Source: an uncultured Planctomycetales bacterium
GTDB lineage: Bacteria > Omnitrophota > Gorgyraeia > Gygaellales > Profunditerraquicolaceae
Assembly (NCBI GenBank): GCA_964510625.1
Contig: CAZEBD010000003.1
Span: 1-38,485 of the forward strand
Direction of reading: 5' to 3'
Length of the DNA stretch: 38,485 bases
Shown: positions 1-38,485 of the stretch, one piece after another
Numbering within the stretch: the first letter of the stretch is position 1
Layout of the letters: the number at the start of each line of letters is the position of its first letter
Translations under genes and position numbers: made by a program
Notes under the pieces: model-generated
Told to the model about the DNA's origin: nothing
What the model saw: only the letters and a program-made list of their open reading frames with translations
The model's database searches: none

Positions 1-1
1 A

Positions 2-247
2 CGGACTATCCGCGAGGCAGAAGGGTATTCCCTTGACAAGATAAATAGAGCTAAGGGCGAAGCAGAAAGATTTTTAGTAACTTTAGGAGAATATAAAAAA
101 GCTCCGGAGATTACCCGCAAGAGGCTGTATCTTGAGACACTTGCGGAAGTTTTACCTAAGGCAAAAGAAAAATATATCATTGATCCCAGGCAGTCTTCCA
201 TATTGCCGTTATTAGACATAGGCAGGAAAGGAGATCTTAAGCAATGA
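2..247 (+). CDS. hflK: HflK-like SPFH/band-7 protein, C-terminal fragment (5' end outside window)
   Basis: Frame open from the window edge reads ...RAKGEAERFLVTLGEYKKAPEITRKRLYLETLAEVLPKAKEKYIIDP... Its stop overlaps the next start (ATGA at 244-247), and an hflC-like gene follows. Confidence 0.75.
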   Translation, partial: RTIREAEGYSLDKINRAKGEAERFLVTLGEYKKAPEITRKRLYLETLAEVLPKAKEKYIIDPRQSSILPLLDIGRKGDLKQ

Positions 248-1203
248 AAAAAAACAAATTAATGACAGTTTTAGGATTAGTTTCCTTCCTGATTATAATT
301 ATTGTGCTTGCGTTGGCAAGCGGGGCGTTATTTATAGTGGATGAAACAAAGCAAATAGTGATTACTCAGTTTGGTAAACCAGTGGGGGAGCCGATAACCT
401 CCGCCGGCCTGCATTTTAAAGTGCCTTTTATTCAGCAGGCGCATTATTTTGATAAGAGGCTTTTAGAGTGGGACGGCGACCCGAACCAGATACCTACAAA
501 AGATAAAAAATATATCTGGGTAGACACAATGGCGCGTTGGAAGATAGTTGATGCGTTGAAATTTTTGCAGTCCGTAGGGAATGAATTAAGTGCTAGCAGC
601 CGCTTAAATGATATTATCAATTCAGCCACCAGGGATGCGGTTACGGGAAATCTCTTGGTTGAGGCCGTAAGGGATTCCAATCGCATATTGGAAAGTAAGG
701 ATCTCGGGGAAGATGCTATTGTCAGCGAGGAAGCTTTAGAGCGTATTGAAACAGGAAGGCAGAAATTAACCCGAGCCATATTAGAGAAAGCAAAAGTCCT
801 TGCCCCGCAATACGGGATTGAGATTATGGATGTGCGCATAAAGCGCATAAATTATGTGGAAGAGGTGCGTAATAAGGTATATGACCGGATGATTGCTGAG
901 AGAAAGCGCGCTGCCGAGAAATACCGTTCAGAAGGATTTGGAAAATCTGCCGAGATCGAAGGCCAGACCGGTAAAGAGTTAAAATTGATTACTTCCGAGG
1001 CTTATCGGCAGGCGCAGTCAATTGTCGGCAAGGCCGATGCCGAAGCAATTAATATTTATGCCGGCTCTTATGAGCAGAATCCTGAATTTTACTCGTTGCT
1101 TAAGACATTAGAGACATATAAAGATACGATTGATGAAAACTCCATGCTGATTTTGACTACGGATAGCGATTACTATAAATACCTTAAGTCTCTGGATAAA
1201 TAA
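244..1203 (+). CDS. hflC: HflC-like SPFH/band-7 membrane protease modulator
   Basis: 319 aa. N-terminal TM helix followed by a band-7 domain (IVITQFGKPVGEP, YGIEIMDVRIKRINY, AERKRAAEKYRSEG). Translationally coupled to the hflK fragment. Confidence 0.85.
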   Translation: MKKNKLMTVLGLVSFLIIIIVLALASGALFIVDETKQIVITQFGKPVGEPITSAGLHFKVPFIQQAHYFDKRLLEWDGDPNQIPTKDKKYIWVDTMARWKIVDALKFLQSVGNELSASSRLNDIINSATRDAVTGNLLVEAVRDSNRILESKDLGEDAIVSEEALERIETGRQKLTRAILEKAKVLAPQYGIEIMDVRIKRINYVEEVRNKVYDRMIAERKRAAEKYRSEGFGKSAEIEGQTGKELKLITSEAYRQAQSIVGKADAEAINIYAGSYEQNPEFYSLLKTLETYKDTIDENSMLILTTDSDYYKYLKSLDK

Positions 1204-1319
1204 AACTTAAAAGTTTATTTTAATAAGCTCCCCGGTTGAGCCGGAGGCGAGGTTAAGATAGTATTAATTTGCCTACGGAGAGGGGTGTTTTTTAGTATTT
1301 TTTACGGGAGGAAGTTTTG

Positions 1320-2372
1320 ATGAATATGGAAATTTTGGAGCAGGTATACCTGGGAAACCGCATTTTAGATTATATCTTTGCTTTTTTAACGCTTGCCTTT
1401 GGATTGTTGTTTGTTCGAATCTTCATCCGTTTTATTATAAGACGCCTTAAAAAATTAGCCGAAAGGACGGATACGAAATTTGACGATTTTATTATAAAGA
1501 TTTTGGAGAAAATCGGCCTGCCGGCTTTATATATCAGCTGTTTTTATGCAAGCTCTAAGATATTAAAAATTCCCCCTGGGGCCGATGCCCTGATTAATGT
1601 CTTGGAGCTGGTTGTGATTACCTTTTTTTCCGCCCGCATAGTGGCTATGCTTGCTAATTGGAGCATTAATTCATATCTTGCAAAAAAGCAGCATGATCCT
1701 ACGGTGGTGCGCAGCCTTGACGGCATGCTTTGGGTAGTTAAACTCATTATTTGGATCCTGGCGGTTATAATCCTGCTGGATAATCTCGGTTATAAGGTCT
1801 CTACTTTAATTGCCGGTTTAGGTATCGGCGGTATAGCGGTAGCGATAGCCGCGCAGGCGCTCTTAAAGGACTTCTTCAGTTATTTTTCTATAGTATTTGA
1901 CCATCCTTTTAAGATAGGGGATTTTATAATCATCGGTGATTTTATGGGTACCGTTGAGTATATTGGGATAAAGACTACGCGCATACGCAGTTTAGGTGGA
2001 GAGATGGTGATATTTTCCAATACGGACCTCACAGACTCGCGAGTGCGTAATTATAGGCTTATGGAAAAACGGCGTGTTTTATTCCGCATAGGCCTAACTT
2101 ATCAAACCCCGCTTAGCAAATTGAAAGAAACCCCTAAAATTATTGAGCAGGTTATTAAGAGCGTTAAAGATACGGTTTTTGACCGGGCGCATTTTTTTAG
2201 TTACGGGGATTTCAGCCTGATATTTGAGGTTGTTTATTTCGTTTTGGGCCCTGATTATAATAAGTATATGGATATTCAGCAGGAGATTAATTTTAAAATT
2301 AAGGAGGAGTTTGAAAAACGGAACATAGAATTTGCTTATCCTACTCAAACACTGTTTGTAACCAAACAATAA
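1320..2372 (+). CDS. Mechanosensitive ion channel, MscS family
   Basis: 350 aa from ATG 1320 (GGGAGG 8 nt upstream; the track starts at TTG 1317). Several N-terminal TM helices, then the typical MscS core LIAGLGIGGIAVAIAAQALLKDFFS...FKIGDFI...GTVEYIGIKTTRIRSLGGEMVIFSN. Confidence 0.8.
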   Translation: MNMEILEQVYLGNRILDYIFAFLTLAFGLLFVRIFIRFIIRRLKKLAERTDTKFDDFIIKILEKIGLPALYISCFYASSKILKIPPGADALINVLELVVITFFSARIVAMLANWSINSYLAKKQHDPTVVRSLDGMLWVVKLIIWILAVIILLDNLGYKVSTLIAGLGIGGIAVAIAAQALLKDFFSYFSIVFDHPFKIGDFIIIGDFMGTVEYIGIKTTRIRSLGGEMVIFSNTDLTDSRVRNYRLMEKRRVLFRIGLTYQTPLSKLKETPKIIEQVIKSVKDTVFDRAHFFSYGDFSLIFEVVYFVLGPDYNKYMDIQQEINFKIKEEFEKRNIEFAYPTQTLFVTKQ

Positions 2373-2385
2373 CTCAAATAATACT

Positions 2386-3522
2386 ATGAAGAAAATATTG
2401 CTTATTTCATTTGAATATCCTATTGGCAAGTCATACTGCGGCGGGGTGGGCCAGATTGTAGAGCAGAGCAGGGATGCCCTTTTAGCTTTGGGGTATGAAG
2501 CGCATGTGCTTATAAGCTCCGGTTTTGCCAGAAAAGATCCGGTTAAGCTGTTGTTCCCGGATAACTCCTTAAAAAGCTACCCTAACCTCGGTTCTTTCCT
2601 CAGGGAATATGGCTGGTGCCATTTTGGCTATATAATCCATCATTTTGTTAACTGGACCAAAGAGCTTAAGAAGATTGTTAGGCAAAAAGGAAGAAAACCC
2701 AAAATCATATATCATTTTCATAGTATATTGCGGAGGGAGAAAGATTCCGGGTTCAGGACCTTAAACCACTTTTTGCATAACCAGGAGAGGATGATTGAAT
2801 TTGCAGACAGGATAATCTGCCCGTCTGCCTATGAATACGATAATTTTATCAGGTATTTCCCTTCTTTTATTGATAAAGTGGTTGTTATTGAAAATACGAT
2901 AGAGTCTTTCGAAATGGATAAAAGCAGGATAGAAGAGATAAGGCGTGTTCACAAGATTAAAAAAAATGATGTAGTCTCACTTTATATAGGCAGGCTTGAG
3001 AGGATAAAAGGGGCTCATATTTTGCTTAAAGAAGCGCCCGTTATTCTTAAGAAGCATCGGCATCTTAAGCTGTTTTTTGTAGGCAGGTCTCTGGAGCAAG
3101 ACCTGTATAAAAGGTTATTGCGCTTGTGCTCGCGGTTTCCCGGACAGTTCTTTTATAAGAAATATTTAGATAAAAGAGAATTATTCCAATATTATTATTT
3201 AAGCGATATCTATATTAATAGTTCTTTAAGCGAATCATTTTCTTTGAGCACTCACGAAAGCGCGCTCTGCAATAATGCCTTACTTTTGAATCGCCTGCCG
3301 GTTTTTGGAAAGTTTAAGGACGCCGCCTTATTCTTTGACGCAAATGCCGGGGATTTCTCCGGGAAATACGATACTTTGATAAGAAACCACGCCTTAAGAA
3401 GAAAACTCTCCAAAAGATCAAGCGCGATTGCCGATAAATTTATTAACAATAACCGATTCAAAGATAATCTGTATAAACTTCTTAATGGTTTTGTGGTTGA
3501 AAATAAATCTAAAAGTTTATGA
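2386..3522 (+). CDS. Glycosyltransferase, GT4-like (GT-B fold)
   Basis: 378 aa. N-terminal GGVGQ, central YIGRLERIKG, and a C-terminal SESFSLSTHESALC resembling the GT4 E-x7-E region. Confidence 0.65.
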   Translation: MKKILLISFEYPIGKSYCGGVGQIVEQSRDALLALGYEAHVLISSGFARKDPVKLLFPDNSLKSYPNLGSFLREYGWCHFGYIIHHFVNWTKELKKIVRQKGRKPKIIYHFHSILRREKDSGFRTLNHFLHNQERMIEFADRIICPSAYEYDNFIRYFPSFIDKVVVIENTIESFEMDKSRIEEIRRVHKIKKNDVVSLYIGRLERIKGAHILLKEAPVILKKHRHLKLFFVGRSLEQDLYKRLLRLCSRFPGQFFYKKYLDKRELFQYYYLSDIYINSSLSESFSLSTHESALCNNALLLNRLPVFGKFKDAALFFDANAGDFSGKYDTLIRNHALRRKLSKRSSAIADKFINNNRFKDNLYKLLNGFVVENKSKSL

Positions 3523-3727
3523 TTGATGTTATTGCAGAAATAAAACCGGTAACTCAATGGCAGCCTATAATAGATACCTGTAAGTAAGAGAGGTCTTCAC
3601 TCGGTTCGTACGAGAGGGACCCCAGTAATATCAGTCTCTTAGTATAATGGGAGAGTTGAACGGCTATGATCGGGTTCTCTTCTTGTGTAATATTGTGTCC
3701 GTTTTTCGAGAGGCCACAAAATAATCC

Positions 3728-3756
3728 TTGACAAATAGGAGTTGTTCCTATATAGT
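3728..3756 (+). promoter_or_regulatory. Sigma70-type promoter of the first Fur-family gene, with an inverted repeat in the spacer
   Basis: TTGACA (3728-3733), 17-nt spacer, TATAGT (3751-3756). The spacer carries ATAGGA-5 nt-TCCTAT (3735-3751). The ATG at 3764 lies 7 nt after the -10, so the mRNA is probably leaderless. The TTG start used in the ORF track is the -35 box itself. Confidence 0.55.
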
Positions 3757-3763
3757 ATCAAGC

Positions 3764-4198
3764 ATGAATAAGCAAACTCCAAATGCAGGCGAAATATTCC
3801 GCAATAAGTGCAGGGAGGCTAATCTTAAGATTACTCCCCAGCGCACGATTATTTTTGATGCACTCGTAAACGATAAAGGGCATCCAACCGCAGACATTGT
3901 CTTTCAAAGAGTAAGAAAGAAGATCCCTAATATATCTTTTGACACCGTTAGCAGAACTCTTTTGTCTTTTGTAGATATGGGGCTCTTAAAGGTAGTAGAG
4001 GGGTATGGCCGGCCTAAGCGTTTTGATACTGATACAGACAGCCACCATCATTTTCAGTGCCTCAAGTGCAATAAAATTATAGATTTTTGCAACACAGGAT
4101 TCGATGCATTAGAAGTCCCTAAGGAGATTAAGAGCAGATTTATCGTAACCGGCAAGAAGGTAGTATTAGAAGGCCTCTGCGATTCATGTAAGAGGTAA
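3764..4198 (+). CDS. Fur-family metalloregulator (possibly Zur- or PerR-like)
   Basis: 144 aa from ATG 3764. LKITPQRTIIFDAL winged-helix start, HHHF, and CLKC...CDSC paired CxxC structural-zinc motifs typical of the Fur family. Confidence 0.8.
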   Translation: MNKQTPNAGEIFRNKCREANLKITPQRTIIFDALVNDKGHPTADIVFQRVRKKIPNISFDTVSRTLLSFVDMGLLKVVEGYGRPKRFDTDTDSHHHFQCLKCNKIIDFCNTGFDALEVPKEIKSRFIVTGKKVVLEGLCDSCKR

Positions 4199-4213
4199 AT
4201 TTTTTTAACCTAT

Positions 4214-4234
4214 AAGTCGTATAAACTACGATTT
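4214..4234 (+). promoter_or_regulatory. Zur-box-like inverted repeat upstream of the QueD/PTPS-like gene
   Basis: AAGTCGTA-TAAAC-TACGATTT. The TCGTA/TACGA arms have the same 5-nt spacing and A/T flanks as the Bacillus-type Zur box (AAATCGTAATnATTACGATTT). It overlaps a TATAAA -10-like hexamer (4220-4225). Confidence 0.4.
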
Positions 4235-4340
4235 AAGAGTAGTTACGAAAGGAGGCGCTGATCAGAAAACATTTGGTGATTTACGCGTATGGTAATGGAG
4301 ATGAAAAAAGAAAATACAACCAATTAAAAGGAGGATTATC

Positions 4341-4832
4341 ATGTCAAACGAAAAGTACAGATCAATAGTAAAACTTGATTTTCAGTATGCGCACAGATTT
4401 ATGAATTATCCAGGAGAGGCAAGCTATCTTCATGGACATTCGGGATTGCTAACGATCGAAATTGAGGGGGAGTTAAATAAACATAATTATGCCTACCCAG
4501 TAAAAGAGGCACAAAAATTAGCATGGGCAGTAGCCGACAACTTCATGCATGCAACGATTTTTCAAGAAGGTGATCCCTTGCTTGATTTAGTTTTGCAAGG
4601 ATATGAGAATACAGGAATGAAAGGTACAACGAATAGATTTGGGACGCCTGCAAAAGCTCTCAACCATGAGTTGGTAAAATCGTATCCTGAAAGCAGAGTA
4701 GCTGTGAGTAAAGGACCCTCTACTTGCGAATGGTTCTGTACGGTATTCTATGAACTATTGAAAGACAAGTTGAATATTAAAAAAATAGAATTCCGTTCTT
4801 CTTCGTTGAACTGTGCATCAAGAGAGTTTTAG
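4341..4832 (+). CDS. 6-pyruvoyl-tetrahydropterin synthase / QueD family protein (atypical)
   Basis: 163 aa with AAAGGAGG 7 nt upstream. FQYAHRF...YLHGHSG matches the PTPS/QueD His triad (xAAH ... HGH). The position 4 residues before HGH, which is the catalytic Cys in E. coli QueD (KCGRLHGH), is Ala here (EASYLHGH). Confidence 0.65.
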   Translation: MSNEKYRSIVKLDFQYAHRFMNYPGEASYLHGHSGLLTIEIEGELNKHNYAYPVKEAQKLAWAVADNFMHATIFQEGDPLLDLVLQGYENTGMKGTTNRFGTPAKALNHELVKSYPESRVAVSKGPSTCEWFCTVFYELLKDKLNIKKIEFRSSSLNCASREF

Positions 4833-4863
4833 TAAGAAGATAGCCTGTATTAGCAAGCATCAG

Positions 4864-4895
4864 AAAATGTCCGCCCCGCAAGGGCGGACATTTTT
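4864..4895 (+). terminator. Rho-independent terminator (looks bidirectional)
   Basis: AAAATGTCCGCCC-cgcaa-GGGCGGACATTTTT: a GC-rich 10-13 bp stem, 5-nt loop, T-run downstream and A-run upstream. Confidence 0.85.
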
Positions 4896-4929
4896 ACTTG
4901 GGTATGCCTATGAAGATGGCCGATTTTCG

Positions 4930-4957
4930 TTGCCATCCTTGTTGTATCGGCTATAAT
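4930..4957 (+). promoter_or_regulatory. Putative sigma70 promoter
   Basis: TTGCCA (4930-4935), 16-nt spacer, TATAAT (4952-4957), upstream of the ATG at 4991. Confidence 0.45.
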
Positions 4958-4990
4958 AGATACTTACATATCTTACAAAGACATTCCACA

Positions 4991-5437
4991 ATGCCAAGAA
5001 AAAGTGTTTTAGTTCTGATTAGTATTTCGATAGTATTTATTTTGGCGATTATTCCTTCGGGATATTGCCGGGTAGCTAATAATGCATTTGAACAATTAAA
5101 GTCAGAACTAAAAAACGAAGACGTATCTGATGAATTTGTAAAAATTTCAGAAAGTTCAGTAAAAAGACTGATTGCATCAGCAGCACCAATCACTGATATA
5201 AAAAGCGTTTTACTGGATTTGTGGGGTGAAAAAGTAAAGGGAAGGGCATTAAAGAACGCCCTTGCTGCTGTGGCTGAGTTGGTTGCAAGCGGAGATAATG
5301 TTTTAGAGGCTGCCAAGATTGCCTCCGGCGCGGCGCATAAAGCAGAGTCTGAAGGTTTAAGCGGCTTTGGCGTCGGCATGAGAGTTAAAAAGGCAGTCCA
5401 GGAAAGAAAGGGATACCTTAAAACCTTGGAGAAATAA
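4991..5437 (+). CDS. Hypothetical small exported or membrane-anchored protein
   Basis: 148 aa from the internal ATG 4991; the upstream part of the track ORF covers the terminator and promoter. N-terminal hydrophobic helix MPRKSVLVLISISIVFILAIIPSG, then an Ala/Lys-rich helical region. Its stop overlaps the next start (TAATG). Confidence 0.5.
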   Translation: MPRKSVLVLISISIVFILAIIPSGYCRVANNAFEQLKSELKNEDVSDEFVKISESSVKRLIASAAPITDIKSVLLDLWGEKVKGRALKNALAAVAELVASGDNVLEAAKIASGAAHKAESEGLSGFGVGMRVKKAVQERKGYLKTLEK

Positions 5438-6309
5438 TGCCAAAATCATCTAATTTTACTAAATATATGCGTCACGGCTCAGCAATTGTAAAAGGAACGA
5501 TTGAGCTGGGCAGATTTATGATTCCCTACCGTATTTATGAGAGCGAGGGCCCGCATATTATATGCCTTAATGGAGTGCAGCAGTCTATGGCCATGTGGCA
5601 TAGTTTTGTCTTGCGTTATGCTCCGCACTACCGGGTAGTACTTTTCGATTTTCCCAATCAAGGTAAAGGCAAAGTTATTACCGGGCCGATTTTCGTTACC
5701 TTGGATGAGCAGGTGGAGATTTTACGCGAGGTAATCAAGGCTACAGGAATAAATAAGCATGTTTCGATCTGTTCTGCTTCTTGGGGAGGGATCATCGCGA
5801 TGGCATTTGCCTCGCGGTATCCAAATGAATTAAAACAATTATGTTTAGCCAGCCTTGGGACAAAAGCCAATGATGCGATGGTGGAGACGATTAAAAAAGG
5901 CTTCCAGATCGACCCGCAAAACAGGCAAAAGATGGCGAATATGTTGATCGAAAGTTTCGGCCAAAATCTTCCTGAAAATATTAAGAATAAGATTGTCAGC
6001 CAGTTTCAGGCGATGAGCCAGGAGAATTTGCAGGCGTTTTATGAACATGGTTTATTTGTGATCTCGACAAAGAAATTAGGCGATTTAATCAACCTTTCAA
6101 ATATCAAGGCAAAAACATTTTTGATTTATGGAGAAAAAGATACAATTATTGATCTGGAAGATGTTAAGTTTCTTGCTTCCCAAATTCCTCATTGCCAGGT
6201 TAAGGTAGTAAAAGACGCAGGGCACTTCCTGCACATGGAGCGGGAAGACAGCTTTGATATTTATGAAGATATACTACCAATACCTCCGCGTCAGCCGCAA
6301 AAAATATAG
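5437..6309 (+). CDS. Alpha/beta-fold hydrolase
   Basis: 290 aa. HIICLNGVQQS, a nucleophile elbow variant CSASWGG, and C-terminal GEKDTII and AGHFLHME (Asp/His of the triad). Confidence 0.7.
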   Translation: MPKSSNFTKYMRHGSAIVKGTIELGRFMIPYRIYESEGPHIICLNGVQQSMAMWHSFVLRYAPHYRVVLFDFPNQGKGKVITGPIFVTLDEQVEILREVIKATGINKHVSICSASWGGIIAMAFASRYPNELKQLCLASLGTKANDAMVETIKKGFQIDPQNRQKMANMLIESFGQNLPENIKNKIVSQFQAMSQENLQAFYEHGLFVISTKKLGDLINLSNIKAKTFLIYGEKDTIIDLEDVKFLASQIPHCQVKVVKDAGHFLHMEREDSFDIYEDILPIPPRQPQKI

Positions 6310-6402
6310 CCGGGTTTAAGGCCTATGATTGCAGTAGCGCTTATAGTTCTTTTTGCTGGTGAAAGTAGTTCACTCGCGTAATTCCGTAGAATAATAAAAA
6401 GC

Positions 6403-6431
6403 TTGACAAGAATAGCAGGATAGTGTATATT
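6403..6431 (+). promoter_or_regulatory. Sigma70-type promoter of the second Fur-family gene
   Basis: TTGACA (6403-6408), 17-nt spacer, TATATT (6426-6431). Confidence 0.6.
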
Positions 6432-6437
6432 TGCAAG

Positions 6438-6452
6438 TGGAAACCATTTTCA
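6438..6452 (+). promoter_or_regulatory. Imperfect Fur-box-like 7-1-7 element at the predicted transcription start (possible autoregulation)
   Basis: TGGAAAC-C-ATTTTCA. The right half is identical to the perfect box at 6985-6999 and the left half matches 5 of 7. Confidence 0.35.
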
Positions 6453-6486
6453 ATAAGCTTGCCTACCGGCAGGCAGAAAGTAATAA

Positions 6487-6960
6487 ATGCCAAGAGGCGG
6501 ATGTAGAGAGCAGGGTTGGTGGCATGGAAAGTTCAGGGGTTGCGGGTATCGGCTTACTTTGGGCCGCGAGGCGATTCTTGATATTCTTTCTAAGTCGCAA
6601 GGCCACTTGAGCGCTGAAGATATCTATATGAAAATCCATCCGAAGTATCCTAATGTAGGCCTGACTACGGTTTACCGGACGCTGGATGTATTATCGGACC
6701 TGGGAATGGTGTATAAGCTTGATTTCGGAGACGGCCGATCACGGTATGAGTTTGCCGAAGGCCCTAAAGGAGCGCATCATCACCACCATTTGGTCTGCAC
6801 ACAATGCAATAAGGTGATTGATTATACGGATTTTATTGATGAAGAAGTGGAGCTGCTTAATCAAACGGAAAAGGGGTTGGGACAGAAATACAAATTTAAG
6901 ATTACAAATCACCTTATACAGTTCTATGGTTTATGCCAGGAATGTAACGGTAAGAAATAA
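6487..6960 (+). CDS. fur: Fur-family metalloregulator
   Basis: 157 aa. RLTLGREAILDIL..., LTTVYRTLDVL recognition helix, HHHHH followed by CTQC, and C-terminal CQEC. It has a Cys-containing N-terminal extension, MPRGGCREQGWWHGKFRGCG. Confidence 0.8.
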   Translation: MPRGGCREQGWWHGKFRGCGYRLTLGREAILDILSKSQGHLSAEDIYMKIHPKYPNVGLTTVYRTLDVLSDLGMVYKLDFGDGRSRYEFAEGPKGAHHHHHLVCTQCNKVIDYTDFIDEEVELLNQTEKGLGQKYKFKITNHLIQFYGLCQECNGKK

Positions 6961-6984
6961 CCGCTATATTTTTTTGACAATAAG

Positions 6985-6999
6985 TGAAAATCATTTTCA
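6985..6999 (+). promoter_or_regulatory. Fur box (perfect 7-1-7 palindrome) inside the promoter of the DUF5320/ORP-like operon
   Basis: TGAAAAT-C-ATTTTCA is a perfect inverted repeat. It differs from the classical 7-1-7 Fur box TGATAATnATTATCA by one symmetric position. It begins 5 nt after a TTGACA -35 hexamer (6974-6979) and ends 24 nt before the ATG at 7024. Confidence 0.6.
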
Positions 7000-7023
7000 T
7001 TAAGAGAAAGGAAGGTGGTAACT

Positions 7024-7521
7024 ATGCCAGGTTTTGACGGAATGGGTCCGAGAGGACAGGGGTCAATGACCGGCCGCGGTGCAGGTTATTGTATCGTGAA
7101 ATTAGATTCTGATAATATTGAAATGAATAATACAGGAAAGGGGGTATCTGATATGCCTAGAGGAGATGGAACTGGACCTATGGGTTTAGGCCCGATGACT
7201 GGAAGATCCGCGGGTTTTTGCGCCGGGTATAATGCTCCAGGTTATATGAATCCAATTTTCGGAGGTTATGCTGGTATGGGCAGGGGATTCTTTGGCCGCG
7301 GAGGTGGTAGAGGCAGGAGAAATTGGTTTTACGCTACTGGGGTTCCTGGATGGCAAAGAGCCACGACGGGGATACCTGCGTTTGGTGGAATGTATCCTTA
7401 CGCGCCGGAAATAACTCCAAAACAGGAGGCGGATATCTTAAAAAAGCAAGCGGATGTTATAAAAAAACAGCTTGAGGATATTCAAGGCCGTATGGAGGCC
7501 TTAGAAAAAATAAAGGAGTGA
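7024..7521 (+). CDS. DUF5320-type protein with a duplicated N-terminal motif, an RG-rich segment and a C-terminal coiled coil
   Basis: 165 aa from ATG 7024. Two copies of the family signature: MPGFDGMGPRGQGSMTGRGAGYC and MPRGDGTGPMGLGPMTGRSAGFC. Also GRGFFGRGGGRGRRN and the heptad tail EADILKKQADVIKKQLEDIQGRMEALEKIKE. Confidence 0.7.
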   Translation: MPGFDGMGPRGQGSMTGRGAGYCIVKLDSDNIEMNNTGKGVSDMPRGDGTGPMGLGPMTGRSAGFCAGYNAPGYMNPIFGGYAGMGRGFFGRGGGRGRRNWFYATGVPGWQRATTGIPAFGGMYPYAPEITPKQEADILKKQADVIKKQLEDIQGRMEALEKIKE

Positions 7522-7523
7522 TT

Positions 7524-7922
7524 ATGCGTGTAGCTATATCTAGTGACGGAGAGTTTGTATCTGCCCATTTTGGCCGATGCCCGACTTTTACCCTTGTTGA
7601 TATTGAAAACGGTAAGGTAACTAAAAGGATAGAGGTGGTAAATCCCGGGCATCAGCCAGGGGCAATCCCTGAGTTTTTGCATCAAAAAGGCGTCAATTGT
7701 ATCATTGCCGGAGGCATGGGGGCGCGGGCAACATTGTTTTTCCAGGAGTATAGTATTCAGACGATTGTCGGGATAAGCGGAAAGATAGATGAGGTGGTAG
7801 AACAACTTAAGAAGGGCACCTTGGAAGGCGGAGAGAGTCTTTGCAAGCCCGGTGCGGGTAAAGGTTATGGTTTAGATAAGTCGGTATGCGACCATCCGCA
7901 CGAAGATAATTGTGAGCATTAG
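7524..7922 (+). CDS. NifX/NifB-C-terminal (dinitrogenase FeMo-cofactor-binding fold) protein, orange-protein (ORP)-like, with a Cys/His-rich tail
   Basis: 132 aa with AAGGAG 5 nt upstream. MRVAISSDGEFVSAHFGRCPTFTLVDIE...GVNCIIAGGMGARA is typical of the family. The tail CKPGAGKGYGLDKSVCDHPHEDNCEH has 3 Cys and 3 His. Confidence 0.7.
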   Translation: MRVAISSDGEFVSAHFGRCPTFTLVDIENGKVTKRIEVVNPGHQPGAIPEFLHQKGVNCIIAGGMGARATLFFQEYSIQTIVGISGKIDEVVEQLKKGTLEGGESLCKPGAGKGYGLDKSVCDHPHEDNCEH

Positions 7923-7935
7923 AAAGGGAGAATCT

Positions 7936-8313
7936 ATGAAAATTTGCGTTACTTCAGAAGGCGGCAATTTAGATTCTAAGGTAGATCCACGCTTTGGCAG
8001 GTGTCAGTATTTCATTATTGTTGATACCGATACTTTAGAATTTGAGGCTATTGTAAATCCGAACATTGAATCTATGGGCGGTGCGGGTATTCAATCTGCG
8101 CAGCTGGTTGCTTCAAAACAGGTTAAGGCTGTGGTAACAGGGAACGTCGGACCGAATGCTTTCCAAACATTACAGGCTGCGGGGGTAGGGATTTTTACCA
8201 ATGCATCGGGCACCATAAAGGAAGCGATTGAAAAATACAAAAAAGGAGAGTTTAAGGCAGTGTCCGGCCCGAGCGTTGTTTCACATTCCGGCATGCCGAA
8301 TAAAAATAAATAA
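7936..8313 (+). CDS. NifX/ORP-like metal-cluster-binding protein (paralogue)
   Basis: 125 aa from ATG 7936 (GGGAG upstream). MKICVTSEGGNLDSKVDPRFGRCQYFIIVD...VKAVVTGNVGPNAFQTLQAAGV. Confidence 0.7.
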   Translation: MKICVTSEGGNLDSKVDPRFGRCQYFIIVDTDTLEFEAIVNPNIESMGGAGIQSAQLVASKQVKAVVTGNVGPNAFQTLQAAGVGIFTNASGTIKEAIEKYKKGEFKAVSGPSVVSHSGMPNKNK

Positions 8314-8327
8314 CCAGGAGAATGTAA

Positions 8328-8441
8328 ATGGCAGCGAAAATAGATATAAATAAATGTAACGGTTGCGGTATATGCCAGGATATTTGCGTCGAGTGCGGTG
8401 CCTGCGCAAATCAGTGCCCGAACGATGCGATATTAATTTAG
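8328..8441 (+). CDS. 37-aa mini-ferredoxin (4Fe-4S-type Cys motifs); absent from the supplied ORF track
   Basis: Translated by hand as MAAKIDINKCNGCGICQDICVECGACANQCPNDAILI. AGGAGAA lies 6 nt upstream and the ORF fills the gap between two genes exactly. It has seven Cys arranged as two overlapping CxxCxxCxxxC motifs that share Cys20. Confidence 0.6.
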   Translation: MAAKIDINKCNGCGICQDICVECGACANQCPNDAILI

Positions 8442-8453
8442 GAGGTGATCATT

Positions 8454-8705
8454 ATGCCATTTTTTGAGTCAATTGAGAAGATGGATCCGAAACATGTTGA
8501 TTTAGAAAGAGCCAGGAAATCTTTGCGGGAAGAGCTTGAAGCGGTTGATTTTTATCAGGAGAGAATAGATGCTACTGATGATGATTCGCTTAAAAAATTA
8601 CTTGCGCACAATATGAATGAAGAAAAAGAGCATGCGGCGATGCTTATAGAATGGATCAGAAAGAATGACCTTGTGCAAAACAAGATGTTTGATGAGCACG
8701 ATTAG
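8454..8705 (+). CDS. Encapsulated-ferritin-like (EncFtn family) protein with no encapsulin partner in the window
   Basis: 83 aa with AGGAGGTGA upstream. EELEAVDFYQERIDATDD..LKKLLAHNMNEEKEHAAMLIEWIRKND closely parallels the R. rubrum EncFtn core as I recall it (EELEAVDWYDQRVDA...ILAHNRDEEKEHAAM.LEWLRR.D). This includes the Glu and ExxH metal ligand positions. Confidence 0.65.
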   Translation: MPFFESIEKMDPKHVDLERARKSLREELEAVDFYQERIDATDDDSLKKLLAHNMNEEKEHAAMLIEWIRKNDLVQNKMFDEHD

Positions 8706-8717
8706 GAGGTGATTGTT

Positions 8718-8924
8718 ATGCCAAGAGGAGATGGAACTGGCCCTAGAAACCAAGGTCTTGGGATGGGAAGAGGTATGGGGATGGGTAGAGGCAGAAGGGG
8801 CAATGCGGGCCCGGGAGGAAATTGTGTATGTCCTGCTTGCGGAGAAAAGGTTGTCCACCCGGCGGGTACGCCTTGCGCTTCAATGAATTGCCCTAAATGC
8901 GGGATAAGAATGGTAAGGGAATAA
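8718..8924 (+). CDS. DUF5320-motif / RG-rich / zinc-ribbon mini-protein
   Basis: 68 aa. MPRGDGTGPRNQGLGMGRGMGMGRGRRGNAGPGG followed by CVCPACG...CPKCG (two CxxC pairs). The first 27 nt match the internal repeat at 7153 at 25 of 27 positions. Confidence 0.6.
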   Translation: MPRGDGTGPRNQGLGMGRGMGMGRGRRGNAGPGGNCVCPACGEKVVHPAGTPCASMNCPKCGIRMVRE

Positions 8925-8934
8925 GGATTAAATT

Positions 8935-9540
8935 TTGGAATATGAAGTTCTTGAAAATCATAAAAGGTATTTAGAAAGAGTCAACTTTTACCGAAGTCAT
9001 GGGTATGACTTAGAAAAGGAAAGAGATTTTATCCTCAATAAATCCCTGCCTATTTCTAAAGAAATTCTTGAAATCGGGACCGGTAAAGGCCACTTTACGC
9101 TTGCTTTAGCAAAGCGAGGCTATAGTTTTATCAGTATAGATATCTCTATGCAGGAACAAGAGATTGCTATGTTGAACTTGCGTTATTTTGGTCTGGAAAA
9201 GCAAGTTGTTCTTAAAATCGAAGATGCGGCAGTCTTGAGTTTTCCGGACCAAAGTTTTAATACTATCTTTTCTATTAATGTATTTCACCACCTTAAAAAA
9301 CCACAAGCGGTTTTAGGCCAAATAATCCGTCTTTTGCGCAATGGCGGTAAGGTGGTATTAAGCGATTTCAGTAATAAAGGGTTGGAGATAATTAACGCCT
9401 GCCATACTTCCGAAGGCCGCAGGCATGATTATTTTAAACATCGCTTAAACGAGGCGAAGGAGTATTTTATCGCGGCAGGTTTTAATGTAAAAAAGGTTCA
9501 AAGCGAAGTTCAAGAAGTGCTTATTGCTGAACGGATTTAA
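8935..9540 (+). CDS. Class I SAM-dependent methyltransferase (tandem paralogue 1)
   Basis: 201 aa with a TTG start. Motif I ILEIGTGKGHFTLALAKRG, then FNTIFSINVFHHL and GGKVVLSDF. Confidence 0.7.
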   Translation: MEYEVLENHKRYLERVNFYRSHGYDLEKERDFILNKSLPISKEILEIGTGKGHFTLALAKRGYSFISIDISMQEQEIAMLNLRYFGLEKQVVLKIEDAAVLSFPDQSFNTIFSINVFHHLKKPQAVLGQIIRLLRNGGKVVLSDFSNKGLEIINACHTSEGRRHDYFKHRLNEAKEYFIAAGFNVKKVQSEVQEVLIAERI

Positions 9541-9561
9541 GGCTAAAAAAAGGATTAAACC

Positions 9562-10203
9562 TTGGATAATGAAATTCTTGAAAATCATAAAATATATTTA
9601 GAGAGAAAAAAGCTTTATCAAAGTTTTGGTTACGACATAGAGAAGGAAAGAGATTTTATCCTAGAGCAGGCCAAGCCTCTCTATGGGAGGATTCTTGAAG
9701 CCGGGACCGGTAAGGGTAATTTTGCGCTGGCTTTAGCTAAAGCCGGGTATTCTTTTGTTACTTTTGATATATCCGCAGTTCAGCAGCGTTTTGCAAAGTT
9801 AAATATAGCGCATTTTGGTTTCCAGGCGCAGGTAGATTTCAGGATTGAAAACGGCGAACATACCAGTTTTTCTGATGGTAGTTTTGATACCGTCCTTTCT
9901 ATCAATGTTATTCATCATCTGCGCAATCCCCATCAAGTACTTGATGAATTAATTAGGCTGCTTTCACAAAATGGAAAATTAATTTTAGCGGATTTTACCG
10001 AAGAAGGTTTTAAAATTATGGATAAGATCCACGCTCTTGAAGGCAATAAACATGAAGTGGGTAAGGTTAAATTAATAGATGCTCAGGCCTATTTAAGGGA
10101 AAAGCGTTTTTTGGTAAGAAGTATCCAGAGTATGTATCAATGTGTATTAATTGCAAGCAGGGACTTAAATAAAATCAATGATCATTTCAATTGCCAGCGG
10201 TAA
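9562..10203 (+). CDS. Class I SAM-dependent methyltransferase (tandem paralogue 2)
   Basis: 213 aa with a TTG start in the same context (AAGGATTAAA-n-TTGGA). ILEAGTGKGNFALALAKAG, then FDTVLSINVIHHL. It shares the N-terminal block ILENHK.YLER...Y.S.GYD.EKERDFIL with the upstream paralogue. Confidence 0.7.
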   Translation: MDNEILENHKIYLERKKLYQSFGYDIEKERDFILEQAKPLYGRILEAGTGKGNFALALAKAGYSFVTFDISAVQQRFAKLNIAHFGFQAQVDFRIENGEHTSFSDGSFDTVLSINVIHHLRNPHQVLDELIRLLSQNGKLILADFTEEGFKIMDKIHALEGNKHEVGKVKLIDAQAYLREKRFLVRSIQSMYQCVLIASRDLNKINDHFNCQR

Positions 10204-11032
10204 GGGCGGCACAGGTAAAACTACGGTTGCGGTTAATTTGGCGTTATCCATTGATAACGTGCAGTTTCTTGACTGTGATGTTGAGGAGCCTAACGCCCAC
10301 ATTTTCTTAAAACCGGTAATCAAAAAACAGGATAAAGCTTATATTCCGGTTCCGGAGATTGATGATTCAAAATGCGTTTATTGCGGCAAATGCGCTAAGG
10401 TTTGTGTTTATAATGCAATAGCGGTACTTCCGGGGAAAGATGGGAAAAAAGGGACTACTTTGGTATTCGCGAATTTGTGCCACGGCTGCGGCGCCTGCAG
10501 TGCTCTTTGCCCTGAAAAGGCAATAAAAGAAGTAAATAGAGAGATCGGGGTAGTTGAGATAGGTAATTGCGGAAAAATAGAATTTATTCATGGGTTGCTG
10601 AATATCGGCGAAGCAATGTCTCCGCCGCTCATTCGCCAGGTTAAAGAGCATATTAATCCTAAAAAAACCGTCATCATTGATGCTCCCCCGGGCACGTCTT
10701 GCCCTGTAGTTACTTCTGTTAAGGACAGTGATTTTTGCGTGTTAGTTACCGAGCCTACGCCTTTTGGCCTAAATGACTTGATTTTAGCGGTTGAGGTTTT
10801 GAGAAAATTAAAGATCCCCTTTGGGGTAGTTATCAACCGCTCGGATTTAGGAAATAATAAAACAGAAGAATATTGTAAGCAAGAAAATATTTCCGTTTTG
10901 ATGAGGATACCGTTTAAAAGAGAAATAGCCATGGCTTATTCAAAGGGGGAGGCGATTGTTCAGGCATTTCCAGAATATAAAAAAGATTTCCAGAGGCTTT
11001 TTAAGCTAATTAGAGATGGAAAATTTAGTTAA
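10178..11032 (+). CDS. MinD/ParA-type P-loop ATPase with an inserted 2x[4Fe-4S] ferredoxin domain
   Basis: 284 aa. Deviant Walker A SGKGGTGKTT, then CVYCGKCAKVC and CHGCGACSALCP, then IIDAPPGTSCPV. Confidence 0.8.
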   Translation: MIISIASGKGGTGKTTVAVNLALSIDNVQFLDCDVEEPNAHIFLKPVIKKQDKAYIPVPEIDDSKCVYCGKCAKVCVYNAIAVLPGKDGKKGTTLVFANLCHGCGACSALCPEKAIKEVNREIGVVEIGNCGKIEFIHGLLNIGEAMSPPLIRQVKEHINPKKTVIIDAPPGTSCPVVTSVKDSDFCVLVTEPTPFGLNDLILAVEVLRKLKIPFGVVINRSDLGNNKTEEYCKQENISVLMRIPFKREIAMAYSKGEAIVQAFPEYKKDFQRLFKLIRDGKFS

Positions 11033-11426
11033 AGATTTTTTAAAGCAGAAAAGTTTTGCTGTAGTAGGGTCATTCAGGAATGAAACAAAATTTGCCTATA
11101 AGATTTTAGTTAATTTGACAGAAAAAGGCTATGAGGTATTTCCGGTTAATCCGCGCTTGAGGGAAGTGGAGGGCAAAATTTGTTATAAAACGATAAGCGA
11201 TATTCCGTATAGTGTGGATGTGGTTAATATCGTTACACCTCCGTTAGTAACGGAAAGTATTTTAAAAGAATGCCTGCAAAAAGGCATAAAAAGAGTCTGG
11301 CTTCAGCCTGGGGCAGAGAGCCAGGCTTCCATCAGGTTTTGCCATGATAACAATATTAAGGTAGTCCATGGTGTTTGTGTAATGTTGGAATCGTTAAAAG
11401 AAGAGAAGAGGAGAGGCGATGAATAA
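11016..11426 (+). CDS. CoA-binding domain protein (YccU/YneT-like)
   Basis: 136 aa. FAVVGSFRNETKFAYKIL...GYEVFPVNP...VDVVNIVTPP...VWLQPGAES. Confidence 0.7.
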   Translation: MENLVKDFLKQKSFAVVGSFRNETKFAYKILVNLTEKGYEVFPVNPRLREVEGKICYKTISDIPYSVDVVNIVTPPLVTESILKECLQKGIKRVWLQPGAESQASIRFCHDNNIKVVHGVCVMLESLKEEKRRGDE

Positions 11427-12768
11427 AAAGACAGACATATTAATTATCGGCGCCGGTCCGGCGGGAGTAGTTTGCGCTGTAACTGCTAGAAAATATTATC
11501 CCGATAAGAGCATTACGGTGATCAAAAATATCGCCGACGGAGTGATTCCCTGTGGAATTCCGTATATGTTTGCCAGTTTAAATAACCCCGATGAAAATAA
11601 GTTAGGAATGGCCTCTTTAGAAAAGAATAATATTGAAATAGTTATTGATACAGCTGTAAGTATAAACAGAAAAGATAAAATAGTGGATTCGGAGAACAAA
11701 ATCCGGTATTCTTACGAAAAGTTAGTTTTAGCAGTTGGTTCAACCCCCTTAATCTTACCCATTAAAGGTGTAGATAAGCAAGGGGTGTATCCAATAAATA
11801 AAGAAATGGGGTATTTAAAGAATGTTATAGATCAGATTAAGCGCTGTAAGAATGTTTTAGTCATCGGCGGAGGTTTCATCGGAGTTGAGTTTGCTGATGA
11901 GCTCTCTAAAATAAAAGGTATAAAGGTTACCTTAGTAGAAATGCTGCCGCATTTACTGGCTAATTCATTTGATCCGGAGTTCTCGCAGATGGCTCAAATA
12001 CGGTTAAAGGAAAAAGGAGTCAATGTTTTAACGAATACCCGGGTTGAAGAGATAATTGGCCAAGATAAAGTGGAAAAGGTGAAGTTTAGTGATGGCCAAG
12101 AAATACCGATTGAGGGAGTAATTCTTGGTGTCGGTTCAAAGCCGAATGTAAAATTAGCAGTAGATGCCGGATTAGAACTGGGGTCCTGTAAAGGTATTTT
12201 AACTGATGAATATATGCGTACTTCGGTGGATGCGGATATTTTCGCGATTGGAGATTGTGCTTGTAAAAGGGATTTTTATACTCGAAAGGCCATCGCAGTG
12301 ATGTTGGCTTCTACCGCAACAGCCGAAGCCAGAATCGCCGGAGCTAATCTTTATCAGATAAAAGTTATCCGTGAGAATAAGGGGACGATTGCTATATATT
12401 CAACCTATATTGATGGCCTGGTTTTGGGTTCAGCGGGGCTTACCGAAAAATCTGCCCGGGATGAGAATTTTGAAATTGTCGTTTGTAGCATAGATGGTGT
12501 GGATAAACATCCCGCTTCATTGCCGGGGTCACATAAGGGTAAAATCAAGCTGATTTTCTCTAAACAGTCCGGTATTATTTTAGGCGGCCAGGTCAGCTGT
12601 GGCATGTCTTGTGCGCAAATGATCAATATAATCGGTATCGCTATCCAGAAGCGTATGTCGGCAACGGAGCTGGAGACCCTGCAGGTAGCTACGCATCCTT
12701 ATTTAACCAGCGCGCCGACGATGTACCCGATTATTTTAGCCGCGCAGGATGTGTACGGAAAATTGTAG
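11419..12768 (+). CDS. FAD-dependent pyridine nucleotide-disulfide oxidoreductase, single-Cys CoADR/NSR/NADH-oxidase type
   Basis: 449 aa. ILIIGAGPAGV (FAD), VIPCGIPYMF (redox Cys in the context seen in archaeal CoADR/NSR enzymes), VLVIGGGFIGVEFA (NAD(P)H), FAIGDC. Confidence 0.75.
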   Translation: MNKKTDILIIGAGPAGVVCAVTARKYYPDKSITVIKNIADGVIPCGIPYMFASLNNPDENKLGMASLEKNNIEIVIDTAVSINRKDKIVDSENKIRYSYEKLVLAVGSTPLILPIKGVDKQGVYPINKEMGYLKNVIDQIKRCKNVLVIGGGFIGVEFADELSKIKGIKVTLVEMLPHLLANSFDPEFSQMAQIRLKEKGVNVLTNTRVEEIIGQDKVEKVKFSDGQEIPIEGVILGVGSKPNVKLAVDAGLELGSCKGILTDEYMRTSVDADIFAIGDCACKRDFYTRKAIAVMLASTATAEARIAGANLYQIKVIRENKGTIAIYSTYIDGLVLGSAGLTEKSARDENFEIVVCSIDGVDKHPASLPGSHKGKIKLIFSKQSGIILGGQVSCGMSCAQMINIIGIAIQKRMSATELETLQVATHPYLTSAPTMYPIILAAQDVYGKL

Positions 12769-12820
12769 CTTAAAAAGATCGGAATTAAAAAGAGGCATTT
12801 ATTTTTAAAGGATAAAAATA

Positions 12821-13681
12821 ATGAAACAAATTGTAGTAATCAGCGGAAAAGGCGGCACGGGTAAAACCGTAATCACCGGAGCGTTTGCGGCTTTGGCAAA
12901 AAATCATGTTATGGCTGATTGCGATGTTGACGCAGCTGACCTGCATTTATTGCTGCAGCCAAAAATTAAATTCCGCCAAGATTTTAGAAGCGGCCTGAGC
13001 GCCGTAATTGATAAAAAAACCTGTCAGCAATGCGGCAAATGCATCGCGGCTTGTAGATTTAACGCTATCAGTGATAGTTTTGTGATTGATCATGTGTCTT
13101 GCGAGGGCTGTGGTTTTTGCAGTCATATCTGCCCGGTGGGTGCTATAAAGATGGAGGAGAACCTTGCCGGAGAATGGTTTATTTCCCAAACGCGTTTTGG
13201 TCTTATGGTGCACGCTAAGCTTGGTATCGCTGAAGAAAATTCAGGAAAACTTGTCTCTTTGGTGCGCAAGCAGGCGAAAGAATTGGCACTGAAGACCGGT
13301 TGCGATTGGGTAATTATTGACGGCGCTCCGGGCATAGGCTGCCCGGTTATCGCTTCGCTTTCCGGAATAGATTGCGCGGTAGTAGTCACTGAGCCTACGT
13401 TATCCGGCCTGCATGATGCTTTAAGGGTTATAGAAGTAACCAAACATTTTAATGTCCCCTCGCGGCTAATAATTAATAAATATGATTTAAACCCGGATAT
13501 GTCAAAAAGAATAGAAGATCATTGCGTAAAAAACGGGATTTCGTTGATCGGCAAAGTCAGGTTTGATAAAACAGTGGTTGAAGCCATGGTTGAGGGTAAG
13601 ACGATTATGGAATACAAGGATACGCCAGTTAAGGATGATATTCGCGGCATTTGGGAAAAGTTACAGGTATGGATTATATAA
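12821..13681 (+). CDS. MinD/ParA-type P-loop ATPase with an inserted 2x[4Fe-4S] ferredoxin domain (paralogue)
   Basis: 286 aa. SGKGGTGKTV, CQQCGKCIAAC, CEGCGFCSHICP, IIDGAPGIGCPV. Same architecture as 10178-11032. Confidence 0.8.
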   Translation: MKQIVVISGKGGTGKTVITGAFAALAKNHVMADCDVDAADLHLLLQPKIKFRQDFRSGLSAVIDKKTCQQCGKCIAACRFNAISDSFVIDHVSCEGCGFCSHICPVGAIKMEENLAGEWFISQTRFGLMVHAKLGIAEENSGKLVSLVRKQAKELALKTGCDWVIIDGAPGIGCPVIASLSGIDCAVVVTEPTLSGLHDALRVIEVTKHFNVPSRLIINKYDLNPDMSKRIEDHCVKNGISLIGKVRFDKTVVEAMVEGKTIMEYKDTPVKDDIRGIWEKLQVWII

Positions 13682-14667
13682 ATAGGCGGGATATTCACGT
13701 ATTAAAATATTTTTCATCGTTTATTAGCGTATCTTGCGGGAAAGTAATTAATATTACTGAGCCAACGCTTAGATTTTGCCCATTAGCAAAACATTTATGT
13801 AAAGATTTTAGCAATATAAAGGGTAATGATAAGGAAGCGATTAAAAGCGCGATTAAAAGCGTAATTGAATCAAAAATAAAAGATTATGGTTTTTTTACTG
13901 ATCATAGGAAGCTTACCTGCGGAGATGTTTTAATTCCATATGGGGCATCAGAGATGCTTATGTTGGCGTTAAGAAAAAGCGTAATTGACGTTGCAGTTGT
14001 AGTCTGTGAAGGGGCCGGTACAGTTATCGTGCCGGAGCCGGAAGTTGTCCAAGGTATAGGCGCGCGAATGAATAGCTTGTTGTTAACCTCGCCAATTAAA
14101 GGCATTATTGGAAAACTTAAAACTGCCGGTTGCCGGATAGTATCTGAAAACGCGCTGATTGACCAGTTTCGGGGGGTTAAGGAAGCGATAAAAGCAGGGT
14201 ATAAAACTATCGCTGTTACGGTAAGCGGAGATTCGGCTGAGAATTTAAAGAGGATGCGTTTGTTAGAAAAAGAAAACGGCGTTAAAATAATTTTATTGGT
14301 GGTATGCACGACTGGTATAACTAATGATAAGATTGCTATGATAGGCGATTACGCTGATTTGGTGTGGAGTTGTGCCTCTTCTGATTTGCGCCAGATGATT
14401 GGGCCTTTAGCGATAATACAACTTTCTAAACAAATACCAGTTTTTGTTTTAACTAAGAATGGAGTTGATTTTGTTTCTGCTTATGCGGAAGAAAGCGAAA
14501 ATATTCATAGTTTGGATATAAATAAACAATATCTTTTTTCAAATGATCACAGCGGGAAATGCGTGCATTTAGGAAATTTTAAGGTATTCATCAGTGTGTC
14601 TAAATTGCCGGTTAATGCCCGGAGCATGCCGAGTTTTAAAGATAAAAACGAATACGCGCCTGTATAG
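13669..14667 (+). CDS. Conserved hypothetical protein, possibly DUF2099 / methanogenesis-marker-8-like (name uncertain)
   Basis: 332 aa from ATG 13669 (13-nt overlap with the upstream gene). VVVCEGAGTVIVPEPEVVQGIGARM and IAVTVSGD resemble what I recall of DUF2099, but I cannot verify this. The gene itself is well supported by its length and operon fit; the family call is not. Confidence 0.4.
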   Translation: MDYINRRDIHVLKYFSSFISVSCGKVINITEPTLRFCPLAKHLCKDFSNIKGNDKEAIKSAIKSVIESKIKDYGFFTDHRKLTCGDVLIPYGASEMLMLALRKSVIDVAVVVCEGAGTVIVPEPEVVQGIGARMNSLLLTSPIKGIIGKLKTAGCRIVSENALIDQFRGVKEAIKAGYKTIAVTVSGDSAENLKRMRLLEKENGVKIILLVVCTTGITNDKIAMIGDYADLVWSCASSDLRQMIGPLAIIQLSKQIPVFVLTKNGVDFVSAYAEESENIHSLDINKQYLFSNDHSGKCVHLGNFKVFISVSKLPVNARSMPSFKDKNEYAPV

Positions 14668-14696
14668 ATAAAGTATCTTTTAGGAAGGATGCTTAT

Positions 14697-15044
14697 ATGG
14701 CAAGTAAGAGTAATGAAGAAGAGTTTTTTGGCAGAATGAACGATCCCACAAGTTCGTCATATTTAAAGGGGCCTTGTGGGGACGCGATGGAGTTTTATTT
14801 GGTGATTGAAGATGAAAGGATTACCGATATTAAATATTACACAGATGGATGCGGCGCCACAAGGGCATGCGCTGCAATGACCGCACATCTGGCTTATGGC
14901 AAAACTATTAATGAAGCATTGGCTATTTCAGCCGGAGAAGTGATTAAACAGCTTAAAGGCCTACCTGTAGATCACTTGCACTGTTCAATACTGTCCATAA
15001 GCACCCTTTATAGGGCAATCGCGGATTATTTATTAAAAAGGTAA
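14697..15044 (+). CDS. IscU/NifU-N-terminal-like Fe-S scaffold protein
   Basis: 115 aa. Three scaffold Cys in the canonical contexts GPCGDAMEF, TDGCGATRACAA and HLHCS. Confidence 0.7.
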   Translation: MASKSNEEEFFGRMNDPTSSSYLKGPCGDAMEFYLVIEDERITDIKYYTDGCGATRACAAMTAHLAYGKTINEALAISAGEVIKQLKGLPVDHLHCSILSISTLYRAIADYLLKR

Positions 15045-15060
15045 AAAGGGGAATTAAGAA

Positions 15061-15876
15061 ATGAATGAGCAGGATTTCGTAGAGCAGGAAAAACAGCTTA
15101 AAGAGAGAATGTCTAAAATTAAGCATCCTCTGATTGTGATGAGCGGTAAAGGCGGGGTAGGCAAGACTACGGTAGCGGTTAACCTTGCGTATGCACTTTC
15201 TCTTACTGGTAAGTCAGTCGGTATTTTAGATATCGATCTCCATGGGCCTAATATTGCTAAAATGCTTGGTATAGAGAGCCACTCAATCTCCGCCCACAAG
15301 CTTGGTATAGAGCCTGTTTTAGTCAGCGCAAATCTTAAAGCAGTGAGCATCGCCCTTTCAGGCTACAATCCTGATCAGCCGATAATTTGGCGTGGGCCTG
15401 CGAAAGCCGCGGTGATCCGGCAATTTTTAAGTGATGTAAACTGGGGCAATTTAGATTATCTGGTGATTGACGCTCCTCCCGGGACAGGGGATGAGCCGTT
15501 AAGCGCTTGCCAACTTATTCCTAATTTAAGCGGGATTATTATCGTAACTACGCCGCAGGATGTTGCTATACTTGATGCGCGAAAAAGTGTTTTGTTCGCT
15601 CAGGAAATAAAAGTACCGGTAGTCGGTATAATTGAAAATATGAGCGGGTTTATTTGCCCGCATTGCCAGGGGCAAACAGATATTTTTAAAAAAGGCGGTG
15701 GTGAGCAAGCTGCGCAAGGATTAAAGGTTCCGTTTTTAGGCAGGGTGCCGTTTCAGCCGGAATTTGTTGATTTTGGCGATAAGGGAACACCGTTTGTTTC
15801 ATTTCAAGAAAAATCAAAATCCGCCGAGGCCTTTATGGGAATTGTGGATAAAATAAAAGAATTTGTCGAGCAATAG
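15061..15876 (+). CDS. apbC: Mrp/ApbC/NBP35-family Fe-S cluster carrier ATPase
   Basis: 271 aa. VMSGKGGVGKTTVAVNLA, LVIDAPPGTGDE, and the CPHC cluster-bridging motif (FICPHCQGQTDIF). Confidence 0.85.
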   Translation: MNEQDFVEQEKQLKERMSKIKHPLIVMSGKGGVGKTTVAVNLAYALSLTGKSVGILDIDLHGPNIAKMLGIESHSISAHKLGIEPVLVSANLKAVSIALSGYNPDQPIIWRGPAKAAVIRQFLSDVNWGNLDYLVIDAPPGTGDEPLSACQLIPNLSGIIIVTTPQDVAILDARKSVLFAQEIKVPVVGIIENMSGFICPHCQGQTDIFKKGGGEQAAQGLKVPFLGRVPFQPEFVDFGDKGTPFVSFQEKSKSAEAFMGIVDKIKEFVEQ

Positions 15877-15879
15877 ATT

Positions 15880-16671
15880 ATGAAAACCGCGTTTAAATAT
15901 ATTTATGGCCCGGTTCCTTCTTGGAGGCTGGGAAGCTCTTTAGGGATAGACCCGATCTCCAAAGGGAGAAAAATTTGTAGTTTTGATTGTATTTATTGTC
16001 AGATTGGGAAAACGGGGCTTTTTACTCATGAAAGAAAAAAATTTATTGAAATTAAGGAGATTGTTGAGGAACTGTCTATTTTGCCTCCGTTGAAAATAGA
16101 TTATATAACATTTTCAGGGGCCGGGGAACCTACATTGGCTGAGAATTTAGGGGAGATGATAAAAGCAGTAAAATTAATCCGTAAAGAGCCAATTGCAGTT
16201 ATAACTAATGGCTCTTTAATGGAATTAAGCCAGGTAAGAGCGGAGCTGGCTTTAGCAGATTTTGTTATTGTTAAGCTAGATGCCTGTTCTCAAGAGTCTT
16301 TACAGGAGATTAATCGGCCGGTTAAGGTGGTAAGATTCGATAATATTTTAGAAGGCATAAAGGAATTTAGGGGTAATTATCAGGGAAAGTTAGCCTTGCA
16401 GATAATGTTCATAGAAAACAATAAACAGGATATTAATAAATATATTTATCTTACAAATTATATCAATCCGGATGAGGTCCAGTTAAATACGCCGTTAAGG
16501 CCTTGTCATGTTAAACCGTTAGCAGAGGGAGAAATTTTAAAGATAAAGAGTTATTTTAATTCCGTTTGTAAAGGGGTTAATCTGATTTCGGTTTATGATG
16601 AACGGGCGCCTAAGGATATTGCATCTATAAGCGATGAAGAGACTTTGAAAAGGCGGGGTAAAATTAAGTGA
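15880..16671 (+). CDS. Radical SAM protein (subfamily unknown)
   Basis: 263 aa. YGPVPSWRLGSSLGIDP...CSFDCIYCQ (Cx3Cx2C) and FSGAGEPTL (SAM-binding GGE-like). Confidence 0.8.
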   Translation: MKTAFKYIYGPVPSWRLGSSLGIDPISKGRKICSFDCIYCQIGKTGLFTHERKKFIEIKEIVEELSILPPLKIDYITFSGAGEPTLAENLGEMIKAVKLIRKEPIAVITNGSLMELSQVRAELALADFVIVKLDACSQESLQEINRPVKVVRFDNILEGIKEFRGNYQGKLALQIMFIENNKQDINKYIYLTNYINPDEVQLNTPLRPCHVKPLAEGEILKIKSYFNSVCKGVNLISVYDERAPKDIASISDEETLKRRGKIK

Positions 16672-17570
16672 AAACTTATTTAGATTGTATTCCCTGCTTT
16701 TTTAGGCAAGCGCTTGAGCAAGGGCGTTTATTCACCGAGAATAAGTTTATTCATAAAGAAATAATGGATGACGTTGCCTCTTTAGTCCCCGGGTTTTCTT
16801 TGGAATTAACTCCTCCGGAAATGGCGCGAAAGATGCAAAAACTTTTTGGAAAAAGGTTCGCTGAGCTTGACCTTTATAAAAGAGTTAAAGACCAAAGCAA
16901 CCGCCGGGCAATGAAGCTTTATGCGAGACTTAAAGAAAAGATTGCTCAATCCAAGGACCGTTTGTTAACAGCGATTGAATTTGCTATAGCGGGTAATGTC
17001 ATTGATTACGCGGCAAAGAACACTTTGGATATTGAGTCGGAGATCCAGAAATTATTTAAAGATAATTTTACTGCCGGCCGGAAGAGCGTATTTGATTATA
17101 AAGGTTTTAAGAAGGTTTTAAAATCGGCAAAAACAGTTCTTTATTTGGCTGACAATGCCGGCGAGATTGTTTTTGACCGGGTTTTTATTGAGGAGTTTTG
17201 CGACCACCGGAAAGTTATTTTTGCAGTTCGGGATAAGCCGGCAATCAATGACGCCCTTAAGGAAGACGCGGTTTTTTGCGGGATAGATAAAACGGCCCAG
17301 GTTATTTCTAGTGGAGTTGATGCGCCAGGCACTATTTTAAAATACTGTTCAGATGAATTTCTAAAGATTTTCAGGCGTGCGGATATAGTCATTAGTAAGG
17401 GCCAGGGGAATTTTGAGGCTTTGTCGCAAGAAAAAAGGTCTATTTTCTTTTTGTTTATGGTGAAATGCCCGGTTATCGCAAAGGAGACCGGCTGTAAGAT
17501 GGGGGATATAGTATTGTTGCACAATTTAAATAAAAATGGAGCCATTAGAAATAAAAAAATATCCGGATAG
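16668..17570 (+). CDS. DUF89 / ARMT1-like damage-control phosphatase family protein
   Basis: 300 aa. LYLADNAGEIVFD and ISKGQGNFEAL match the DUF89 metal-site signature. 4-nt overlap with the radical SAM gene. Confidence 0.7.
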   Translation: MKTYLDCIPCFFRQALEQGRLFTENKFIHKEIMDDVASLVPGFSLELTPPEMARKMQKLFGKRFAELDLYKRVKDQSNRRAMKLYARLKEKIAQSKDRLLTAIEFAIAGNVIDYAAKNTLDIESEIQKLFKDNFTAGRKSVFDYKGFKKVLKSAKTVLYLADNAGEIVFDRVFIEEFCDHRKVIFAVRDKPAINDALKEDAVFCGIDKTAQVISSGVDAPGTILKYCSDEFLKIFRRADIVISKGQGNFEALSQEKRSIFFLFMVKCPVIAKETGCKMGDIVLLHNLNKNGAIRNKKISG

Positions 17571-18048
17571 CGTTTTAAGAAAGAAAGCGCTTGAGATAAA
17601 AGAGGTTACAGATACAGAAGTAAGGCTTTTTGAAGAGATGCTTTTTACTATGCGGTATTTTACGGGGATTGGTTTAGCGGCCCCTCAAATCGGGGTTGCA
17701 AAAAGTTTAATCGTTGTGGATATCGGCGAAGGCGCAATCAAATTAGCTAATCCGGTGATTATGGGTTCAAAAGGTTTAGGTAAAAAATGGGAGGAAGGAT
17801 GTTTAAGTGTTCCGGGAATAGGGGTGAGTATTGCCCGGCCGGAGGAAATTATCGTAAGCGGGTTAAATGAATCGGGAAAGGTTATTGAACTGGAGGCGCA
17901 GGGGCTTTTAGCAAGAGTTTTACAGCATGAAATAGACCACTTGCAAGGAAAACTAATTATTGATTATTTGGGATTATTGGAAAAGACGATGTTGTTCAAG
18001 CTGAAATTTCAAAAGGCCAAAGAAAAACATACCAATCTATCAATGTAA
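17536..18048 (+). CDS. def: Peptide deformylase
   Basis: 170 aa. All three motifs are present: GIGLAAPQIG, EGCLSVPG and QHEIDHLQG. Confidence 0.9.
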   Translation: MEPLEIKKYPDSVLRKKALEIKEVTDTEVRLFEEMLFTMRYFTGIGLAAPQIGVAKSLIVVDIGEGAIKLANPVIMGSKGLGKKWEEGCLSVPGIGVSIARPEEIIVSGLNESGKVIELEAQGLLARVLQHEIDHLQGKLIIDYLGLLEKTMLFKLKFQKAKEKHTNLSM

Positions 18049-18459
18049 ATGAAATTAGTCACGAAAGATATTCATTACGCGATTAAATCGCTGCTTTATT
18101 TTGCTAAAGATAGCGCTAGGGTAGTTTCGGTGGATGAGCTGGTAAAGAAATTGAATATGCGCAAAGCTTTTTTACGCAAGATTCTGCAGGCCTTAAGCAA
18201 GCGGGGAATATTAAAGTCTTTAAAAGGCAACCGTGGGGGCTTTGTGTTGAATGTCAAGCCGGATAAAATACGCATTATAGATATAGTAAGTATTTCCCGG
18301 GATGATTCAGATATCTTTAGTTGTTTATTTGAGAAAAATATTTGTATTCATCCTGATACATGCTTACTAATGCGGAAGATGAAGAATATTGAGTTTCAAT
18401 TAAATAATACATTAAGACAGATTACCATAGCGAAATTACTTAAGAGCATGAGCAGGTAG
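18049..18459 (+). CDS. Rrf2-family transcriptional regulator with candidate Fe-S ligand cysteines
   Basis: 136 aa. N-terminal wHTH (YAIKSLLYFA...FLRKILQALSKRGILKSLKGNRGGF) and SCLFEKNICIHPDTC (C-x6-C-x5-C). Confidence 0.75.
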   Translation: MKLVTKDIHYAIKSLLYFAKDSARVVSVDELVKKLNMRKAFLRKILQALSKRGILKSLKGNRGGFVLNVKPDKIRIIDIVSISRDDSDIFSCLFEKNICIHPDTCLLMRKMKNIEFQLNNTLRQITIAKLLKSMSR

Positions 18460-18514
18460 GTTAGAAAAGGGCGAAATTTATTAATGAAATATTTGCTGTA
18501 ATGGAGGGGAGAAA

Positions 18515-18835
18515 ATGGGGATCGATGTAACTGATGTTAATTTTAAACAAGAGGTGTTGGACGAAGTTTTGCCTGTTTTGGTGGATTTTTGGGCTGTATG
18601 GTGTGGGCCTTGCCTGAGGCTTGCTCCGGAAATTGAACAAATTACCAGAGAATATAAAGGAAAATTAAAAGTCTGTAAATTGAACGTGGATGATGCCCCT
18701 AAAATGGCTTCCCGCTATGGTATTGCGAGTATACCGACATTAGTGATTTTTAAAAATGGGGAAGTCGTAGATAGAATTGTAGGCGCGCTCTCTAAGGCAG
18801 AGATTGAAACGGCAATTAAGCCTCATTTGATATAA
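18515..18835 (+). CDS. trxA: Thioredoxin
   Basis: 106 aa. VLVDFWAVWCGPC active site and SIPTLVIFKNGE. Confidence 0.9.
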   Translation: MGIDVTDVNFKQEVLDEVLPVLVDFWAVWCGPCLRLAPEIEQITREYKGKLKVCKLNVDDAPKMASRYGIASIPTLVIFKNGEVVDRIVGALSKAEIETAIKPHLI

Positions 18836-18878
18836 GTAATATATAGTCAGCCAAAGATATAAATAGGATTATAATACG

Positions 18879-19193
18879 ATGAATTTCAAACAAATTGATG
18901 AAGCAAGAAAAACATTAGGATTAGACGAAACGGCGAGCATAGAAGAGATTAAAGAAGCCTTTAGAAGTTTAGCTCTTAAATACCATCCTGATAGATGTAA
19001 GCAGAAAGATAAGCAATACTGTGAAGAAATATTTAAAAAGATAAACCACGCCAGAGATATTATCTTAAGCTATTGCGCAAATTATCGGTATTCTTTTAAA
19101 GAGAAAGAGGTAAAGAAAAATACTATGTCAAAAGAAGAATACGAACACCTCAAAAGGTTCTATGACGGTTGGTTCGGAGACCTGGATTTATGA
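18879..19193 (+). CDS. J-domain (DnaJ-like) protein
   Basis: 104 aa. IKEAFRSLALKYHPDR with the HPD tripeptide. No Gly/Phe or zinc-finger region follows. Confidence 0.75.
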   Translation: MNFKQIDEARKTLGLDETASIEEIKEAFRSLALKYHPDRCKQKDKQYCEEIFKKINHARDIILSYCANYRYSFKEKEVKKNTMSKEEYEHLKRFYDGWFGDLDL

Positions 19194-19810
19194 GTGATAC
19201 CTTTGATAAGCATTATAAGAAATATGACACCTGGTATGATAAGCATAAATTTGCATTTTTGTCAGAGCTGGAGGCAATAAGAAAAGTACTGCCGCAGAAT
19301 GGAAAAGGGCTGGAAATTGGCGTTGGCACAGGCAGATTTGCTTCCAGATTAGGGATCAAGTGCGGGGTTGATCCTTCTGAAAATATGCTCAAAATTGCCA
19401 AAAAAAGAAGAATAGATGTTCGTCATGCTCAAGGGGAAAGATTGCCATTTGATAGTTCCACCTTTGATTATATTGCCATTATAATCACTTTGTGTTTTGT
19501 TAAAGATCCTATTAAAGTATTAATAGAAGCCAAAAGAGTTTTAAAGAAACATGGCAGGGTGATTATCGGAATTATTGATAAGGACAGTTTTTTAGGCAGA
19601 TTTTATCAGGGTAAAAAAAGTTTGTTTTATGAACAGGCACATTTTTTCGGGGCAAAAGAAGTCGCTAATTTGCTTAAGATGTCTGGTTTTGGCAGGGTTT
19701 CGTATTATCAAGCGATATATAAATTTCCGGATAAAATGAATTCAGTGGAGAGGCCTAAAAAAGGCTTTGGCAGGGGTAGTTTTGTAGTGATATCGGCAAG
19801 AAAGAAATAA
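19190..19810 (+). CDS. Class I SAM-dependent methyltransferase (type-11-like)
   Basis: 206 aa from ATG 19190 (ATGA overlap with the J-protein stop). GLEIGVGTGRF, LPFDSSTFDYI and LKKHGRVIIG. Confidence 0.7.
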   Translation: MSDTFDKHYKKYDTWYDKHKFAFLSELEAIRKVLPQNGKGLEIGVGTGRFASRLGIKCGVDPSENMLKIAKKRRIDVRHAQGERLPFDSSTFDYIAIIITLCFVKDPIKVLIEAKRVLKKHGRVIIGIIDKDSFLGRFYQGKKSLFYEQAHFFGAKEVANLLKMSGFGRVSYYQAIYKFPDKMNSVERPKKGFGRGSFVVISARKK

Positions 19811-19836
19811 CTATAGTAAAAATGGAGGGCAATTAG

Positions 19837-20577
19837 ATGAATTTTATATGGGCGCTAAGTGCTAGTATTATCGTTAGCCTAATCTCTTTGATCGGTGTTG
19901 TCAGTCTGATTTTAAAAGAAAATCTGCTCAGTAAAATTCTTCTTTTGTTGATTAGTTTTTCTGCCGGCGCGTTAATCGGTGGAGCGTTTTTACACCTCAT
20001 TCCTGAAGCGGTAGAAAAAATCGGGCCTAGTAGCCAAGTTTATTTATTTGTCATTGTTGGGTTTATTTTATTTTTTATATTAGAGAAGTACATGCATTGG
20101 CGTCATTGCCACAAAGGAAAATGCGAGATTCACACGTTTACCTATCTTAATCTTATTGGCGATGGGGTGCATAATTTTATCGATGGCTTGATTATCGGTT
20201 CTTCTTTTGTAGTGAATATCAATTTTGGTATGGCTACGTCATTTGCGATTATCATGCACGAAATACCTCAGGAGATAGGGGATTTTGGGGTATTAATCTA
20301 CGGAGGATTAAGCCGAAACAAAGCGCTATTTTATAACTTCTTATCAGCTATAACCGCCATTTTGGGAACGGTGATCGGCTTTGCTCTGGCTAATGTCTCA
20401 GGTGTATTTCTGAGATTACTTATGCCGGTGGCCGCAGGAGGATTTATCTATATTGCAAGCTGTGATCTTATTCCGGAATTACATAAAGAACAGGACCTTA
20501 AAAAAGCTACGCTTTCAATGTTAGTTTTTATGCTTGGTGTGGCGTTTATGTATTTTGCGGCAGTGATACATCATTAA
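19837..20577 (+). CDS. ZIP-family divalent metal (zinc/iron) transporter, ZupT-like
   Basis: 246 aa, multi-TM. GDGVHNFIDG and HEIPQEIGDF signature helices. Confidence 0.8.
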   Translation: MNFIWALSASIIVSLISLIGVVSLILKENLLSKILLLLISFSAGALIGGAFLHLIPEAVEKIGPSSQVYLFVIVGFILFFILEKYMHWRHCHKGKCEIHTFTYLNLIGDGVHNFIDGLIIGSSFVVNINFGMATSFAIIMHEIPQEIGDFGVLIYGGLSRNKALFYNFLSAITAILGTVIGFALANVSGVFLRLLMPVAAGGFIYIASCDLIPELHKEQDLKKATLSMLVFMLGVAFMYFAAVIHH

Positions 20578-20581
20578 TACT

Positions 20582-21295
20582 ATGAAGATTAAAATTATCG
20601 CTGTAGGTTCAAGTAAATGGGAGCGGTTTATCCGCAGGTGGGGTGTTTCGTTTTTAATCGATGAAGATGTGCTTTTTGATACTTTTGGTGATCCAGGGGT
20701 GCTTTTAAAAAATATCCGGAAGTTTAACATTGATGTTGCTAAAATCAAGCATATTGTTTTATCGCACGATGACTGGGATCATATATCCGGGTTATGGTAT
20801 TTGTTAGGGGATCGGAAAGATATTACAGTTTATATTTGTCCGGGGTCTGACCGGGAGGTAAAGAATAGAATTGCTTCTTTCGGTGTCCGGGTCGTTGAAG
20901 TCGAGCCGTTTATGGAAATTAAAAAAGATATATTTTCTACCGGCCAGATTCAAGGCGTTTGCGCAGATAGGGTAATTTTTGAACAGGCTTTGGCCGTTAA
21001 GTTTTTAAAAAACATAACGATTATTACGGGTTGCGCGCATCCCGGGATTGTTAATATTGTAAATAATGTAAAAAAACATTTTTCAAAGGAGCAAATTTAC
21101 TTTGTGCTTGGGGGGTTGCATTTAAAAGACAATACAGATGGAACAAACGCGGCTATTATAGAGGAGTTACGAGATTCTGGCGTTCGTAAAATTGCCCCGA
21201 TGCACTGTACCGGTAAGCGGGCAACGCAGGCGATGCGCGGAGCTTTTGGTTATGGATTTGTGCGAGTCAGAGAAGGGGATGGTTTCGGGCTATAA
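20582..21295 (+). CDS. Metallo-beta-lactamase-fold protein (short, COG1237-like)
   Basis: 237 aa. WGVSFLIDE..LFDTFGD and VLSHDDWDH (a variant of HxHxDH), then GCAHPG and APMHCTG. Confidence 0.6.
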   Translation: MKIKIIAVGSSKWERFIRRWGVSFLIDEDVLFDTFGDPGVLLKNIRKFNIDVAKIKHIVLSHDDWDHISGLWYLLGDRKDITVYICPGSDREVKNRIASFGVRVVEVEPFMEIKKDIFSTGQIQGVCADRVIFEQALAVKFLKNITIITGCAHPGIVNIVNNVKKHFSKEQIYFVLGGLHLKDNTDGTNAAIIEELRDSGVRKIAPMHCTGKRATQAMRGAFGYGFVRVREGDGFGL

Positions 21296-21296
21296 A

Positions 21297-21617
21297 ATGA
21301 AAATAGGCATTATTATTTCAAGTAATGACGCAGAGACCTGTTGGAATGCCCTTAGGTATGCTAATTTTGCTCTTGGCCAGAATGATGAAGTCAAAGTTTT
21401 CTTCATGGGTAAGGGTGTTGAGTATCAGAAGGCCAGTACTGATAAATTTAATACCGTTGAGCAGGCAGATAGATTTTTACAATCCAGCGGTAAGATTTAT
21501 GCTTGCGGAGCATGCATTAAAAGTAGAGAACAGGAAGGTAGCCAAATGTGCCCGATTTCGACCATGAAAGATATGTACGAAATCATCAAAGAGAGCGATA
21601 AGGTAGTTACTTTTTAA
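21297..21617 (+). CDS. DsrE/DsrF-like family small protein
   Basis: 106 aa from ATG 21297; the longer track ORF overlaps the MBL gene in another frame. MKIGIIISSNDAETCWNALRYA...VKVFFMGKGV...IYACGACIK resembles the DsrE-fold family. Confidence 0.5.
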   Translation: MKIGIIISSNDAETCWNALRYANFALGQNDEVKVFFMGKGVEYQKASTDKFNTVEQADRFLQSSGKIYACGACIKSREQEGSQMCPISTMKDMYEIIKESDKVVTF

Positions 21618-21628
21618 AAGAAAAAATT

Positions 21629-21667
21629 AGCGCTGATTCTTAAACTGGATCAGCGCTATTTTTTTTC
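21629..21667 (+). terminator. Rho-independent terminator ending the long metal/Fe-S gene string
   Basis: AGCGCTGAT-11 nt-ATCAGCGCT followed by TATTTTTTTT. An A-run upstream suggests it may work in both directions. Confidence 0.85.
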
Positions 21668-21731
21668 GGGTTAAAGCGCCAAGGCTTGAGACCGGTGAGA
21701 GGTTTTTGTGTTCTGTTTGATGATTATAAGG

Positions 21732-21737
21732 TATAAT
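21732..21737 (+). promoter_or_regulatory. Consensus -10 box placed for a leaderless antiporter mRNA
   Basis: TATAAT lies 7 nt upstream of the ATG at 21745, the same spacing as at 3751-3764. There is no Shine-Dalgarno sequence in between, and I saw no convincing -35. Confidence 0.35.
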
Positions 21738-21744
21738 ACTATTC

Positions 21745-23217
21745 ATGGAACTTGAAATTATTTTATTTGGGGTAGCGGCATTGATATTCCTCAGCGTTGT
21801 CTCAAGCAAGCTTTCGGACAAATTTGCTATTCCGGCATTATTACTTTTTTTGATGATCGGGATGCTTGCCGGCTCAGAAGGGATCGGCAGGATCCATTTC
21901 AATAATGCGCAGCTGGCCAAATCCATCGGAGTCATTGCCCTTGTTTTTATCATATTCTCCGGCGGCCTGGATACTAATTGGAGGGATACTAAACCGGTAG
22001 CCTGGCCGGGGGTTATTTTGTCTACGTTAGGGGTTTTGCTGACTGCGGTGATCACCGGGCTTTGTGCCGTTTATATCTTAAAATTTTCTTTTTTCGAAGG
22101 GATGCTTTTAGGTTCGATCGTTTCTTCTACCGATGCTGCAGCAGTATTTAGTATTTTAAGGTCTAAACGTATCAGTTTAAAACAACCCCTGAAGCCACTG
22201 CTTGAATTTGAGTCAGGAAGCAATGATCCGATGGCAGTATTCCTGACAGCCGGTTTTATCAGCATTTTGACGGCGAAAAATATGGGCGTTCTTGCTTTGG
22301 TCCCCGGTTTCTTCCTGAATATGGGCATGGGGGCGCTGGTCGGCTATCTCATGGCCAGGTTTATCGTAATATTTATTAACCGGATGAAATTGTACTACGA
22401 AGGGTTATATCCGGTGATGATGATCTCCTTGGTTGTCCTGACTTATGTCATCGCTGTTTTGTTAAAAGGTAGCGGGATCCTTGCGGTGTATCTTGCGGGA
22501 TTGATGTTGGGGCAGGCAGAGTTTCCGAACAAGAAAACGATTATAAGATTTCATGATGGCCTGGCCTGGCTTATGCAAATCGCGATGTTTGTAACCTTGG
22601 GCCTCTTGGTTTTTCCCTCACATATCGTTCCGTTAATCGGGGCGGGATTATTGCTTACTTTGATCCTTATGCTGGTTGCCCGGCCGGTTAGCGTATTTTT
22701 ATGTTTATTACCGTTTAAAATAAGTATGCGTAAAAAGACTATGGTTGCCTGGGTCGGCCTCAGGGGGTCGGTCCCGATTATCCTGGCGACATTTCCTTTT
22801 ATGGCCGGTATTCCGCAGGCCGATACAATTTTTAATATCGTCTTTTTTATTGTTATTGCCTCGGTGCTGATTCAGGGATCTTCCATACCGGTTGTCTCCA
22901 GGATATTGAAGCTGAATACTCCCTGGGTCAGCCGGAAGAGTTATCCTCTTGAATTTGAAAAGACAAAAGGAATGGATGCAGAATTAACGGATATTATCGT
23001 TCCTTATAATTCAGTGGCCGCAGGTAAAATGATCCGCGAACTGAAGGTGCCTGAGAAATGCCTGATTATGCTTGTTTCCAGAAACGATAAATTTATCATT
23101 CCATCCGGGGCTACGGTTATTGAGGAAGGCGATGTTTTATTGATGTTGGCAAATAATGAAGATTTTTTGGCTATGCAGCAGGCGTTGGGATCTGTAAAAA
23201 AAGAAGAACCATTATAA
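21745..23217 (+). CDS. K+/H+ (cation/proton) antiporter, CPA1 NhaP2/CvrA-like, with a C-terminal TrkA-C/RCK_C domain
   Basis: 490 aa. About 12 TM helices (GSIVSSTDAAAVFSIL, ESGSNDPMAV), then a soluble tail IVPYNSVAAGKMIRELKVPEKCLIMLVSRNDKFIIPSGATVIEEGDVLLML. Confidence 0.8.
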   Translation: MELEIILFGVAALIFLSVVSSKLSDKFAIPALLLFLMIGMLAGSEGIGRIHFNNAQLAKSIGVIALVFIIFSGGLDTNWRDTKPVAWPGVILSTLGVLLTAVITGLCAVYILKFSFFEGMLLGSIVSSTDAAAVFSILRSKRISLKQPLKPLLEFESGSNDPMAVFLTAGFISILTAKNMGVLALVPGFFLNMGMGALVGYLMARFIVIFINRMKLYYEGLYPVMMISLVVLTYVIAVLLKGSGILAVYLAGLMLGQAEFPNKKTIIRFHDGLAWLMQIAMFVTLGLLVFPSHIVPLIGAGLLLTLILMLVARPVSVFLCLLPFKISMRKKTMVAWVGLRGSVPIILATFPFMAGIPQADTIFNIVFFIVIASVLIQGSSIPVVSRILKLNTPWVSRKSYPLEFEKTKGMDAELTDIIVPYNSVAAGKMIRELKVPEKCLIMLVSRNDKFIIPSGATVIEEGDVLLMLANNEDFLAMQQALGSVKKEEPL

Positions 23218-23251
23218 AAATGTTGGCGAATAATGGAAGTTAAGCAAACTT

Positions 23252-24346
23252 ATGAATAAAAAATTTACGGATTTAGATATAGGTAACTTAAGAATTAAGA
23301 TACCGATTATTCAGGGTGGGATGGGGGTGCGCGTATCTTCTTCTGCGTTAGCTTCGGCAGTATCCAATGAAGGGGCACTGGGAGTGATTGCTGCGGTCGG
23401 GTTAGGGGAGGAATGCGGTAATGAAAAGCGGGATTACAAGATGCGTTCGCGTGATGAGTTCACTAATATCATCAGAGATACCCGGAGGATGACCAAAAAT
23501 CCTTTTGGCGTCAATATTATGTCGGTGCTGACTAATTATGATGAGTTAGTGGAAGCCGCTCAGGCTGAATCGGTGGATGTGATTATTTCCGGTTCCGGTT
23601 TACCGCTGCGCCTGCCGGCTTTGATTAAGAATGCCCGGACTAAGCTTGTTCCGATTGTTTCCTCCGCCCGGGCAGCGCAGATTATTTGCAGTACCTGGGC
23701 CAGGAGGTATAAGCGCCTGCCGGATGCTTTTATTGTTGAAGGGCCGCTTGCCGGCGGGCATCTGGGTTTTAGCCTGGCTGAGCTTGCCGATGGAAAGCAT
23801 TTTTTTCTGGATAGAATTCTGGCTGAGGTATTAGCGGTGGCGCGCGCTTTTGAGAATGAGCAGAAGCGGATCCCGGTGATTGCCGCCGGAGGGATTTTTG
23901 ACGGTAAAGATATTGCCAGGGTCATGCGCTTAGGCGCCAGCGGAGTGCAGATGGCCACGCGTTTTGTTTGCACCAATGAATGCGATGTTTCCCCGAATTA
24001 TAAAGAGGCATATCTTAATGCGAAAAAAGAGGATATTGTGGTGATTCAGAGCCCGGTTGGGCTGCCGGGACGGGTAATCCGTAATGAATTTGTTAAGAAG
24101 GTAACCGAGGGGGTCAGGGTGCCTTTTGCCTGTGAGTATAAATGTTTGTATACTTGTGATGCTAAAAAAGTCAATTATTGTATTGCCAAAGCGCTGTTAA
24201 ATGCTTACCGGGGCCAGATGGATAAGGGGTTTGCCATGTGCGGCAGCAATGCCTACCGGATAAAAACGATCGTCCCGGTTAAGGATTTAATTGATGAATT
24301 GGTTAGAGAAACAGAGGTTTATTTAAATACTTTAAATGAAGAATAA
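23252..24346 (+). CDS. Nitronate monooxygenase / FabK-like FMN-dependent oxidoreductase family protein
   Basis: 364 aa. PIIQGGMGVRVSS, VEGPLAGGHLG, IPVIAAGGIFDGKDIA and GASGVQMATRF. Confidence 0.75.
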   Translation: MNKKFTDLDIGNLRIKIPIIQGGMGVRVSSSALASAVSNEGALGVIAAVGLGEECGNEKRDYKMRSRDEFTNIIRDTRRMTKNPFGVNIMSVLTNYDELVEAAQAESVDVIISGSGLPLRLPALIKNARTKLVPIVSSARAAQIICSTWARRYKRLPDAFIVEGPLAGGHLGFSLAELADGKHFFLDRILAEVLAVARAFENEQKRIPVIAAGGIFDGKDIARVMRLGASGVQMATRFVCTNECDVSPNYKEAYLNAKKEDIVVIQSPVGLPGRVIRNEFVKKVTEGVRVPFACEYKCLYTCDAKKVNYCIAKALLNAYRGQMDKGFAMCGSNAYRIKTIVPVKDLIDELVRETEVYLNTLNEE

Positions 24347-25358
24347 ACTACTTCTAAAAAAAGCACTGGTAACCGGCGGCGCAGGTTTTATCGGCTCGCA
24401 TTTATGCCAGGAGCTTCTTGCGCGCGGTTTTCAGGTTGCCGTAGTAGATGATCTTTCTACCTCCCAAAAAGCAAATATTTCCGCAATAATTAAGCATAAA
24501 AATTTTAAGTTTTATAAAGGCTCTATTTTGGATAAAAAGCTGATGCGCCGGCTTATCCATGGCTGTGATATTGTTTATCATATGGCAGCCGCGGTCGGGG
24601 TAAAATATATTCTGGCCAATCCTTTGGGTTCGATCATTACTAATATTAAAGGAACTGAGATCGTCCTTGAGCTGGCCGATCAATACCATAAAAAGGTTGT
24701 GCTTGCCTCTACCTCTGAAGTTTACGGTAAGCATATCTGCCAGCCATTTAAAGAAGATGATGACCGGATAATGGGCTCGGTAAGTAAAAGCAGGTGGAGT
24801 TATGCCGAAGCCAAGGCCATGGATGAATTCTTAGCCCTGGCCTATGCCAAAGAGCGGGGCCTGGCGGTAGTCATTGTGCGGTTCTTTAATACTGTCGGCC
24901 CCCGGCAGACCGGCCGCTACGGCATGGTGCTTCCGGGATTTATCCTTAAAGCTCTTCAGAATAAACCGATCACTGTTTATGGGGATGGCTCGCAGATGCG
25001 CTCATTTACTTATGTCAAAGATGCGGTAGAGGCGGTAGTGGCGTTAAGCCTTAAAAAACAGGCCGAAGGCCAGGTCTTTAACATCGGCGGGGCGGCCAAT
25101 ATTTCGATCAAGAACCTGGCGCATAAAGTTAAACAACGGGTAGGCTCAAAGTCTGAGGTAATTTTTGTCCCTTATTCAGAGGCTTACCAGGGGAAAGCTA
25201 AGGATTTTGAGGATATGCCCTGCCGGATCCCGGACACCCGGAAATTGCAGAAAATGATCGGGTTTAAACCGGAATTTTCTATTGAGGAGATAATCGATCT
25301 GACGGTAGATTATTTCCGGAAAGTGAAAAAATGCGGATTAAAAGGCTGTTTGCGTTAA
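24336..25358 (+). CDS. SDR-family NAD-dependent sugar-nucleotide epimerase/dehydratase
   Basis: 340 aa. VTGGAGFIGSHL Rossmann motif, STSEVYG and catalytic YAEAK. Confidence 0.8.
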   Translation: MKNKLLLKKALVTGGAGFIGSHLCQELLARGFQVAVVDDLSTSQKANISAIIKHKNFKFYKGSILDKKLMRRLIHGCDIVYHMAAAVGVKYILANPLGSIITNIKGTEIVLELADQYHKKVVLASTSEVYGKHICQPFKEDDDRIMGSVSKSRWSYAEAKAMDEFLALAYAKERGLAVVIVRFFNTVGPRQTGRYGMVLPGFILKALQNKPITVYGDGSQMRSFTYVKDAVEAVVALSLKKQAEGQVFNIGGAANISIKNLAHKVKQRVGSKSEVIFVPYSEAYQGKAKDFEDMPCRIPDTRKLQKMIGFKPEFSIEEIIDLTVDYFRKVKKCGLKGCLR

Positions 25359-26155
25359 TTCCAGCTGCAATATTATCTGTCCATACTTTGTCTTTTGCCC
25401 AGGAGCGCCCGGAGATCGATGCCAAGCTCAGGGAGGAGCCGGTAAGGTACCTCGAAAACAACCAGTTTTTCTTGAGCTCTTATTATGAATACAGCGCAGT
25501 AAAACAAAACGGAAGAAAAGGCCAGTGGAGGCTTTTTGCCAATACTATCGGGTACGCATTCGCCAATGGCTTTACCCCTTACCTTGAGGTGGATTCCTGG
25601 GACCGTTTCCATAATCAAGACCAGCTTTTTAACCTGGGTGCGTATCTTAAATTTAAAAATTTTTCTTATCTGCATTCTGAGATCGGGTTTGGCAACGATA
25701 TCACCTACCTGCCGAGATTCCGCTTCCTGCAGGAGTATGAACATAAGTTGGCCGGAAACTTATCCTGGCAGGCCGGCTATAAATACCTGAATTATTCTGC
25801 AAATGATGTCCACACCGCCTATCCGGGATTAATTTATTATTTCGGGGACAGCTACTTAGGCGCTTTTTATAACCTTTCTTTTACTGAAAGCCGCGGCGCG
25901 GCCCAGTCGGCGCTATTTAAAGGTAATCTTGCTTTGAACCGGTGGGTTGATTTATGGTTCGGCGCTGCGGTGGGGCAGCGGCTTTATGATATTAATGTTT
26001 TAAAGGCCGCCGATCAGAACGGGTATATTATTTATACCGGATTTGATTTTAAAATTAACACAAGCCTGCGCCTGCGGTTAGGGTTTACTTACGGCAAAGA
26101 AGAGCCCGCTTTTATCTCGCGCAGCATCGATTACGGGCTTACCTTGAAGTTTTAA
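25331..26155 (+). CDS. Outer-membrane beta-barrel protein, YaiO-like
   Basis: 274 aa. Signal peptide MRIKRLFALIPAAILSVHTLSFA, alternating aromatic/hydrophilic beta-strand pattern, and a C-terminal ...YGLTLKF with terminal Phe typical of OMPs. The YaiO family assignment is from memory. Confidence 0.55.
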   Translation: MRIKRLFALIPAAILSVHTLSFAQERPEIDAKLREEPVRYLENNQFFLSSYYEYSAVKQNGRKGQWRLFANTIGYAFANGFTPYLEVDSWDRFHNQDQLFNLGAYLKFKNFSYLHSEIGFGNDITYLPRFRFLQEYEHKLAGNLSWQAGYKYLNYSANDVHTAYPGLIYYFGDSYLGAFYNLSFTESRGAAQSALFKGNLALNRWVDLWFGAAVGQRLYDINVLKAADQNGYIIYTGFDFKINTSLRLRLGFTYGKEEPAFISRSIDYGLTLKF

Positions 26156-26159
26156 AATA

Positions 26160-27119
26160 ATGTATAACTACCATATTGATTTTTTCGGGCAGCTGAATAA
26201 GTTTATGGCCGCTGCCGCTTTTTTAACCAGCGCTTTTATTATTGTTTATGTTGCTTCTAAAGGGGTGTTTATCCGGATGAAGGCCAGGCACCTGGTGCTT
26301 TTAAAAAAACGCCTGGAGAGTGTGGCGGCTTCGAAAAGCTTAAATGTCGGCGGAAGATGCGAATCGTTGATCGGCCGGATCGATCCGCTGGAGGCAGCGG
26401 AGGTAATCCATGGCAATAAGCTGGTGCTTTCCAGCAAGCTTAATGAAGAGCTTAAAGCCTGTTTTGTCACGGAAAATAAAATTGATGAAATTAAGCGGAT
26501 CGCCCTAAAGTCAAGAAATAAGTGGCGCCGGATCCAGGCGATCATCAGCCTGGGGGCTTTGGATGACCCGGCAGTTTTGGGGGTGTTAGAAAGCGGCCTG
26601 GCGGATAAAGATGAAAATGTGGCTTATTTTTCTATGCTGGCTTTAGGCCAGATCAAAAACCTGCCATCGGCAAAGATCCTTTTGAATTTTTTAGATAAAC
26701 ATATCTATAGCGGATACAAGATCGTCTCTTTGTTGGAAGATTTTCCTCCTTTGATTGTGGAGGAGGTGGTAAAAACCACGCAAAGCCATGACCCGTTTGT
26801 GCGTTTTTGGTGCCTCAAGCTTTTAGCTAAATTTAAACCGGTCCAGTATTTAAGCCAGATCCTGAACTTGACTAAAGATCCTTCCGGTGATGTGCGGGCT
26901 GCCGGATGCGAATGCTTAGGAGAGATGGGGGCCTTTCAGGCAAAAGATGCGCTTATCTTTTGCCTGAAGGATGAAGTTTGGTTTGTGCGCATGCGCGCAA
27001 TAAGGGCACTGGCTAAAATTTTAAAGAGCGAATGTATTCCTTTAATTACCCCGATGCTTAAGGATAGCGACCTGCTGGTTAGGGAGAGCGCGAAAAACGC
27101 GATTGCGCTGAATCATTAA
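26160..27119 (+). CDS. Membrane-anchored HEAT-repeat protein
   Basis: 319 aa. One N-terminal TM helix (AAAFLTSAFIIVYVA), then repeated units such as RRIQAIISLGALDDP, DENVAYFSMLALGQI, DPFVRFWCLKLLAKF, SGDVRAAGCECLGEMG, VWFVRMRAIRALAKI and LLVRESAKNAI. Confidence 0.65.
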   Translation: MYNYHIDFFGQLNKFMAAAAFLTSAFIIVYVASKGVFIRMKARHLVLLKKRLESVAASKSLNVGGRCESLIGRIDPLEAAEVIHGNKLVLSSKLNEELKACFVTENKIDEIKRIALKSRNKWRRIQAIISLGALDDPAVLGVLESGLADKDENVAYFSMLALGQIKNLPSAKILLNFLDKHIYSGYKIVSLLEDFPPLIVEEVVKTTQSHDPFVRFWCLKLLAKFKPVQYLSQILNLTKDPSGDVRAAGCECLGEMGAFQAKDALIFCLKDEVWFVRMRAIRALAKILKSECIPLITPMLKDSDLLVRESAKNAIALNH

Positions 27120-27120
27120 T

Positions 27121-28521
27121 ATGCCTCCGGATAAAGTTTCCTATATTATTTTCATTATTTTCTTTGCGTATTTTATCATTTTGAATCTGTATTATATCAG
27201 CCTGACGATTATCGCCCTATTTGAAAATAGGAAGAGAGCAAAAGAGGATGCATCCGAGGATTACCGCAGGCTGGCGGTTTCAGCTTTTACCCTGCCGGTA
27301 AGTTTTATCATCCCGGCGCATAATGAAGAGGATTGGATCGCGGATTCGCTCAAATCAGTGCTTAACCAGGATTACCCGGAGTTTGAGGTAATTGTGGTAG
27401 ATGATTGTTCTGTTGATAAGACATTTAAGATTTTAGAGGAGTTTTTAAAACTTAAGCCTGTCAGCAAAGATTATGTAGAGCGTTTTACCTGTTCAGAGGG
27501 GGACAGTGTTTTTTCCTCTTTGGCTTATCCCCAGGTTACGGTTTTAACTAAAATCAACGGCTGCAAAAAGGCCGGAGCGTTAAATTCTGCTTTGAATCTG
27601 GCCAGGTATAAGTATGTCTGCACTATTGATGCGGATACGGTACTGGAGCCGGACGCTTTAATCAAGGTTATGGCGCAGGTGGAAAAAGACCCGGACAAAA
27701 TTATCGGGGTCGGGGGTTATTTTGGGCTGGTCAATGGTTTTCATATTAAGGATGGCCGGATCATTAAAAAAAGTTTTTCGCCTAACCCGATCATCGCCTA
27801 TCAGAATGTGGAGTATATCCGCTCACTGGCGGTCCACCGGGTGGCCTGGAGTAAATACAATGCGATGCCGATTGTCGCCGGGGGTTTTAGCATCTGGCGC
27901 CGGGATATTCTTCTGGAGTTAGGGGGATACGCTTCGGATTACAGTTCGGAAGACCTGGAATTTACCTTAAGGGCGCATGATTATATCATTGAGAATAAAA
28001 AAGAGGGTTTACGGATTCTGATGCTGCCGTACTTAGTCGGCTGGACAGAAGGCCCTTCAAATTTACTGTCTTTTATTGTCCAGCGTGACCGCTGGCAGCG
28101 GGTAATCAATGAGGCGGTTTTAAAATACCGGCATATGCTCCTGCGCCCCAGCCATAAGGCGCTGGCATTTCTGACCCTGCCGTATTTATTCTTTTATGAA
28201 TTTTTGGGGGTGTTTGTCGAACTGGCTGCCTTGTTTCTTGCGGTGTGGGGAGCCTTGCAGGGATTACTGGACATTAAGGTATTTCTGACTTTTATTGTTT
28301 TTATGATCCTGTGCAATGCGCTGATCTCGCTGGCCGCATTATTCATTTTTGTCCGCGATCAGGCGGTGTTGAGGACGCGCGACGTAATTTATTTTATCAT
28401 CCTTATTTTCCTGGAATTTTTCTGGTACCGCTGGTTAATGACTATCGCCAAATTATTAGGCACAATCCATTATTTTAAAGGCGTGCGTACTTTTGATAAA
28501 TACCAGCGCCGGCAAAGATGA
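27121..28521 (+). CDS. Processive family-2 glycosyltransferase (polysaccharide synthase; PgaC/cellulose/chitin-synthase-like)
   Basis: 466 aa. N-terminal TM, VSFIIPAHNEE, VIVVDDCSVD, TIDADT and SEDLEF. QRDRWQRV corresponds to the Q-x-x-R-W motif of processive synthases. Several C-terminal TM helices. Confidence 0.8.
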   Translation: MPPDKVSYIIFIIFFAYFIILNLYYISLTIIALFENRKRAKEDASEDYRRLAVSAFTLPVSFIIPAHNEEDWIADSLKSVLNQDYPEFEVIVVDDCSVDKTFKILEEFLKLKPVSKDYVERFTCSEGDSVFSSLAYPQVTVLTKINGCKKAGALNSALNLARYKYVCTIDADTVLEPDALIKVMAQVEKDPDKIIGVGGYFGLVNGFHIKDGRIIKKSFSPNPIIAYQNVEYIRSLAVHRVAWSKYNAMPIVAGGFSIWRRDILLELGGYASDYSSEDLEFTLRAHDYIIENKKEGLRILMLPYLVGWTEGPSNLLSFIVQRDRWQRVINEAVLKYRHMLLRPSHKALAFLTLPYLFFYEFLGVFVELAALFLAVWGALQGLLDIKVFLTFIVFMILCNALISLAALFIFVRDQAVLRTRDVIYFIILIFLEFFWYRWLMTIAKLLGTIHYFKGVRTFDKYQRRQR

Positions 28522-29411
28522 AAACTGTCTGGCAGGAAAGAGTTTTATATTTTATTTTTACGGCGATCCTTGCGGTATTACTCATCGATAGCCTGGGGGA
28601 GTTCGGCGGCCTGGCCTGGGCCCGGCATATTGTTTTTGATTACGCCAAGATATTCCTTCCGGTGATTCTTTTGATGATGCATTGTGTATATTCGCTTTTT
28701 TTAAAAAGGGGCCTGGCCTTAATTTTTTTTATTTGTTCCTGCGGTTTAATTGCCGAAATTATCGGCTTAAAAACCGGCCTTTTATTCGGCAGCCATTACC
28801 GCTATAATCCTGACAGCTTATTGATGTTTTCCCGGCTTCCTTTGTTTGGACAGGGTATGTTTTTTTGCGGCGTGCCGCTTTTAGTGGTTTTTTACTGGGC
28901 AGTTTTTATCTATGCCGGGTATAGTATTTCGAATTCGTTTCTATTCTGGCAAGGGCAGGGCAAGCCATCGCATCAGGCAAAAAATACTGCTTTATTGGTT
29001 AAGCTTATTTTGCTGGATGCTTTTATCGTCTTAGCCCTTGACCTGGTGATGGATCCGGTGCTGGTCAATGCCGGCAATTGGGCCTGGCATAAACCGGGAG
29101 CTTATTTCGGTGTCCCGGCGGGTAATTTTTTAGGATGGTTTGCTGTGGCTATTGTTTTAAGCGGCGCATTCAGGATCTTTGAGTATAATTTTCCGGATCA
29201 GATAAAAAAACTAACCCCGCTGCCGATTTTATTTCCCGTGCTTTCTTTGTCGGTGGTTTTTATTCTGGCTGTAGGTATCGCTCTGTACAAAAGTTTATAC
29301 CTGCTTATTCCGGTAGCGGTTTTTACCATGCTGCCGGTTATCCTGGCGAATTTCTATCTTTTTTTTACCGGCAGAAATGGTTTGGCATATTACTCAGCCG
29401 GTAAAAGATAA
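28518..29411 (+). CDS. Polytopic membrane protein, carotenoid-biosynthesis-protein (CruF/DUF422)-like family
   Basis: 297 aa, about 8 TM helices. GLKTGLLFGSHYRY and WAWHKPGAYFGVPAGNFLGWF resemble the family signature as I remember it. 4-nt overlap with the GT2 gene. Confidence 0.45.
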   Translation: MKTVWQERVLYFIFTAILAVLLIDSLGEFGGLAWARHIVFDYAKIFLPVILLMMHCVYSLFLKRGLALIFFICSCGLIAEIIGLKTGLLFGSHYRYNPDSLLMFSRLPLFGQGMFFCGVPLLVVFYWAVFIYAGYSISNSFLFWQGQGKPSHQAKNTALLVKLILLDAFIVLALDLVMDPVLVNAGNWAWHKPGAYFGVPAGNFLGWFAVAIVLSGAFRIFEYNFPDQIKKLTPLPILFPVLSLSVVFILAVGIALYKSLYLLIPVAVFTMLPVILANFYLFFTGRNGLAYYSAGKR

Positions 29412-29430
29412 ATCCCCGGAAAAGGGATTT
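29410..29430 (+). terminator. Weak hairpin terminator candidate
   Basis: AAATCCC-cggaaaa-GGGATTT immediately after the stop codon, followed by ATTATT (a poor U-tract). Confidence 0.4.
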
Positions 29431-29434
29431 ATTA

Positions 29435-29463
29435 TTGACTTAAGCAGCAAAATATTATAGTAT
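29435..29463 (+). promoter_or_regulatory. Putative sigma70 promoter for the sensor/ABC/Mla operon
   Basis: TTGACT (29435-29440), 17-nt spacer, TAGTAT (29458-29463). Confidence 0.4.
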
Positions 29464-29528
29464 CAAACCAATAGCCGATAAAGGAGCGTCTTTTGAAAGA
29501 AATGGGTTCATCAGGGCCAGGTATGCTT

Positions 29529-29571
29529 AACCCAAAGAACTGCAGGAATGCGGGCTTTGGGTTTTGTTTTT
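29529..29571 (+). promoter_or_regulatory. Terminator-like hairpin plus T-run in the 5' leader (attenuator or sRNA 3' end)
   Basis: AACCCAAAG (29529-29537) pairs with CTTTGGGTT (29555-29563). An inner GCA-GGAA-TGC stem-tetraloop is present and TTTTGTTTTT follows. The element ends 3 nt before the AAAGGAGG RBS of the PAS gene. Confidence 0.45.
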
Positions 29572-29584
29572 CTAAAGGAGGTTT

Positions 29585-30901
29585 ATGACAACGGAAAACA
29601 GGTCTAAAGAGGAGCTTTTATCAGAGGTCGGGGCGTTGGAAGAGCGGCTTAGGCAGCTGAGGCTGGGCCAAAAGTGGCAAACCGATATTATGTCTGTGGT
29701 TGCTGACTGGGTCTGGGAGGTAGATGTAGGCGGATTATTTACTTACAGCTCGCAGAAAAGTACCGATATTTTAGGATACTCCCGTGAAGAAATAATCGGC
29801 AAGACGCCGTTTGATTTTATGCCGCCAGAGGAAGCTAAGAAAGTGGCAGAAGTATTTTCGAAGATTGTTGCCGAGAGAGTGCCGATCAAAGACCTGGAAA
29901 ATTGGAATATCCGGAAGGATGGCAAAAGGATCTGTTTATTGACTAATGGCGTAGCGATCTGGGATGAAGCCGGGAACTTTAAAGGCTACCGCGGGGTGGA
30001 TAAAGATATTACCGAACGCAAAGAAACCCTGGAGAAACTGAGCAGTTATGAAACCCGTTTAAGTTACCTGACTAAGTATGCTAATGATTTTATTATTCTT
30101 CTGGATAAGGATTTTCGTTTTCTGGAAACCAATCTCAGGGTAAGCGATTTTTACGGGTATACTCAGGAGGAGCTGATCGGTATGCAGGCGGCGGATATCC
30201 GGGCTCCGGAGGTGCGCGCGGCTTTCCAGCAGCAGGTAAAACCGGCACAGCTGACCGGCCAGGCAATTTATGAAACTATTCATCAGCGTAAAGACGGGAC
30301 CAAGTTCCCGGTTGAGATCAGCTTGCGGACCATAGATGCCGAAGGCAAGCGCCTGTATCTGGCAGTGATCCGGGACATTACTGAGCGCAAGAACGCTGAA
30401 GCGGCCCTGCAAACTACTGAAAACCAGATGAAGTTATTGGTTGAGAATATTAAGGTGGGGATTACTTATATGGATAAAGATTATAAAATTATTTTCACCA
30501 ATAAAGCGCAGGGTGAGCTTTTTAAGCGGCCACCGGAGGAGTTTGTGGGTAAGTTTTGTTTTGCGGAGTTTGAAAAACGCGATGCGATTTGTCCGCATTG
30601 CCCGGGTAAAAAAGCGATGGTCTCCGGCTGTCATGAAAGTTCGGAGGCCACCGGCGTGCGCAATAGCGGTGAAAAATTCCAGGTGCGTATCAATGCCTTT
30701 CCTTATTTTCAAGTGGATGGTAAAATCGCCGGGTTTATTGAGACGGTTGAGGATATTACTGAACGTAAAAAACTGGAGGAAGCGACCAAAAAACACGTGC
30801 AGGAACTGGAGGTCTTTTACAAAGCGGCGATGGGCAGGGAGGAGAGGATCCTGGATTTAAAAAAAGAAATTGACAGCCTGAAAAAAGAACTAAAAAAGTG
30901 A
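29585..30901 (+). CDS. Cytoplasmic triple-PAS sensor protein with no recognisable output domain; ends in a short conserved coiled-coil helix
   Basis: 438 aa. N-terminal coiled coil, then three PAS units each closed by (D)ITERK (GVDKDITERK, VIRDITERK, VEDITERK). The third contains 4 Cys (C..CPHCPG..C). No HisKA/HATPase, GGDEF, EAL, HD or HTH follows, only HVQELEVFYKAAMGREERILDLKKEIDSLKKELKK. Confidence 0.8.
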   Translation: MTTENRSKEELLSEVGALEERLRQLRLGQKWQTDIMSVVADWVWEVDVGGLFTYSSQKSTDILGYSREEIIGKTPFDFMPPEEAKKVAEVFSKIVAERVPIKDLENWNIRKDGKRICLLTNGVAIWDEAGNFKGYRGVDKDITERKETLEKLSSYETRLSYLTKYANDFIILLDKDFRFLETNLRVSDFYGYTQEELIGMQAADIRAPEVRAAFQQQVKPAQLTGQAIYETIHQRKDGTKFPVEISLRTIDAEGKRLYLAVIRDITERKNAEAALQTTENQMKLLVENIKVGITYMDKDYKIIFTNKAQGELFKRPPEEFVGKFCFAEFEKRDAICPHCPGKKAMVSGCHESSEATGVRNSGEKFQVRINAFPYFQVDGKIAGFIETVEDITERKKLEEATKKHVQELEVFYKAAMGREERILDLKKEIDSLKKELKK

Positions 30902-31408
30902 AAGCAGAGATTCCGGTATCTACCGGTGAAGTTTGGGCGGCTCAGCAAGGGATAATCCTGAGGACAGATGCAATCGGTTCCTGTATCGGGTTAGCTGCTT
31001 ATGATGCCAGGAGTAAAATTGGGGCGCTGGCGCATATTATGCTTCCCGGGGTTTCCCCGAATAGCGGCCTGGCATATAATACCAAATATGCTGTTGATGC
31101 CTTAGGGGGATATGTTGTTTAAGATGAATCGTCTGGGCGCCGATGCCCGGCGCATTGAGGCCTGCCTGGTGGGGGCAGGTAATGTCCTGCAGGATAAGCA
31201 TGATAAAGTCTGCTCTAATTTGATTGCCTCAGTTTCGGATATTCTTGATGGACATAGCATAAAGGTGGTTGCCCGGGCATTAGGGGGGATGTTGCGCAGG
31301 TGTATGTTTATTAATATCGGAAGCGCCGAAGTCCATTATTCCGAAGGCGATGGCCCGGATAGATTATTGTATAGATGGGAGTATAACTCAGGAGAAGCCA
31401 ATGAATAA
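30898..31408 (+). pseudogene. cheD: CheD-like chemoreceptor glutamine deamidase; reading frame broken by a 1-nt shift at a G5 run
   Basis: Two abutting ORFs (30898-31122 and 31112-31408) together align by eye along the whole length of T. maritima/B. subtilis-type CheD. Matches include AIGSCIGLAAYD..KIGALAHIMLP (catalytic Cys and His contexts), KYAVDALG|DMLFKMNRLGA, EACLVGAGNV and ALGGMLRRCMF. Removing one G from GGGGG (31105-31109) restores one ~169-aa frame. Confidence 0.75.
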
Positions 31409-32558
31409 AACACATCAGGAGTCTCTTCAGGATTCGTTTGCTTTTTTTTCGCAAGCCGCCGCGGTAATTGTATCTTTTACAGGGTGCATAGTGTTATTGG
31501 GGTGGCTGTTTGATATCACGGCGATGAAAAGCGTATTCCCGGGGCTGGTGACGATGAAGCCAAATACGGCTTTATGCATTATGCTGGCCGGCCTGGCGTT
31601 ATGGTCGGCCCAGGAAAAACGGATAAATAAAATTAACCTGTTGGTTACGCGCAGTTGTTGTATTTTTGTTATGGGTTTATCCTTAATTACGATCATTGAG
31701 TATGTCTATGGTGTTAATTTAGGAATTGACCAATTGATGTTTAAAGATGACCCCGGAGCTTTATTCACCACTTATCCCGGCCGGATGGCTTTGCATACGG
31801 CGGCCGGTTTTGCTCTGGTGGCTATCGCGCTGTTTTTGTCAAATTCTAAAAATAAGCGGGGTTATATTTTTATGCAGATTCTTTCTTTGTTGGTAGTAAT
31901 CCTATCGGTCCTATCTTTATTGTGGTATGTTTATGAAGTAAAAATTTTCAATTTGGGTGGCAAAAGAACCACGGTAATGGCGCTGCATACTGCGCTGGCC
32001 TTTTTACTGATTGGCCTGGGAATATTTTTTTTGCGGCCGAAACAATGGTTAGCCGGAACAATTACCAGTGATAACCTGGGCAGTAAAGTTGCCCGGCGGC
32101 TGATCCCGGTGGCGGTGTTTATTCCTCCGATTTTGGGTTGGATAAAGATCTGGGGGGAACAACATGGGTATTTGCCCAATGAATTCGGCGTATCATTTGT
32201 GGCATTGATGAACATGATCACAATAATTAGCTGTGTTATCTGGCTGGTCACTTACTTAAACCGGATTGACCTGGAACGCAGAAGGACAGAGGATATTCTA
32301 CGGGCCAGCCAGCAGCAGATGCAGGCGGCTAACCAACAGCTACGGGCCAGCCAGCAGCAGCTCAAGGCTTCTAATCTGCAGTTGATCGCCAATGAACAGA
32401 AGCTACAAGCCGAAATTGCCGAGCGTAAAAGGATAGAGGAGTTAGACGACCGGCATATTCATGAGTTGGAAGTATTTTATAAGTCAAGCGTGGGCAGAGA
32501 AGAGCGCATTATTGAACTTAAAAAAGAGATCGAAGACCTGAAAAACAAGCTTAAATGA
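31401..32558 (+). CDS. 8-TM integral membrane sensor-like protein with a Gln-rich coiled-coil tail and the same C-terminal helix as the PAS protein
   Basis: 385 aa from ATG 31401 (AGGAGAAG upstream; 8-nt overlap with cheD). The membrane part has a repeated motif before TM helices: MKPNTALCIMLAGLAL, RMALHTAAGFALVAIAL and VMALHTALAFLLIGLGI. The tail reads LRASQQQMQAANQQLRASQQQLKASNLQLIANEQKLQAEIAERK...HIHELEVFYKSSVGREERIIELKKEIEDLKNKLK. No enzymatic output domain. Confidence 0.6.
   Translation: MNKTHQESLQDSFAFFSQAAAVIVSFTGCIVLLGWLFDITAMKSVFPGLVTMKPNTALCIMLAGLALWSAQEKRINKINLLVTRSCCIFVMGLSLITIIEYVYGVNLGIDQLMFKDDPGALFTTYPGRMALHTAAGFALVAIALFLSNSKNKRGYIFMQILSLLVVILSVLSLLWYVYEVKIFNLGGKRTTVMALHTALAFLLIGLGIFFLRPKQWLAGTITSDNLGSKVARRLIPVAVFIPPILGWIKIWGEQHGYLPNEFGVSFVALMNMITIISCVIWLVTYLNRIDLERRRTEDILRASQQQMQAANQQLRASQQQLKASNLQLIANEQKLQAEIAERKRIEELDDRHIHELEVFYKSSVGREERIIELKKEIEDLKNKLK
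32298..32381 (+). repeat. Tandem 42-nt (14-codon) coding repeat
   Basis: CTACGGGCCAGCCAGCAGCAG occurs identically at 32298-32318 and 32340-32360. The units encode LRASQQQMQAANQQ and LRASQQQLKASNLQ, and a degenerate third unit follows (LIANEQKLQAEIAE). Confidence 0.9.
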
Positions 32559-33697
32559 ATATTATTACGATAACTTTAAACAATCTTTGGCACCGGAAAA
32601 TCCGGTCACTTTTAACTCTTTTGGGGGTGGGTATTAGTATTGCTGCTTTTGTCGCCATTATCGGGCTGGCTGACGGGCTTAAACATAGTTTAGTCTCTAC
32701 CTTCCAAGCCCGCGGAACTGACCTGGTAGTGATTGAAAAAGGGGTTGTCGATATTTTATCCAGCAGTATTGATGCTGCCTATAAAGATAAGCTGCAGGGG
32801 ATGCCGCTTATTGAGCAGGTTGCTCCGATACTGCTTGACCTCTATTCTTTTAAGTTTAAACAGTATTTATTGCTTTATGGCTGGGAGCCAGGTTCTTATC
32901 CTTTTAGTGAGCTTAAGCTCCGGGGTAAACTGCCGCAGAATTATGGCCAGGCAATCCTGGGGGTATTGGCGGCTAAAAGGTTAAATAAAAAGATCGGGGA
33001 TAAAATTAACCTAAAAGGGGCGGAATTTACGGTTGCCGGAATTTTTCAAAGCCAGAGTATCCTGGAGGATGGTGCGGCGATTATTCAACTGGCCCGGCTG
33101 CAGGAATTAAAGAAATCCGGGGATAAGGTTACTTTATTCAATATCAAGATTAAAACTCCTTCCGCGCAAAAATCCAGGTTTGATTATGCAAAGCTTAACC
33201 GCCAGACCGACCTGGCCCAGGTACAAATCGCCGAAGCATTTCCGGGCCTGGAGGTAAAAAATATCCAGAATTTTATTTATAACAATACTCCGATGTATTT
33301 AGTTTTTAATTTTACCTGGGCATTATCGATTGTGGCTTTTATTATCGTCATTCTGGGGATCGCTAATACCATGGCCGCCTCGGTTTTAGAACGGACACAG
33401 GAGATCGGAATACTTTTGGCTATTGGCTGGCGCGATCTGAGTATTGCCGCGATGATTTTGTGTGAAGCCATGCTGATCGGCTTATTGGGCGGTTGCGTCG
33501 GACTGGGCCTGGGTTATCTTTTGATGTACTTTTTTATTTTAAGCCCGCAGCTTTCCGGGCTTATGGCTATGCATTATGACCTGGGCTTTATCCTGCGGGT
33601 AATCGCTATTTCTGTGGGGCTGGGTTTTCTTTCCGGGCTGTATCCGGCGTTTAAGGCGATTTCCATTGAGCCGATGAAAGTGTTGCGTTATGGATAA
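32555..33697 (+). CDS. ABC transporter permease, MacB/LolC/FtsX type (periplasmic core domain plus FtsX 4-TM)
   Basis: 380 aa. N-terminal LNNLWHRKIRSLLTLLGVGISIAAFVA, a ~220-aa extracytoplasmic domain, then three C-terminal TM helices containing RTQEIGILLAIGW. 4-nt overlap with the upstream gene. Confidence 0.8.
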   Translation: MNIITITLNNLWHRKIRSLLTLLGVGISIAAFVAIIGLADGLKHSLVSTFQARGTDLVVIEKGVVDILSSSIDAAYKDKLQGMPLIEQVAPILLDLYSFKFKQYLLLYGWEPGSYPFSELKLRGKLPQNYGQAILGVLAAKRLNKKIGDKINLKGAEFTVAGIFQSQSILEDGAAIIQLARLQELKKSGDKVTLFNIKIKTPSAQKSRFDYAKLNRQTDLAQVQIAEAFPGLEVKNIQNFIYNNTPMYLVFNFTWALSIVAFIIVILGIANTMAASVLERTQEIGILLAIGWRDLSIAAMILCEAMLIGLLGGCVGLGLGYLLMYFFILSPQLSGLMAMHYDLGFILRVIAISVGLGFLSGLYPAFKAISIEPMKVLRYG

Positions 33698-34355
33698 TCA
33701 GATATTGATCGAAACAAAAGAGCTTTGTAAATATTATGCCGACGGCAAAGTGATCGCCCTGGATAAGGTCAGTTTTCATGTCCGCCAGGGGGAGCTGTTT
33801 GCGATTAAAGGCCCATCCGGCAGCGGTAAATCTACCCTGCTGCATCTGATCGGGGGCCTGGATAAACCGACCTCCGGCAGAATGTATTTTGCCGGCAGCC
33901 CGCTGTATCCGTTTTTAAGGCAAAGCGGGTTCAGGATCAGGAATGTCGGATTTGTTTTTCAGGTCTTTTACCTTTGGCCGACCTTAAATGTGCTGCAGAA
34001 TGTTTTATTGCCTTTGGTGGAATTAAAGATGGGCCAGCAGGAAAGGGTTAAAAGGGCGGATGAATTGATCTCTACCGTCGGCCTGTCCCATAAGCGCCTC
34101 AGCGCTATTCTTAAGCTTTCTGTCGGAGAGCGGCAGCGGGTAGCTATCGCCCGGGCATTAGTTACCCGTCCTAAACTGGTTTTAGCGGATGAACCGACCG
34201 GAAGCTTAGATTCCAAAAATGCCGAAAAAATATTACAGTTATTCAAAAAAATCAACCAGCAATTGGGGACAACGATTGTCATGGTTACTCACGAAAAAAT
34301 ACCGGACAGTTTCTTTGACCGTTCGATCCAGATCTTTGACGGCAGGATAAAATAA
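33690..34355 (+). CDS. ABC transporter ATP-binding protein, MacB/LolD-like
   Basis: 221 aa. Walker A GPSGSGKST, signature LSVGERQRVAIARAL, Walker B LVLADEPTGSLD and H-loop VTHE. Confidence 0.9.
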   Translation: MDNQILIETKELCKYYADGKVIALDKVSFHVRQGELFAIKGPSGSGKSTLLHLIGGLDKPTSGRMYFAGSPLYPFLRQSGFRIRNVGFVFQVFYLWPTLNVLQNVLLPLVELKMGQQERVKRADELISTVGLSHKRLSAILKLSVGERQRVAIARALVTRPKLVLADEPTGSLDSKNAEKILQLFKKINQQLGTTIVMVTHEKIPDSFFDRSIQIFDGRIK

Positions 34356-34360
34356 AAAGA

Positions 34361-34786
34361 ATGATTGTGGGCAGAATAAATTTGGTATGTTTATTGGCGT
34401 TATTATTGTTTACTCCTGTCCGGGCGGAGTCCGCCGGCAGCCAGGCCTCTGAAACCGCAGCCATGGATGAGTTAAAAAGCGATCAGATGATGGGTGAGAT
34501 TGAGATGGGAGGAAATATTAAAGGGGTGGTTACTGCCGTTAATGCTGCTTCCGGAGCTTTGGCCGTGCGGGATGAGGATGAAGATAATAAAATATATTAT
34601 ATCAGCGTAAAGAAATCAACTACTTACGCCGGTTTTTCTTCGGTTGCCGATCTTAATCCCGGGGATAGTATCAGCGTGGATTGTTACGGATTGGAAGGGA
34701 ATTTAGTCGCAGAAACGATCACCATCCAGGAGCGGGCGCACCAGCCTGATCAGCCGGCGCAGCTGGAGAAAGTCATGGTTGACTAG
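34361..34786 (+). CDS. Hypothetical exported protein
   Basis: 141 aa. Signal peptide MIVGRINLVCLLALLLFTPVRAES, an acidic linker and a beta-rich C-terminal domain (IKGVVTAVNAASGALAVRDED...ISVDCYGLEGNLVAETITIQE). Confidence 0.5.
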   Translation: MIVGRINLVCLLALLLFTPVRAESAGSQASETAAMDELKSDQMMGEIEMGGNIKGVVTAVNAASGALAVRDEDEDNKIYYISVKKSTTYAGFSSVADLNPGDSISVDCYGLEGNLVAETITIQERAHQPDQPAQLEKVMVD

Positions 34787-34792
34787 TATTAT

Positions 34793-35458
34793 ATGAGAAG
34801 GTTTTTTGGGATATTGATTACGATGTTGTTATTTTGGGTGGGGGCGGGTTATTATATTTCTAACCAGTTTCGCCTGCGTGATACTCTGGCGCAAACCCGG
34901 CAGGATTTGATCTCGGTAGCCGCTAATGCGGCGCTGGCAATTGATGCGCAAAAAATACTGGAGGTGCCTTTAGTGGCATCCGGCGACAGCTCCCTGGCTT
35001 ATCAGGAGCTTTCGGATAAATTAGCGGCAATTAAGCAGGCTAACCCCCGGCTTAAATACGTCTATATTATGGCGGCTACGGATAAGCCGGGCATCCTGCA
35101 GTATGTGGCGGATGCTGACCCGGCGCCGCAGGTAATTACCGCTCAATCCCCCCGGGCATTGCCCGGTGACCGGTATGACGCTATCGGCTTGCCGGCAATG
35201 CTGCGGGCTTATGATTATGCGACTGCCGATCAACAAATTACTGCTGATGAATGGGGGGCAGTTTTTTCCGGGTATGCCCCGATTAAGGACAACGCAGGAA
35301 ACACCGTGGCGATTCTGGGAGTAGATATTGATGCCGGCCGGATAGCTGCCCTGCAGAAACAGGCGCGGGCAAGTGGTTTTTGGGCGCTGGGTGGGTTTTT
35401 TATATTTCTTGTTTCTTTGTTTGCTACGTTGGTTTTTAAATCCAATAACACGGAGTAG
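34793..35458 (+). CDS. Stand-alone TM / Cache-like (PDC-fold) extracytoplasmic sensor domain / TM protein with no cytoplasmic output
   Basis: 221 aa. TM1 FFGILITMLLFWVGAGYYI; ectodomain with LKYVYIMAATDKPGILQYVADAD...GDRYDA...ADEWGAVFSGYAPIKDNAGNTVAILGVDID, a pattern typical of Cache-type sensor domains of kinases and cyclases. TM2 FWALGGFFIFLVSLFATLVF, then only 6 residues. Confidence 0.55.
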   Translation: MRRFFGILITMLLFWVGAGYYISNQFRLRDTLAQTRQDLISVAANAALAIDAQKILEVPLVASGDSSLAYQELSDKLAAIKQANPRLKYVYIMAATDKPGILQYVADADPAPQVITAQSPRALPGDRYDAIGLPAMLRAYDYATADQQITADEWGAVFSGYAPIKDNAGNTVAILGVDIDAGRIAALQKQARASGFWALGGFFIFLVSLFATLVFKSNNTE

Positions 35459-35470
35459 CCTGATTCTAAA

Positions 35471-36598
35471 ATGCCGGAAGATAAAATTATTTTTCAAAAC
35501 CCCCAACCTAAAACTCTCTGCCTTAAATTAAGCGGCTCCTGGCTGATTACCGAGCAGGCCCCTGAGGTGGCAATGGTCATGGCCCGGATCGCCCAGCTTA
35601 AGGATATCCGCCAGGTTACTTTTGATGCTTCTGCCATCAGCCGGTGGGATAGTGCGCTGGCGGCTTTTTTATTTCGTTTGTTTAAGGAATGTGAAAACCG
35701 GCAGATTAAGATTGATCTTCAGGGGTTGCCCCAAGGAGTGCAAAAATTGCTTACCCTGGCTTTTAAAGTTAATGAAAGTTTACCGGCGCAAAAAAATGAG
35801 GCGGGGTCGTTTTTCTGCGCCGTGGCCGACAGGGTTTTAGGGTTTTTTGACGGGGCGCTGGCTCTGCTTAATTTTTTGGGGCAGATTACGGTTGCGTTTA
35901 TCCGCTTGGTCCGGGGTAAAGTTTATTTCCGGCGGGATGAATTTATGTTTATTTTACAAAGAAGCGGGGCGGATGCCTTGTTTTTAGTTTCTTTGATCAG
36001 TGTGTTGGTCGGGATCATTCTGGCTTTTATCGGGGCCACCCAGCTGAAATTATTCGGGGCCCAGATTTATATTGCCAATATCGTGGGTATCGGGATGGTC
36101 CGGGTAATGGGGGCGATGATGACGGCAGTACTGATGGCCGGACGTACCGGGGCGGCTTTTGCTGCCGAACTGGGTTTGATGCAGAGCAACGAAGAGATCG
36201 ATGCCTTGCAGACCTTAGGGGTGTCTCCGGTAGAATTCTTGGTTATTCCGCGTATTCTGGCCTTAGTGATTATGATGCCGCTTTTGACTCTCTATGCTAA
36301 CCTTATGGGTATTTTGGGTGGTTTTATTATGAGTATAAGTTTATTAGGCCTTAATCCGGTTGAATACTGGCAGCATACCCGGTCTGCGGTTACCCTGGTC
36401 AATCTTTGGGTAGGGTTGATCCACAGTTTTATTTTCGGAATTATTATTGCGGTGGCCGGGTGTTTCCGGGGGATGCAATGCGCAAGGAGTGCTGCGGCAG
36501 TGGGAGAGGCGACTACCTCGGCGGTAGTCAGTGCGATTATCAGTATTGTGTTTGCTACTGCGGTGATTACCTTTGTCTGTCAGGTTTTGGGGGTATAA
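35471..36598 (+). CDS. mlaE: MlaE-family ABC permease fused to an N-terminal STAS (MlaB-like) domain
   Basis: 375 aa. The first ~105 aa resemble STAS (LKLSGSWLI...VTFDASAISRWDSALAAFLFRL...IDLQGLPQGVQKLLTLA). The rest is MlaE-like (GAQIYIANIVGIGMVRVMGAMMTAVLMAGRTGAAFAAELGLMQSNEEIDALQTLGVSP). Confidence 0.8.
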   Translation: MPEDKIIFQNPQPKTLCLKLSGSWLITEQAPEVAMVMARIAQLKDIRQVTFDASAISRWDSALAAFLFRLFKECENRQIKIDLQGLPQGVQKLLTLAFKVNESLPAQKNEAGSFFCAVADRVLGFFDGALALLNFLGQITVAFIRLVRGKVYFRRDEFMFILQRSGADALFLVSLISVLVGIILAFIGATQLKLFGAQIYIANIVGIGMVRVMGAMMTAVLMAGRTGAAFAAELGLMQSNEEIDALQTLGVSPVEFLVIPRILALVIMMPLLTLYANLMGILGGFIMSISLLGLNPVEYWQHTRSAVTLVNLWVGLIHSFIFGIIIAVAGCFRGMQCARSAAAVGEATTSAVVSAIISIVFATAVITFVCQVLGV

Positions 36599-36603
36599 AA
36601 TCA

Positions 36604-37374
36604 ATGGAAAAATCTGTTCTGCCGGCGATCCAGGTAAAAAATCTTGATTTAAGTTACGGGGATTTTCCGGTTATGCGCAATCTGAATTTCAGCGTGAAGA
36701 AAGGCGAAATTTTTATCGTGATGGGGCACAGCGGATGCGGTAAAAGCACTTTGCTTAAGGTTTTGATCGGCTTGCATCCGCCAACATCCGGGCAAGTTTT
36801 ATATAACGGGGTAGATTTTTGGGCTCAGGATGAACTTGCCCAGCAGGGGATCATGCGCAAGTTCGGGGTATTGTATCAGGGGGGAGCCCTGTGGAGTTCA
36901 TTTACCCTGGAAGAGAATGTGGCATTGCCGCTGCAATTGTATTCGCACCTTTCACCGTCTCAGATCCGGGAGGCGGTGGAGTTAAAATTGGCTTTGGTGG
37001 GCTTGGCCGGTTACGCGGAGTTTTATCCTGAACAGATCAGCGGCGGTATGCGTAAGCGGGCAGCGCTGGCGCGGGCAATCGCCCTGGACCCGGAAGTCAT
37101 TTTTTTTGATGAGCCATCAGCCGGGTTAGATCCGGTAAGTTCACGCATGCTGGATGATTTAATTTTACAATTAAGGGATACCTTAGGCGCGACGATCGTG
37201 GTGGTTAGCCATGAGCTGGCCAGCATTTTTGCCGTCGGGGATAAAGCGGCATTTTTGGATACTGAAACTAAAAGCATGATCACTATCGGAGCCCCCAAGG
37301 ACCTGTTGGCTAATTCTAAAGATTCCCGGGTGATCCAATTTTTAACCAGAGGCAGCGCCGGACTTAATCGGTAA
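36604..37374 (+). CDS. mlaF: MlaF-like ABC ATP-binding protein
   Basis: 256 aa from ATG 36604; the upstream part of the track ORF is an out-of-frame overlap with mlaE. GHSGCGKST, ISGGMRKRAALARAI, IFFDEPSAGLDP and VSHE. Confidence 0.85.
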   Translation: MEKSVLPAIQVKNLDLSYGDFPVMRNLNFSVKKGEIFIVMGHSGCGKSTLLKVLIGLHPPTSGQVLYNGVDFWAQDELAQQGIMRKFGVLYQGGALWSSFTLEENVALPLQLYSHLSPSQIREAVELKLALVGLAGYAEFYPEQISGGMRKRAALARAIALDPEVIFFDEPSAGLDPVSSRMLDDLILQLRDTLGATIVVVSHELASIFAVGDKAAFLDTETKSMITIGAPKDLLANSKDSRVIQFLTRGSAGLNR

Positions 37375-37388
37375 GGAGCAGAATAATT

Positions 37389-38093
37389 ATGAGAAGAGCA
37401 GATAAAACTAAAATCGGTATGTTCGTGGTTGGAGCGGTAGTCCTGTTGGTAGCTGCGATATTGGTTTTTGGATCCGGAGCACTCTTTAAACAGTCAGATA
37501 AATATATCGTATTTTTCGACGGTTCGGTGAAGGGCTTAAGTGTCGGGGCCCCGGTAATTTTTAGGGGGGTCAAGATCGGCAATGTTTCCAGTATTGACCT
37601 GGCCTATGACCAGGAGACTGAAAACGTATTGATCCCGGTAGTTATCGATGTCGAGCTCTCCCGGGTCAAAGGCGTGCCGGATAAATTCGGTTACCCGGAT
37701 TACCAGAGCCTTATTCAGCAGGGCTTGCGGGCTAAATTAGAGGTGCAGAACTTTATTACCGGGCAGCTGATGTTGGGTTTTGATTTTTATCCTCAGGACC
37801 CTGAGAAAATGTATAATATCACCAAAAGCTATCCGGAATTACCGGCGCTGCCGATCTCTCCGGATATCTTTGAGATTATGAATGAGATCCCGATTAAAGA
37901 GATCACCAGTAATTTAGCGCAGGCGGTTACCGGGATCAACCGGTTGGTTAATTCGGAAGGGATCACTGACCTGGATAAGACATTGCGGGAGATCACCCAA
38001 TCCGCCAGATCTTTCGGGTTGCTGATGGAGTATCTGGAGCTGCACCCTGAATCGCTGTTAAAGGGAAAATCTGCTAATAATAAAGGAGATTAA
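37389..38093 (+). CDS. mlaD: MlaD/MCE-domain protein
   Basis: 234 aa. N-terminal TM KIGMFVVGAVVLLVAAILVFG, then the MCE domain YIVFFDGSVKGLSVGAPVIFRGVKIGNVSSIDL. Confidence 0.8.
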   Translation: MRRADKTKIGMFVVGAVVLLVAAILVFGSGALFKQSDKYIVFFDGSVKGLSVGAPVIFRGVKIGNVSSIDLAYDQETENVLIPVVIDVELSRVKGVPDKFGYPDYQSLIQQGLRAKLEVQNFITGQLMLGFDFYPQDPEKMYNITKSYPELPALPISPDIFEIMNEIPIKEITSNLAQAVTGINRLVNSEGITDLDKTLREITQSARSFGLLMEYLELHPESLLKGKSANNKGD

Positions 38094-38094
38094 G

Positions 38095-38485
38095 ATGAGA
38101 CGACTCGGCTTTAAGTATTTTTTCTTGGTAAGCTTATGTTTGTTTAATTGCACCGGCTGCCTGTCGGTTCCTAATAGCCCTTCTCCGAAATTTTATACTT
38201 TACAGCTATCCGGTAAAGCCGCAGAGGCTAAGAAGTATGACCTGCCCGCCAAACTGATTATCGGGGTGGGGCCGGTGCAGATTCCGGAATACCATAACCG
38301 GCCGCAGATTGTTACCGCTGATAATAACGGCATGCTTACCTTTGCTCAATTCCAGCGCTGGGGTGAGCCGTTAGATTCAGGTATGGAGCGTTTAATCTTA
38401 GAGAATCTTTCATTAATGCTTCCGCAGGCGGATTTTCAGATCTTCCCCTGTAATTTTTCTATACCTCTGGATTATCAGGTAATCG
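38095..38485 (+). CDS. PqiC/YmbA-like (ABC-type transport auxiliary component) lipoprotein, 3' end outside window
   Basis: Translated by hand as MRRLGFKYFFLVSLCLFNCTGCLSVPNSPSPKFYTL...VQIPEYHNRPQIVT...FAQFQRWGEPLDSGMERLILENL. It has a signal peptide with a Cys-containing lipobox-like end and the RW.EPL motif typical of this family. It sits directly after mlaD. Confidence 0.6.
   Translation, partial: MRRLGFKYFFLVSLCLFNCTGCLSVPNSPSPKFYTLQLSGKAAEAKKYDLPAKLIIGVGPVQIPEYHNRPQIVTADNNGMLTFAQFQRWGEPLDSGMERLILENLSLMLPQADFQIFPCNFSIPLDYQVI

Follow-up and report, generated by a model that had tools for sequence, protein, structure and literature searches.

The locus described here, in a 38,485-nucleotide stretch from an uncultured Omnitrophota bacterium (the window), is best read as one long transcription unit of about 26 genes and ~15 kb that runs from a promoter at 6403 to a terminator near 21628 (Table 1), and we consider it probable (roughly 0.6) that this unit is an orange-protein (ORP)-type operon for iron-sulfur (Fe-S) handling that is repressed by Fur and induced by iron limitation. 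Its first gene encodes a Fur-family metalloregulator (FurB), and the rest comprises ORP-type machinery along with general accessories for Fe-S and iron. Two NifX-like carrier proteins, two MinD-type ATPases with ferredoxin inserts, and two conserved, Gly/Arg-rich DUF5320-motif proteins, taken to be intrinsically disordered, make up the ORP-type part; the accessories include an IscU-type scaffold, an Mrp carrier, an Rrf2 regulator, a thioredoxin, a J-protein, a CoA-persulfide/disulfide-reductase-like enzyme, a DsrE-like sulfur carrier, and a ZIP metal importer. An earlier note on this DNA had proposed an ORP-type system under Fur-family control and merged with Fe-S and iron-related genes, and the comparative evidence lends support to that proposal.

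The genes of the unit are co-directional and overlap or are tightly packed through to the DsrE-like gene, whose true start is probably near 21297. Because closely spaced or overlapping same-strand genes lead up to a strong terminator, we favor a single operon extending to 21628. This terminator, which ranks top among the plus-strand terminators between 3400 and 23300 (longest stem, most GC pairs), probably marks where transcription of the unit stops, and no terminator was found between fur and the cluster. The earlier note had ended the cluster at 13681, but packed genes on the same strand run on from there to the terminator; for the genes at 7024-13681, profile classification and gene order agree with its list.

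Table 1. Features of the transcription unit and its control region (positions in the window)
Feature	Position	Strand	Support
P_fur, sigma-70-type promoter TTGACA-17-TATATT upstream of fur	6403..6431	+	11/12 matches
Operator O1, candidate Fur box TGGAAACCATTTTCA	6438..6452	.	25.2 bits (PWM)
FurB, Fur-family regulator	6487..6960	+	PF01475 E 6e-33
Conserved TATATTTTTTT element directly after fur stop codon	6965..6975	+	nearly all orthologous loci
Operator O2, perfect candidate Fur box TGAAAATCATTTTCA	6985..6999	.	28.7 bits (PWM)
DUF5320 protein	7024..7521	+	PF17253 E 7e-37
NifX-like protein 1 (NifX1)	7518..7922	+	PF02579 E 1e-20
NifX-like protein 2 (NifX2), orange-protein (Orp8)/MTH1175/IssA-type domain	7936..8313	+	PF02579 E 1.5e-25
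Remnant ferredoxin (Fer4), 37 aa	8328..8441	+	
EncFtn-like ferritin-like protein	8454..8705	+	PF22277 E 1e-29
sDUF5320, small 68-aa Gly/Arg/Cys-rich DUF5320-motif protein	8718..8924	+	
MT1, class I SAM methyltransferase	8935..9540	+	50.5% identical to MT2
MT2, class I SAM methyltransferase, recent tandem duplicate	9562..10203	+	
MinDFd1, MinD/ParA-type ATPase, inserted 2x[4Fe-4S] ferredoxin domain, Orp3/Orp4-like	10178..11032	+	
CoA-binding domain protein (CoA_binding_2)	11016..11426	+	PF13380 E 5e-34
CoA-disulfide/persulfide-reductase-like (CoADR-like) flavoprotein	11419..12768	+	Pyr_redox_2 E 2e-63
MinDFd2, second MinD-type ATPase with 2x[4Fe-4S] insert	12821..13681	+	33.7% identity to MinDFd1
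DUF2099/methanogenesis-marker-8-like protein	13651..14667	+	PF09872 E 7e-77
IscU/NifU_N-type Fe-S scaffold	14697..15044	+	PF01592 E 3e-22
Mrp/ApbC/NBP35-type Fe-S carrier ATPase	15061..15876	+	PF10609 E 2e-93
Radical SAM protein, distantly MoaA-like	15880..16671	+	
DUF89/ARMT1-like damage-control phosphatase	16668..17570	+	
Peptide deformylase paralogue	17536..18048	+	
Rrf2-family regulator, three clustered Cys (IscR-like)	18049..18459	+	
Thioredoxin	18515..18835	+	
J-domain protein	18879..19193	+	
MT3, third SAM methyltransferase	19169..19810	+	
ZIP-family divalent-metal importer	19837..20577	+	PF02535 E 6e-49
Metallo-beta-lactamase-fold protein	20582..21295	+	
DsrE/DsrF-like sulfur-relay protein	21192..21617	+	PF02635 E 1.4e-11, residues 36-141
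Intrinsic terminator	21628..21666	+	12-bp stem, 6 GC pairs, then T8

P_fur is the sole promoter-like site found in the interval 6250-7100, and 17 orthologous Omnitrophota loci have TTGACA-N17-TATAtT at the corresponding position. O1, a 2-mismatch box upstream of fur that was absent from the earlier list, starts 6 nt past the -10 hexamer, and the expected transcription start falls inside it. O2 is located in the fur-DUF5320 intergenic region, 24 nt upstream of the DUF5320 start codon. Both the palindrome TGAAAATCATTTTCA (6985-6999) and the TTGACA (6974-6979) that had been reported directly after the Fur-family gene are present; the TTGACA had been taken for a -35 element, but it is not conserved in the orthologues, and we do not call a promoter there. 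The TATATTTTTTT element, which is located 14 to 15 nt upstream of the second box in orthologous loci, may be the -10 of an internal promoter.

The two boxes occupy fixed positions in all 17 Omnitrophota orthologous loci as well as in one Nitrospirota locus (L020) and one Elusimicrobia locus (L034). The position weight matrix (PWM) was built from 39 box sites, every one of which has C or G as its center base, and sites of at least 20 bits in 530 kb of loci are essentially confined to the regions just upstream of fur or between fur and DUF5320, the exception being one extra site at position 215 of L020. A box precedes the DUF5320 start in 19 of 39 loci chosen by DUF5320 homology and in 12 of the 13 box-selected loci that hold a DUF5320 gene. 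The box consensus, AATGRAAAYSRTTTYCATT, equals the delta-proteobacterial dFUR box, WTGAAAATNATTTTCAW, which has been found upstream of feoAB and fur genes (PMC545781); this match and the conserved positions in orthologues argue for the earlier assignment of the 7-1-7 motif to the Fur operator type. When public genomes were scanned for the box only, ORP-like clusters were recovered at 13 to 14 of 120 loci (Omnitrophota, Aminicenantes, Acidobacteriota, Spirochaetia, and Elusimicrobia), and among the families that flank the box, DUF5320 ranked fourth by frequency, behind ABM, FUR, and ZIP but before FeoB. Elsewhere in Elusimicrobia (L052), accessory genes (CoADR-like, Mrp, Trx) each have a box of their own, as does the CoADR-like homologue in a Leptospirales locus (L113).

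We propose that a metal-loaded Fur dimer (most likely Fe2+) would bind the two 7-1-7 operators, O1 over the fur transcription start and O2 between fur and the DUF5320 gene, and thereby repress the unit, and that iron scarcity, or possibly oxidative stress, would take the repressor off the DNA and allow the whole unit to be expressed. Once made, the encoded proteins would take up metal and assemble, repair, or reallocate Fe-S clusters with little outlay of iron, a role that can be likened to that of the Fur-repressed suf operon of E. coli. FurB could be a dedicated rather than a global regulator. An iron-storage-like gene (EncFtn-like) behind a promoter induced at low iron is counterintuitive and counts against this reading.

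The ORP-type identity of the cluster, also claimed previously, is supported by comparison. Among solved structures, NifX2 best matches the D. gigas orange protein (2WFB, E 4.5e-22), NifX2 is 41 to 50% identical to Desulfobacterota ORP genes, and the two MinDFd ATPases are 38 to 57% identical to the ATPase pair that follows the ORP genes in about 70 of 80 Desulfobacterota loci; in locus L145, they are fused as a single ORF. NifX1 matches the MrpORP model NF041136 over positions 264-364 (94 bits) and has TM1290 and PH0822 as PDB relatives, and the Mrp-type ATPase of the unit is a standalone counterpart of the MrpORP P-loop domain. NifX1 and NifX2 share 30% identity. Judged by sequence, NifX1/NifX2 and MinDFd1/MinDFd2 are ancient paralogue pairs that define ORP systems. 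The description of the cluster as duplicated and built from pairs thus holds for the methyltransferases MT1 and MT2 (50.5% identity), the sole recent local duplication, which are represented by a single copy in orthologous loci, but the other pairs are ancient paralogues.

The two DUF5320-motif genes are likewise a pair only in part: both have the N-terminal motif, but the 68-aa protein shares only that 25- to 29-aa stretch with the longer one (PF17253 E 0.043; blastp 56% over 25 aa). The longer protein begins with two copies of MP(R/G)xDGxGP..GRGxG(Y/F)C, each with one invariant Cys, followed by a Gly/Arg/aromatic-rich disordered region and a C-terminal coiled-coil helix. AlphaFold2 gave pLDDT values of <50 for residues 1-125 and of 81 to 91 for the helix (132-164); residues 1-125 are therefore predicted to be disordered, yet they are highly conserved. 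The small protein combines MPRGDGTGP, a Gly/Arg-rich stretch, and a six-Cys module (CxCPxCG..PC..CPKCG).

These features bear on a doubtful alternative, namely, that the NifX-like and DUF5320 proteins act like Pyrococcus IssA split into separate chains and serve Fe-S storage rather than assembly; they would nucleate and wrap a thioferrate-like, anionic inorganic Fe-S polymer or large clusters, with the MinD-ferredoxin ATPases loading or unloading this store and Fur tying it to iron status. MTH1175, the second-best solved relative of NifX2 (4e-20), is the template for the IssA domain, and the IssA tail (21% Gly, 20% aromatic, 10% cationic, pI 10.7), likewise proposed to be disordered without ligand (PMC5524996), is close in composition to DUF5320, in which a 59-aa middle-region stretch has 29% Gly, 20% aromatic residues, and 10% Arg and residues 1-125 have a pI of 9.8. 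The invariant Cys of each motif and the EncFtn-like gene within the cluster would also suit storage, and in seven Desulfobacterota loci a single ORF joins a Nitro_FeMo-Co domain, a Gly/Arg-rich linker, and the sDUF5320 Cys module in an IssA layout. However, the likeness of DUF5320 to the IssA tail is one of composition only, none of 159 loci showed a NifX domain fused to the long form of DUF5320, the NifX2 tail is short, and from the operator geometry one would expect expression when iron is low, a condition that does not suit storage.

Several other genes vary among orthologous loci. The 37-aa ferredoxin ORF listed previously is present, but it is a derivative, by an in-frame 18-codon deletion, of a 55-aa 2x[4Fe-4S] ferredoxin kept in 7 orthologous loci. 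The EncFtn-like gene is found in only some orthologous loci, and the ORFs of the window that were searched included no encapsulin shell gene. The CoA_binding_2 gene is a variable insert between both ATPase genes. The CoADR-like flavoprotein has its active-site Cys in PCGIPY, and its best NCBIfam match is CoA-disulfide reductase (216 bits, under the cutoff); the DUF2099 protein scored 230.2 bits against TIGR03275 (cutoff, 232.7).

The N-terminal extension of FurB (GWWHGKFRGCGY) is conserved, and the protein also has an HHHHH motif and two CxxC pairs. Among NCBIfam models, it scored best with Bacillus-type Fur (138 bits), followed by PerR (93 bits) and Zur (44 bits), and its PDB relatives include Fur 9ire (5.6e-32), C. 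jejuni Fur, and B. subtilis PerR (2fe3, 8.6e-25). We think it unlikely that FurB is a PerR-like peroxide or redox sensor acting on a Fur-type box, with the operon being an oxidative-stress regulon for Fe-S protein repair. FurB does have Asp at the PerR Asp104 position, after its first CxxC (CTQCNKVID), as does B. subtilis PerR (CENCGKIVD), where the compared Fur proteins have Glu, and the operon includes a thioredoxin, a CoADR-like reductase, a rubrerythrin-related EncFtn-like protein, and an Rrf2 regulator. Nevertheless, Fur outscores PerR among structure relatives as well (114 versus 91 bits), FurB has Glu rather than Asp at the PerR Asp85 position, its recognition helix (TVYRTL) has the Arg of Fur proteins where PerR has Asn, the box equals the Fur consensus known upstream of feoAB, and no catalase, AhpC, or rubrerythrin gene is present in the unit.

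A zinc sensor (Zur) controlling a zinc limitation regulon is highly unlikely. The same box type does serve Zur regulons of Actinobacteria (ZIP-fur operons in Planktophila, ZnuA), an identical 19-mer is found in front of ZIP-fur operons and ZnuA genes of other phyla, and GC pairs at positions 2, 8, and 14, the signature of the Streptomyces Zur box (PMC9371925), are also found in the box here, which has C or G at its center throughout; therefore, the box by itself does not specify the metal. ZIP, metallo-beta-lactamase-fold, and peptide deformylase genes in the operon would fit zinc as well. However, FurB has Glu (RYEFAEG) where box-linked actinobacterial homologues have Cys (YRLCGE), which we take to be the regulatory-site ligand of actinobacterial Zur. 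Moreover, Zur scores lowest for FurB also among structures (67 and 56 bits), the regulated proteins are overwhelmingly Fe-S proteins, and the window has a separate Zur candidate (FurA) with a Gram-positive-type Zur box before a QueD/PTPS paralogue.

A role of the NifX-like proteins as nitrogenase cofactor maturation factors, for which the Pfam Nitro_FeMo-Co domain in both and a nearby radical SAM gene might speak, is effectively refuted, in keeping with the earlier note: no nif gene lies within the 38 kb, nifHDK/ENB genes were not found there or in the 17 Omnitrophota orthologous loci, the closest relatives are ORP, MTH1175, TM1290, and the MrpORP Di-Nase domain with NifX/NafY models unmatched, and the radical SAM protein is MoaA-like rather than NifB-like. 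A palindrome that arose by chance or has a structural function, with no part in regulation, is scarcely credible: perfect 7-1-7 palindromes do occur in the window at chance level (3 seen versus 3.7 ± 1.8 expected), and the significance of O2 therefore derives from its conservation across loci, but box position and sequence are kept amid diverging flanks in >30 loci from at least 6 phyla, the fur promoter has a second copy, and the sequence is identical to a described Fur consensus.

As far as the earlier note's own counterindications could be looked for, we found no nif context, a further copy of the box, and a conserved neighborhood. Desulfobacterota orp loci have similar ORP genes and ATPases, but 80 of them have neither fur nor the box; the orp genes of Desulfovibrio respond not to iron but to low redox potential, at which OrpR and sigma-54 activate them (PMC8359166). 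With its own Fur-family sensor and two conserved Fur operators, the Omnitrophota machinery is therefore probably on at low iron, and this probable control by iron scarcity makes the role of the poorly understood ORP machinery of anaerobes testable.

The earlier note's gene list was recovered in full by Pfam and NCBIfam, and the palindrome (TGAAAATCATTTTCA) and TTGACA hexamer that it had reported right behind the gene for FurB, the Fur-family regulator, are both present (see table). Its end point for the cluster, 13681, proved to be arbitrary; the genes run on, overlapping or separated by gaps of at most 56 nt. Nearly all long open reading frames (ORFs) of the window (38,485 bp; GC content, 42.7%) are on the plus strand. 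The promoter P_fur is the sole strong sigma-70-type promoter around fur, no terminator was found between fur and the cluster, and the terminator at 21628 has the longest stem and the most GC pairs among plus strand terminators between 3400 and 23300. Given the gene packing, the position of this terminator, the single strong promoter, and the lack of a terminator after fur, the transcription unit likely extends from 6403 to ~21666 (~15 kb, ~26 genes). An Rfam scan of the window matched no riboswitch or other known RNA family.

Features of the predicted unit, of the FurA region, and of loci used for comparison (window positions unless a fetched locus, L plus number, is named)
Feature	Position	Strand	Description
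FurA promoter	3728-3756		TTGACA-17-TATAGT
FurA, second Fur-family gene	3764-4198		Start probably ATG at 3764
Zur-type box	4214-4235		AAGTCGTATAAACTACGATTTA, past FurA stop codon
6-Pyruvoyl-tetrahydropterin-synthase (PTPS)/QueD-like gene	4341-4832		Preceded by the Zur-type box
P_fur	6403-6431		TTGACA-17-TATATT
O1, Fur box	6438-6452		TGGAAACCATTTTCA, two mismatches, upstream of fur
FurB	6487-6960		Fur family, 157 aa; PF01475 over full length
FurB N-terminal extension	6487-6560		Before first Fur helix; also in L001-L017, L020, L034
TTGACA hexamer	6974-6979		
O2, Fur box	6985-6999		Perfect palindrome
DUF5320 protein			Two N-terminal motif copies; Pfam/NCBIfam
NifX1	7518-7922		Nitro_FeMo-Co (NifX-like); Pfam/NCBIfam
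NifX2	7936-8313		Nitro_FeMo-Co (NifX-like); Pfam/NCBIfam
Fer4 ORF	8328-8441		37 aa; Pfam/NCBIfam
EncFtn-like protein			Pfam/NCBIfam
sDUF5320			Gly/Arg/Cys-rich, 68 aa
MT1, MT2			Class I SAM methyltransferases; Pfam/NCBIfam
MinDFd1, MinDFd2			MinD/ParA ATPases with 2x[4Fe-4S] inserts; Pfam CbiA/ParA and Fer4 x2 in both
CoA_binding_2 protein, then CoADR-like flavoprotein			Pfam/NCBIfam
DUF2099/methanogenesis-marker-8-like protein	13651-14667		
NifU_N scaffold			IscU type
Mrp/NBP35 carrier	15061-15876		
Radical SAM protein; DUF89 phosphatase			
Peptide deformylase	17536-18048		
Rrf2 regulator			Three clustered Cys
Thioredoxin; J-domain protein; third methyltransferase; ZIP importer; metallo-beta-lactamase-fold protein			
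DsrE/DsrF-like sulfur-relay protein	21192-21617		Final gene of unit; Pfam match from residue 36
Intrinsic terminator	21628-21658	+	12-bp stem, T8
Firmicutes cluster regions with a Fur-family gene	L032 5558-6674; L033 810-1925		More distant Fur family (36% identity)
Fused MinD-ferredoxin ATPases	L145 ~3593-5000		Spirochaetia
NifX-sDUF5320 fusions	L160 11696-12376; L188 2000-2602; L232 6819-7397; also L175, L196, L209, L223		Desulfobacterota
Box-scan ORP-like clusters, Omnitrophota	L047, L062, L064, L075, L093, L151		
Same, labelled uncultured Planctomycetales	L043, L153		
Same, Aminicenantes	L060, L123, L129		
Same, Acidobacteriota	L137		
Same, Spirochaetia	L145		
Same, Elusimicrobia	L052		CoADR-like gene and Mrp...Trx unit each with own box
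Actinobacteria ZIP/Fur box loci	L045, L048, L069, L073, L079, L080, L084, L085, L088, L089, L091, L115, L125, L131, L136		

The core proteins resemble those of orange protein (ORP) systems. The best PDB match of NifX2 was the Desulfovibrio gigas orange protein (2WFB; E = 4.5e-22 over 112 residues), with MTH1175 second, and NifX2 shares 41 to 50% identity with ORP genes in 80 Desulfobacterota loci, which we retrieved using the sequence of the D. gigas orange protein. MinDFd1 and MinDFd2 are 38 to 57% identical to the ATPase pair adjoining the ORP genes in 69 to 71 of these 80 loci. In MrpORP (Orp9), an Mrp/NBP35 P-loop domain is fused to a Di-Nase domain. NifX1 matched the MrpORP model NF041136 in its Di-Nase part only (positions 264 to 364; 94 bits against a cutoff of 450), and both MrpORP domains are therefore present in unfused form, with NifX1 of the Di-Nase type and the Mrp gene apart from it. 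The system has in common with that of Desulfovibrio an orange-protein-type Nitro_FeMo-Co protein (NifX2, corresponding to Orp8), two paralogous MinD-like ATPases with two [4Fe-4S] motifs each (corresponding to Orp3 and Orp4), an MrpORP-type Di-Nase domain together with an Mrp/NBP35 ATPase, and specificity to anaerobes; a NifU_N gene also often adjoins ORP loci (37 of the 80 in Desulfobacterota). It differs in that Mrp and Di-Nase are separate genes ~7 kb apart, DUF5320 proteins head the operon, ~15 additional genes occur in the predicted unit, and the host belongs to the Omnitrophota. Regulation differs as well: whereas the Desulfovibrio system depends on sigma-54, OrpR, and IHF, the window has a Fur gene and two Fur boxes. 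We found no sigma-54 activator gene among the window ORFs searched and no sigma-54-type promoter on the plus strand upstream of the cluster, and matches to such promoters across the window were at chance level. OrpR has been described as an addition made in delta-proteobacteria (PMC8359166). ORP systems also have a small Cys-rich [2Fe-2S] protein, Orp5 (Dde_3197). The six-Cys protein sDUF5320 precedes the ATPase genes and is positioned like orp5 in orp5-orp4-orp3, a likeness of gene position only; none of 13 Desulfovibrionaceae-type loci checked had an sDUF5320-like ORF. In one Spirochaetia locus, both MinD-ferredoxin ATPases are encoded by a single ORF with two GKGGTGKT Walker A motifs, which argues that the two ATPases act as a heterodimer. 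The matches of NifX2, NifX1, and the two ATPases described above support assignment of the window system to the ORP kind.

Nitrogenase cofactor assembly (NifH with NifX/NafY/NifB) likewise pairs small Nitro_FeMo-Co carriers with an Fe-S ATPase that has a deviant Walker A motif and is of the MinD/NifH superfamily, but a role of the NifX-like proteins as nitrogenase maturation factors was rejected: they gave no NCBIfam NifX, NafY, or NifB match. The window carriers are of other clades, and where NifH has a bridging cluster, the window ATPases have a ferredoxin insert. With no nif genes, whether structural or scaffold, among the window ORFs searched or in the orthologous loci, the earlier note was right to set nitrogen fixation aside.

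The description of the cluster as duplicated had to be given up, as its pairs are of mixed age. NifX1 and NifX2 (30% identity) and MinDFd1 and MinDFd2 (33.7%) are ancient paralogues, and ORP systems are intrinsically made of paralogue pairs. MT1 and MT2, in contrast, were duplicated locally and recently, since they are 50.5% identical and correspond to a single gene in orthologous loci. The double N-terminal motif of the DUF5320 protein corresponds to two adjacent genes in two Firmicutes loci. In these same loci, a more distant Fur-family gene lies within the cluster, between the DUF5320 genes and a MinD-ferredoxin gene, and has only a weak box-like site (13.9 bits) upstream. The ferredoxin member seems to be decaying: the window ORF reflects in-frame loss of 18 codons (PVNAIKIEKEKAVISDDC) from a 55-aa 2x[4Fe-4S] ferredoxin, the copy in L005 has lost several Cys residues, and other loci are without the gene, although the full-length protein is kept in L003, L004, L006, L007, L008, L015, and L017. 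We also considered the EncFtn-like protein as an encapsulin cargo and rejected this; the domain is present, but no encapsulin family was found among the window ORFs searched, and the C terminus (...MFDEHD) has no obvious targeting peptide. The DUF2099 protein scored 230.2 bits against TIGR03275 ("methanogenesis marker 8"; cutoff, 232.7), a family defined as methanogen restricted. Here, the gene lies in a bacterial Fe-S operon, and Omnitrophota orthologues are 54 to 77% identical. DUF2099, the Pfam counterpart of TIGR03275, is described as conserved in archaea (Pfam), and a literature search on methanogenesis marker 8/DUF2099 returned nothing relevant.

A perfect 7-1-7 palindrome is not unusual on its own, since the window contains three and a first-order Markov model predicts 3.7 +/- 1.8. 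The proposal that the palindrome is a Fur-type operator nevertheless gains support from its match to a described consensus and from its conservation in 19 of 39 unbiased loci and in 12 of 13 loci selected by the box; the alternative of a chance palindrome was rejected. The box consensus here is that of the dFUR box, WTGAAAATNATTTTCAW, which was derived from the regions upstream of feoAB and fur of delta-proteobacteria (Rodionov et al., PMC545781), and O2 matches its core at 15 of 15 positions. Every Omnitrophota locus has two boxes at fixed positions: O1, upstream of fur, in the layout cTTGACA-N17-TATAtT-N6-TGGAAAYSATTTTCA, and O2, past the fur stop codon and ahead of the DUF5320 start, in the layout TATATTTTTTT-N~9-taaTGGAAATGATTTTCA. 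A Nitrospirota locus (L020) and an Elusimicrobia locus (L034) have boxes at the same two positions. The matrix built from 39 sites, AATGRAAAYSRTTTYCATT, invariably has C or G as the center base, and sites of at least 20 bits in 530 kb of fetched loci were essentially confined to the O1 and O2 position types, with one extra site at position 215 of L020. Because O1 starts 6 nt past the -10 hexamer, it would cover the transcription start, the classical geometry of repression and autoregulation. The -35 element that had been assigned to TTGACA upstream of O2 did not hold up; the hexamer is absent in orthologues, which have TTCTCT, TTAATT, and others instead, and the promoter scanner made no call there. 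What is conserved ahead of O2 is the element TATATTTTTTT, and this could serve as the -10 hexamer of an internal promoter of low strength.

The 39 genomic loci were fetched via homology to the DUF5320 protein, whose named homologues are from "Candidatus Omnitrophota." Gene order is kept in 17 Omnitrophota loci, in line with the neighborhood conservation on which the earlier note had made its proposal depend. This order (variable genes in parentheses) is fur, DUF5320, NifX1, NifX2, (ferredoxin), (EncFtn-like), sDUF5320, methyltransferase, MinDFd1, (CoA-binding, CoADR-like), MinDFd2, DUF2099, NifU_N, (Mrp), radical SAM, DUF89, Rrf2, and MBL/Trx. A core that lacks fur but has DUF5320, a pair of NifX-like genes, a pair of MinD-ferredoxin ATPase genes, and Mrp, in some cases joined by DUF89 or radical SAM, occurs in Planctomycetota, Chloroflexota, Thermotogota, Ignavibacteria, Syntrophorhabdus, and others.

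We also searched with the box alone, matching AATGRAAATSATTTTCATT against 185,579 species genomes; at least 120 loci matched. Among the 120 matches listed, 13 to 14 lie on ORP-like clusters (see table), including two labelled uncultured Planctomycetales that are probably Omnitrophota too, since their FurB proteins are 71 to 85% identical to that of the window. All but one of the box-selected clusters with a DUF5320 gene have the box directly upstream of that gene, at a distance that is mostly 14 to 35 nt but reaches ~100 nt in a few loci. In the 120 matches listed, the families next to the box were ABM (17), FUR (16), ZIP (14), DUF5320 (7), class II tRNA synthetase (4), FeoB (3), ZnuA (2), TonB plug (2), and Pyr_redox_2 (2). 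These counts suggest that the box is a general Fur-family operator in iron and zinc regulons, of which DUF5320/ORP is a recurrent member. An identical 19-bp box precedes ZIP-transporter/Fur-family operons of freshwater Actinobacteria (Planktophila and Nanopelagicaceae), so that one operator sequence appears in the apparent zinc- or iron-uptake regulons of distant phyla. In the 80 Desulfobacterota orp loci, on the other hand, neither a fur gene nor a box adjoined the cluster, and none of the 19 DUF5320 genes in those loci had a box, which agrees with the control by sigma-54 and OrpR known from this clade (PMC8359166). The dFUR regulons of Desulfovibrio and Geobacter (Rodionov et al. 2004) share with the window the 17-bp consensus, a box at the promoter of fur itself, as expected for autoregulation, and operators at or just downstream of the promoter. 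ORP genes are absent from their described membership, which comprises feoAB, flavodoxin, porins, and hypothetical genes, whereas the box in the window would serve an ORP/Fe-S operon, and the window regulator forms a subfamily of its own with the N-terminal extension GWWHGKFRGCGY.

Comparison with characterized regulators makes iron the most likely signal of FurB. Its best matches are Fur proteins (Bacillus-type Fur, 138 bits; 9ire, 5.6e-32), its recognition helix, TVYRTL, has Arg as in Fur proteins where PerR has Asn, and Arg at that position goes with boxes having G at position 2. In an alignment to Fur and PerR structures, H39, E88, the HHHHH run, the Asp after the first CxxC, the H in ITNH, and both CxxC pairs are intact. 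A PerR-like sensor of iron and peroxide is possible: FurB has Asp at the Asp104 position of PerR, where the Fur proteins compared carry Glu, but it has Glu at the Asp85 position and scores lower against PerR (93 bits; 2fe3, 8.6e-25) than against Fur. Zinc sensing appears unlikely, as matches to Zur were the lowest (44 to 67 bits) and as RYEFAEG in FurB has Glu where box-linked Actinobacterial homologues have Cys (YRLCGE), a regulatory-site ligand in actinobacterial Zur. The box cannot name the metal, since the Streptomyces Zur box is built in the same way, as a 7-1-7 repeat, and its signature GC pairs, at positions 2, 8, and 14 (PMC9371925), are present in the window box too. FurB orthologues constitute a distinct subfamily whose N-terminal extension travels with the ORP cluster across phyla. 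The extension, MPRGxCRGQGWWHGKFRGCGY, includes an invariant Cys and opens like the DUF5320 motif (MPRG...).

FurA is the better Zur candidate, because a box of the Gram-positive Zur type, matching the ZUR consensus at 18 of 21 positions, and the PTPS/QueD-like gene lie behind it. The FurA region has the appearance of a Zur regulon in which regulator, operator, and targets are arranged as they are at FurB. Its promoter ends 7 nt before the ATG, so that the FurA transcript may be leaderless.

DUF5320 is essentially unstudied, and we found only incidental mentions of it in the literature. In the alignment of these proteins, the invariant N-terminal motif MPxGDGTGPxGxGPxTGRxxGxC precedes a Gly/Arg/aromatic-rich stretch, and an amphipathic helix lies at the C terminus. 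AlphaFold2 predicted residues 1 to 125 to be disordered (pLDDT <50) despite their conservation and placed a confident helix at 132 to 164. Within the middle region, a 59-aa segment consists of 29% Gly, 20% aromatic residues, and 10% Arg; the pI of residues 1 to 125 is 9.8. These values are close to those of the thioferrate-binding tail of IssA from Pyrococcus furiosus (21% Gly, 20% aromatic, 10% cationic, pI 10.7, one Cys; PMC5524996), the comparison being one of composition and not of sequence. All DUF5320 proteins begin with a strictly conserved Met-Pro motif, and a peptide deformylase paralogue is encoded within the operon; a link between this enzyme and N-terminal processing of DUF5320 proteins is conceivable.

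The short protein sDUF5320 joins the DUF5320 N-terminal motif to a Gly/Arg run and a six-Cys module, CxCPxCG...PC...CPKCG. In seven Desulfobacterota loci, this module follows a Nitro_FeMo-Co domain and a Gly/Arg-rich linker in a single ORF; the three fusions that we compared with PF02579 scored 32, 29, and 25 bits, and some fusions keep an internal "IMPRG" start motif. No fusion of NifX to the long form of DUF5320 was found in 159 loci, so that fusions were seen only with the short Cys-rich form. Such Rosetta-stone fusions, laid out as in IssA, link the NifX-like and Gly/Arg/Cys parts. The window system and IssA share the globular domain family (IPR003731/PF02579), an associated polypeptide that is cationic, disordered, and rich in Gly and aromatic residues and has a single Cys, and a tie to the iron-sulfur economy of an anaerobe. 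They differ in that the "tail" in the window is split off into genes of its own, DUF5320 and sDUF5320, with NifX1 and NifX2 having short tails only (pI 5.8 and 8.6), and in that DUF5320 has an extra conserved N-terminal motif and a coiled coil and the window has dedicated ATPases.

What the sequences themselves establish is the identity of the genes and the sequence, placement, and conservation of the operators. In the model inferred from these, metal-loaded FurB would repress the unit at O1 and O2, and iron limitation, possibly also oxidative stress, would derepress it. The ZIP protein would then import a divalent metal, and the CoADR-like enzyme, its CoA-binding partner, and the DsrE-like protein would supply reduced sulfur; with no cysteine desulfurase gene in the unit and these genes present, sulfide or persulfide is presumably used directly. 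IscU and Mrp would assemble and carry clusters, while the ORP core, made up of the NifX-like and DUF5320 proteins and the MinD-ferredoxin heterodimer, would use ATP and low-potential electrons to build, hold, or mobilize metal-sulfur species. The suf Fe-S assembly operon of Escherichia coli is Fur repressed and offers a functional analogy, an Fe-S biogenesis operon induced at limiting iron, although the components are wholly different and the predicted unit in the window has no SufBCD, SufS, or SufE gene. The core could be an economical maker of ordinary clusters or a manager of a polymeric Fe-S store. Assembly or mobilization fits better than deposition, because the operator geometry implies induction at low iron. 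A bolder proposal, which we consider rather unlikely, is that DUF5320 and sDUF5320 are trans-acting counterparts of the IssA tail that, with the orange-protein-type NifX domains and the ATP-driven MinD-ferredoxin ATPases, template, cap, or dismantle an inorganic anionic Fe-S polymer or large cluster, which would make ORP an Fe-S mineral-handling machine and, in six or more phyla, the leading target of Fur.

The first isolation of the orange protein dates from 2004 and the description of its complex from 2011; the system is widespread in anaerobic bacteria and archaea. To our knowledge, redox control by OrpR in Desulfovibrio has been the sole regulatory clue so far. The components found here belong to this known but poorly understood kind. 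What is new is the conserved Fur wiring, absent in the clade where ORP was defined; the leading place of DUF5320 among the genes behind the operator, seen in six or more phyla; the large supra-operon for Fe-S and iron functions in Omnitrophota; and the NifX-sDUF5320 fusion tying ORP to IssA-type biology. Our literature search found no description of these four features, and a search on Fur regulons and NifX-like genes in anaerobes returned nothing relevant. The conserved, cross-phylum ORP-Fur wiring leads to a testable hypothesis, namely, that ORP serves the iron or Fe-S economy when metal is limiting. The occurrence of DUF5320 directly after the operator, as first gene, in 12 of the 13 box-selected loci and the IscU, Mrp, Rrf2, ZIP, and sulfur-relay genes of the predicted unit point in the same direction. 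These results also provide a first functional context for DUF5320, and the Rosetta-stone fusion connects ORP biology with the thioferrate story of IssA. If the IssA-tail reading were true, the "ORP system" widespread in anaerobes would be one of iron-sulfur mineral handling.

Follow-up and report, generated by a model that had tools for sequence, protein, structure and literature searches.

A clade of putative CheD deamidases encoded beside glutamine-heptad coiled coils of non-chemotaxis sensors

Introduction

What could a cheD gene be doing between two sensor genes when nothing else around it belongs to chemotaxis? To our knowledge, CheD is known solely as an accessory of chemoreceptors. In the window, i.e. 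the whole stretch of DNA analyzed here (38.5 kb), three overlapping genes at 29585-32558 encode a 3xPAS protein, a split CheD and an 8-TM protein (Table 1). The first-pass annotation had suggested that this trio may be a module not known to be described, in which CheD acts on a membrane receptor that is not an MCP. From sequence comparisons, we consider it reasonably probable that the window carries one copy of a conserved non-chemotaxis signalling module, in which a specialised CheD clade would work on the Gln-heptad coiled coil of a sensor.

Table 1. Position of the features discussed in the text, numbered from the first nucleotide of the window.
Feature	Coordinates	Strand	Evidence or sequence
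Cytoplasmic 3xPAS protein, 438 aa	29585..30901	+	Pfam, NCBIfam: PAS only
C-terminal tail of PAS protein, aa 391-438	30755..30898	+	ITERKKLEE..KHVQELEVFYKAAMGREERILDLKKEIDSLKKELKK; tail HMM 80 bits
cheD-clade gene, putative glutamine deamidase, +1 frameshift, repaired product 169 aa	30898..31408	+	PF03975, 2f9z_C
Catalytic segment, from Cys29 codon TGT (30982-30984, GSC) to His46 codon CAT (31033-31035, AH)	30982..31035	+	
G5 homopolymer with one extra G, source of the frameshift	31105..31109	+	
Membrane sensor, 385 aa: 8-TM domain and one long cytoplasmic helix	31401..32558	+	AF2 pLDDT 90.5
Gln-heptad array, aa 302-336	32304..32408	+	ASQQQMQ AANQQLR ASQQQLK ASNLQLI ANEQKLQ; proposed CheD substrate
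C-terminal tail of 8-TM protein, aa 339-385	32415..32555	+	IAERKRIEELDDRHIHELEVFYKSSVGREERIIELKKEIEDLKNKLK; tail HMM 79 bits
MacB/FtsX-type permease	32555-33697	+	Pfam MacB_PCD, FtsX
ABC ATPase	33690-34355	+	Pfam ABC_tran

Gene content of the locus

The stop of the PAS gene overlaps the start of cheD by 4 nt, and the end of cheD overlaps the start of the 8-TM gene by 8 nt when the ATG at 31401 is counted as start, both as first annotated. The same 8-nt overlap with cheD is found for P0002, the closest homologue of the 8-TM protein and an orthologue with 57% identity, which is preceded by an intact cheD. Relative to the neighbouring genes common to the window and the P0002 locus, the cheD-sensor pair has moved as a unit. 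The complete triple of PAS-tail gene, cheD and sensor gene recurs in the Omnitrophota locus L005, in line with the linkage proposed for these genes. Pfam detected no CheA, CheW, CheR, CheB, CheC, CheY, MCPsignal, HisKA, HATPase_c or Response_reg among the other window ORFs of at least 110 aa, and the E. coli Che proteins used as phmmer queries had no match in the window, in line with the earlier statement that the 38 kb are devoid of chemotaxis genes. Domain-restricted phmmer replaced jackhmmer, whose searches with E. coli CheB, CheA and Tar at full length strayed to receiver, HATPase and coiled-coil matches.

In the PAS protein, the PAS domains span approximately aa 40-141, 167-269 and 282-392, and the last of them is PAS_10-like with a Cys-rich insert. 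No enzymatic or DNA-binding output was found in this protein with Pfam and NCBIfam; its initial description as lacking a kinase, cyclase, phosphodiesterase or DNA-binding output is in agreement with Pfam, which sees three PAS stretches alone. Downstream of the trio, the permease gene overlaps the sensor gene by 4 nt and the permease and ATPase genes overlap by 8 nt, which suggests that sensor, permease and ATPase are translationally coupled. The MacB-type ABC transporter was considered as a part of the module and rejected, the same genes being located 7 kb from the cheD-sensor pair in locus L001.

A frameshifted member of a distinct CheD clade

The cheD gene is read in two frames, 30898-31122 and 31112-31408. 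With PF03975 (cutoff 25 bits), the C-terminal fragment alone scores 31.7 bits and the repaired protein, obtained by deleting one G from the G5 run 31105-31109, scores 45.1 bits. Residues 10-148 of the repaired CheD align with T. maritima CheD (2f9z_C, E 8e-13), and Cys29 and His46 fall on its catalytic residues. Both residues, with their GSC and AH contexts, are invariant across 27 diverse clade members. The AF2 model of P0123, a CheD orthologue of 60% identity, has a pLDDT of 81.5 and its top Foldseek match is again 2f9z_C (E 4.7e-11, TM 0.72/0.76), followed by NTAN1, YfiH and CNF. Profile, sequence-to-structure and fold searches thus agree with the first reading of a CheD encoded across one frameshift at 30898-31408, with GSC and AH kept. 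All nine NCBIfam CheD equivalog models score far under their cutoffs, the best reaching 70.6 bits (NF041119) versus a cutoff of 240, and for this reason the substrate specificity may differ from that of the CheD proteins so modelled.

The window reads GCC TTA GGG GGA TAT G where L001 reads GCC CTG GCA GAT ATG and L005 reads GCT ATA GAG GAT ATG. Since three intact orthologues have GAT ATG at the place of GGA TAT G, the defect is a single inserted base. The repaired CheD is 71% identical to P0121 and 60% to the L001 orthologue. Taken separately, its halves show 73% and 68% identity to P0121 and contain no further stop or indel; being equally conserved, they give no sign of decay. The window cheD, split by the extra G, does not have an intact reading frame, and the frameshift reflects either a sequencing error in the homopolymer or an inactivation that took place very recently.

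The sensor helix and the shared tail

In the AF2 model of the membrane sensor, the last of eight TM helices runs on as a single helix through residues 260-384. The protein, whose C-terminal helix is about 95 aa long, had been described as ending only in a coiled coil of about 100 aa. The long helix is indeed predicted; "only" has to be dropped, because the protein also has a conserved tail of about 48 aa and three MCP-type sites (matches to [ASTG]xx[EQ][EQ]xx[ASTG] at aa 302, 309 and 316). Pfam found no MCP signalling hairpin (PF00015), HisKA or HATPase domain in the 8-TM protein. The possibility that array and tail form an MCP-like helical hairpin was discarded, AF2 giving one continuous helix. 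Foldseek returned no solved structural relative of the 8-TM domain at E <0.1. Elsewhere, the TM domain was found in fusions with HK, PAS, MCPsignal, GGDEF and STAS modules.

According to the tail HMM, the motif of about 48 aa ends both the PAS and the 8-TM protein, as it does some 40 further sensors without a kinase. Nearly always it is no more than about 20 aa away from the C-terminus; in a single weak match this distance is 48 aa. A search of a 5.8-billion-protein index with the 51-aa tail matched 2 proteins, the query being too short. In the Omnitrophota loci L038 and L066, CheD-PASxN-tail fusion proteins end in the same tail as the 8-TM protein. N-terminal fusions of CheD to PAS or HK modules number at least seven among the top 150 clade representatives. 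In the Omnitrophota-type version of the module, which is that of the window, a sensor (8-TM, HAMP or dCache-HAMP) is followed by the array and then by the tail, and PAS-tail proteins are co-encoded in about half of the loci or are fused to CheD.

Association of the CheD clade with Gln-heptad arrays

The window CheD is a member of a separate clade, which comprises about 249 clusters at 50% identity, and pairing of cheD with an array was found in about 130 loci from many phyla. Carriers of the pair include the complete MAG chromosomes OY787449.1, OY762428.1 and OY763926.1 and the cultured Bacteroidota Sunxiuqinia indica RC1_OXG_1F (NZ_WVEM01000014.1), in which cheD adjoins the gene of a 455-aa array-PAS-kinase. 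The array consists of tandem heptads A-x-[N/E]-Q-Q-L-x. MCP methylation sites follow the consensus for CheD, CheR and CheB sites, and every heptad fits this deamidation/methylation consensus. If at least two QQ[LIVM] heptads define an array ORF, 61 of 81 clade cheD genes have such an ORF at a distance of up to 700 nt, versus 10 of 632 background ORFs (Fisher p 1e-59). If arrays elsewhere in the locus and one degenerate array are also counted, about 67 of the 76 judgeable loci have an array. The association was also found in reverse. Among 80 metagenome loci chosen by array alone, a clade cheD is present within 1.5 kb of 55 of 79 array ORFs, and among array ORFs with at least 700 nt on both sides 28 of 37 have one. 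Some loci count against the pairing model: about nine clade loci with ample flanks have no array, and about a quarter of the array genes have no adjacent cheD.

Over 525 heptads the logo has A at 95%, L at 99% and position 3 as N (57%) or E (39%), the QQ at positions 4-5 of this logo being fixed by the search pattern. When arrays are defined by the A and L positions alone, 85% of heptads have QQ at positions 4-5 and 1% have EE. The median is 8 heptads per partner protein, and the longest arrays contain 31 near-identical sites. PAS histidine kinases predominate among the partners, with HisKA or HATPase in 38 of 60 proteins; PF00015 is not among the 25 commonest families of these 60, which means that at most two could carry it. 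In 160 loci (80 genome loci, 8 kb around cheD, and 80 metagenome loci, 6 kb around the array), phmmer detected no CheR, CheB or MCP and one CheW in a single locus. A Pfam census of 127 flanking genes gave receivers, GerE and PAS only, and clade CheD was not seen in che operons in the loci surveyed. A single-domain receiver upstream of cheD was rejected as a conserved part, as it is present in 11 of 73 loci only.

Homologues with 8-TM, PAS and tail but devoid of an array lack cheD within 8 kb. Linkage to cheD through the tail or through the 8-TM domain was likewise rejected, given that L167-L169 carry both without cheD. By these sequence comparisons, the conserved partner of CheD is the Gln-heptad array rather than the 8-TM domain or the PAS protein in itself. 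Of the first proposal that CheD may act on a non-MCP receptor, the adjacent 8-TM protein, the adjacency stands and the 8-TM domain as conserved partner does not. In the same way, the proposed module of PAS sensor, deamidase and membrane sensor recurs in L005 and is found fused in L038 and L066, but the array is carried, in most phyla, by PAS histidine kinases and the module is broader than this trio.

Possible mechanism and alternatives

CheD would deamidate exposed Gln-Gln pairs of the array to Glu. The negative charge thus placed on a long dimeric signalling helix would shift its conformation or stability, and the shift would determine sensor output. For partners of the kinase type, the array would serve as kinase input. 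In the tail type, the shared tail would probably assemble the membrane sensor, the PAS sensor and, in loci with a fusion, CheD into one complex, and the PAS proteins may gate the access of CheD to the array. Several points count against such a mechanism. Without CheR or CheB the deamidation would be irreversible, which is odd for a sensor. The frameshift counts against it for the copy in the window. The low equivalog scores of the clade, with the different specificity that they may reflect, are a further point, and a che system may be encoded beyond the contig. Finally, a study on B. subtilis reports that the binding of CheD to receptors matters more than its catalysis (PMC3513319).

A wider proposal can be made tentatively, and we are slightly inclined to doubt it. 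Two-component systems and kinase-less sensors may share a widespread, uncharacterised input layer, in which a dedicated CheD-clade deamidase writes a charge pattern on a poly-(A-x-N/E-Q-Q-L-x) coiled coil. The writing would involve neither chemotaxis nor MCPs, and perhaps no methyltransferase either. The conversion of Gln to Glu would be a signal in its own right, or else an irreversible memory or timer setting kinase output, and in Omnitrophota the tail would join deamidase, PAS and membrane sensors in a single complex.

Wuichet and Zhulin are said to have defined the MAC proteins in 2010. The cheD-array pair could be the deamidase arm of a MAC-type methylation, CheD turning QQ into EE arrays that CheR and CheB encoded elsewhere would methylate and demethylate reversibly. 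We regard this as rather unlikely; it would extend the deamidation mechanism described above and does not exclude it. The CheB-CheR fusion kinase WP_223730704.1 of Ensifer adhaerens, found by CheR search and then verified, contains AANEELR AANEELQ SMNEEYR ... SINEELQ, i.e. the same heptad with EE for QQ. A PAS_10-like domain follows the array in this fusion and, as read by eye from the sequence, in the Sunxiuqinia partner. Moreover, a positive phyletic coupling of MAC2-type CheR with uncategorised CheD ("ched-Uncat", not necessarily this clade) is given as 0.555 in Dataset S4 of bioRxiv 10.1101/2022.05.07.491037. However, none of the 160 loci showed a catalytic domain of CheR or CheB within 6-8 kb, and the MiST-derived classification has MAC classes for CheB and CheR only, with no CheD class.

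It is improbable that CheD is a non-catalytic partner that docks on the Gln array as a substrate mimic and modulates the sensor by occupancy, in the way it acts on B. subtilis receptors. CheD fused to PAS-tail proteins would suit a regulated docking subunit, and for B. subtilis chemotaxis the study cited above reports the interactions of CheD with receptors and CheC outweighing its enzymatic activity (PMC3513319). The invariance of the catalytic Cys and His and of the GSC and AH contexts in 27 clade members nevertheless argues against pure docking, and up to 31 near-identical sites per array resemble a substrate modified at many positions rather than one site for docking. As a last alternative, the window cheD would be decaying after displacement from a conventional chemotaxis system, and would be located between sensors by accident. 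This is very unlikely and contradicted at the level of the clade by sequence comparison: its frameshift and the contig of only 38.5 kb, which leaves room for a che system elsewhere in the genome, would fit, but adjacency and 8-nt overlap are conserved in an orthologous locus with intact cheD, the clade-wide association with arrays holds in forward and reverse directions, both halves of the gene are equally conserved with no further stop or indel, and the extra base lies within a homopolymer.

The cheD-array pairing points to an uncharacterised way of regulating non-chemotaxis sensors. If clade CheD does modify the arrays of ordinary histidine kinases and of sensors without a kinase, covalent tuning of a receptor coiled coil would extend beyond chemotaxis and be at work in phyla that include Planctomycetota, Omnitrophota and Bacteroidota. 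A biochemical handle on MAC-type proteins, catalogued since 2010, would be gained as well. The hypothesis is directly testable, because the repeats are simple and substrate and enzyme are encoded side by side.

Comparison with known systems

The N-terminal 8-TM module of the window sensor is homologous to that of 8-TM MCPs and histidine kinases (e.g. P0050, P0054 and P0062, annotated as methyl-accepting chemotaxis proteins), with 33-37% identity over most of the query. In contrast to the window sensor, they carry MCPsignal or HisKA/HATPase as output and are devoid of a Gln array, and array-less 8-TM proteins are not linked to cheD.

In fold and in the catalytic Cys and His, the window CheD agrees with canonical CheD of B. 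subtilis and T. maritima (PDB 2F9Z), and the known substrate of the latter is a Gln in A/S-x-x-[EQ]-[EQ]-x-x-A/S, also on a long coiled-coil helix. Unlike the canonical setting, the window and related loci have no MCP hairpin, CheC, CheA or CheY, with CheW in one locus only, and the clade is separate in sequence and fails all NCBIfam equivalog cutoffs. Canonical CheD acts on few sites of an antiparallel four-helix bundle, whereas the presumed substrate here is a parallel single-helix array with up to 31 sites. A Caulobacter paper mentioning cheD was set aside as a parallel because it concerns the canonical gene, and in the literature, Wuichet and Zhulin 2010 aside, we found no description of a pairing of CheD with such arrays.

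The closest known relatives are the MAC proteins, described in MiST 3.0 (PMC6943060) and in bioRxiv 10.1101/2022.05.07.491037 and reported as never characterised experimentally. MAC arrays are Glu-Glu (one MAC1 example checked), whereas those of the clade partners are 85% Gln-Gln and 1% Glu-Glu. MAC proteins incorporate or adjoin CheB/CheR; here the neighbour is CheD, and CheB/CheR were not found in the window or in the 160 loci. The window sensor further differs in having no kinase and ending in a conserved tail. In both systems, non-MCP sensors that are mostly PAS histidine kinases carry tandem heptads small-x-N-[EQ]-[EQ]-L-x fitting the receptor methylation-site consensus, and in both their partner is an enzyme taken over from the adaptation system of chemotaxis. 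The cheD-array module is therefore not without precedent but a variant of MAC-type systems.

The cheD gene cluster

That cheD lies between two sensor genes with overlaps of 4 nt (PAS gene/cheD) and 8 nt (cheD/membrane protein gene), as the first-pass annotation had it, is confirmed by the ORF coordinates (see table). A MacB/FtsX permease gene and an ABC ATPase gene follow, with a further 4-nt overlap at the junction. As the three genes overlap head to tail, translational coupling is suggested. The 173-nt gap 5' of the PAS gene contains a promoter-like site, which is a consensus match only. A Pfam scan of the window's other ORFs of at least 110 aa found no CheA, CheW, CheR, CheB, CheC, MCPsignal, HisKA, HATPase_c or Response_reg domain, and the absence of che and MCP genes noted earlier thus holds within these 38.5 kb. 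The third PAS domain of the PAS protein is PAS_10-like, with a Cys-rich insert, CFAEFEKRDAICPHCPGKKAMVSGCHE (aa ~320-350), a possible metal or redox site. Elsewhere in the window, Fe-S, NifX-like, MinD-like and DUF2099 genes cluster around a tandem pair of class-I methyltransferase paralogues whose N-termini are nearly identical (LEYEVLENHKRYLER / LDNEILENHKIYLER). The MlaF-like ABC ATPase ORF as listed overlaps the MlaE gene by about 190 nt; translation probably begins within it, at the Met of MEKSVLPAIQ.

Features of the window
Feature	Position	Strand	Remark
438-aa PAS protein gene	29585-30901	+	three PAS domains, no other match (Pfam and NCBIfam)
CheD homologue gene, +1 frameshift	30898-31408	+	Pfam CheD match
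385-aa membrane protein gene	31401-32558	+	8 TM helices in AlphaFold model
Tail, ITERKK.EE..KH..ELEvFyKa.vGREeri.ELKkei..L	30755-30898 and 32415-32555	+	ends both window sensors
TM domain of membrane protein	31413-32270
Cys-rich insert of third PAS domain	about 30540-30640
Tandem methyltransferase genes	8935-10203
Genes in common with L001	24336-29411
MlaE gene	35471-36598
MlaF-like ABC ATPase ORF, as listed	36406-37374

A divergent CheD with a single frameshift

The C-terminal CheD fragment by itself scores 31.7 bits, above the Pfam CheD threshold, and the frameshift-repaired protein (169 aa) 45.1 bits. The latter aligns end to end with Thermotoga maritima CheD (PDB 2F9Z, chain C; E 8e-13), with the GSC cysteine and AH histidine retained. 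The model of P0123, an orthologue with 60% identity, superposes on the same chain with a TM score of 0.72-0.76, and its next matches are the Cys-dependent amidohydrolases NTAN1, YfiH and CNF. The CheD call made from sequence alone is thus upheld by profile, alignment and fold. For each of the nine NCBIfam CheD equivalogs, the protein scores far below the cutoff (70.6 versus 240 bits); it represents a divergent branch of CheD. This clade comprises 249 of 8163 CheD-family representatives (E 1e-30 or better), and relatives of the repaired protein with 45-71% identity occur in Omnitrophota, Scalinduaceae and other Planctomycetota.

The frameshift comes from exactly one surplus G, located in a G5 homopolymer: GGA TAT G in the window corresponds to GAT ATG in three orthologues. 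Since it is a single insertion, the halves before and after it are similarly conserved (73% and 68% identity to the closest relative) and a second lesion is absent, the pattern points to an error in the homopolymer or else to a mutation of very recent date, and excludes old decay. The frameshift leaves the function of this copy in doubt. A second interrupted clade cheD (locus L055, 550-1092) has an in-frame stop within a short repetitive insertion.

The membrane protein and its glutamine heptads

In the AlphaFold model of the membrane protein (pLDDT 90.5), the eighth TM helix extends as a single helix to residue 384. The TM domain resembles no solved structure in the PDB and has no Pfam model (sub-threshold TgpA_N match only). 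It recurs in hundreds of homologous proteins, joined to histidine-kinase, PAS, MCP, GGDEF or STAS modules, and is a modular type of sensor domain. The cytoplasmic helix carries the heptads ASQQQMQ AANQQLR ASQQQLK ASNLQLI ANEQKLQ, three of which fit the receptor modification consensus [ASTG]-x-x-[EQ]-[EQ]-x-x-[ASTG]. They are followed by a stretch of ~48 aa (..ERKRIEE..HIHELEVFYKSSVGREERIIELKKEI..) nearly identical to the C-terminus of the PAS protein. The closest homologue, P0002 (57% identity), shares the tail and contains six QQL heptads; directly 5' of its gene is an intact cheD (163 aa), again with an 8-nt overlap. Because the P0002 contig (locus L001) and the window have neighbour genes in common in a different order, the cheD-sensor pair travels as a unit. 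These common genes are epimerase, YaiO, HEAT, GT2 and carotenoid-synthase-like genes (9545-14636 in L001), whose order relative to the cheD-sensor pair differs.

Reciprocal association of cheD and Gln arrays

The genes after cheD at the first three loci inspected encode two HAMP proteins and a PAS/GAF kinase of 2127 aa, each with long A-x-[N/E]-Q-Q-L-x runs (arrays). Scanning one genome per species with a clade profile gave 80 loci from many phyla. For 61 of the 81 cheD genes in them, an ORF carrying two or more strict QQ[LIVM] heptads is no further than 700 nt away, and among the background ORFs, those not adjacent to cheD, 10 of 632 carry such heptads (Fisher p 1e-59); with arrays one or two genes off included and contigs that end too early removed, the count is about 67 of 76. 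In the reverse direction, metagenomes scanned with a profile of only the array yielded another 80 loci: clade cheD is found within 1.5 kb of 55 of 79 array ORFs, usually 0-60 nt upstream, and of 28 of the 37 with room on both sides. Genes flanking the pairs are enriched in receivers and LuxR-type regulators. The cultured Bacteroidota Sunxiuqinia indica (L026, NZ_WVEM01000014.1, 7989-10351) has a compact operon of cheD, a 455-aa array-PAS-kinase and a receiver, which would offer a tractable experimental system.

The logo of 525 heptads reads A (95%), small residue, N (57%) or E (39%), Q, Q, L (99%), R/K/Q, the QQ being imposed by the search pattern. When arrays were defined by the A and L positions only, QQ made up 85% of the central pairs and EE 1%. 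In many partner arrays (L005-L084), N- and E-heptads alternate, giving a 14-residue period (AANQQLRASEQQLK). Among 60 partners, Pfam finds PAS (41), HATPase_c (38), three HisKA families (23, 10 and 7), receivers (16) and HAMP (5); MCPsignal is absent from the 25 most frequent families listed. As the array stands at the extreme N-terminus of many partner kinases, its modification state may itself be the kinase input.

Kinase-less sensors with a common tail

In a minority of loci, which include the window, the array protein has no kinase and ends in the tail instead; those with a taxonomic placement belong mainly to Omnitrophota, with one from Scalinduaceae. The tail, for which there is no Pfam model, is found by HMM in about 40 other kinase-less PAS, HAMP or 8-TM sensors, nearly always at most about 20 aa from the C-terminus (loci include L001, L005, L006, L007, L038, L066, L093, L133, L138 and L167-L169). 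About half of the tail-type loci, the window included, encode separate PAS-tail proteins (L001, L005, L038, L066). L038 and L066 encode single proteins that combine CheD with PAS domains and the tail, and the fusion adjoins a dCache-HAMP-array-tail protein of chemoreceptor-like build, with the signalling hairpin replaced. Further N-terminal CheD fusions, to PAS or kinases, occur among clade representatives. In four proteins (P0247, P0250, P0252, P0313), N-terminal clade CheD is joined to a histidine kinase via a coiled coil whose repeat is A.LN[IL].EDLE, not QQL heptads. The tail is also present at loci without a nearby cheD, and seems to be an independent module for assembly or output. Because array-less 8-TM-PAS-tail proteins have no cheD within 8 kb, the specific link is that of cheD to the array.

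Putative role of CheD

By sequence comparison, the clade CheD is catalytically intact, reciprocally adjacent to Gln arrays that fit the CheD site consensus and in some cases fused, with no che genes nearby. CheD would deamidate the Gln pairs of the array, and the resulting charge on a dimeric signalling helix would set sensor output. Alternatively, CheD could regulate through occupancy only, a role argued for B. subtilis CheD (PMC3513319). It could also be one of three enzymes of a system whose CheR and CheB are encoded elsewhere; neither catalytic domain was found across the 160 loci, in a search that picked up one CheW. In L143 (1-3654), a divergently oriented CheW gene lies upstream of the gene for a 953-aa Gln-array protein, without cheD, reminiscent of the published association of MAC1 with a rare CheW class. 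The initial proposal that CheD may act on the adjacent 8-TM protein has strong comparative evidence behind it, with the Gln array, not the 8-TM domain, as the partner.

Relation to MAC systems

MAC proteins are non-MCP sensors, mostly PAS histidine kinases, with Glu-Glu heptads and paired with CheB/CheR. A MAC1 example, the CheB-CheR fusion kinase of an Ensifer plasmid, has the array AANEELR AANEELQ ... SINEELQ, which is the heptad form of the window module but with Glu-Glu instead of Gln-Gln. On this basis, the window module is a counterpart of MAC, encoded with Gln and paired with CheD. In the datasets of bioRxiv 10.1101/2022.05.07.491037, the MAC classes have cheB and cheR members only and CheD is classed as F1, F7, F8 or 'Uncat'; ched-Uncat shows positive phyletic coupling with cher-MAC2, which is not discussed in the searched parts of the main text. 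A full-text literature search, with the founding MAC paper (Wuichet & Zhulin 2010) outside its coverage, returned no paper tying CheD to Gln arrays or histidine kinases. The cheD-array module is a variant of an already known but unstudied kind, MAC.

Follow-up and report, generated by a model that had tools for sequence, protein, structure and literature searches.

A widespread Gln heptad array in non-MCP sensors and its CheD-like neighbour, a putative deamidation system

Introduction

That CheR, CheB and CheD modify signalling helices covalently is textbook sensory adaptation, and to our knowledge this chemistry has been treated as a property of chemoreceptors. Chao et al. in 2006 are said to have given A/S-x-x-Q/E-Q/E-x-x-A/S as the pattern of the sites on which CheD acts. 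CheD deamidates Gln residues of the receptors (PMC7289035, PMC3513319). In the literature that we searched, we found nothing that describes an action of CheD on non-MCP proteins, NQQL/EQQL arrays, or a pairing between cheD-like genes and such arrays.

We analysed a 38,485-nucleotide stretch of DNA (the window) in which a preliminary description had noticed a Gln-rich repeat in a membrane protein encoded next to a cheD gene, and had proposed that this non-MCP protein carries, in the repeat, sites for the cheD product.

Results

The target protein (P0001, 385 aa, 31401..32558 on the + strand, read from the ORF and its translation) has an 8-TM input domain, a Gln heptad array and an ELEVFYK tail. 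Its start is the ATG at 31401; the start chosen by the ORF lister, 31350, lies upstream of it. The membrane domain covers residues 1 to about 290 (31401..32270, +), judging from eight hydrophobic segments and the architectures of homologues. These eight segments bear out the earlier label of 8-TM, and a positively charged stretch past the last of them supports the placing of the tail in the cytoplasm. That the protein is not an MCP also holds, as Pfam shows no MCP signalling domain and no PAS or kinase domain in it. The sole hit is a sub-threshold match to TgpA_N, and apart from this neither Pfam nor NCBIfam places the 8-TM protein in a family. When the AlphaFold2 model (mean pLDDT 85.9) was compared with the PDB by Foldseek, no fold match was significant (best E = 0.43). 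The array does not lie where receptor sites lie, in the methylation helices of the MCP signalling domain (PF00015): P0001 has no MCPsignal hit, and AlphaFold2 predicts a single continuous helix that leaves TM8 and runs through residues 260-384, with a pLDDT of 87-97 across the array.

The array occupies residues 300-336 (32298..32408, +). It reads LR followed by the heptads ASQQQMQ, AANQQLR, ASQQQLK, ASNLQLI and ANEQKLQ, with the pattern A-x-[N/E/Q]-Q-Q-L-x. The Gln-rich tandem repeat at 32298-32381 is as it had been reported, in coordinates and in sequences: the translation is LRASQQQMQAANQQ / LRASQQQLKASNLQ, then LIANEQKLQAEIAE. We also found, as previously stated, that both 42-nt units open with an identical 21 nt (ctacgggccagccagcagcag, at 32298-32318 and 32340-32360). 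Where we differ is the period. Tandem Repeats Finder gave a period of 21 nt (3.1 copies, 60% matches) and copies of the motif fall at residues 302, 309 and 316. The basic period is therefore 7, and we rejected the proposed 14-residue unit in that role. The wider family does show a 14-residue super-period, with N and E taking turns at the third heptad position.

Two 8-mers had been put forward as sites, ASQQQMQA (32304-32327) and ASQQQLKA (32346-32369). Both fit the strict pattern [AS]xx[QE][QE]xx[AS], and a third, overlapping match, AANQQLRA (32325-32348), had been overlooked, which makes three matches in register. The window array thereby meets the local consensus of MCP sites on a heptad helix, and fits the family consensus given below with some departures. 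In two of the three strict heptads position 3 is Q instead of N/E, in one position 6 is M instead of L, and the two heptads that follow (ASNLQLI and ANEQKLQ) are degenerate. The 8-mer pattern by itself is loose: when we shuffled the 50-residue tail while keeping its composition (n=200,000), at least one match turned up in 19% of the shuffles, at least two in 1.5%, at least three in 0.06%, and three in heptad register in 0.003%.

It had been suggested that conservation in orthologues would be a check, and this came out in favour of the array. The orthologue P0002, which is 57% identical to P0001, keeps the array and has expanded it to six in-register matches via a 21-nt tandem repeat; the window's array is short and partly degenerate by comparison, with three strict heptads and one QQ pair changed to LQ. 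P0001 and P0002 are the only ones with array runs among the best 120 homologues of the 8-TM domain, which is a widespread input module and is fused elsewhere to PAS, HisKA/HATPase, MCPsignal, GGDEF, SpoIIE or STAS (Pfam, homologue list). Within 4 kb of the three nearest array-less homologues there was no CheD. Given these two results, we rejected the idea that the array merely tracks the 8-TM domain.

The C-terminal ELEVFYK module (ERKRIEELDDRHIHELEVFYKSSVGREERIIELKKEIEDLKNKLK, about 45 aa, 32421..32555, +) is shared with the PAS protein encoded upstream, and the two tails are 60% identical. It is found at many C-termini in the representative library and recurs in Omnitrophota loci. Compared with Pfam and with PDB sequences, the tail gave only coiled-coil noise. 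Its function is unknown; it is probably an output or partner-binding helix. With the 98-aa tail as query, an exhaustive search of representatives found 559 of them; this search was needed since a word-indexed protein search gave 3 hits only. One protein-database source labels the low-complexity repeat 'chromosome segregation ATPase'.

The array gene lies in a tightly packed operon. The first gene (29585..30901, +) encodes a protein with three PAS domains (Pfam PAS_9, PAS_4 and PAS), which carries the ELEVFYK module without a Gln array. Its stop overlaps the GTG start of the cheD-like gene (GTGA at 30898), and the cheD-like stop in turn overlaps the start of P0001 (ATGAATAA at 31401), since the one gene ends at 31408 and the other begins at 31401. 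The cheD-like gene is thus immediately upstream of the array gene, as had been claimed, but it is not intact: a frameshift splits it into two ORFs (30898-31122 and 31112-31408). The N-terminal fragment of 74 codons (30898..31122, +) contains the catalytic Cys (GSC) and His (AHIMLP) and matches the NCBIfam CheD models over profile positions 5-66. The C-terminal part, in the +1 frame (31110..31408, +, within which the ORF is listed as 31112..31408), scores 31.7 bits with Pfam CheD over profile positions 28-105. By alignment it bears the signature of a branch that we describe below (G-A-G-N-V-L and LGG..RR).

Read directly from the sequence, the break is in a run of five G (31105..31109, +). One G is extra: with four, there is a continuous ORF of 169 aa (...DALGDMLFKM...), and the orthologue in locus L001 has DALADMLFKM here. 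Once repaired, the protein shares 59% identity with the L001 CheD and belongs to Pfam CheD (PF03975) with 45.1 bits against a cut-off of 25 (orthologues, 33-63 bits); as encoded, only the C-terminal fragment passes. In L001 the CheD, encoded at 7516-8007, is intact at 163 aa, and the end of its gene overlaps the start of the array gene in the same layout as in the window. Because of the frameshift, the cheD-like product may not be made here. The window system has either been hit by a sequencing error or is currently disabled.

We scanned window ORFs of 110 aa or more up to 35.5 kb and found no CheA, CheW, CheB, CheR, CheC or MCP genes, and tblastn for CheB and CheR across the whole window gave no hit.

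The cheD-like gene belongs to a branch of its own. In alignment with T. maritima-type CheDs the branch is marked by GGANVL, by LGG..RR and by a 4-residue deletion, and it is nearly monophyletic (161/163 sequences of its clade). A profile of the branch matches T. maritima CheD (PDB 2F9Z) with E = 7.9e-24, and all 169 of its 169 sequences have the catalytic Cys and His. It does not reach the cut-off of any NCBIfam CheD equivalog (NF0100xx, NF041119), with best scores of 65-89 bits versus 223-369. CheB and CheR were absent from the 79 metagenome loci of the branch, while 45 and 11, respectively, of the ordinary CheD loci had them. The canonical mark of a CheD, a neighbourhood of chemotaxis genes, is therefore missing.

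By our definition, a pair consists of a GGANVL-branch gene and, immediately downstream of it on the same strand, a gene for a protein with at least three consecutive heptads. The window has both, with the heptads counted by the 8-mer pattern. When we scanned genomes starting from CheD, five loci (L001, L002 and L004-L006) had at least three consecutive heptads, each time in the next gene; L002 and L004-L006 are four of the five closest relatives of the L001 CheD in that scan. None of 75 ordinary CheD loci had a Gln array. Of the metagenome loci of the branch, 40 had 2 kb or more of DNA downstream, and in 32 of these 40 an array ORF started within 400 nt downstream of the CheD gene. Wherever an array ORF was found in metagenome loci, it was downstream on the same strand in 45 of 51 cases, and four of the array-'negative' loci carry shorter arrays.

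The reverse search gave the same adjacency. We picked genome blocks of 8 kb solely by a DNA pattern for NQQLxAxEQQLxAxNQQL, and 84 of the 120 blocks contained the cheD-like gene of this branch. Where the upstream side was visible, the gene was present in 69 of 88, directly upstream on the same strand in 58 of these 69, and 19 of the 88 array loci had no cheD-like gene nearby. Branch and array are thus neighbours whichever of the two the search starts from, their genes often overlap, and the MAGs concerned carry the labels of at least 12 phyla. On contig L116 a CheD-like domain and arrays form one fused, in-frame protein. As to a possible third conserved component in the neighbourhood, only response regulators recur (18 and 12 loci). 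CheB was found in 0 and CheR in 1 of 120 Gln-array loci.

Across the family the consensus is A-[A/S]-[N/E]-Q-Q-L-[R/K/Q], repeated over 3 to 15 consecutive heptads, and every heptad of this consensus reproduces the receptor modification-site pattern. In 411 heptads the two QQ positions are Q in 99% and 100%, position 6 is L in 98% and the first position A in 94%, with N and E alternating. Of the four positions that are most conserved, three are exactly the ones that the CheD/CheR/CheB site consensus specifies. Our search pattern allowed E at both QQ positions, and the interchange of Q and E that is seen at MCP sites did not appear in these heptads. Position 7 is K or R in 53%, with Arg commoner than Lys.

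The arrays sit in the helical linkers of non-MCP sensors; in P0001 the linker is a straight continuation of the last TM helix. The partner proteins are 8-TM only or have PAS, GAF, HAMP or Cache (dCache-HAMP) domains, with kinases of the HisKA, HisKA_2 and HisKA_3 types. By Pfam, there was no MCPsignal among 73 array proteins in the best 25 of 32 matched families. The Gln array is the sole feature that we saw in all partner proteins.

There is a second kind of array, made of Glu (S-x-N-E-E-L-Q; NEEL heptads such as ELETSNEELQSTNEELQS...). By Pfam these are inside CheB-CheR-PAS_10 fusion proteins in 9/9 cases, and their loci contain CheR in 100, CheB in 88 and CheD in 0 of 120. Glu arrays go with CheB-CheR and Gln arrays with CheD, so the chemistry of the array matches the chemistry of the enzyme.

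Discussion

We think it probable, though far from settled, that the window array belongs to a widespread family of Gln heptad arrays in non-MCP sensors that are deamidated by the adjacent CheD-like enzyme. The pairing, the invariant Cys and His, the fusion and the Glu/CheB-CheR split all support the original proposal of CheD sites in a non-MCP protein. Deamidation itself is inferred, without any biochemistry, and the case for it is gene neighbourhood and motif logic only.

If this is right, the CheD-like enzyme would dock on the array and turn Gln into Glu. By analogy with MCPs, the main target may be the second Gln of each pair. If Leu is taken as heptad position a and the small residue as d, the target Gln would be at g, and e would hold the Asn or Glu that alternate. 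With deamidation, negative charge would come onto the flanks of a weakly packed coiled coil, and this charge would alter helix pairing and with it the state in which the sensor signals. Since the pair comes without CheR or CheB, each molecule would go through this step in one direction only, and the step could serve as maturation, as a switch or as a timer; it would not be reversible adaptation.

The near-absence of Glu in the arrays bears on which of these it might be. It suggests that Glu is not equivalent to Gln at synthesis, so that the Gln state itself must matter, and going by the sequences it argues against a simple constitutive maturation. It fits regulated deamidation, and it fits pure binding too. 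The alternative that best survives is that the CheD-like protein is a binding regulator, which docks on the array as a pseudo-substrate, as CheD binds receptors and CheC, and shifts the output of the sensor without any chemistry. In B. subtilis chemotaxis, CheD binding outweighs its deamidase activity (PMC3513319), and Gln at 99-100% without Glu substitutes is what would be expected of an unmodified Gln ligand. However, a protein that only binds does not account for the invariance of the catalytic Cys and His, or for the way in which the split between Gln/CheD and Glu/CheB-CheR tracks enzyme chemistry, and up to 15 sites per array seem too many for one docking site. We consider this alternative unlikely, but it deserves to be taken seriously.

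The pair may instead be decaying in this particular genome, with the cheD-like gene a true pseudogene and the array a relic linker. The frameshift in the G5 run would fit, as would an array that is shorter and less regular than that of the orthologue, with its LQ in place of one QQ. We find this quite improbable, since a one-base homopolymer difference is typical of an assembly or sequencing error, both fragments retain all conserved residues with no further lesions, and the operon is still tightly overlapping.

There is also the question of whether the repeat is mere structure, a coiled-coil linker that fits a loose 8-mer only through the accident of its A/Q/L composition, while the CheD-like enzyme acts elsewhere, on another part of the sensor or on another protein. 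Any heptad with Ala, and QQ three residues further on, will match at every turn, single matches are common in composition-matched shuffles, and in Pfam the tail gives only generic coiled-coil noise. What a passive linker leaves unexplained is the link of the gene neighbourhood in two directions and across so many phylum labels, the array as the one constant of the partners, the lack of CheD beside array-less 8-TM homologues, and the existence of an in-frame fusion, and we give it very little credence. We hold it extremely improbable that the same thioester intermediate serves some other Gln chemistry, be it a transglutaminase-like cross-link to the Lys at position 7 or an esterase step on sites that an unlinked CheR has methylated: in Cys-His amidases an amine can take the place of water in resolving the acyl-enzyme, about half of the heptads have K or R at position 7, and the NCBIfam name for T. 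maritima CheD is deamidase/methylesterase, but no observation supports such a reaction, Arg outnumbers Lys at that position, and CheR is near arrays in a single locus.

Taking deamidation of the arrays by the neighbouring enzyme as our working interpretation, a larger claim can be made. A dedicated CheD-type branch would covalently reprogram two-component sensor kinases and other non-MCP sensors, with up to about 30 Gln to Glu changes per signalling coiled coil. For this we see as much reason for doubt as for belief. A long array might work as a timer, or as a charge switch of a graded or an irreversible kind. Many of the MAGs with the branch are from Bacteroidales, Omnitrophota and Cloacimonadota, which as far as we know are believed to be largely without chemotaxis. 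If the pair is real, CheR/CheB/CheD-type chemistry reaches into mainstream two-component signalling across many phyla that have been little studied. CheD genes without chemotaxis genes around them would acquire a function, and a conspicuous low-complexity repeat would have an explanation. Many bacteria may tune ordinary sensors with the chemistry of chemotaxis receptors, and a natural, tunable charge switch would be on offer for coiled-coil engineering.

Comparison with known systems

The S-helix and coiled-coil linkers of sensor kinases resemble the array in that a heptad helix runs between an input module (the last TM helix in our case) and the modules downstream. The S-helix is reportedly defined, by Anantharaman et al. 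in 2006, by other conserved residues than those of the array, and we know of no covalent modification of it or enzyme dedicated to it.

Methylation and demethylation of MCPs by CheR and CheB share the site consensus with the arrays, and in both a signalling helix is tuned, or would be tuned, by side-chain charge. Unlike in that system, the Gln arrays have no methyltransferase or esterase linked to them (the one CheR locus aside). Deamidation alone is irreversible, so the result would be a one-way switch and not adaptation.

Another close system is CheD on the adaptation sites of MCPs (McpA/B/C of B. subtilis; the CheD of T. maritima). The enzymes are homologous and have the same Cys and His, and in both cases the target motif fits A/S-x-x-Q/E-Q/E-x-x-A/S on a heptad-periodic helix. 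In contrast, the window target is not an MCP, and no CheA, CheW, CheC, CheR, CheB or MCP genes accompany it in the window or in related loci, again with the exception of that CheR. The enzyme branch has its own signature and scores far below every NCBIfam CheD equivalog cut-off. MCPs have few Q/E sites, in an antiparallel four-helix bundle, whereas the Gln arrays are long, uninterrupted, all-Gln runs in linker helices, in partners whose predicted structure is a linker helix or coiled coil, and their core positions differ from those of Tar-type sites. In real MCP sites Q and E interchange; in the arrays they essentially never do.

The CheB-CheR-PAS_10 fusions are close as well. They have the same heptad register, [A/S/T]-x-N-[E/Q]-[E/Q]-L-x, and as in the Gln-array pair a non-MCP PAS protein carries the array, with a physical coupling to a modifying enzyme of the Che type. 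They differ in having Glu pairs, CheB and CheR in the same polypeptide, and no CheD nearby. We found no report of a methylation test of these Glu arrays in the literature searched, and the parallel supports our reading of the Gln arrays without establishing a precedent for it. If both kinds of array are what they appear to be, receptor-style covalent modification would be a general, modular layer of bacterial signal transduction and not a speciality of chemoreceptors.

The array protein and its neighbourhood

The 8-TM membrane protein that carries the array is encoded by an ORF at 31350-32558, and its true start is most likely the ATG at 31401 (385 aa), with an AGGAG 7 nt upstream and the same start as in the database protein P0001. 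A hydropathy scan gave eight hydrophobic segments and then the positively charged NRIDLERRR. The tail consists of LR, ASQQQMQ, AANQQLR, ASQQQLK, ASNLQLI, ANEQKLQ and AEIAERK, followed by RIEELDDRHIHELEVFYKSSVGREERIIELKKEIEDLKNKLK. In the AlphaFold2 model (mean pLDDT 85.9), TM8 runs on as a single helix (residues 260-384) through the array and tail.

We confirmed the Gln-rich repeat of the preliminary description, with corrections. Its coordinates (32298-32381) and peptides are correct, as is the 42-nt duplication with the first 21 bases identical. It had counted two sites with a 14-residue period; there are three matches to [AS]xx[QE][QE]xx[AS], reportedly the consensus of Chao et al. 2006, and they lie 7 residues apart, at 302, 309 and 316, which makes 7 the period. 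Composition-matched shuffles of the 50-residue tail gave at least three matches in 0.06% of cases and three in register in 0.003%. This test is weak on its own because the motif pattern arises from a repeat, and it is the comparative data that decide between chance and non-chance.

The orthologue P0002, from a 28.5-kb ENA contig, is 57% identical. Its array, ASEQQLQAANQQLQAANQQLQAANQQLKASQQQLKASNQQLTA, has six matches in register, generated by a 21-nt tandem repeat whose copies match one another at 91-93%, so the array is kept while its copy number varies. On the orthologous contig (L001) an intact 163-aa CheD (7516-8007) lies directly upstream and runs into the array gene, which starts at 8000.

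In the window, the cheD gene placed immediately upstream by the preliminary description is present (30898-31408), but it is split into ORFs at 30898-31122 and 31112-31408 by an extra G in the run of five G at 31105-31109. Deleting one G yields a 169-aa protein with 59% identity to the intact orthologue, and the conserved residues are all intact on either side of the frameshift, which could be an assembly error or the mark of a very recent pseudogene. In the genome collection the window's closest relatives, at 51-55% identity, belong to Omnitrophota MAGs, from which we infer that this phylum is its probable source. The window instance is a short array beside an enzyme gene with a one-base frameshift of uncertain reality.

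Genes for a PAS protein, the CheD-like protein, the 8-TM protein, a MacB/FtsX permease and an ABC ATPase overlap by 4-8 nt at successive junctions (30898, 31401, 32555 and 33690; GTGA, ATGAATAA, ATGA). They look translationally coupled, which suggests one operon. Pfam found no chemotaxis family in window ORFs of at least 110 aa up to 35.5 kb, and tblastn found no match to CheB or CheR anywhere in the window. The ABC transporter linkage is not kept in L001, where the remaining neighbourhood is unlike that of the window. One block (epimerase, YaiO-like protein, HEAT-repeat protein, family-2 glycosyltransferase and carotenoid-synthesis-like membrane protein) is common to window 24336-29411 and L001 9545-14636. 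It lies on opposite sides of the cheD-array pair, so the pair moves as a unit relative to its surroundings.

Two further parts of these proteins recur. The PAS protein (30755-30898) and the 8-TM protein (32421-32555) share a C-terminal module of ~45 aa, ERK..EE....H.HELEVFYK..(V/I)GREERI.ELKKEI..LK, which has no match in Pfam or PDB. It forms the C-terminal end in 54 of the best 150 library representatives and is seen again in four Omnitrophota loci (L162, L201, L218, L224); it may serve as an output or partner-binding helix in sensors that otherwise lack an output. The N-terminal domain of the 8-TM protein (31401-32270) is a widespread membrane input module with an invariant GID and a nearly invariant PGRM, found elsewhere fused to PAS, histidine kinase, MCP signalling, GGDEF, SpoIIE phosphatase or STAS domains. 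Neither Pfam nor NCBIfam assigns it a family (Pfam yields only a sub-threshold TgpA_N match), and the confident model of the protein has no PDB fold match.

Linkage of arrays and cheD-like genes

We searched from both ends. A genome scan with the L001 CheD, one genome per species, gave 80 loci, or 81 with L001. A neighbouring ORF with at least three consecutive heptad matches was present in five of the 81, as the next gene every time: L001, a Pirellulales MAG (L002), two Lentimicrobiaceae MAGs (L004, L005) and a Bacteroidales MAG (L006). The latter four loci account for four of the five CheDs nearest to that of L001 in the scan. None of the 75 ordinary CheD loci had an array ORF. A metagenome scan with a profile of the branch added 79 loci, 51 with an adjoining array ORF, which was downstream on the same strand in 45 and usually within about 50 nt or overlapping. 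Where at least 2 kb of downstream DNA was available, 32 of 40 loci were positive, and shorter arrays are present in L098, L100, L118 and L151, half of the eight negatives. The longest arrays have 15 consecutive heptads.

In the reverse direction, a DNA pattern encoding NQQLxAxEQQLxAxNQQL had at least 120 matches in the genome collection. Those listed carry MAG labels of Omnitrophota, Planctomycetota, Bacteroidota, Cloacimonadota, Zixibacteria, Fibrobacterota, Bdellovibrionota, Nitrospirota, Elusimicrobiota, Acidobacteriota, Thermodesulfobacteriota, Chlorobium and others. Among the matches listed, 84 of 120 8-kb blocks contain a cheD-like gene; with the upstream side of the array ORF visible the count is 69 of 88, directly upstream on the same strand in 58. 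Some genomes have extra array proteins distant from the enzyme gene (for example L187 and L210, on a single Bacteroidales chromosome).

On one metagenome contig (L116 2524-7404) a CheD-like domain and a PAS protein carrying two Gln arrays form one in-frame fusion. Among 242 loci this is the sole case, and it could still be an assembly artefact.

The enzymes form a distinct branch. Members are above the Pfam CheD threshold and score far under every NCBIfam CheD equivalog cut-off; the branch profile matches T. maritima CheD (2F9Z) at E = 7.9e-24. A signature (C-L-x-G-G-A-N-V-L, a 4-residue deletion and LGG..RR) occurs in 161 of the 163 sequences of the clade in a neighbour-joining tree, and Cys and His are invariant in all 169 branch sequences. 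An array adjoins 126 of these 169, as against 1 of 71 other CheDs.

Array anatomy and partner proteins

We tallied 411 heptads from 74 arrays, found with a pattern that permitted [AS] at position 1 and [QE] at 4 and 5. Position 1 is A (94%), position 2 A, S or T, position 3 N (58%) or E (36%), positions 4 and 5 Q (99% and 100%), position 6 L (98%) and position 7 R, K or Q. N and E alternate at position 3: of the 337 pairs of adjacent heptads, 259 read N-E or E-N and none reads E-E. Nothing in the search pattern dictated the near-total Q, the Leu or the N/E alternation. In the register that we infer, Leu takes position a, the small residue of position 2 takes d, N/E takes e, and the Gln pair occupies f and g.

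We examined two sets of partners: ten proteins encoded beside the enzyme gene, and 73 array-bearing representatives drawn from an unbiased search of the library. Most are sensor histidine kinases (HisKA, HisKA_2, HisKA_3, HWE) with PAS, GAF, HAMP or dCache domains, some are PAS-only proteins, and no MCPsignal match is among the Pfam families listed for either set, which for the 73 representatives were the top 25 of 32. The arrays sit between domains. The window protein lacks both PAS and kinase domains, which leaves the array as the only feature that we saw in every partner. Only response regulators recur nearby besides sensors. Arrays occur in 2 of the best 120 8-TM homologues, and no CheD lies within 4 kb of the three closest homologues that lack an array and are on long contigs, so the enzyme tracks the array and not the membrane domain.

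Several Bacteroidota partners have a Cys-rich domain, KCY..x9-12..C.FC(T/K)N...W.F.N...G.WYRC.DKAI.W.DGR, beside or flanked by Gln arrays (L006 5692-8337 and 8784-10453; L103 1210-1782; L151 671-2893; L005 584-2595).

Glutamate arrays

We also tested whether Glu-rich heptads occur in CheB-CheR fusion proteins. A pattern for NEELQxxNEELQxxNEEL gave at least 120 loci, and in all nine proteins scanned the Glu array (ELETSNEELQSTNEELQS...) has the CheB_methylest-CheR module on one side and PAS_10 on the other. Among the matches listed, the 120 Glu-array loci have CheD in none, CheB in 88 and CheR in 100, whereas the 120 Gln-array loci have CheD (of the cheD-like branch) in 84, CheB in none and CheR in one. 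Glu-pair arrays accompany Glu-acting enzymes and Gln-pair arrays accompany a Gln-acting enzyme. In our view only the two-way neighbourhood evidence speaks more strongly than this split for the arrays being enzyme substrates.

The Glu arrays (L285-L404, for example L290 2426-5860, minus strand) match the same site consensus as the Gln arrays and lie in large non-MCP fusion proteins from many phyla. Our literature search found no paper testing their methylation in CheB-CheR-PAS_10 proteins. Near one cheD-like gene, L155 7881-10508 has an array-like stretch that mixes Glu and Gln heptads (EQELSSLNEELISNEEQLQVNEEELREYNQQL) and may be intermediate between the classes.

Proposed mechanism

That the arrays are substrate sites of the adjacent cheD product, as first proposed, is supported by strong comparative evidence and is biochemically untested. 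The motif, helix, gene pairing, conserved active site and absence of Che partners are what the analysis shows; deamidation of the array Gln by the CheD-like enzyme is inferred. The target would be the second Gln of each pair, by analogy with MCPs. Each event would add a negative charge near a weakly packed core of Leu and small residues and beside the alternating Glu at e, and helix pairing and sensor output would change in consequence. As no CheR or CheB is present, each molecule would be changed irreversibly.

That Gln is so strictly conserved implies that the unmodified state matters. This conservation is also compatible with a CheD-like protein that binds the array without modifying it, a role with a precedent in B. 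subtilis (PMC3513319), and the evidence leaves room for this. The same conservation favours regulated or progressive conversion over constitutive maturation.

In the literature searched, no paper describes CheD acting on targets other than MCPs, and none describes NQQL/EQQL arrays; absence from that library is not proof of novelty. We class the enzyme family and site logic as already known, and the target class, site architecture and genomic setting as new. That CheD deamidates glutamines of MCPs is established (PMC7289035, PMC3513319).
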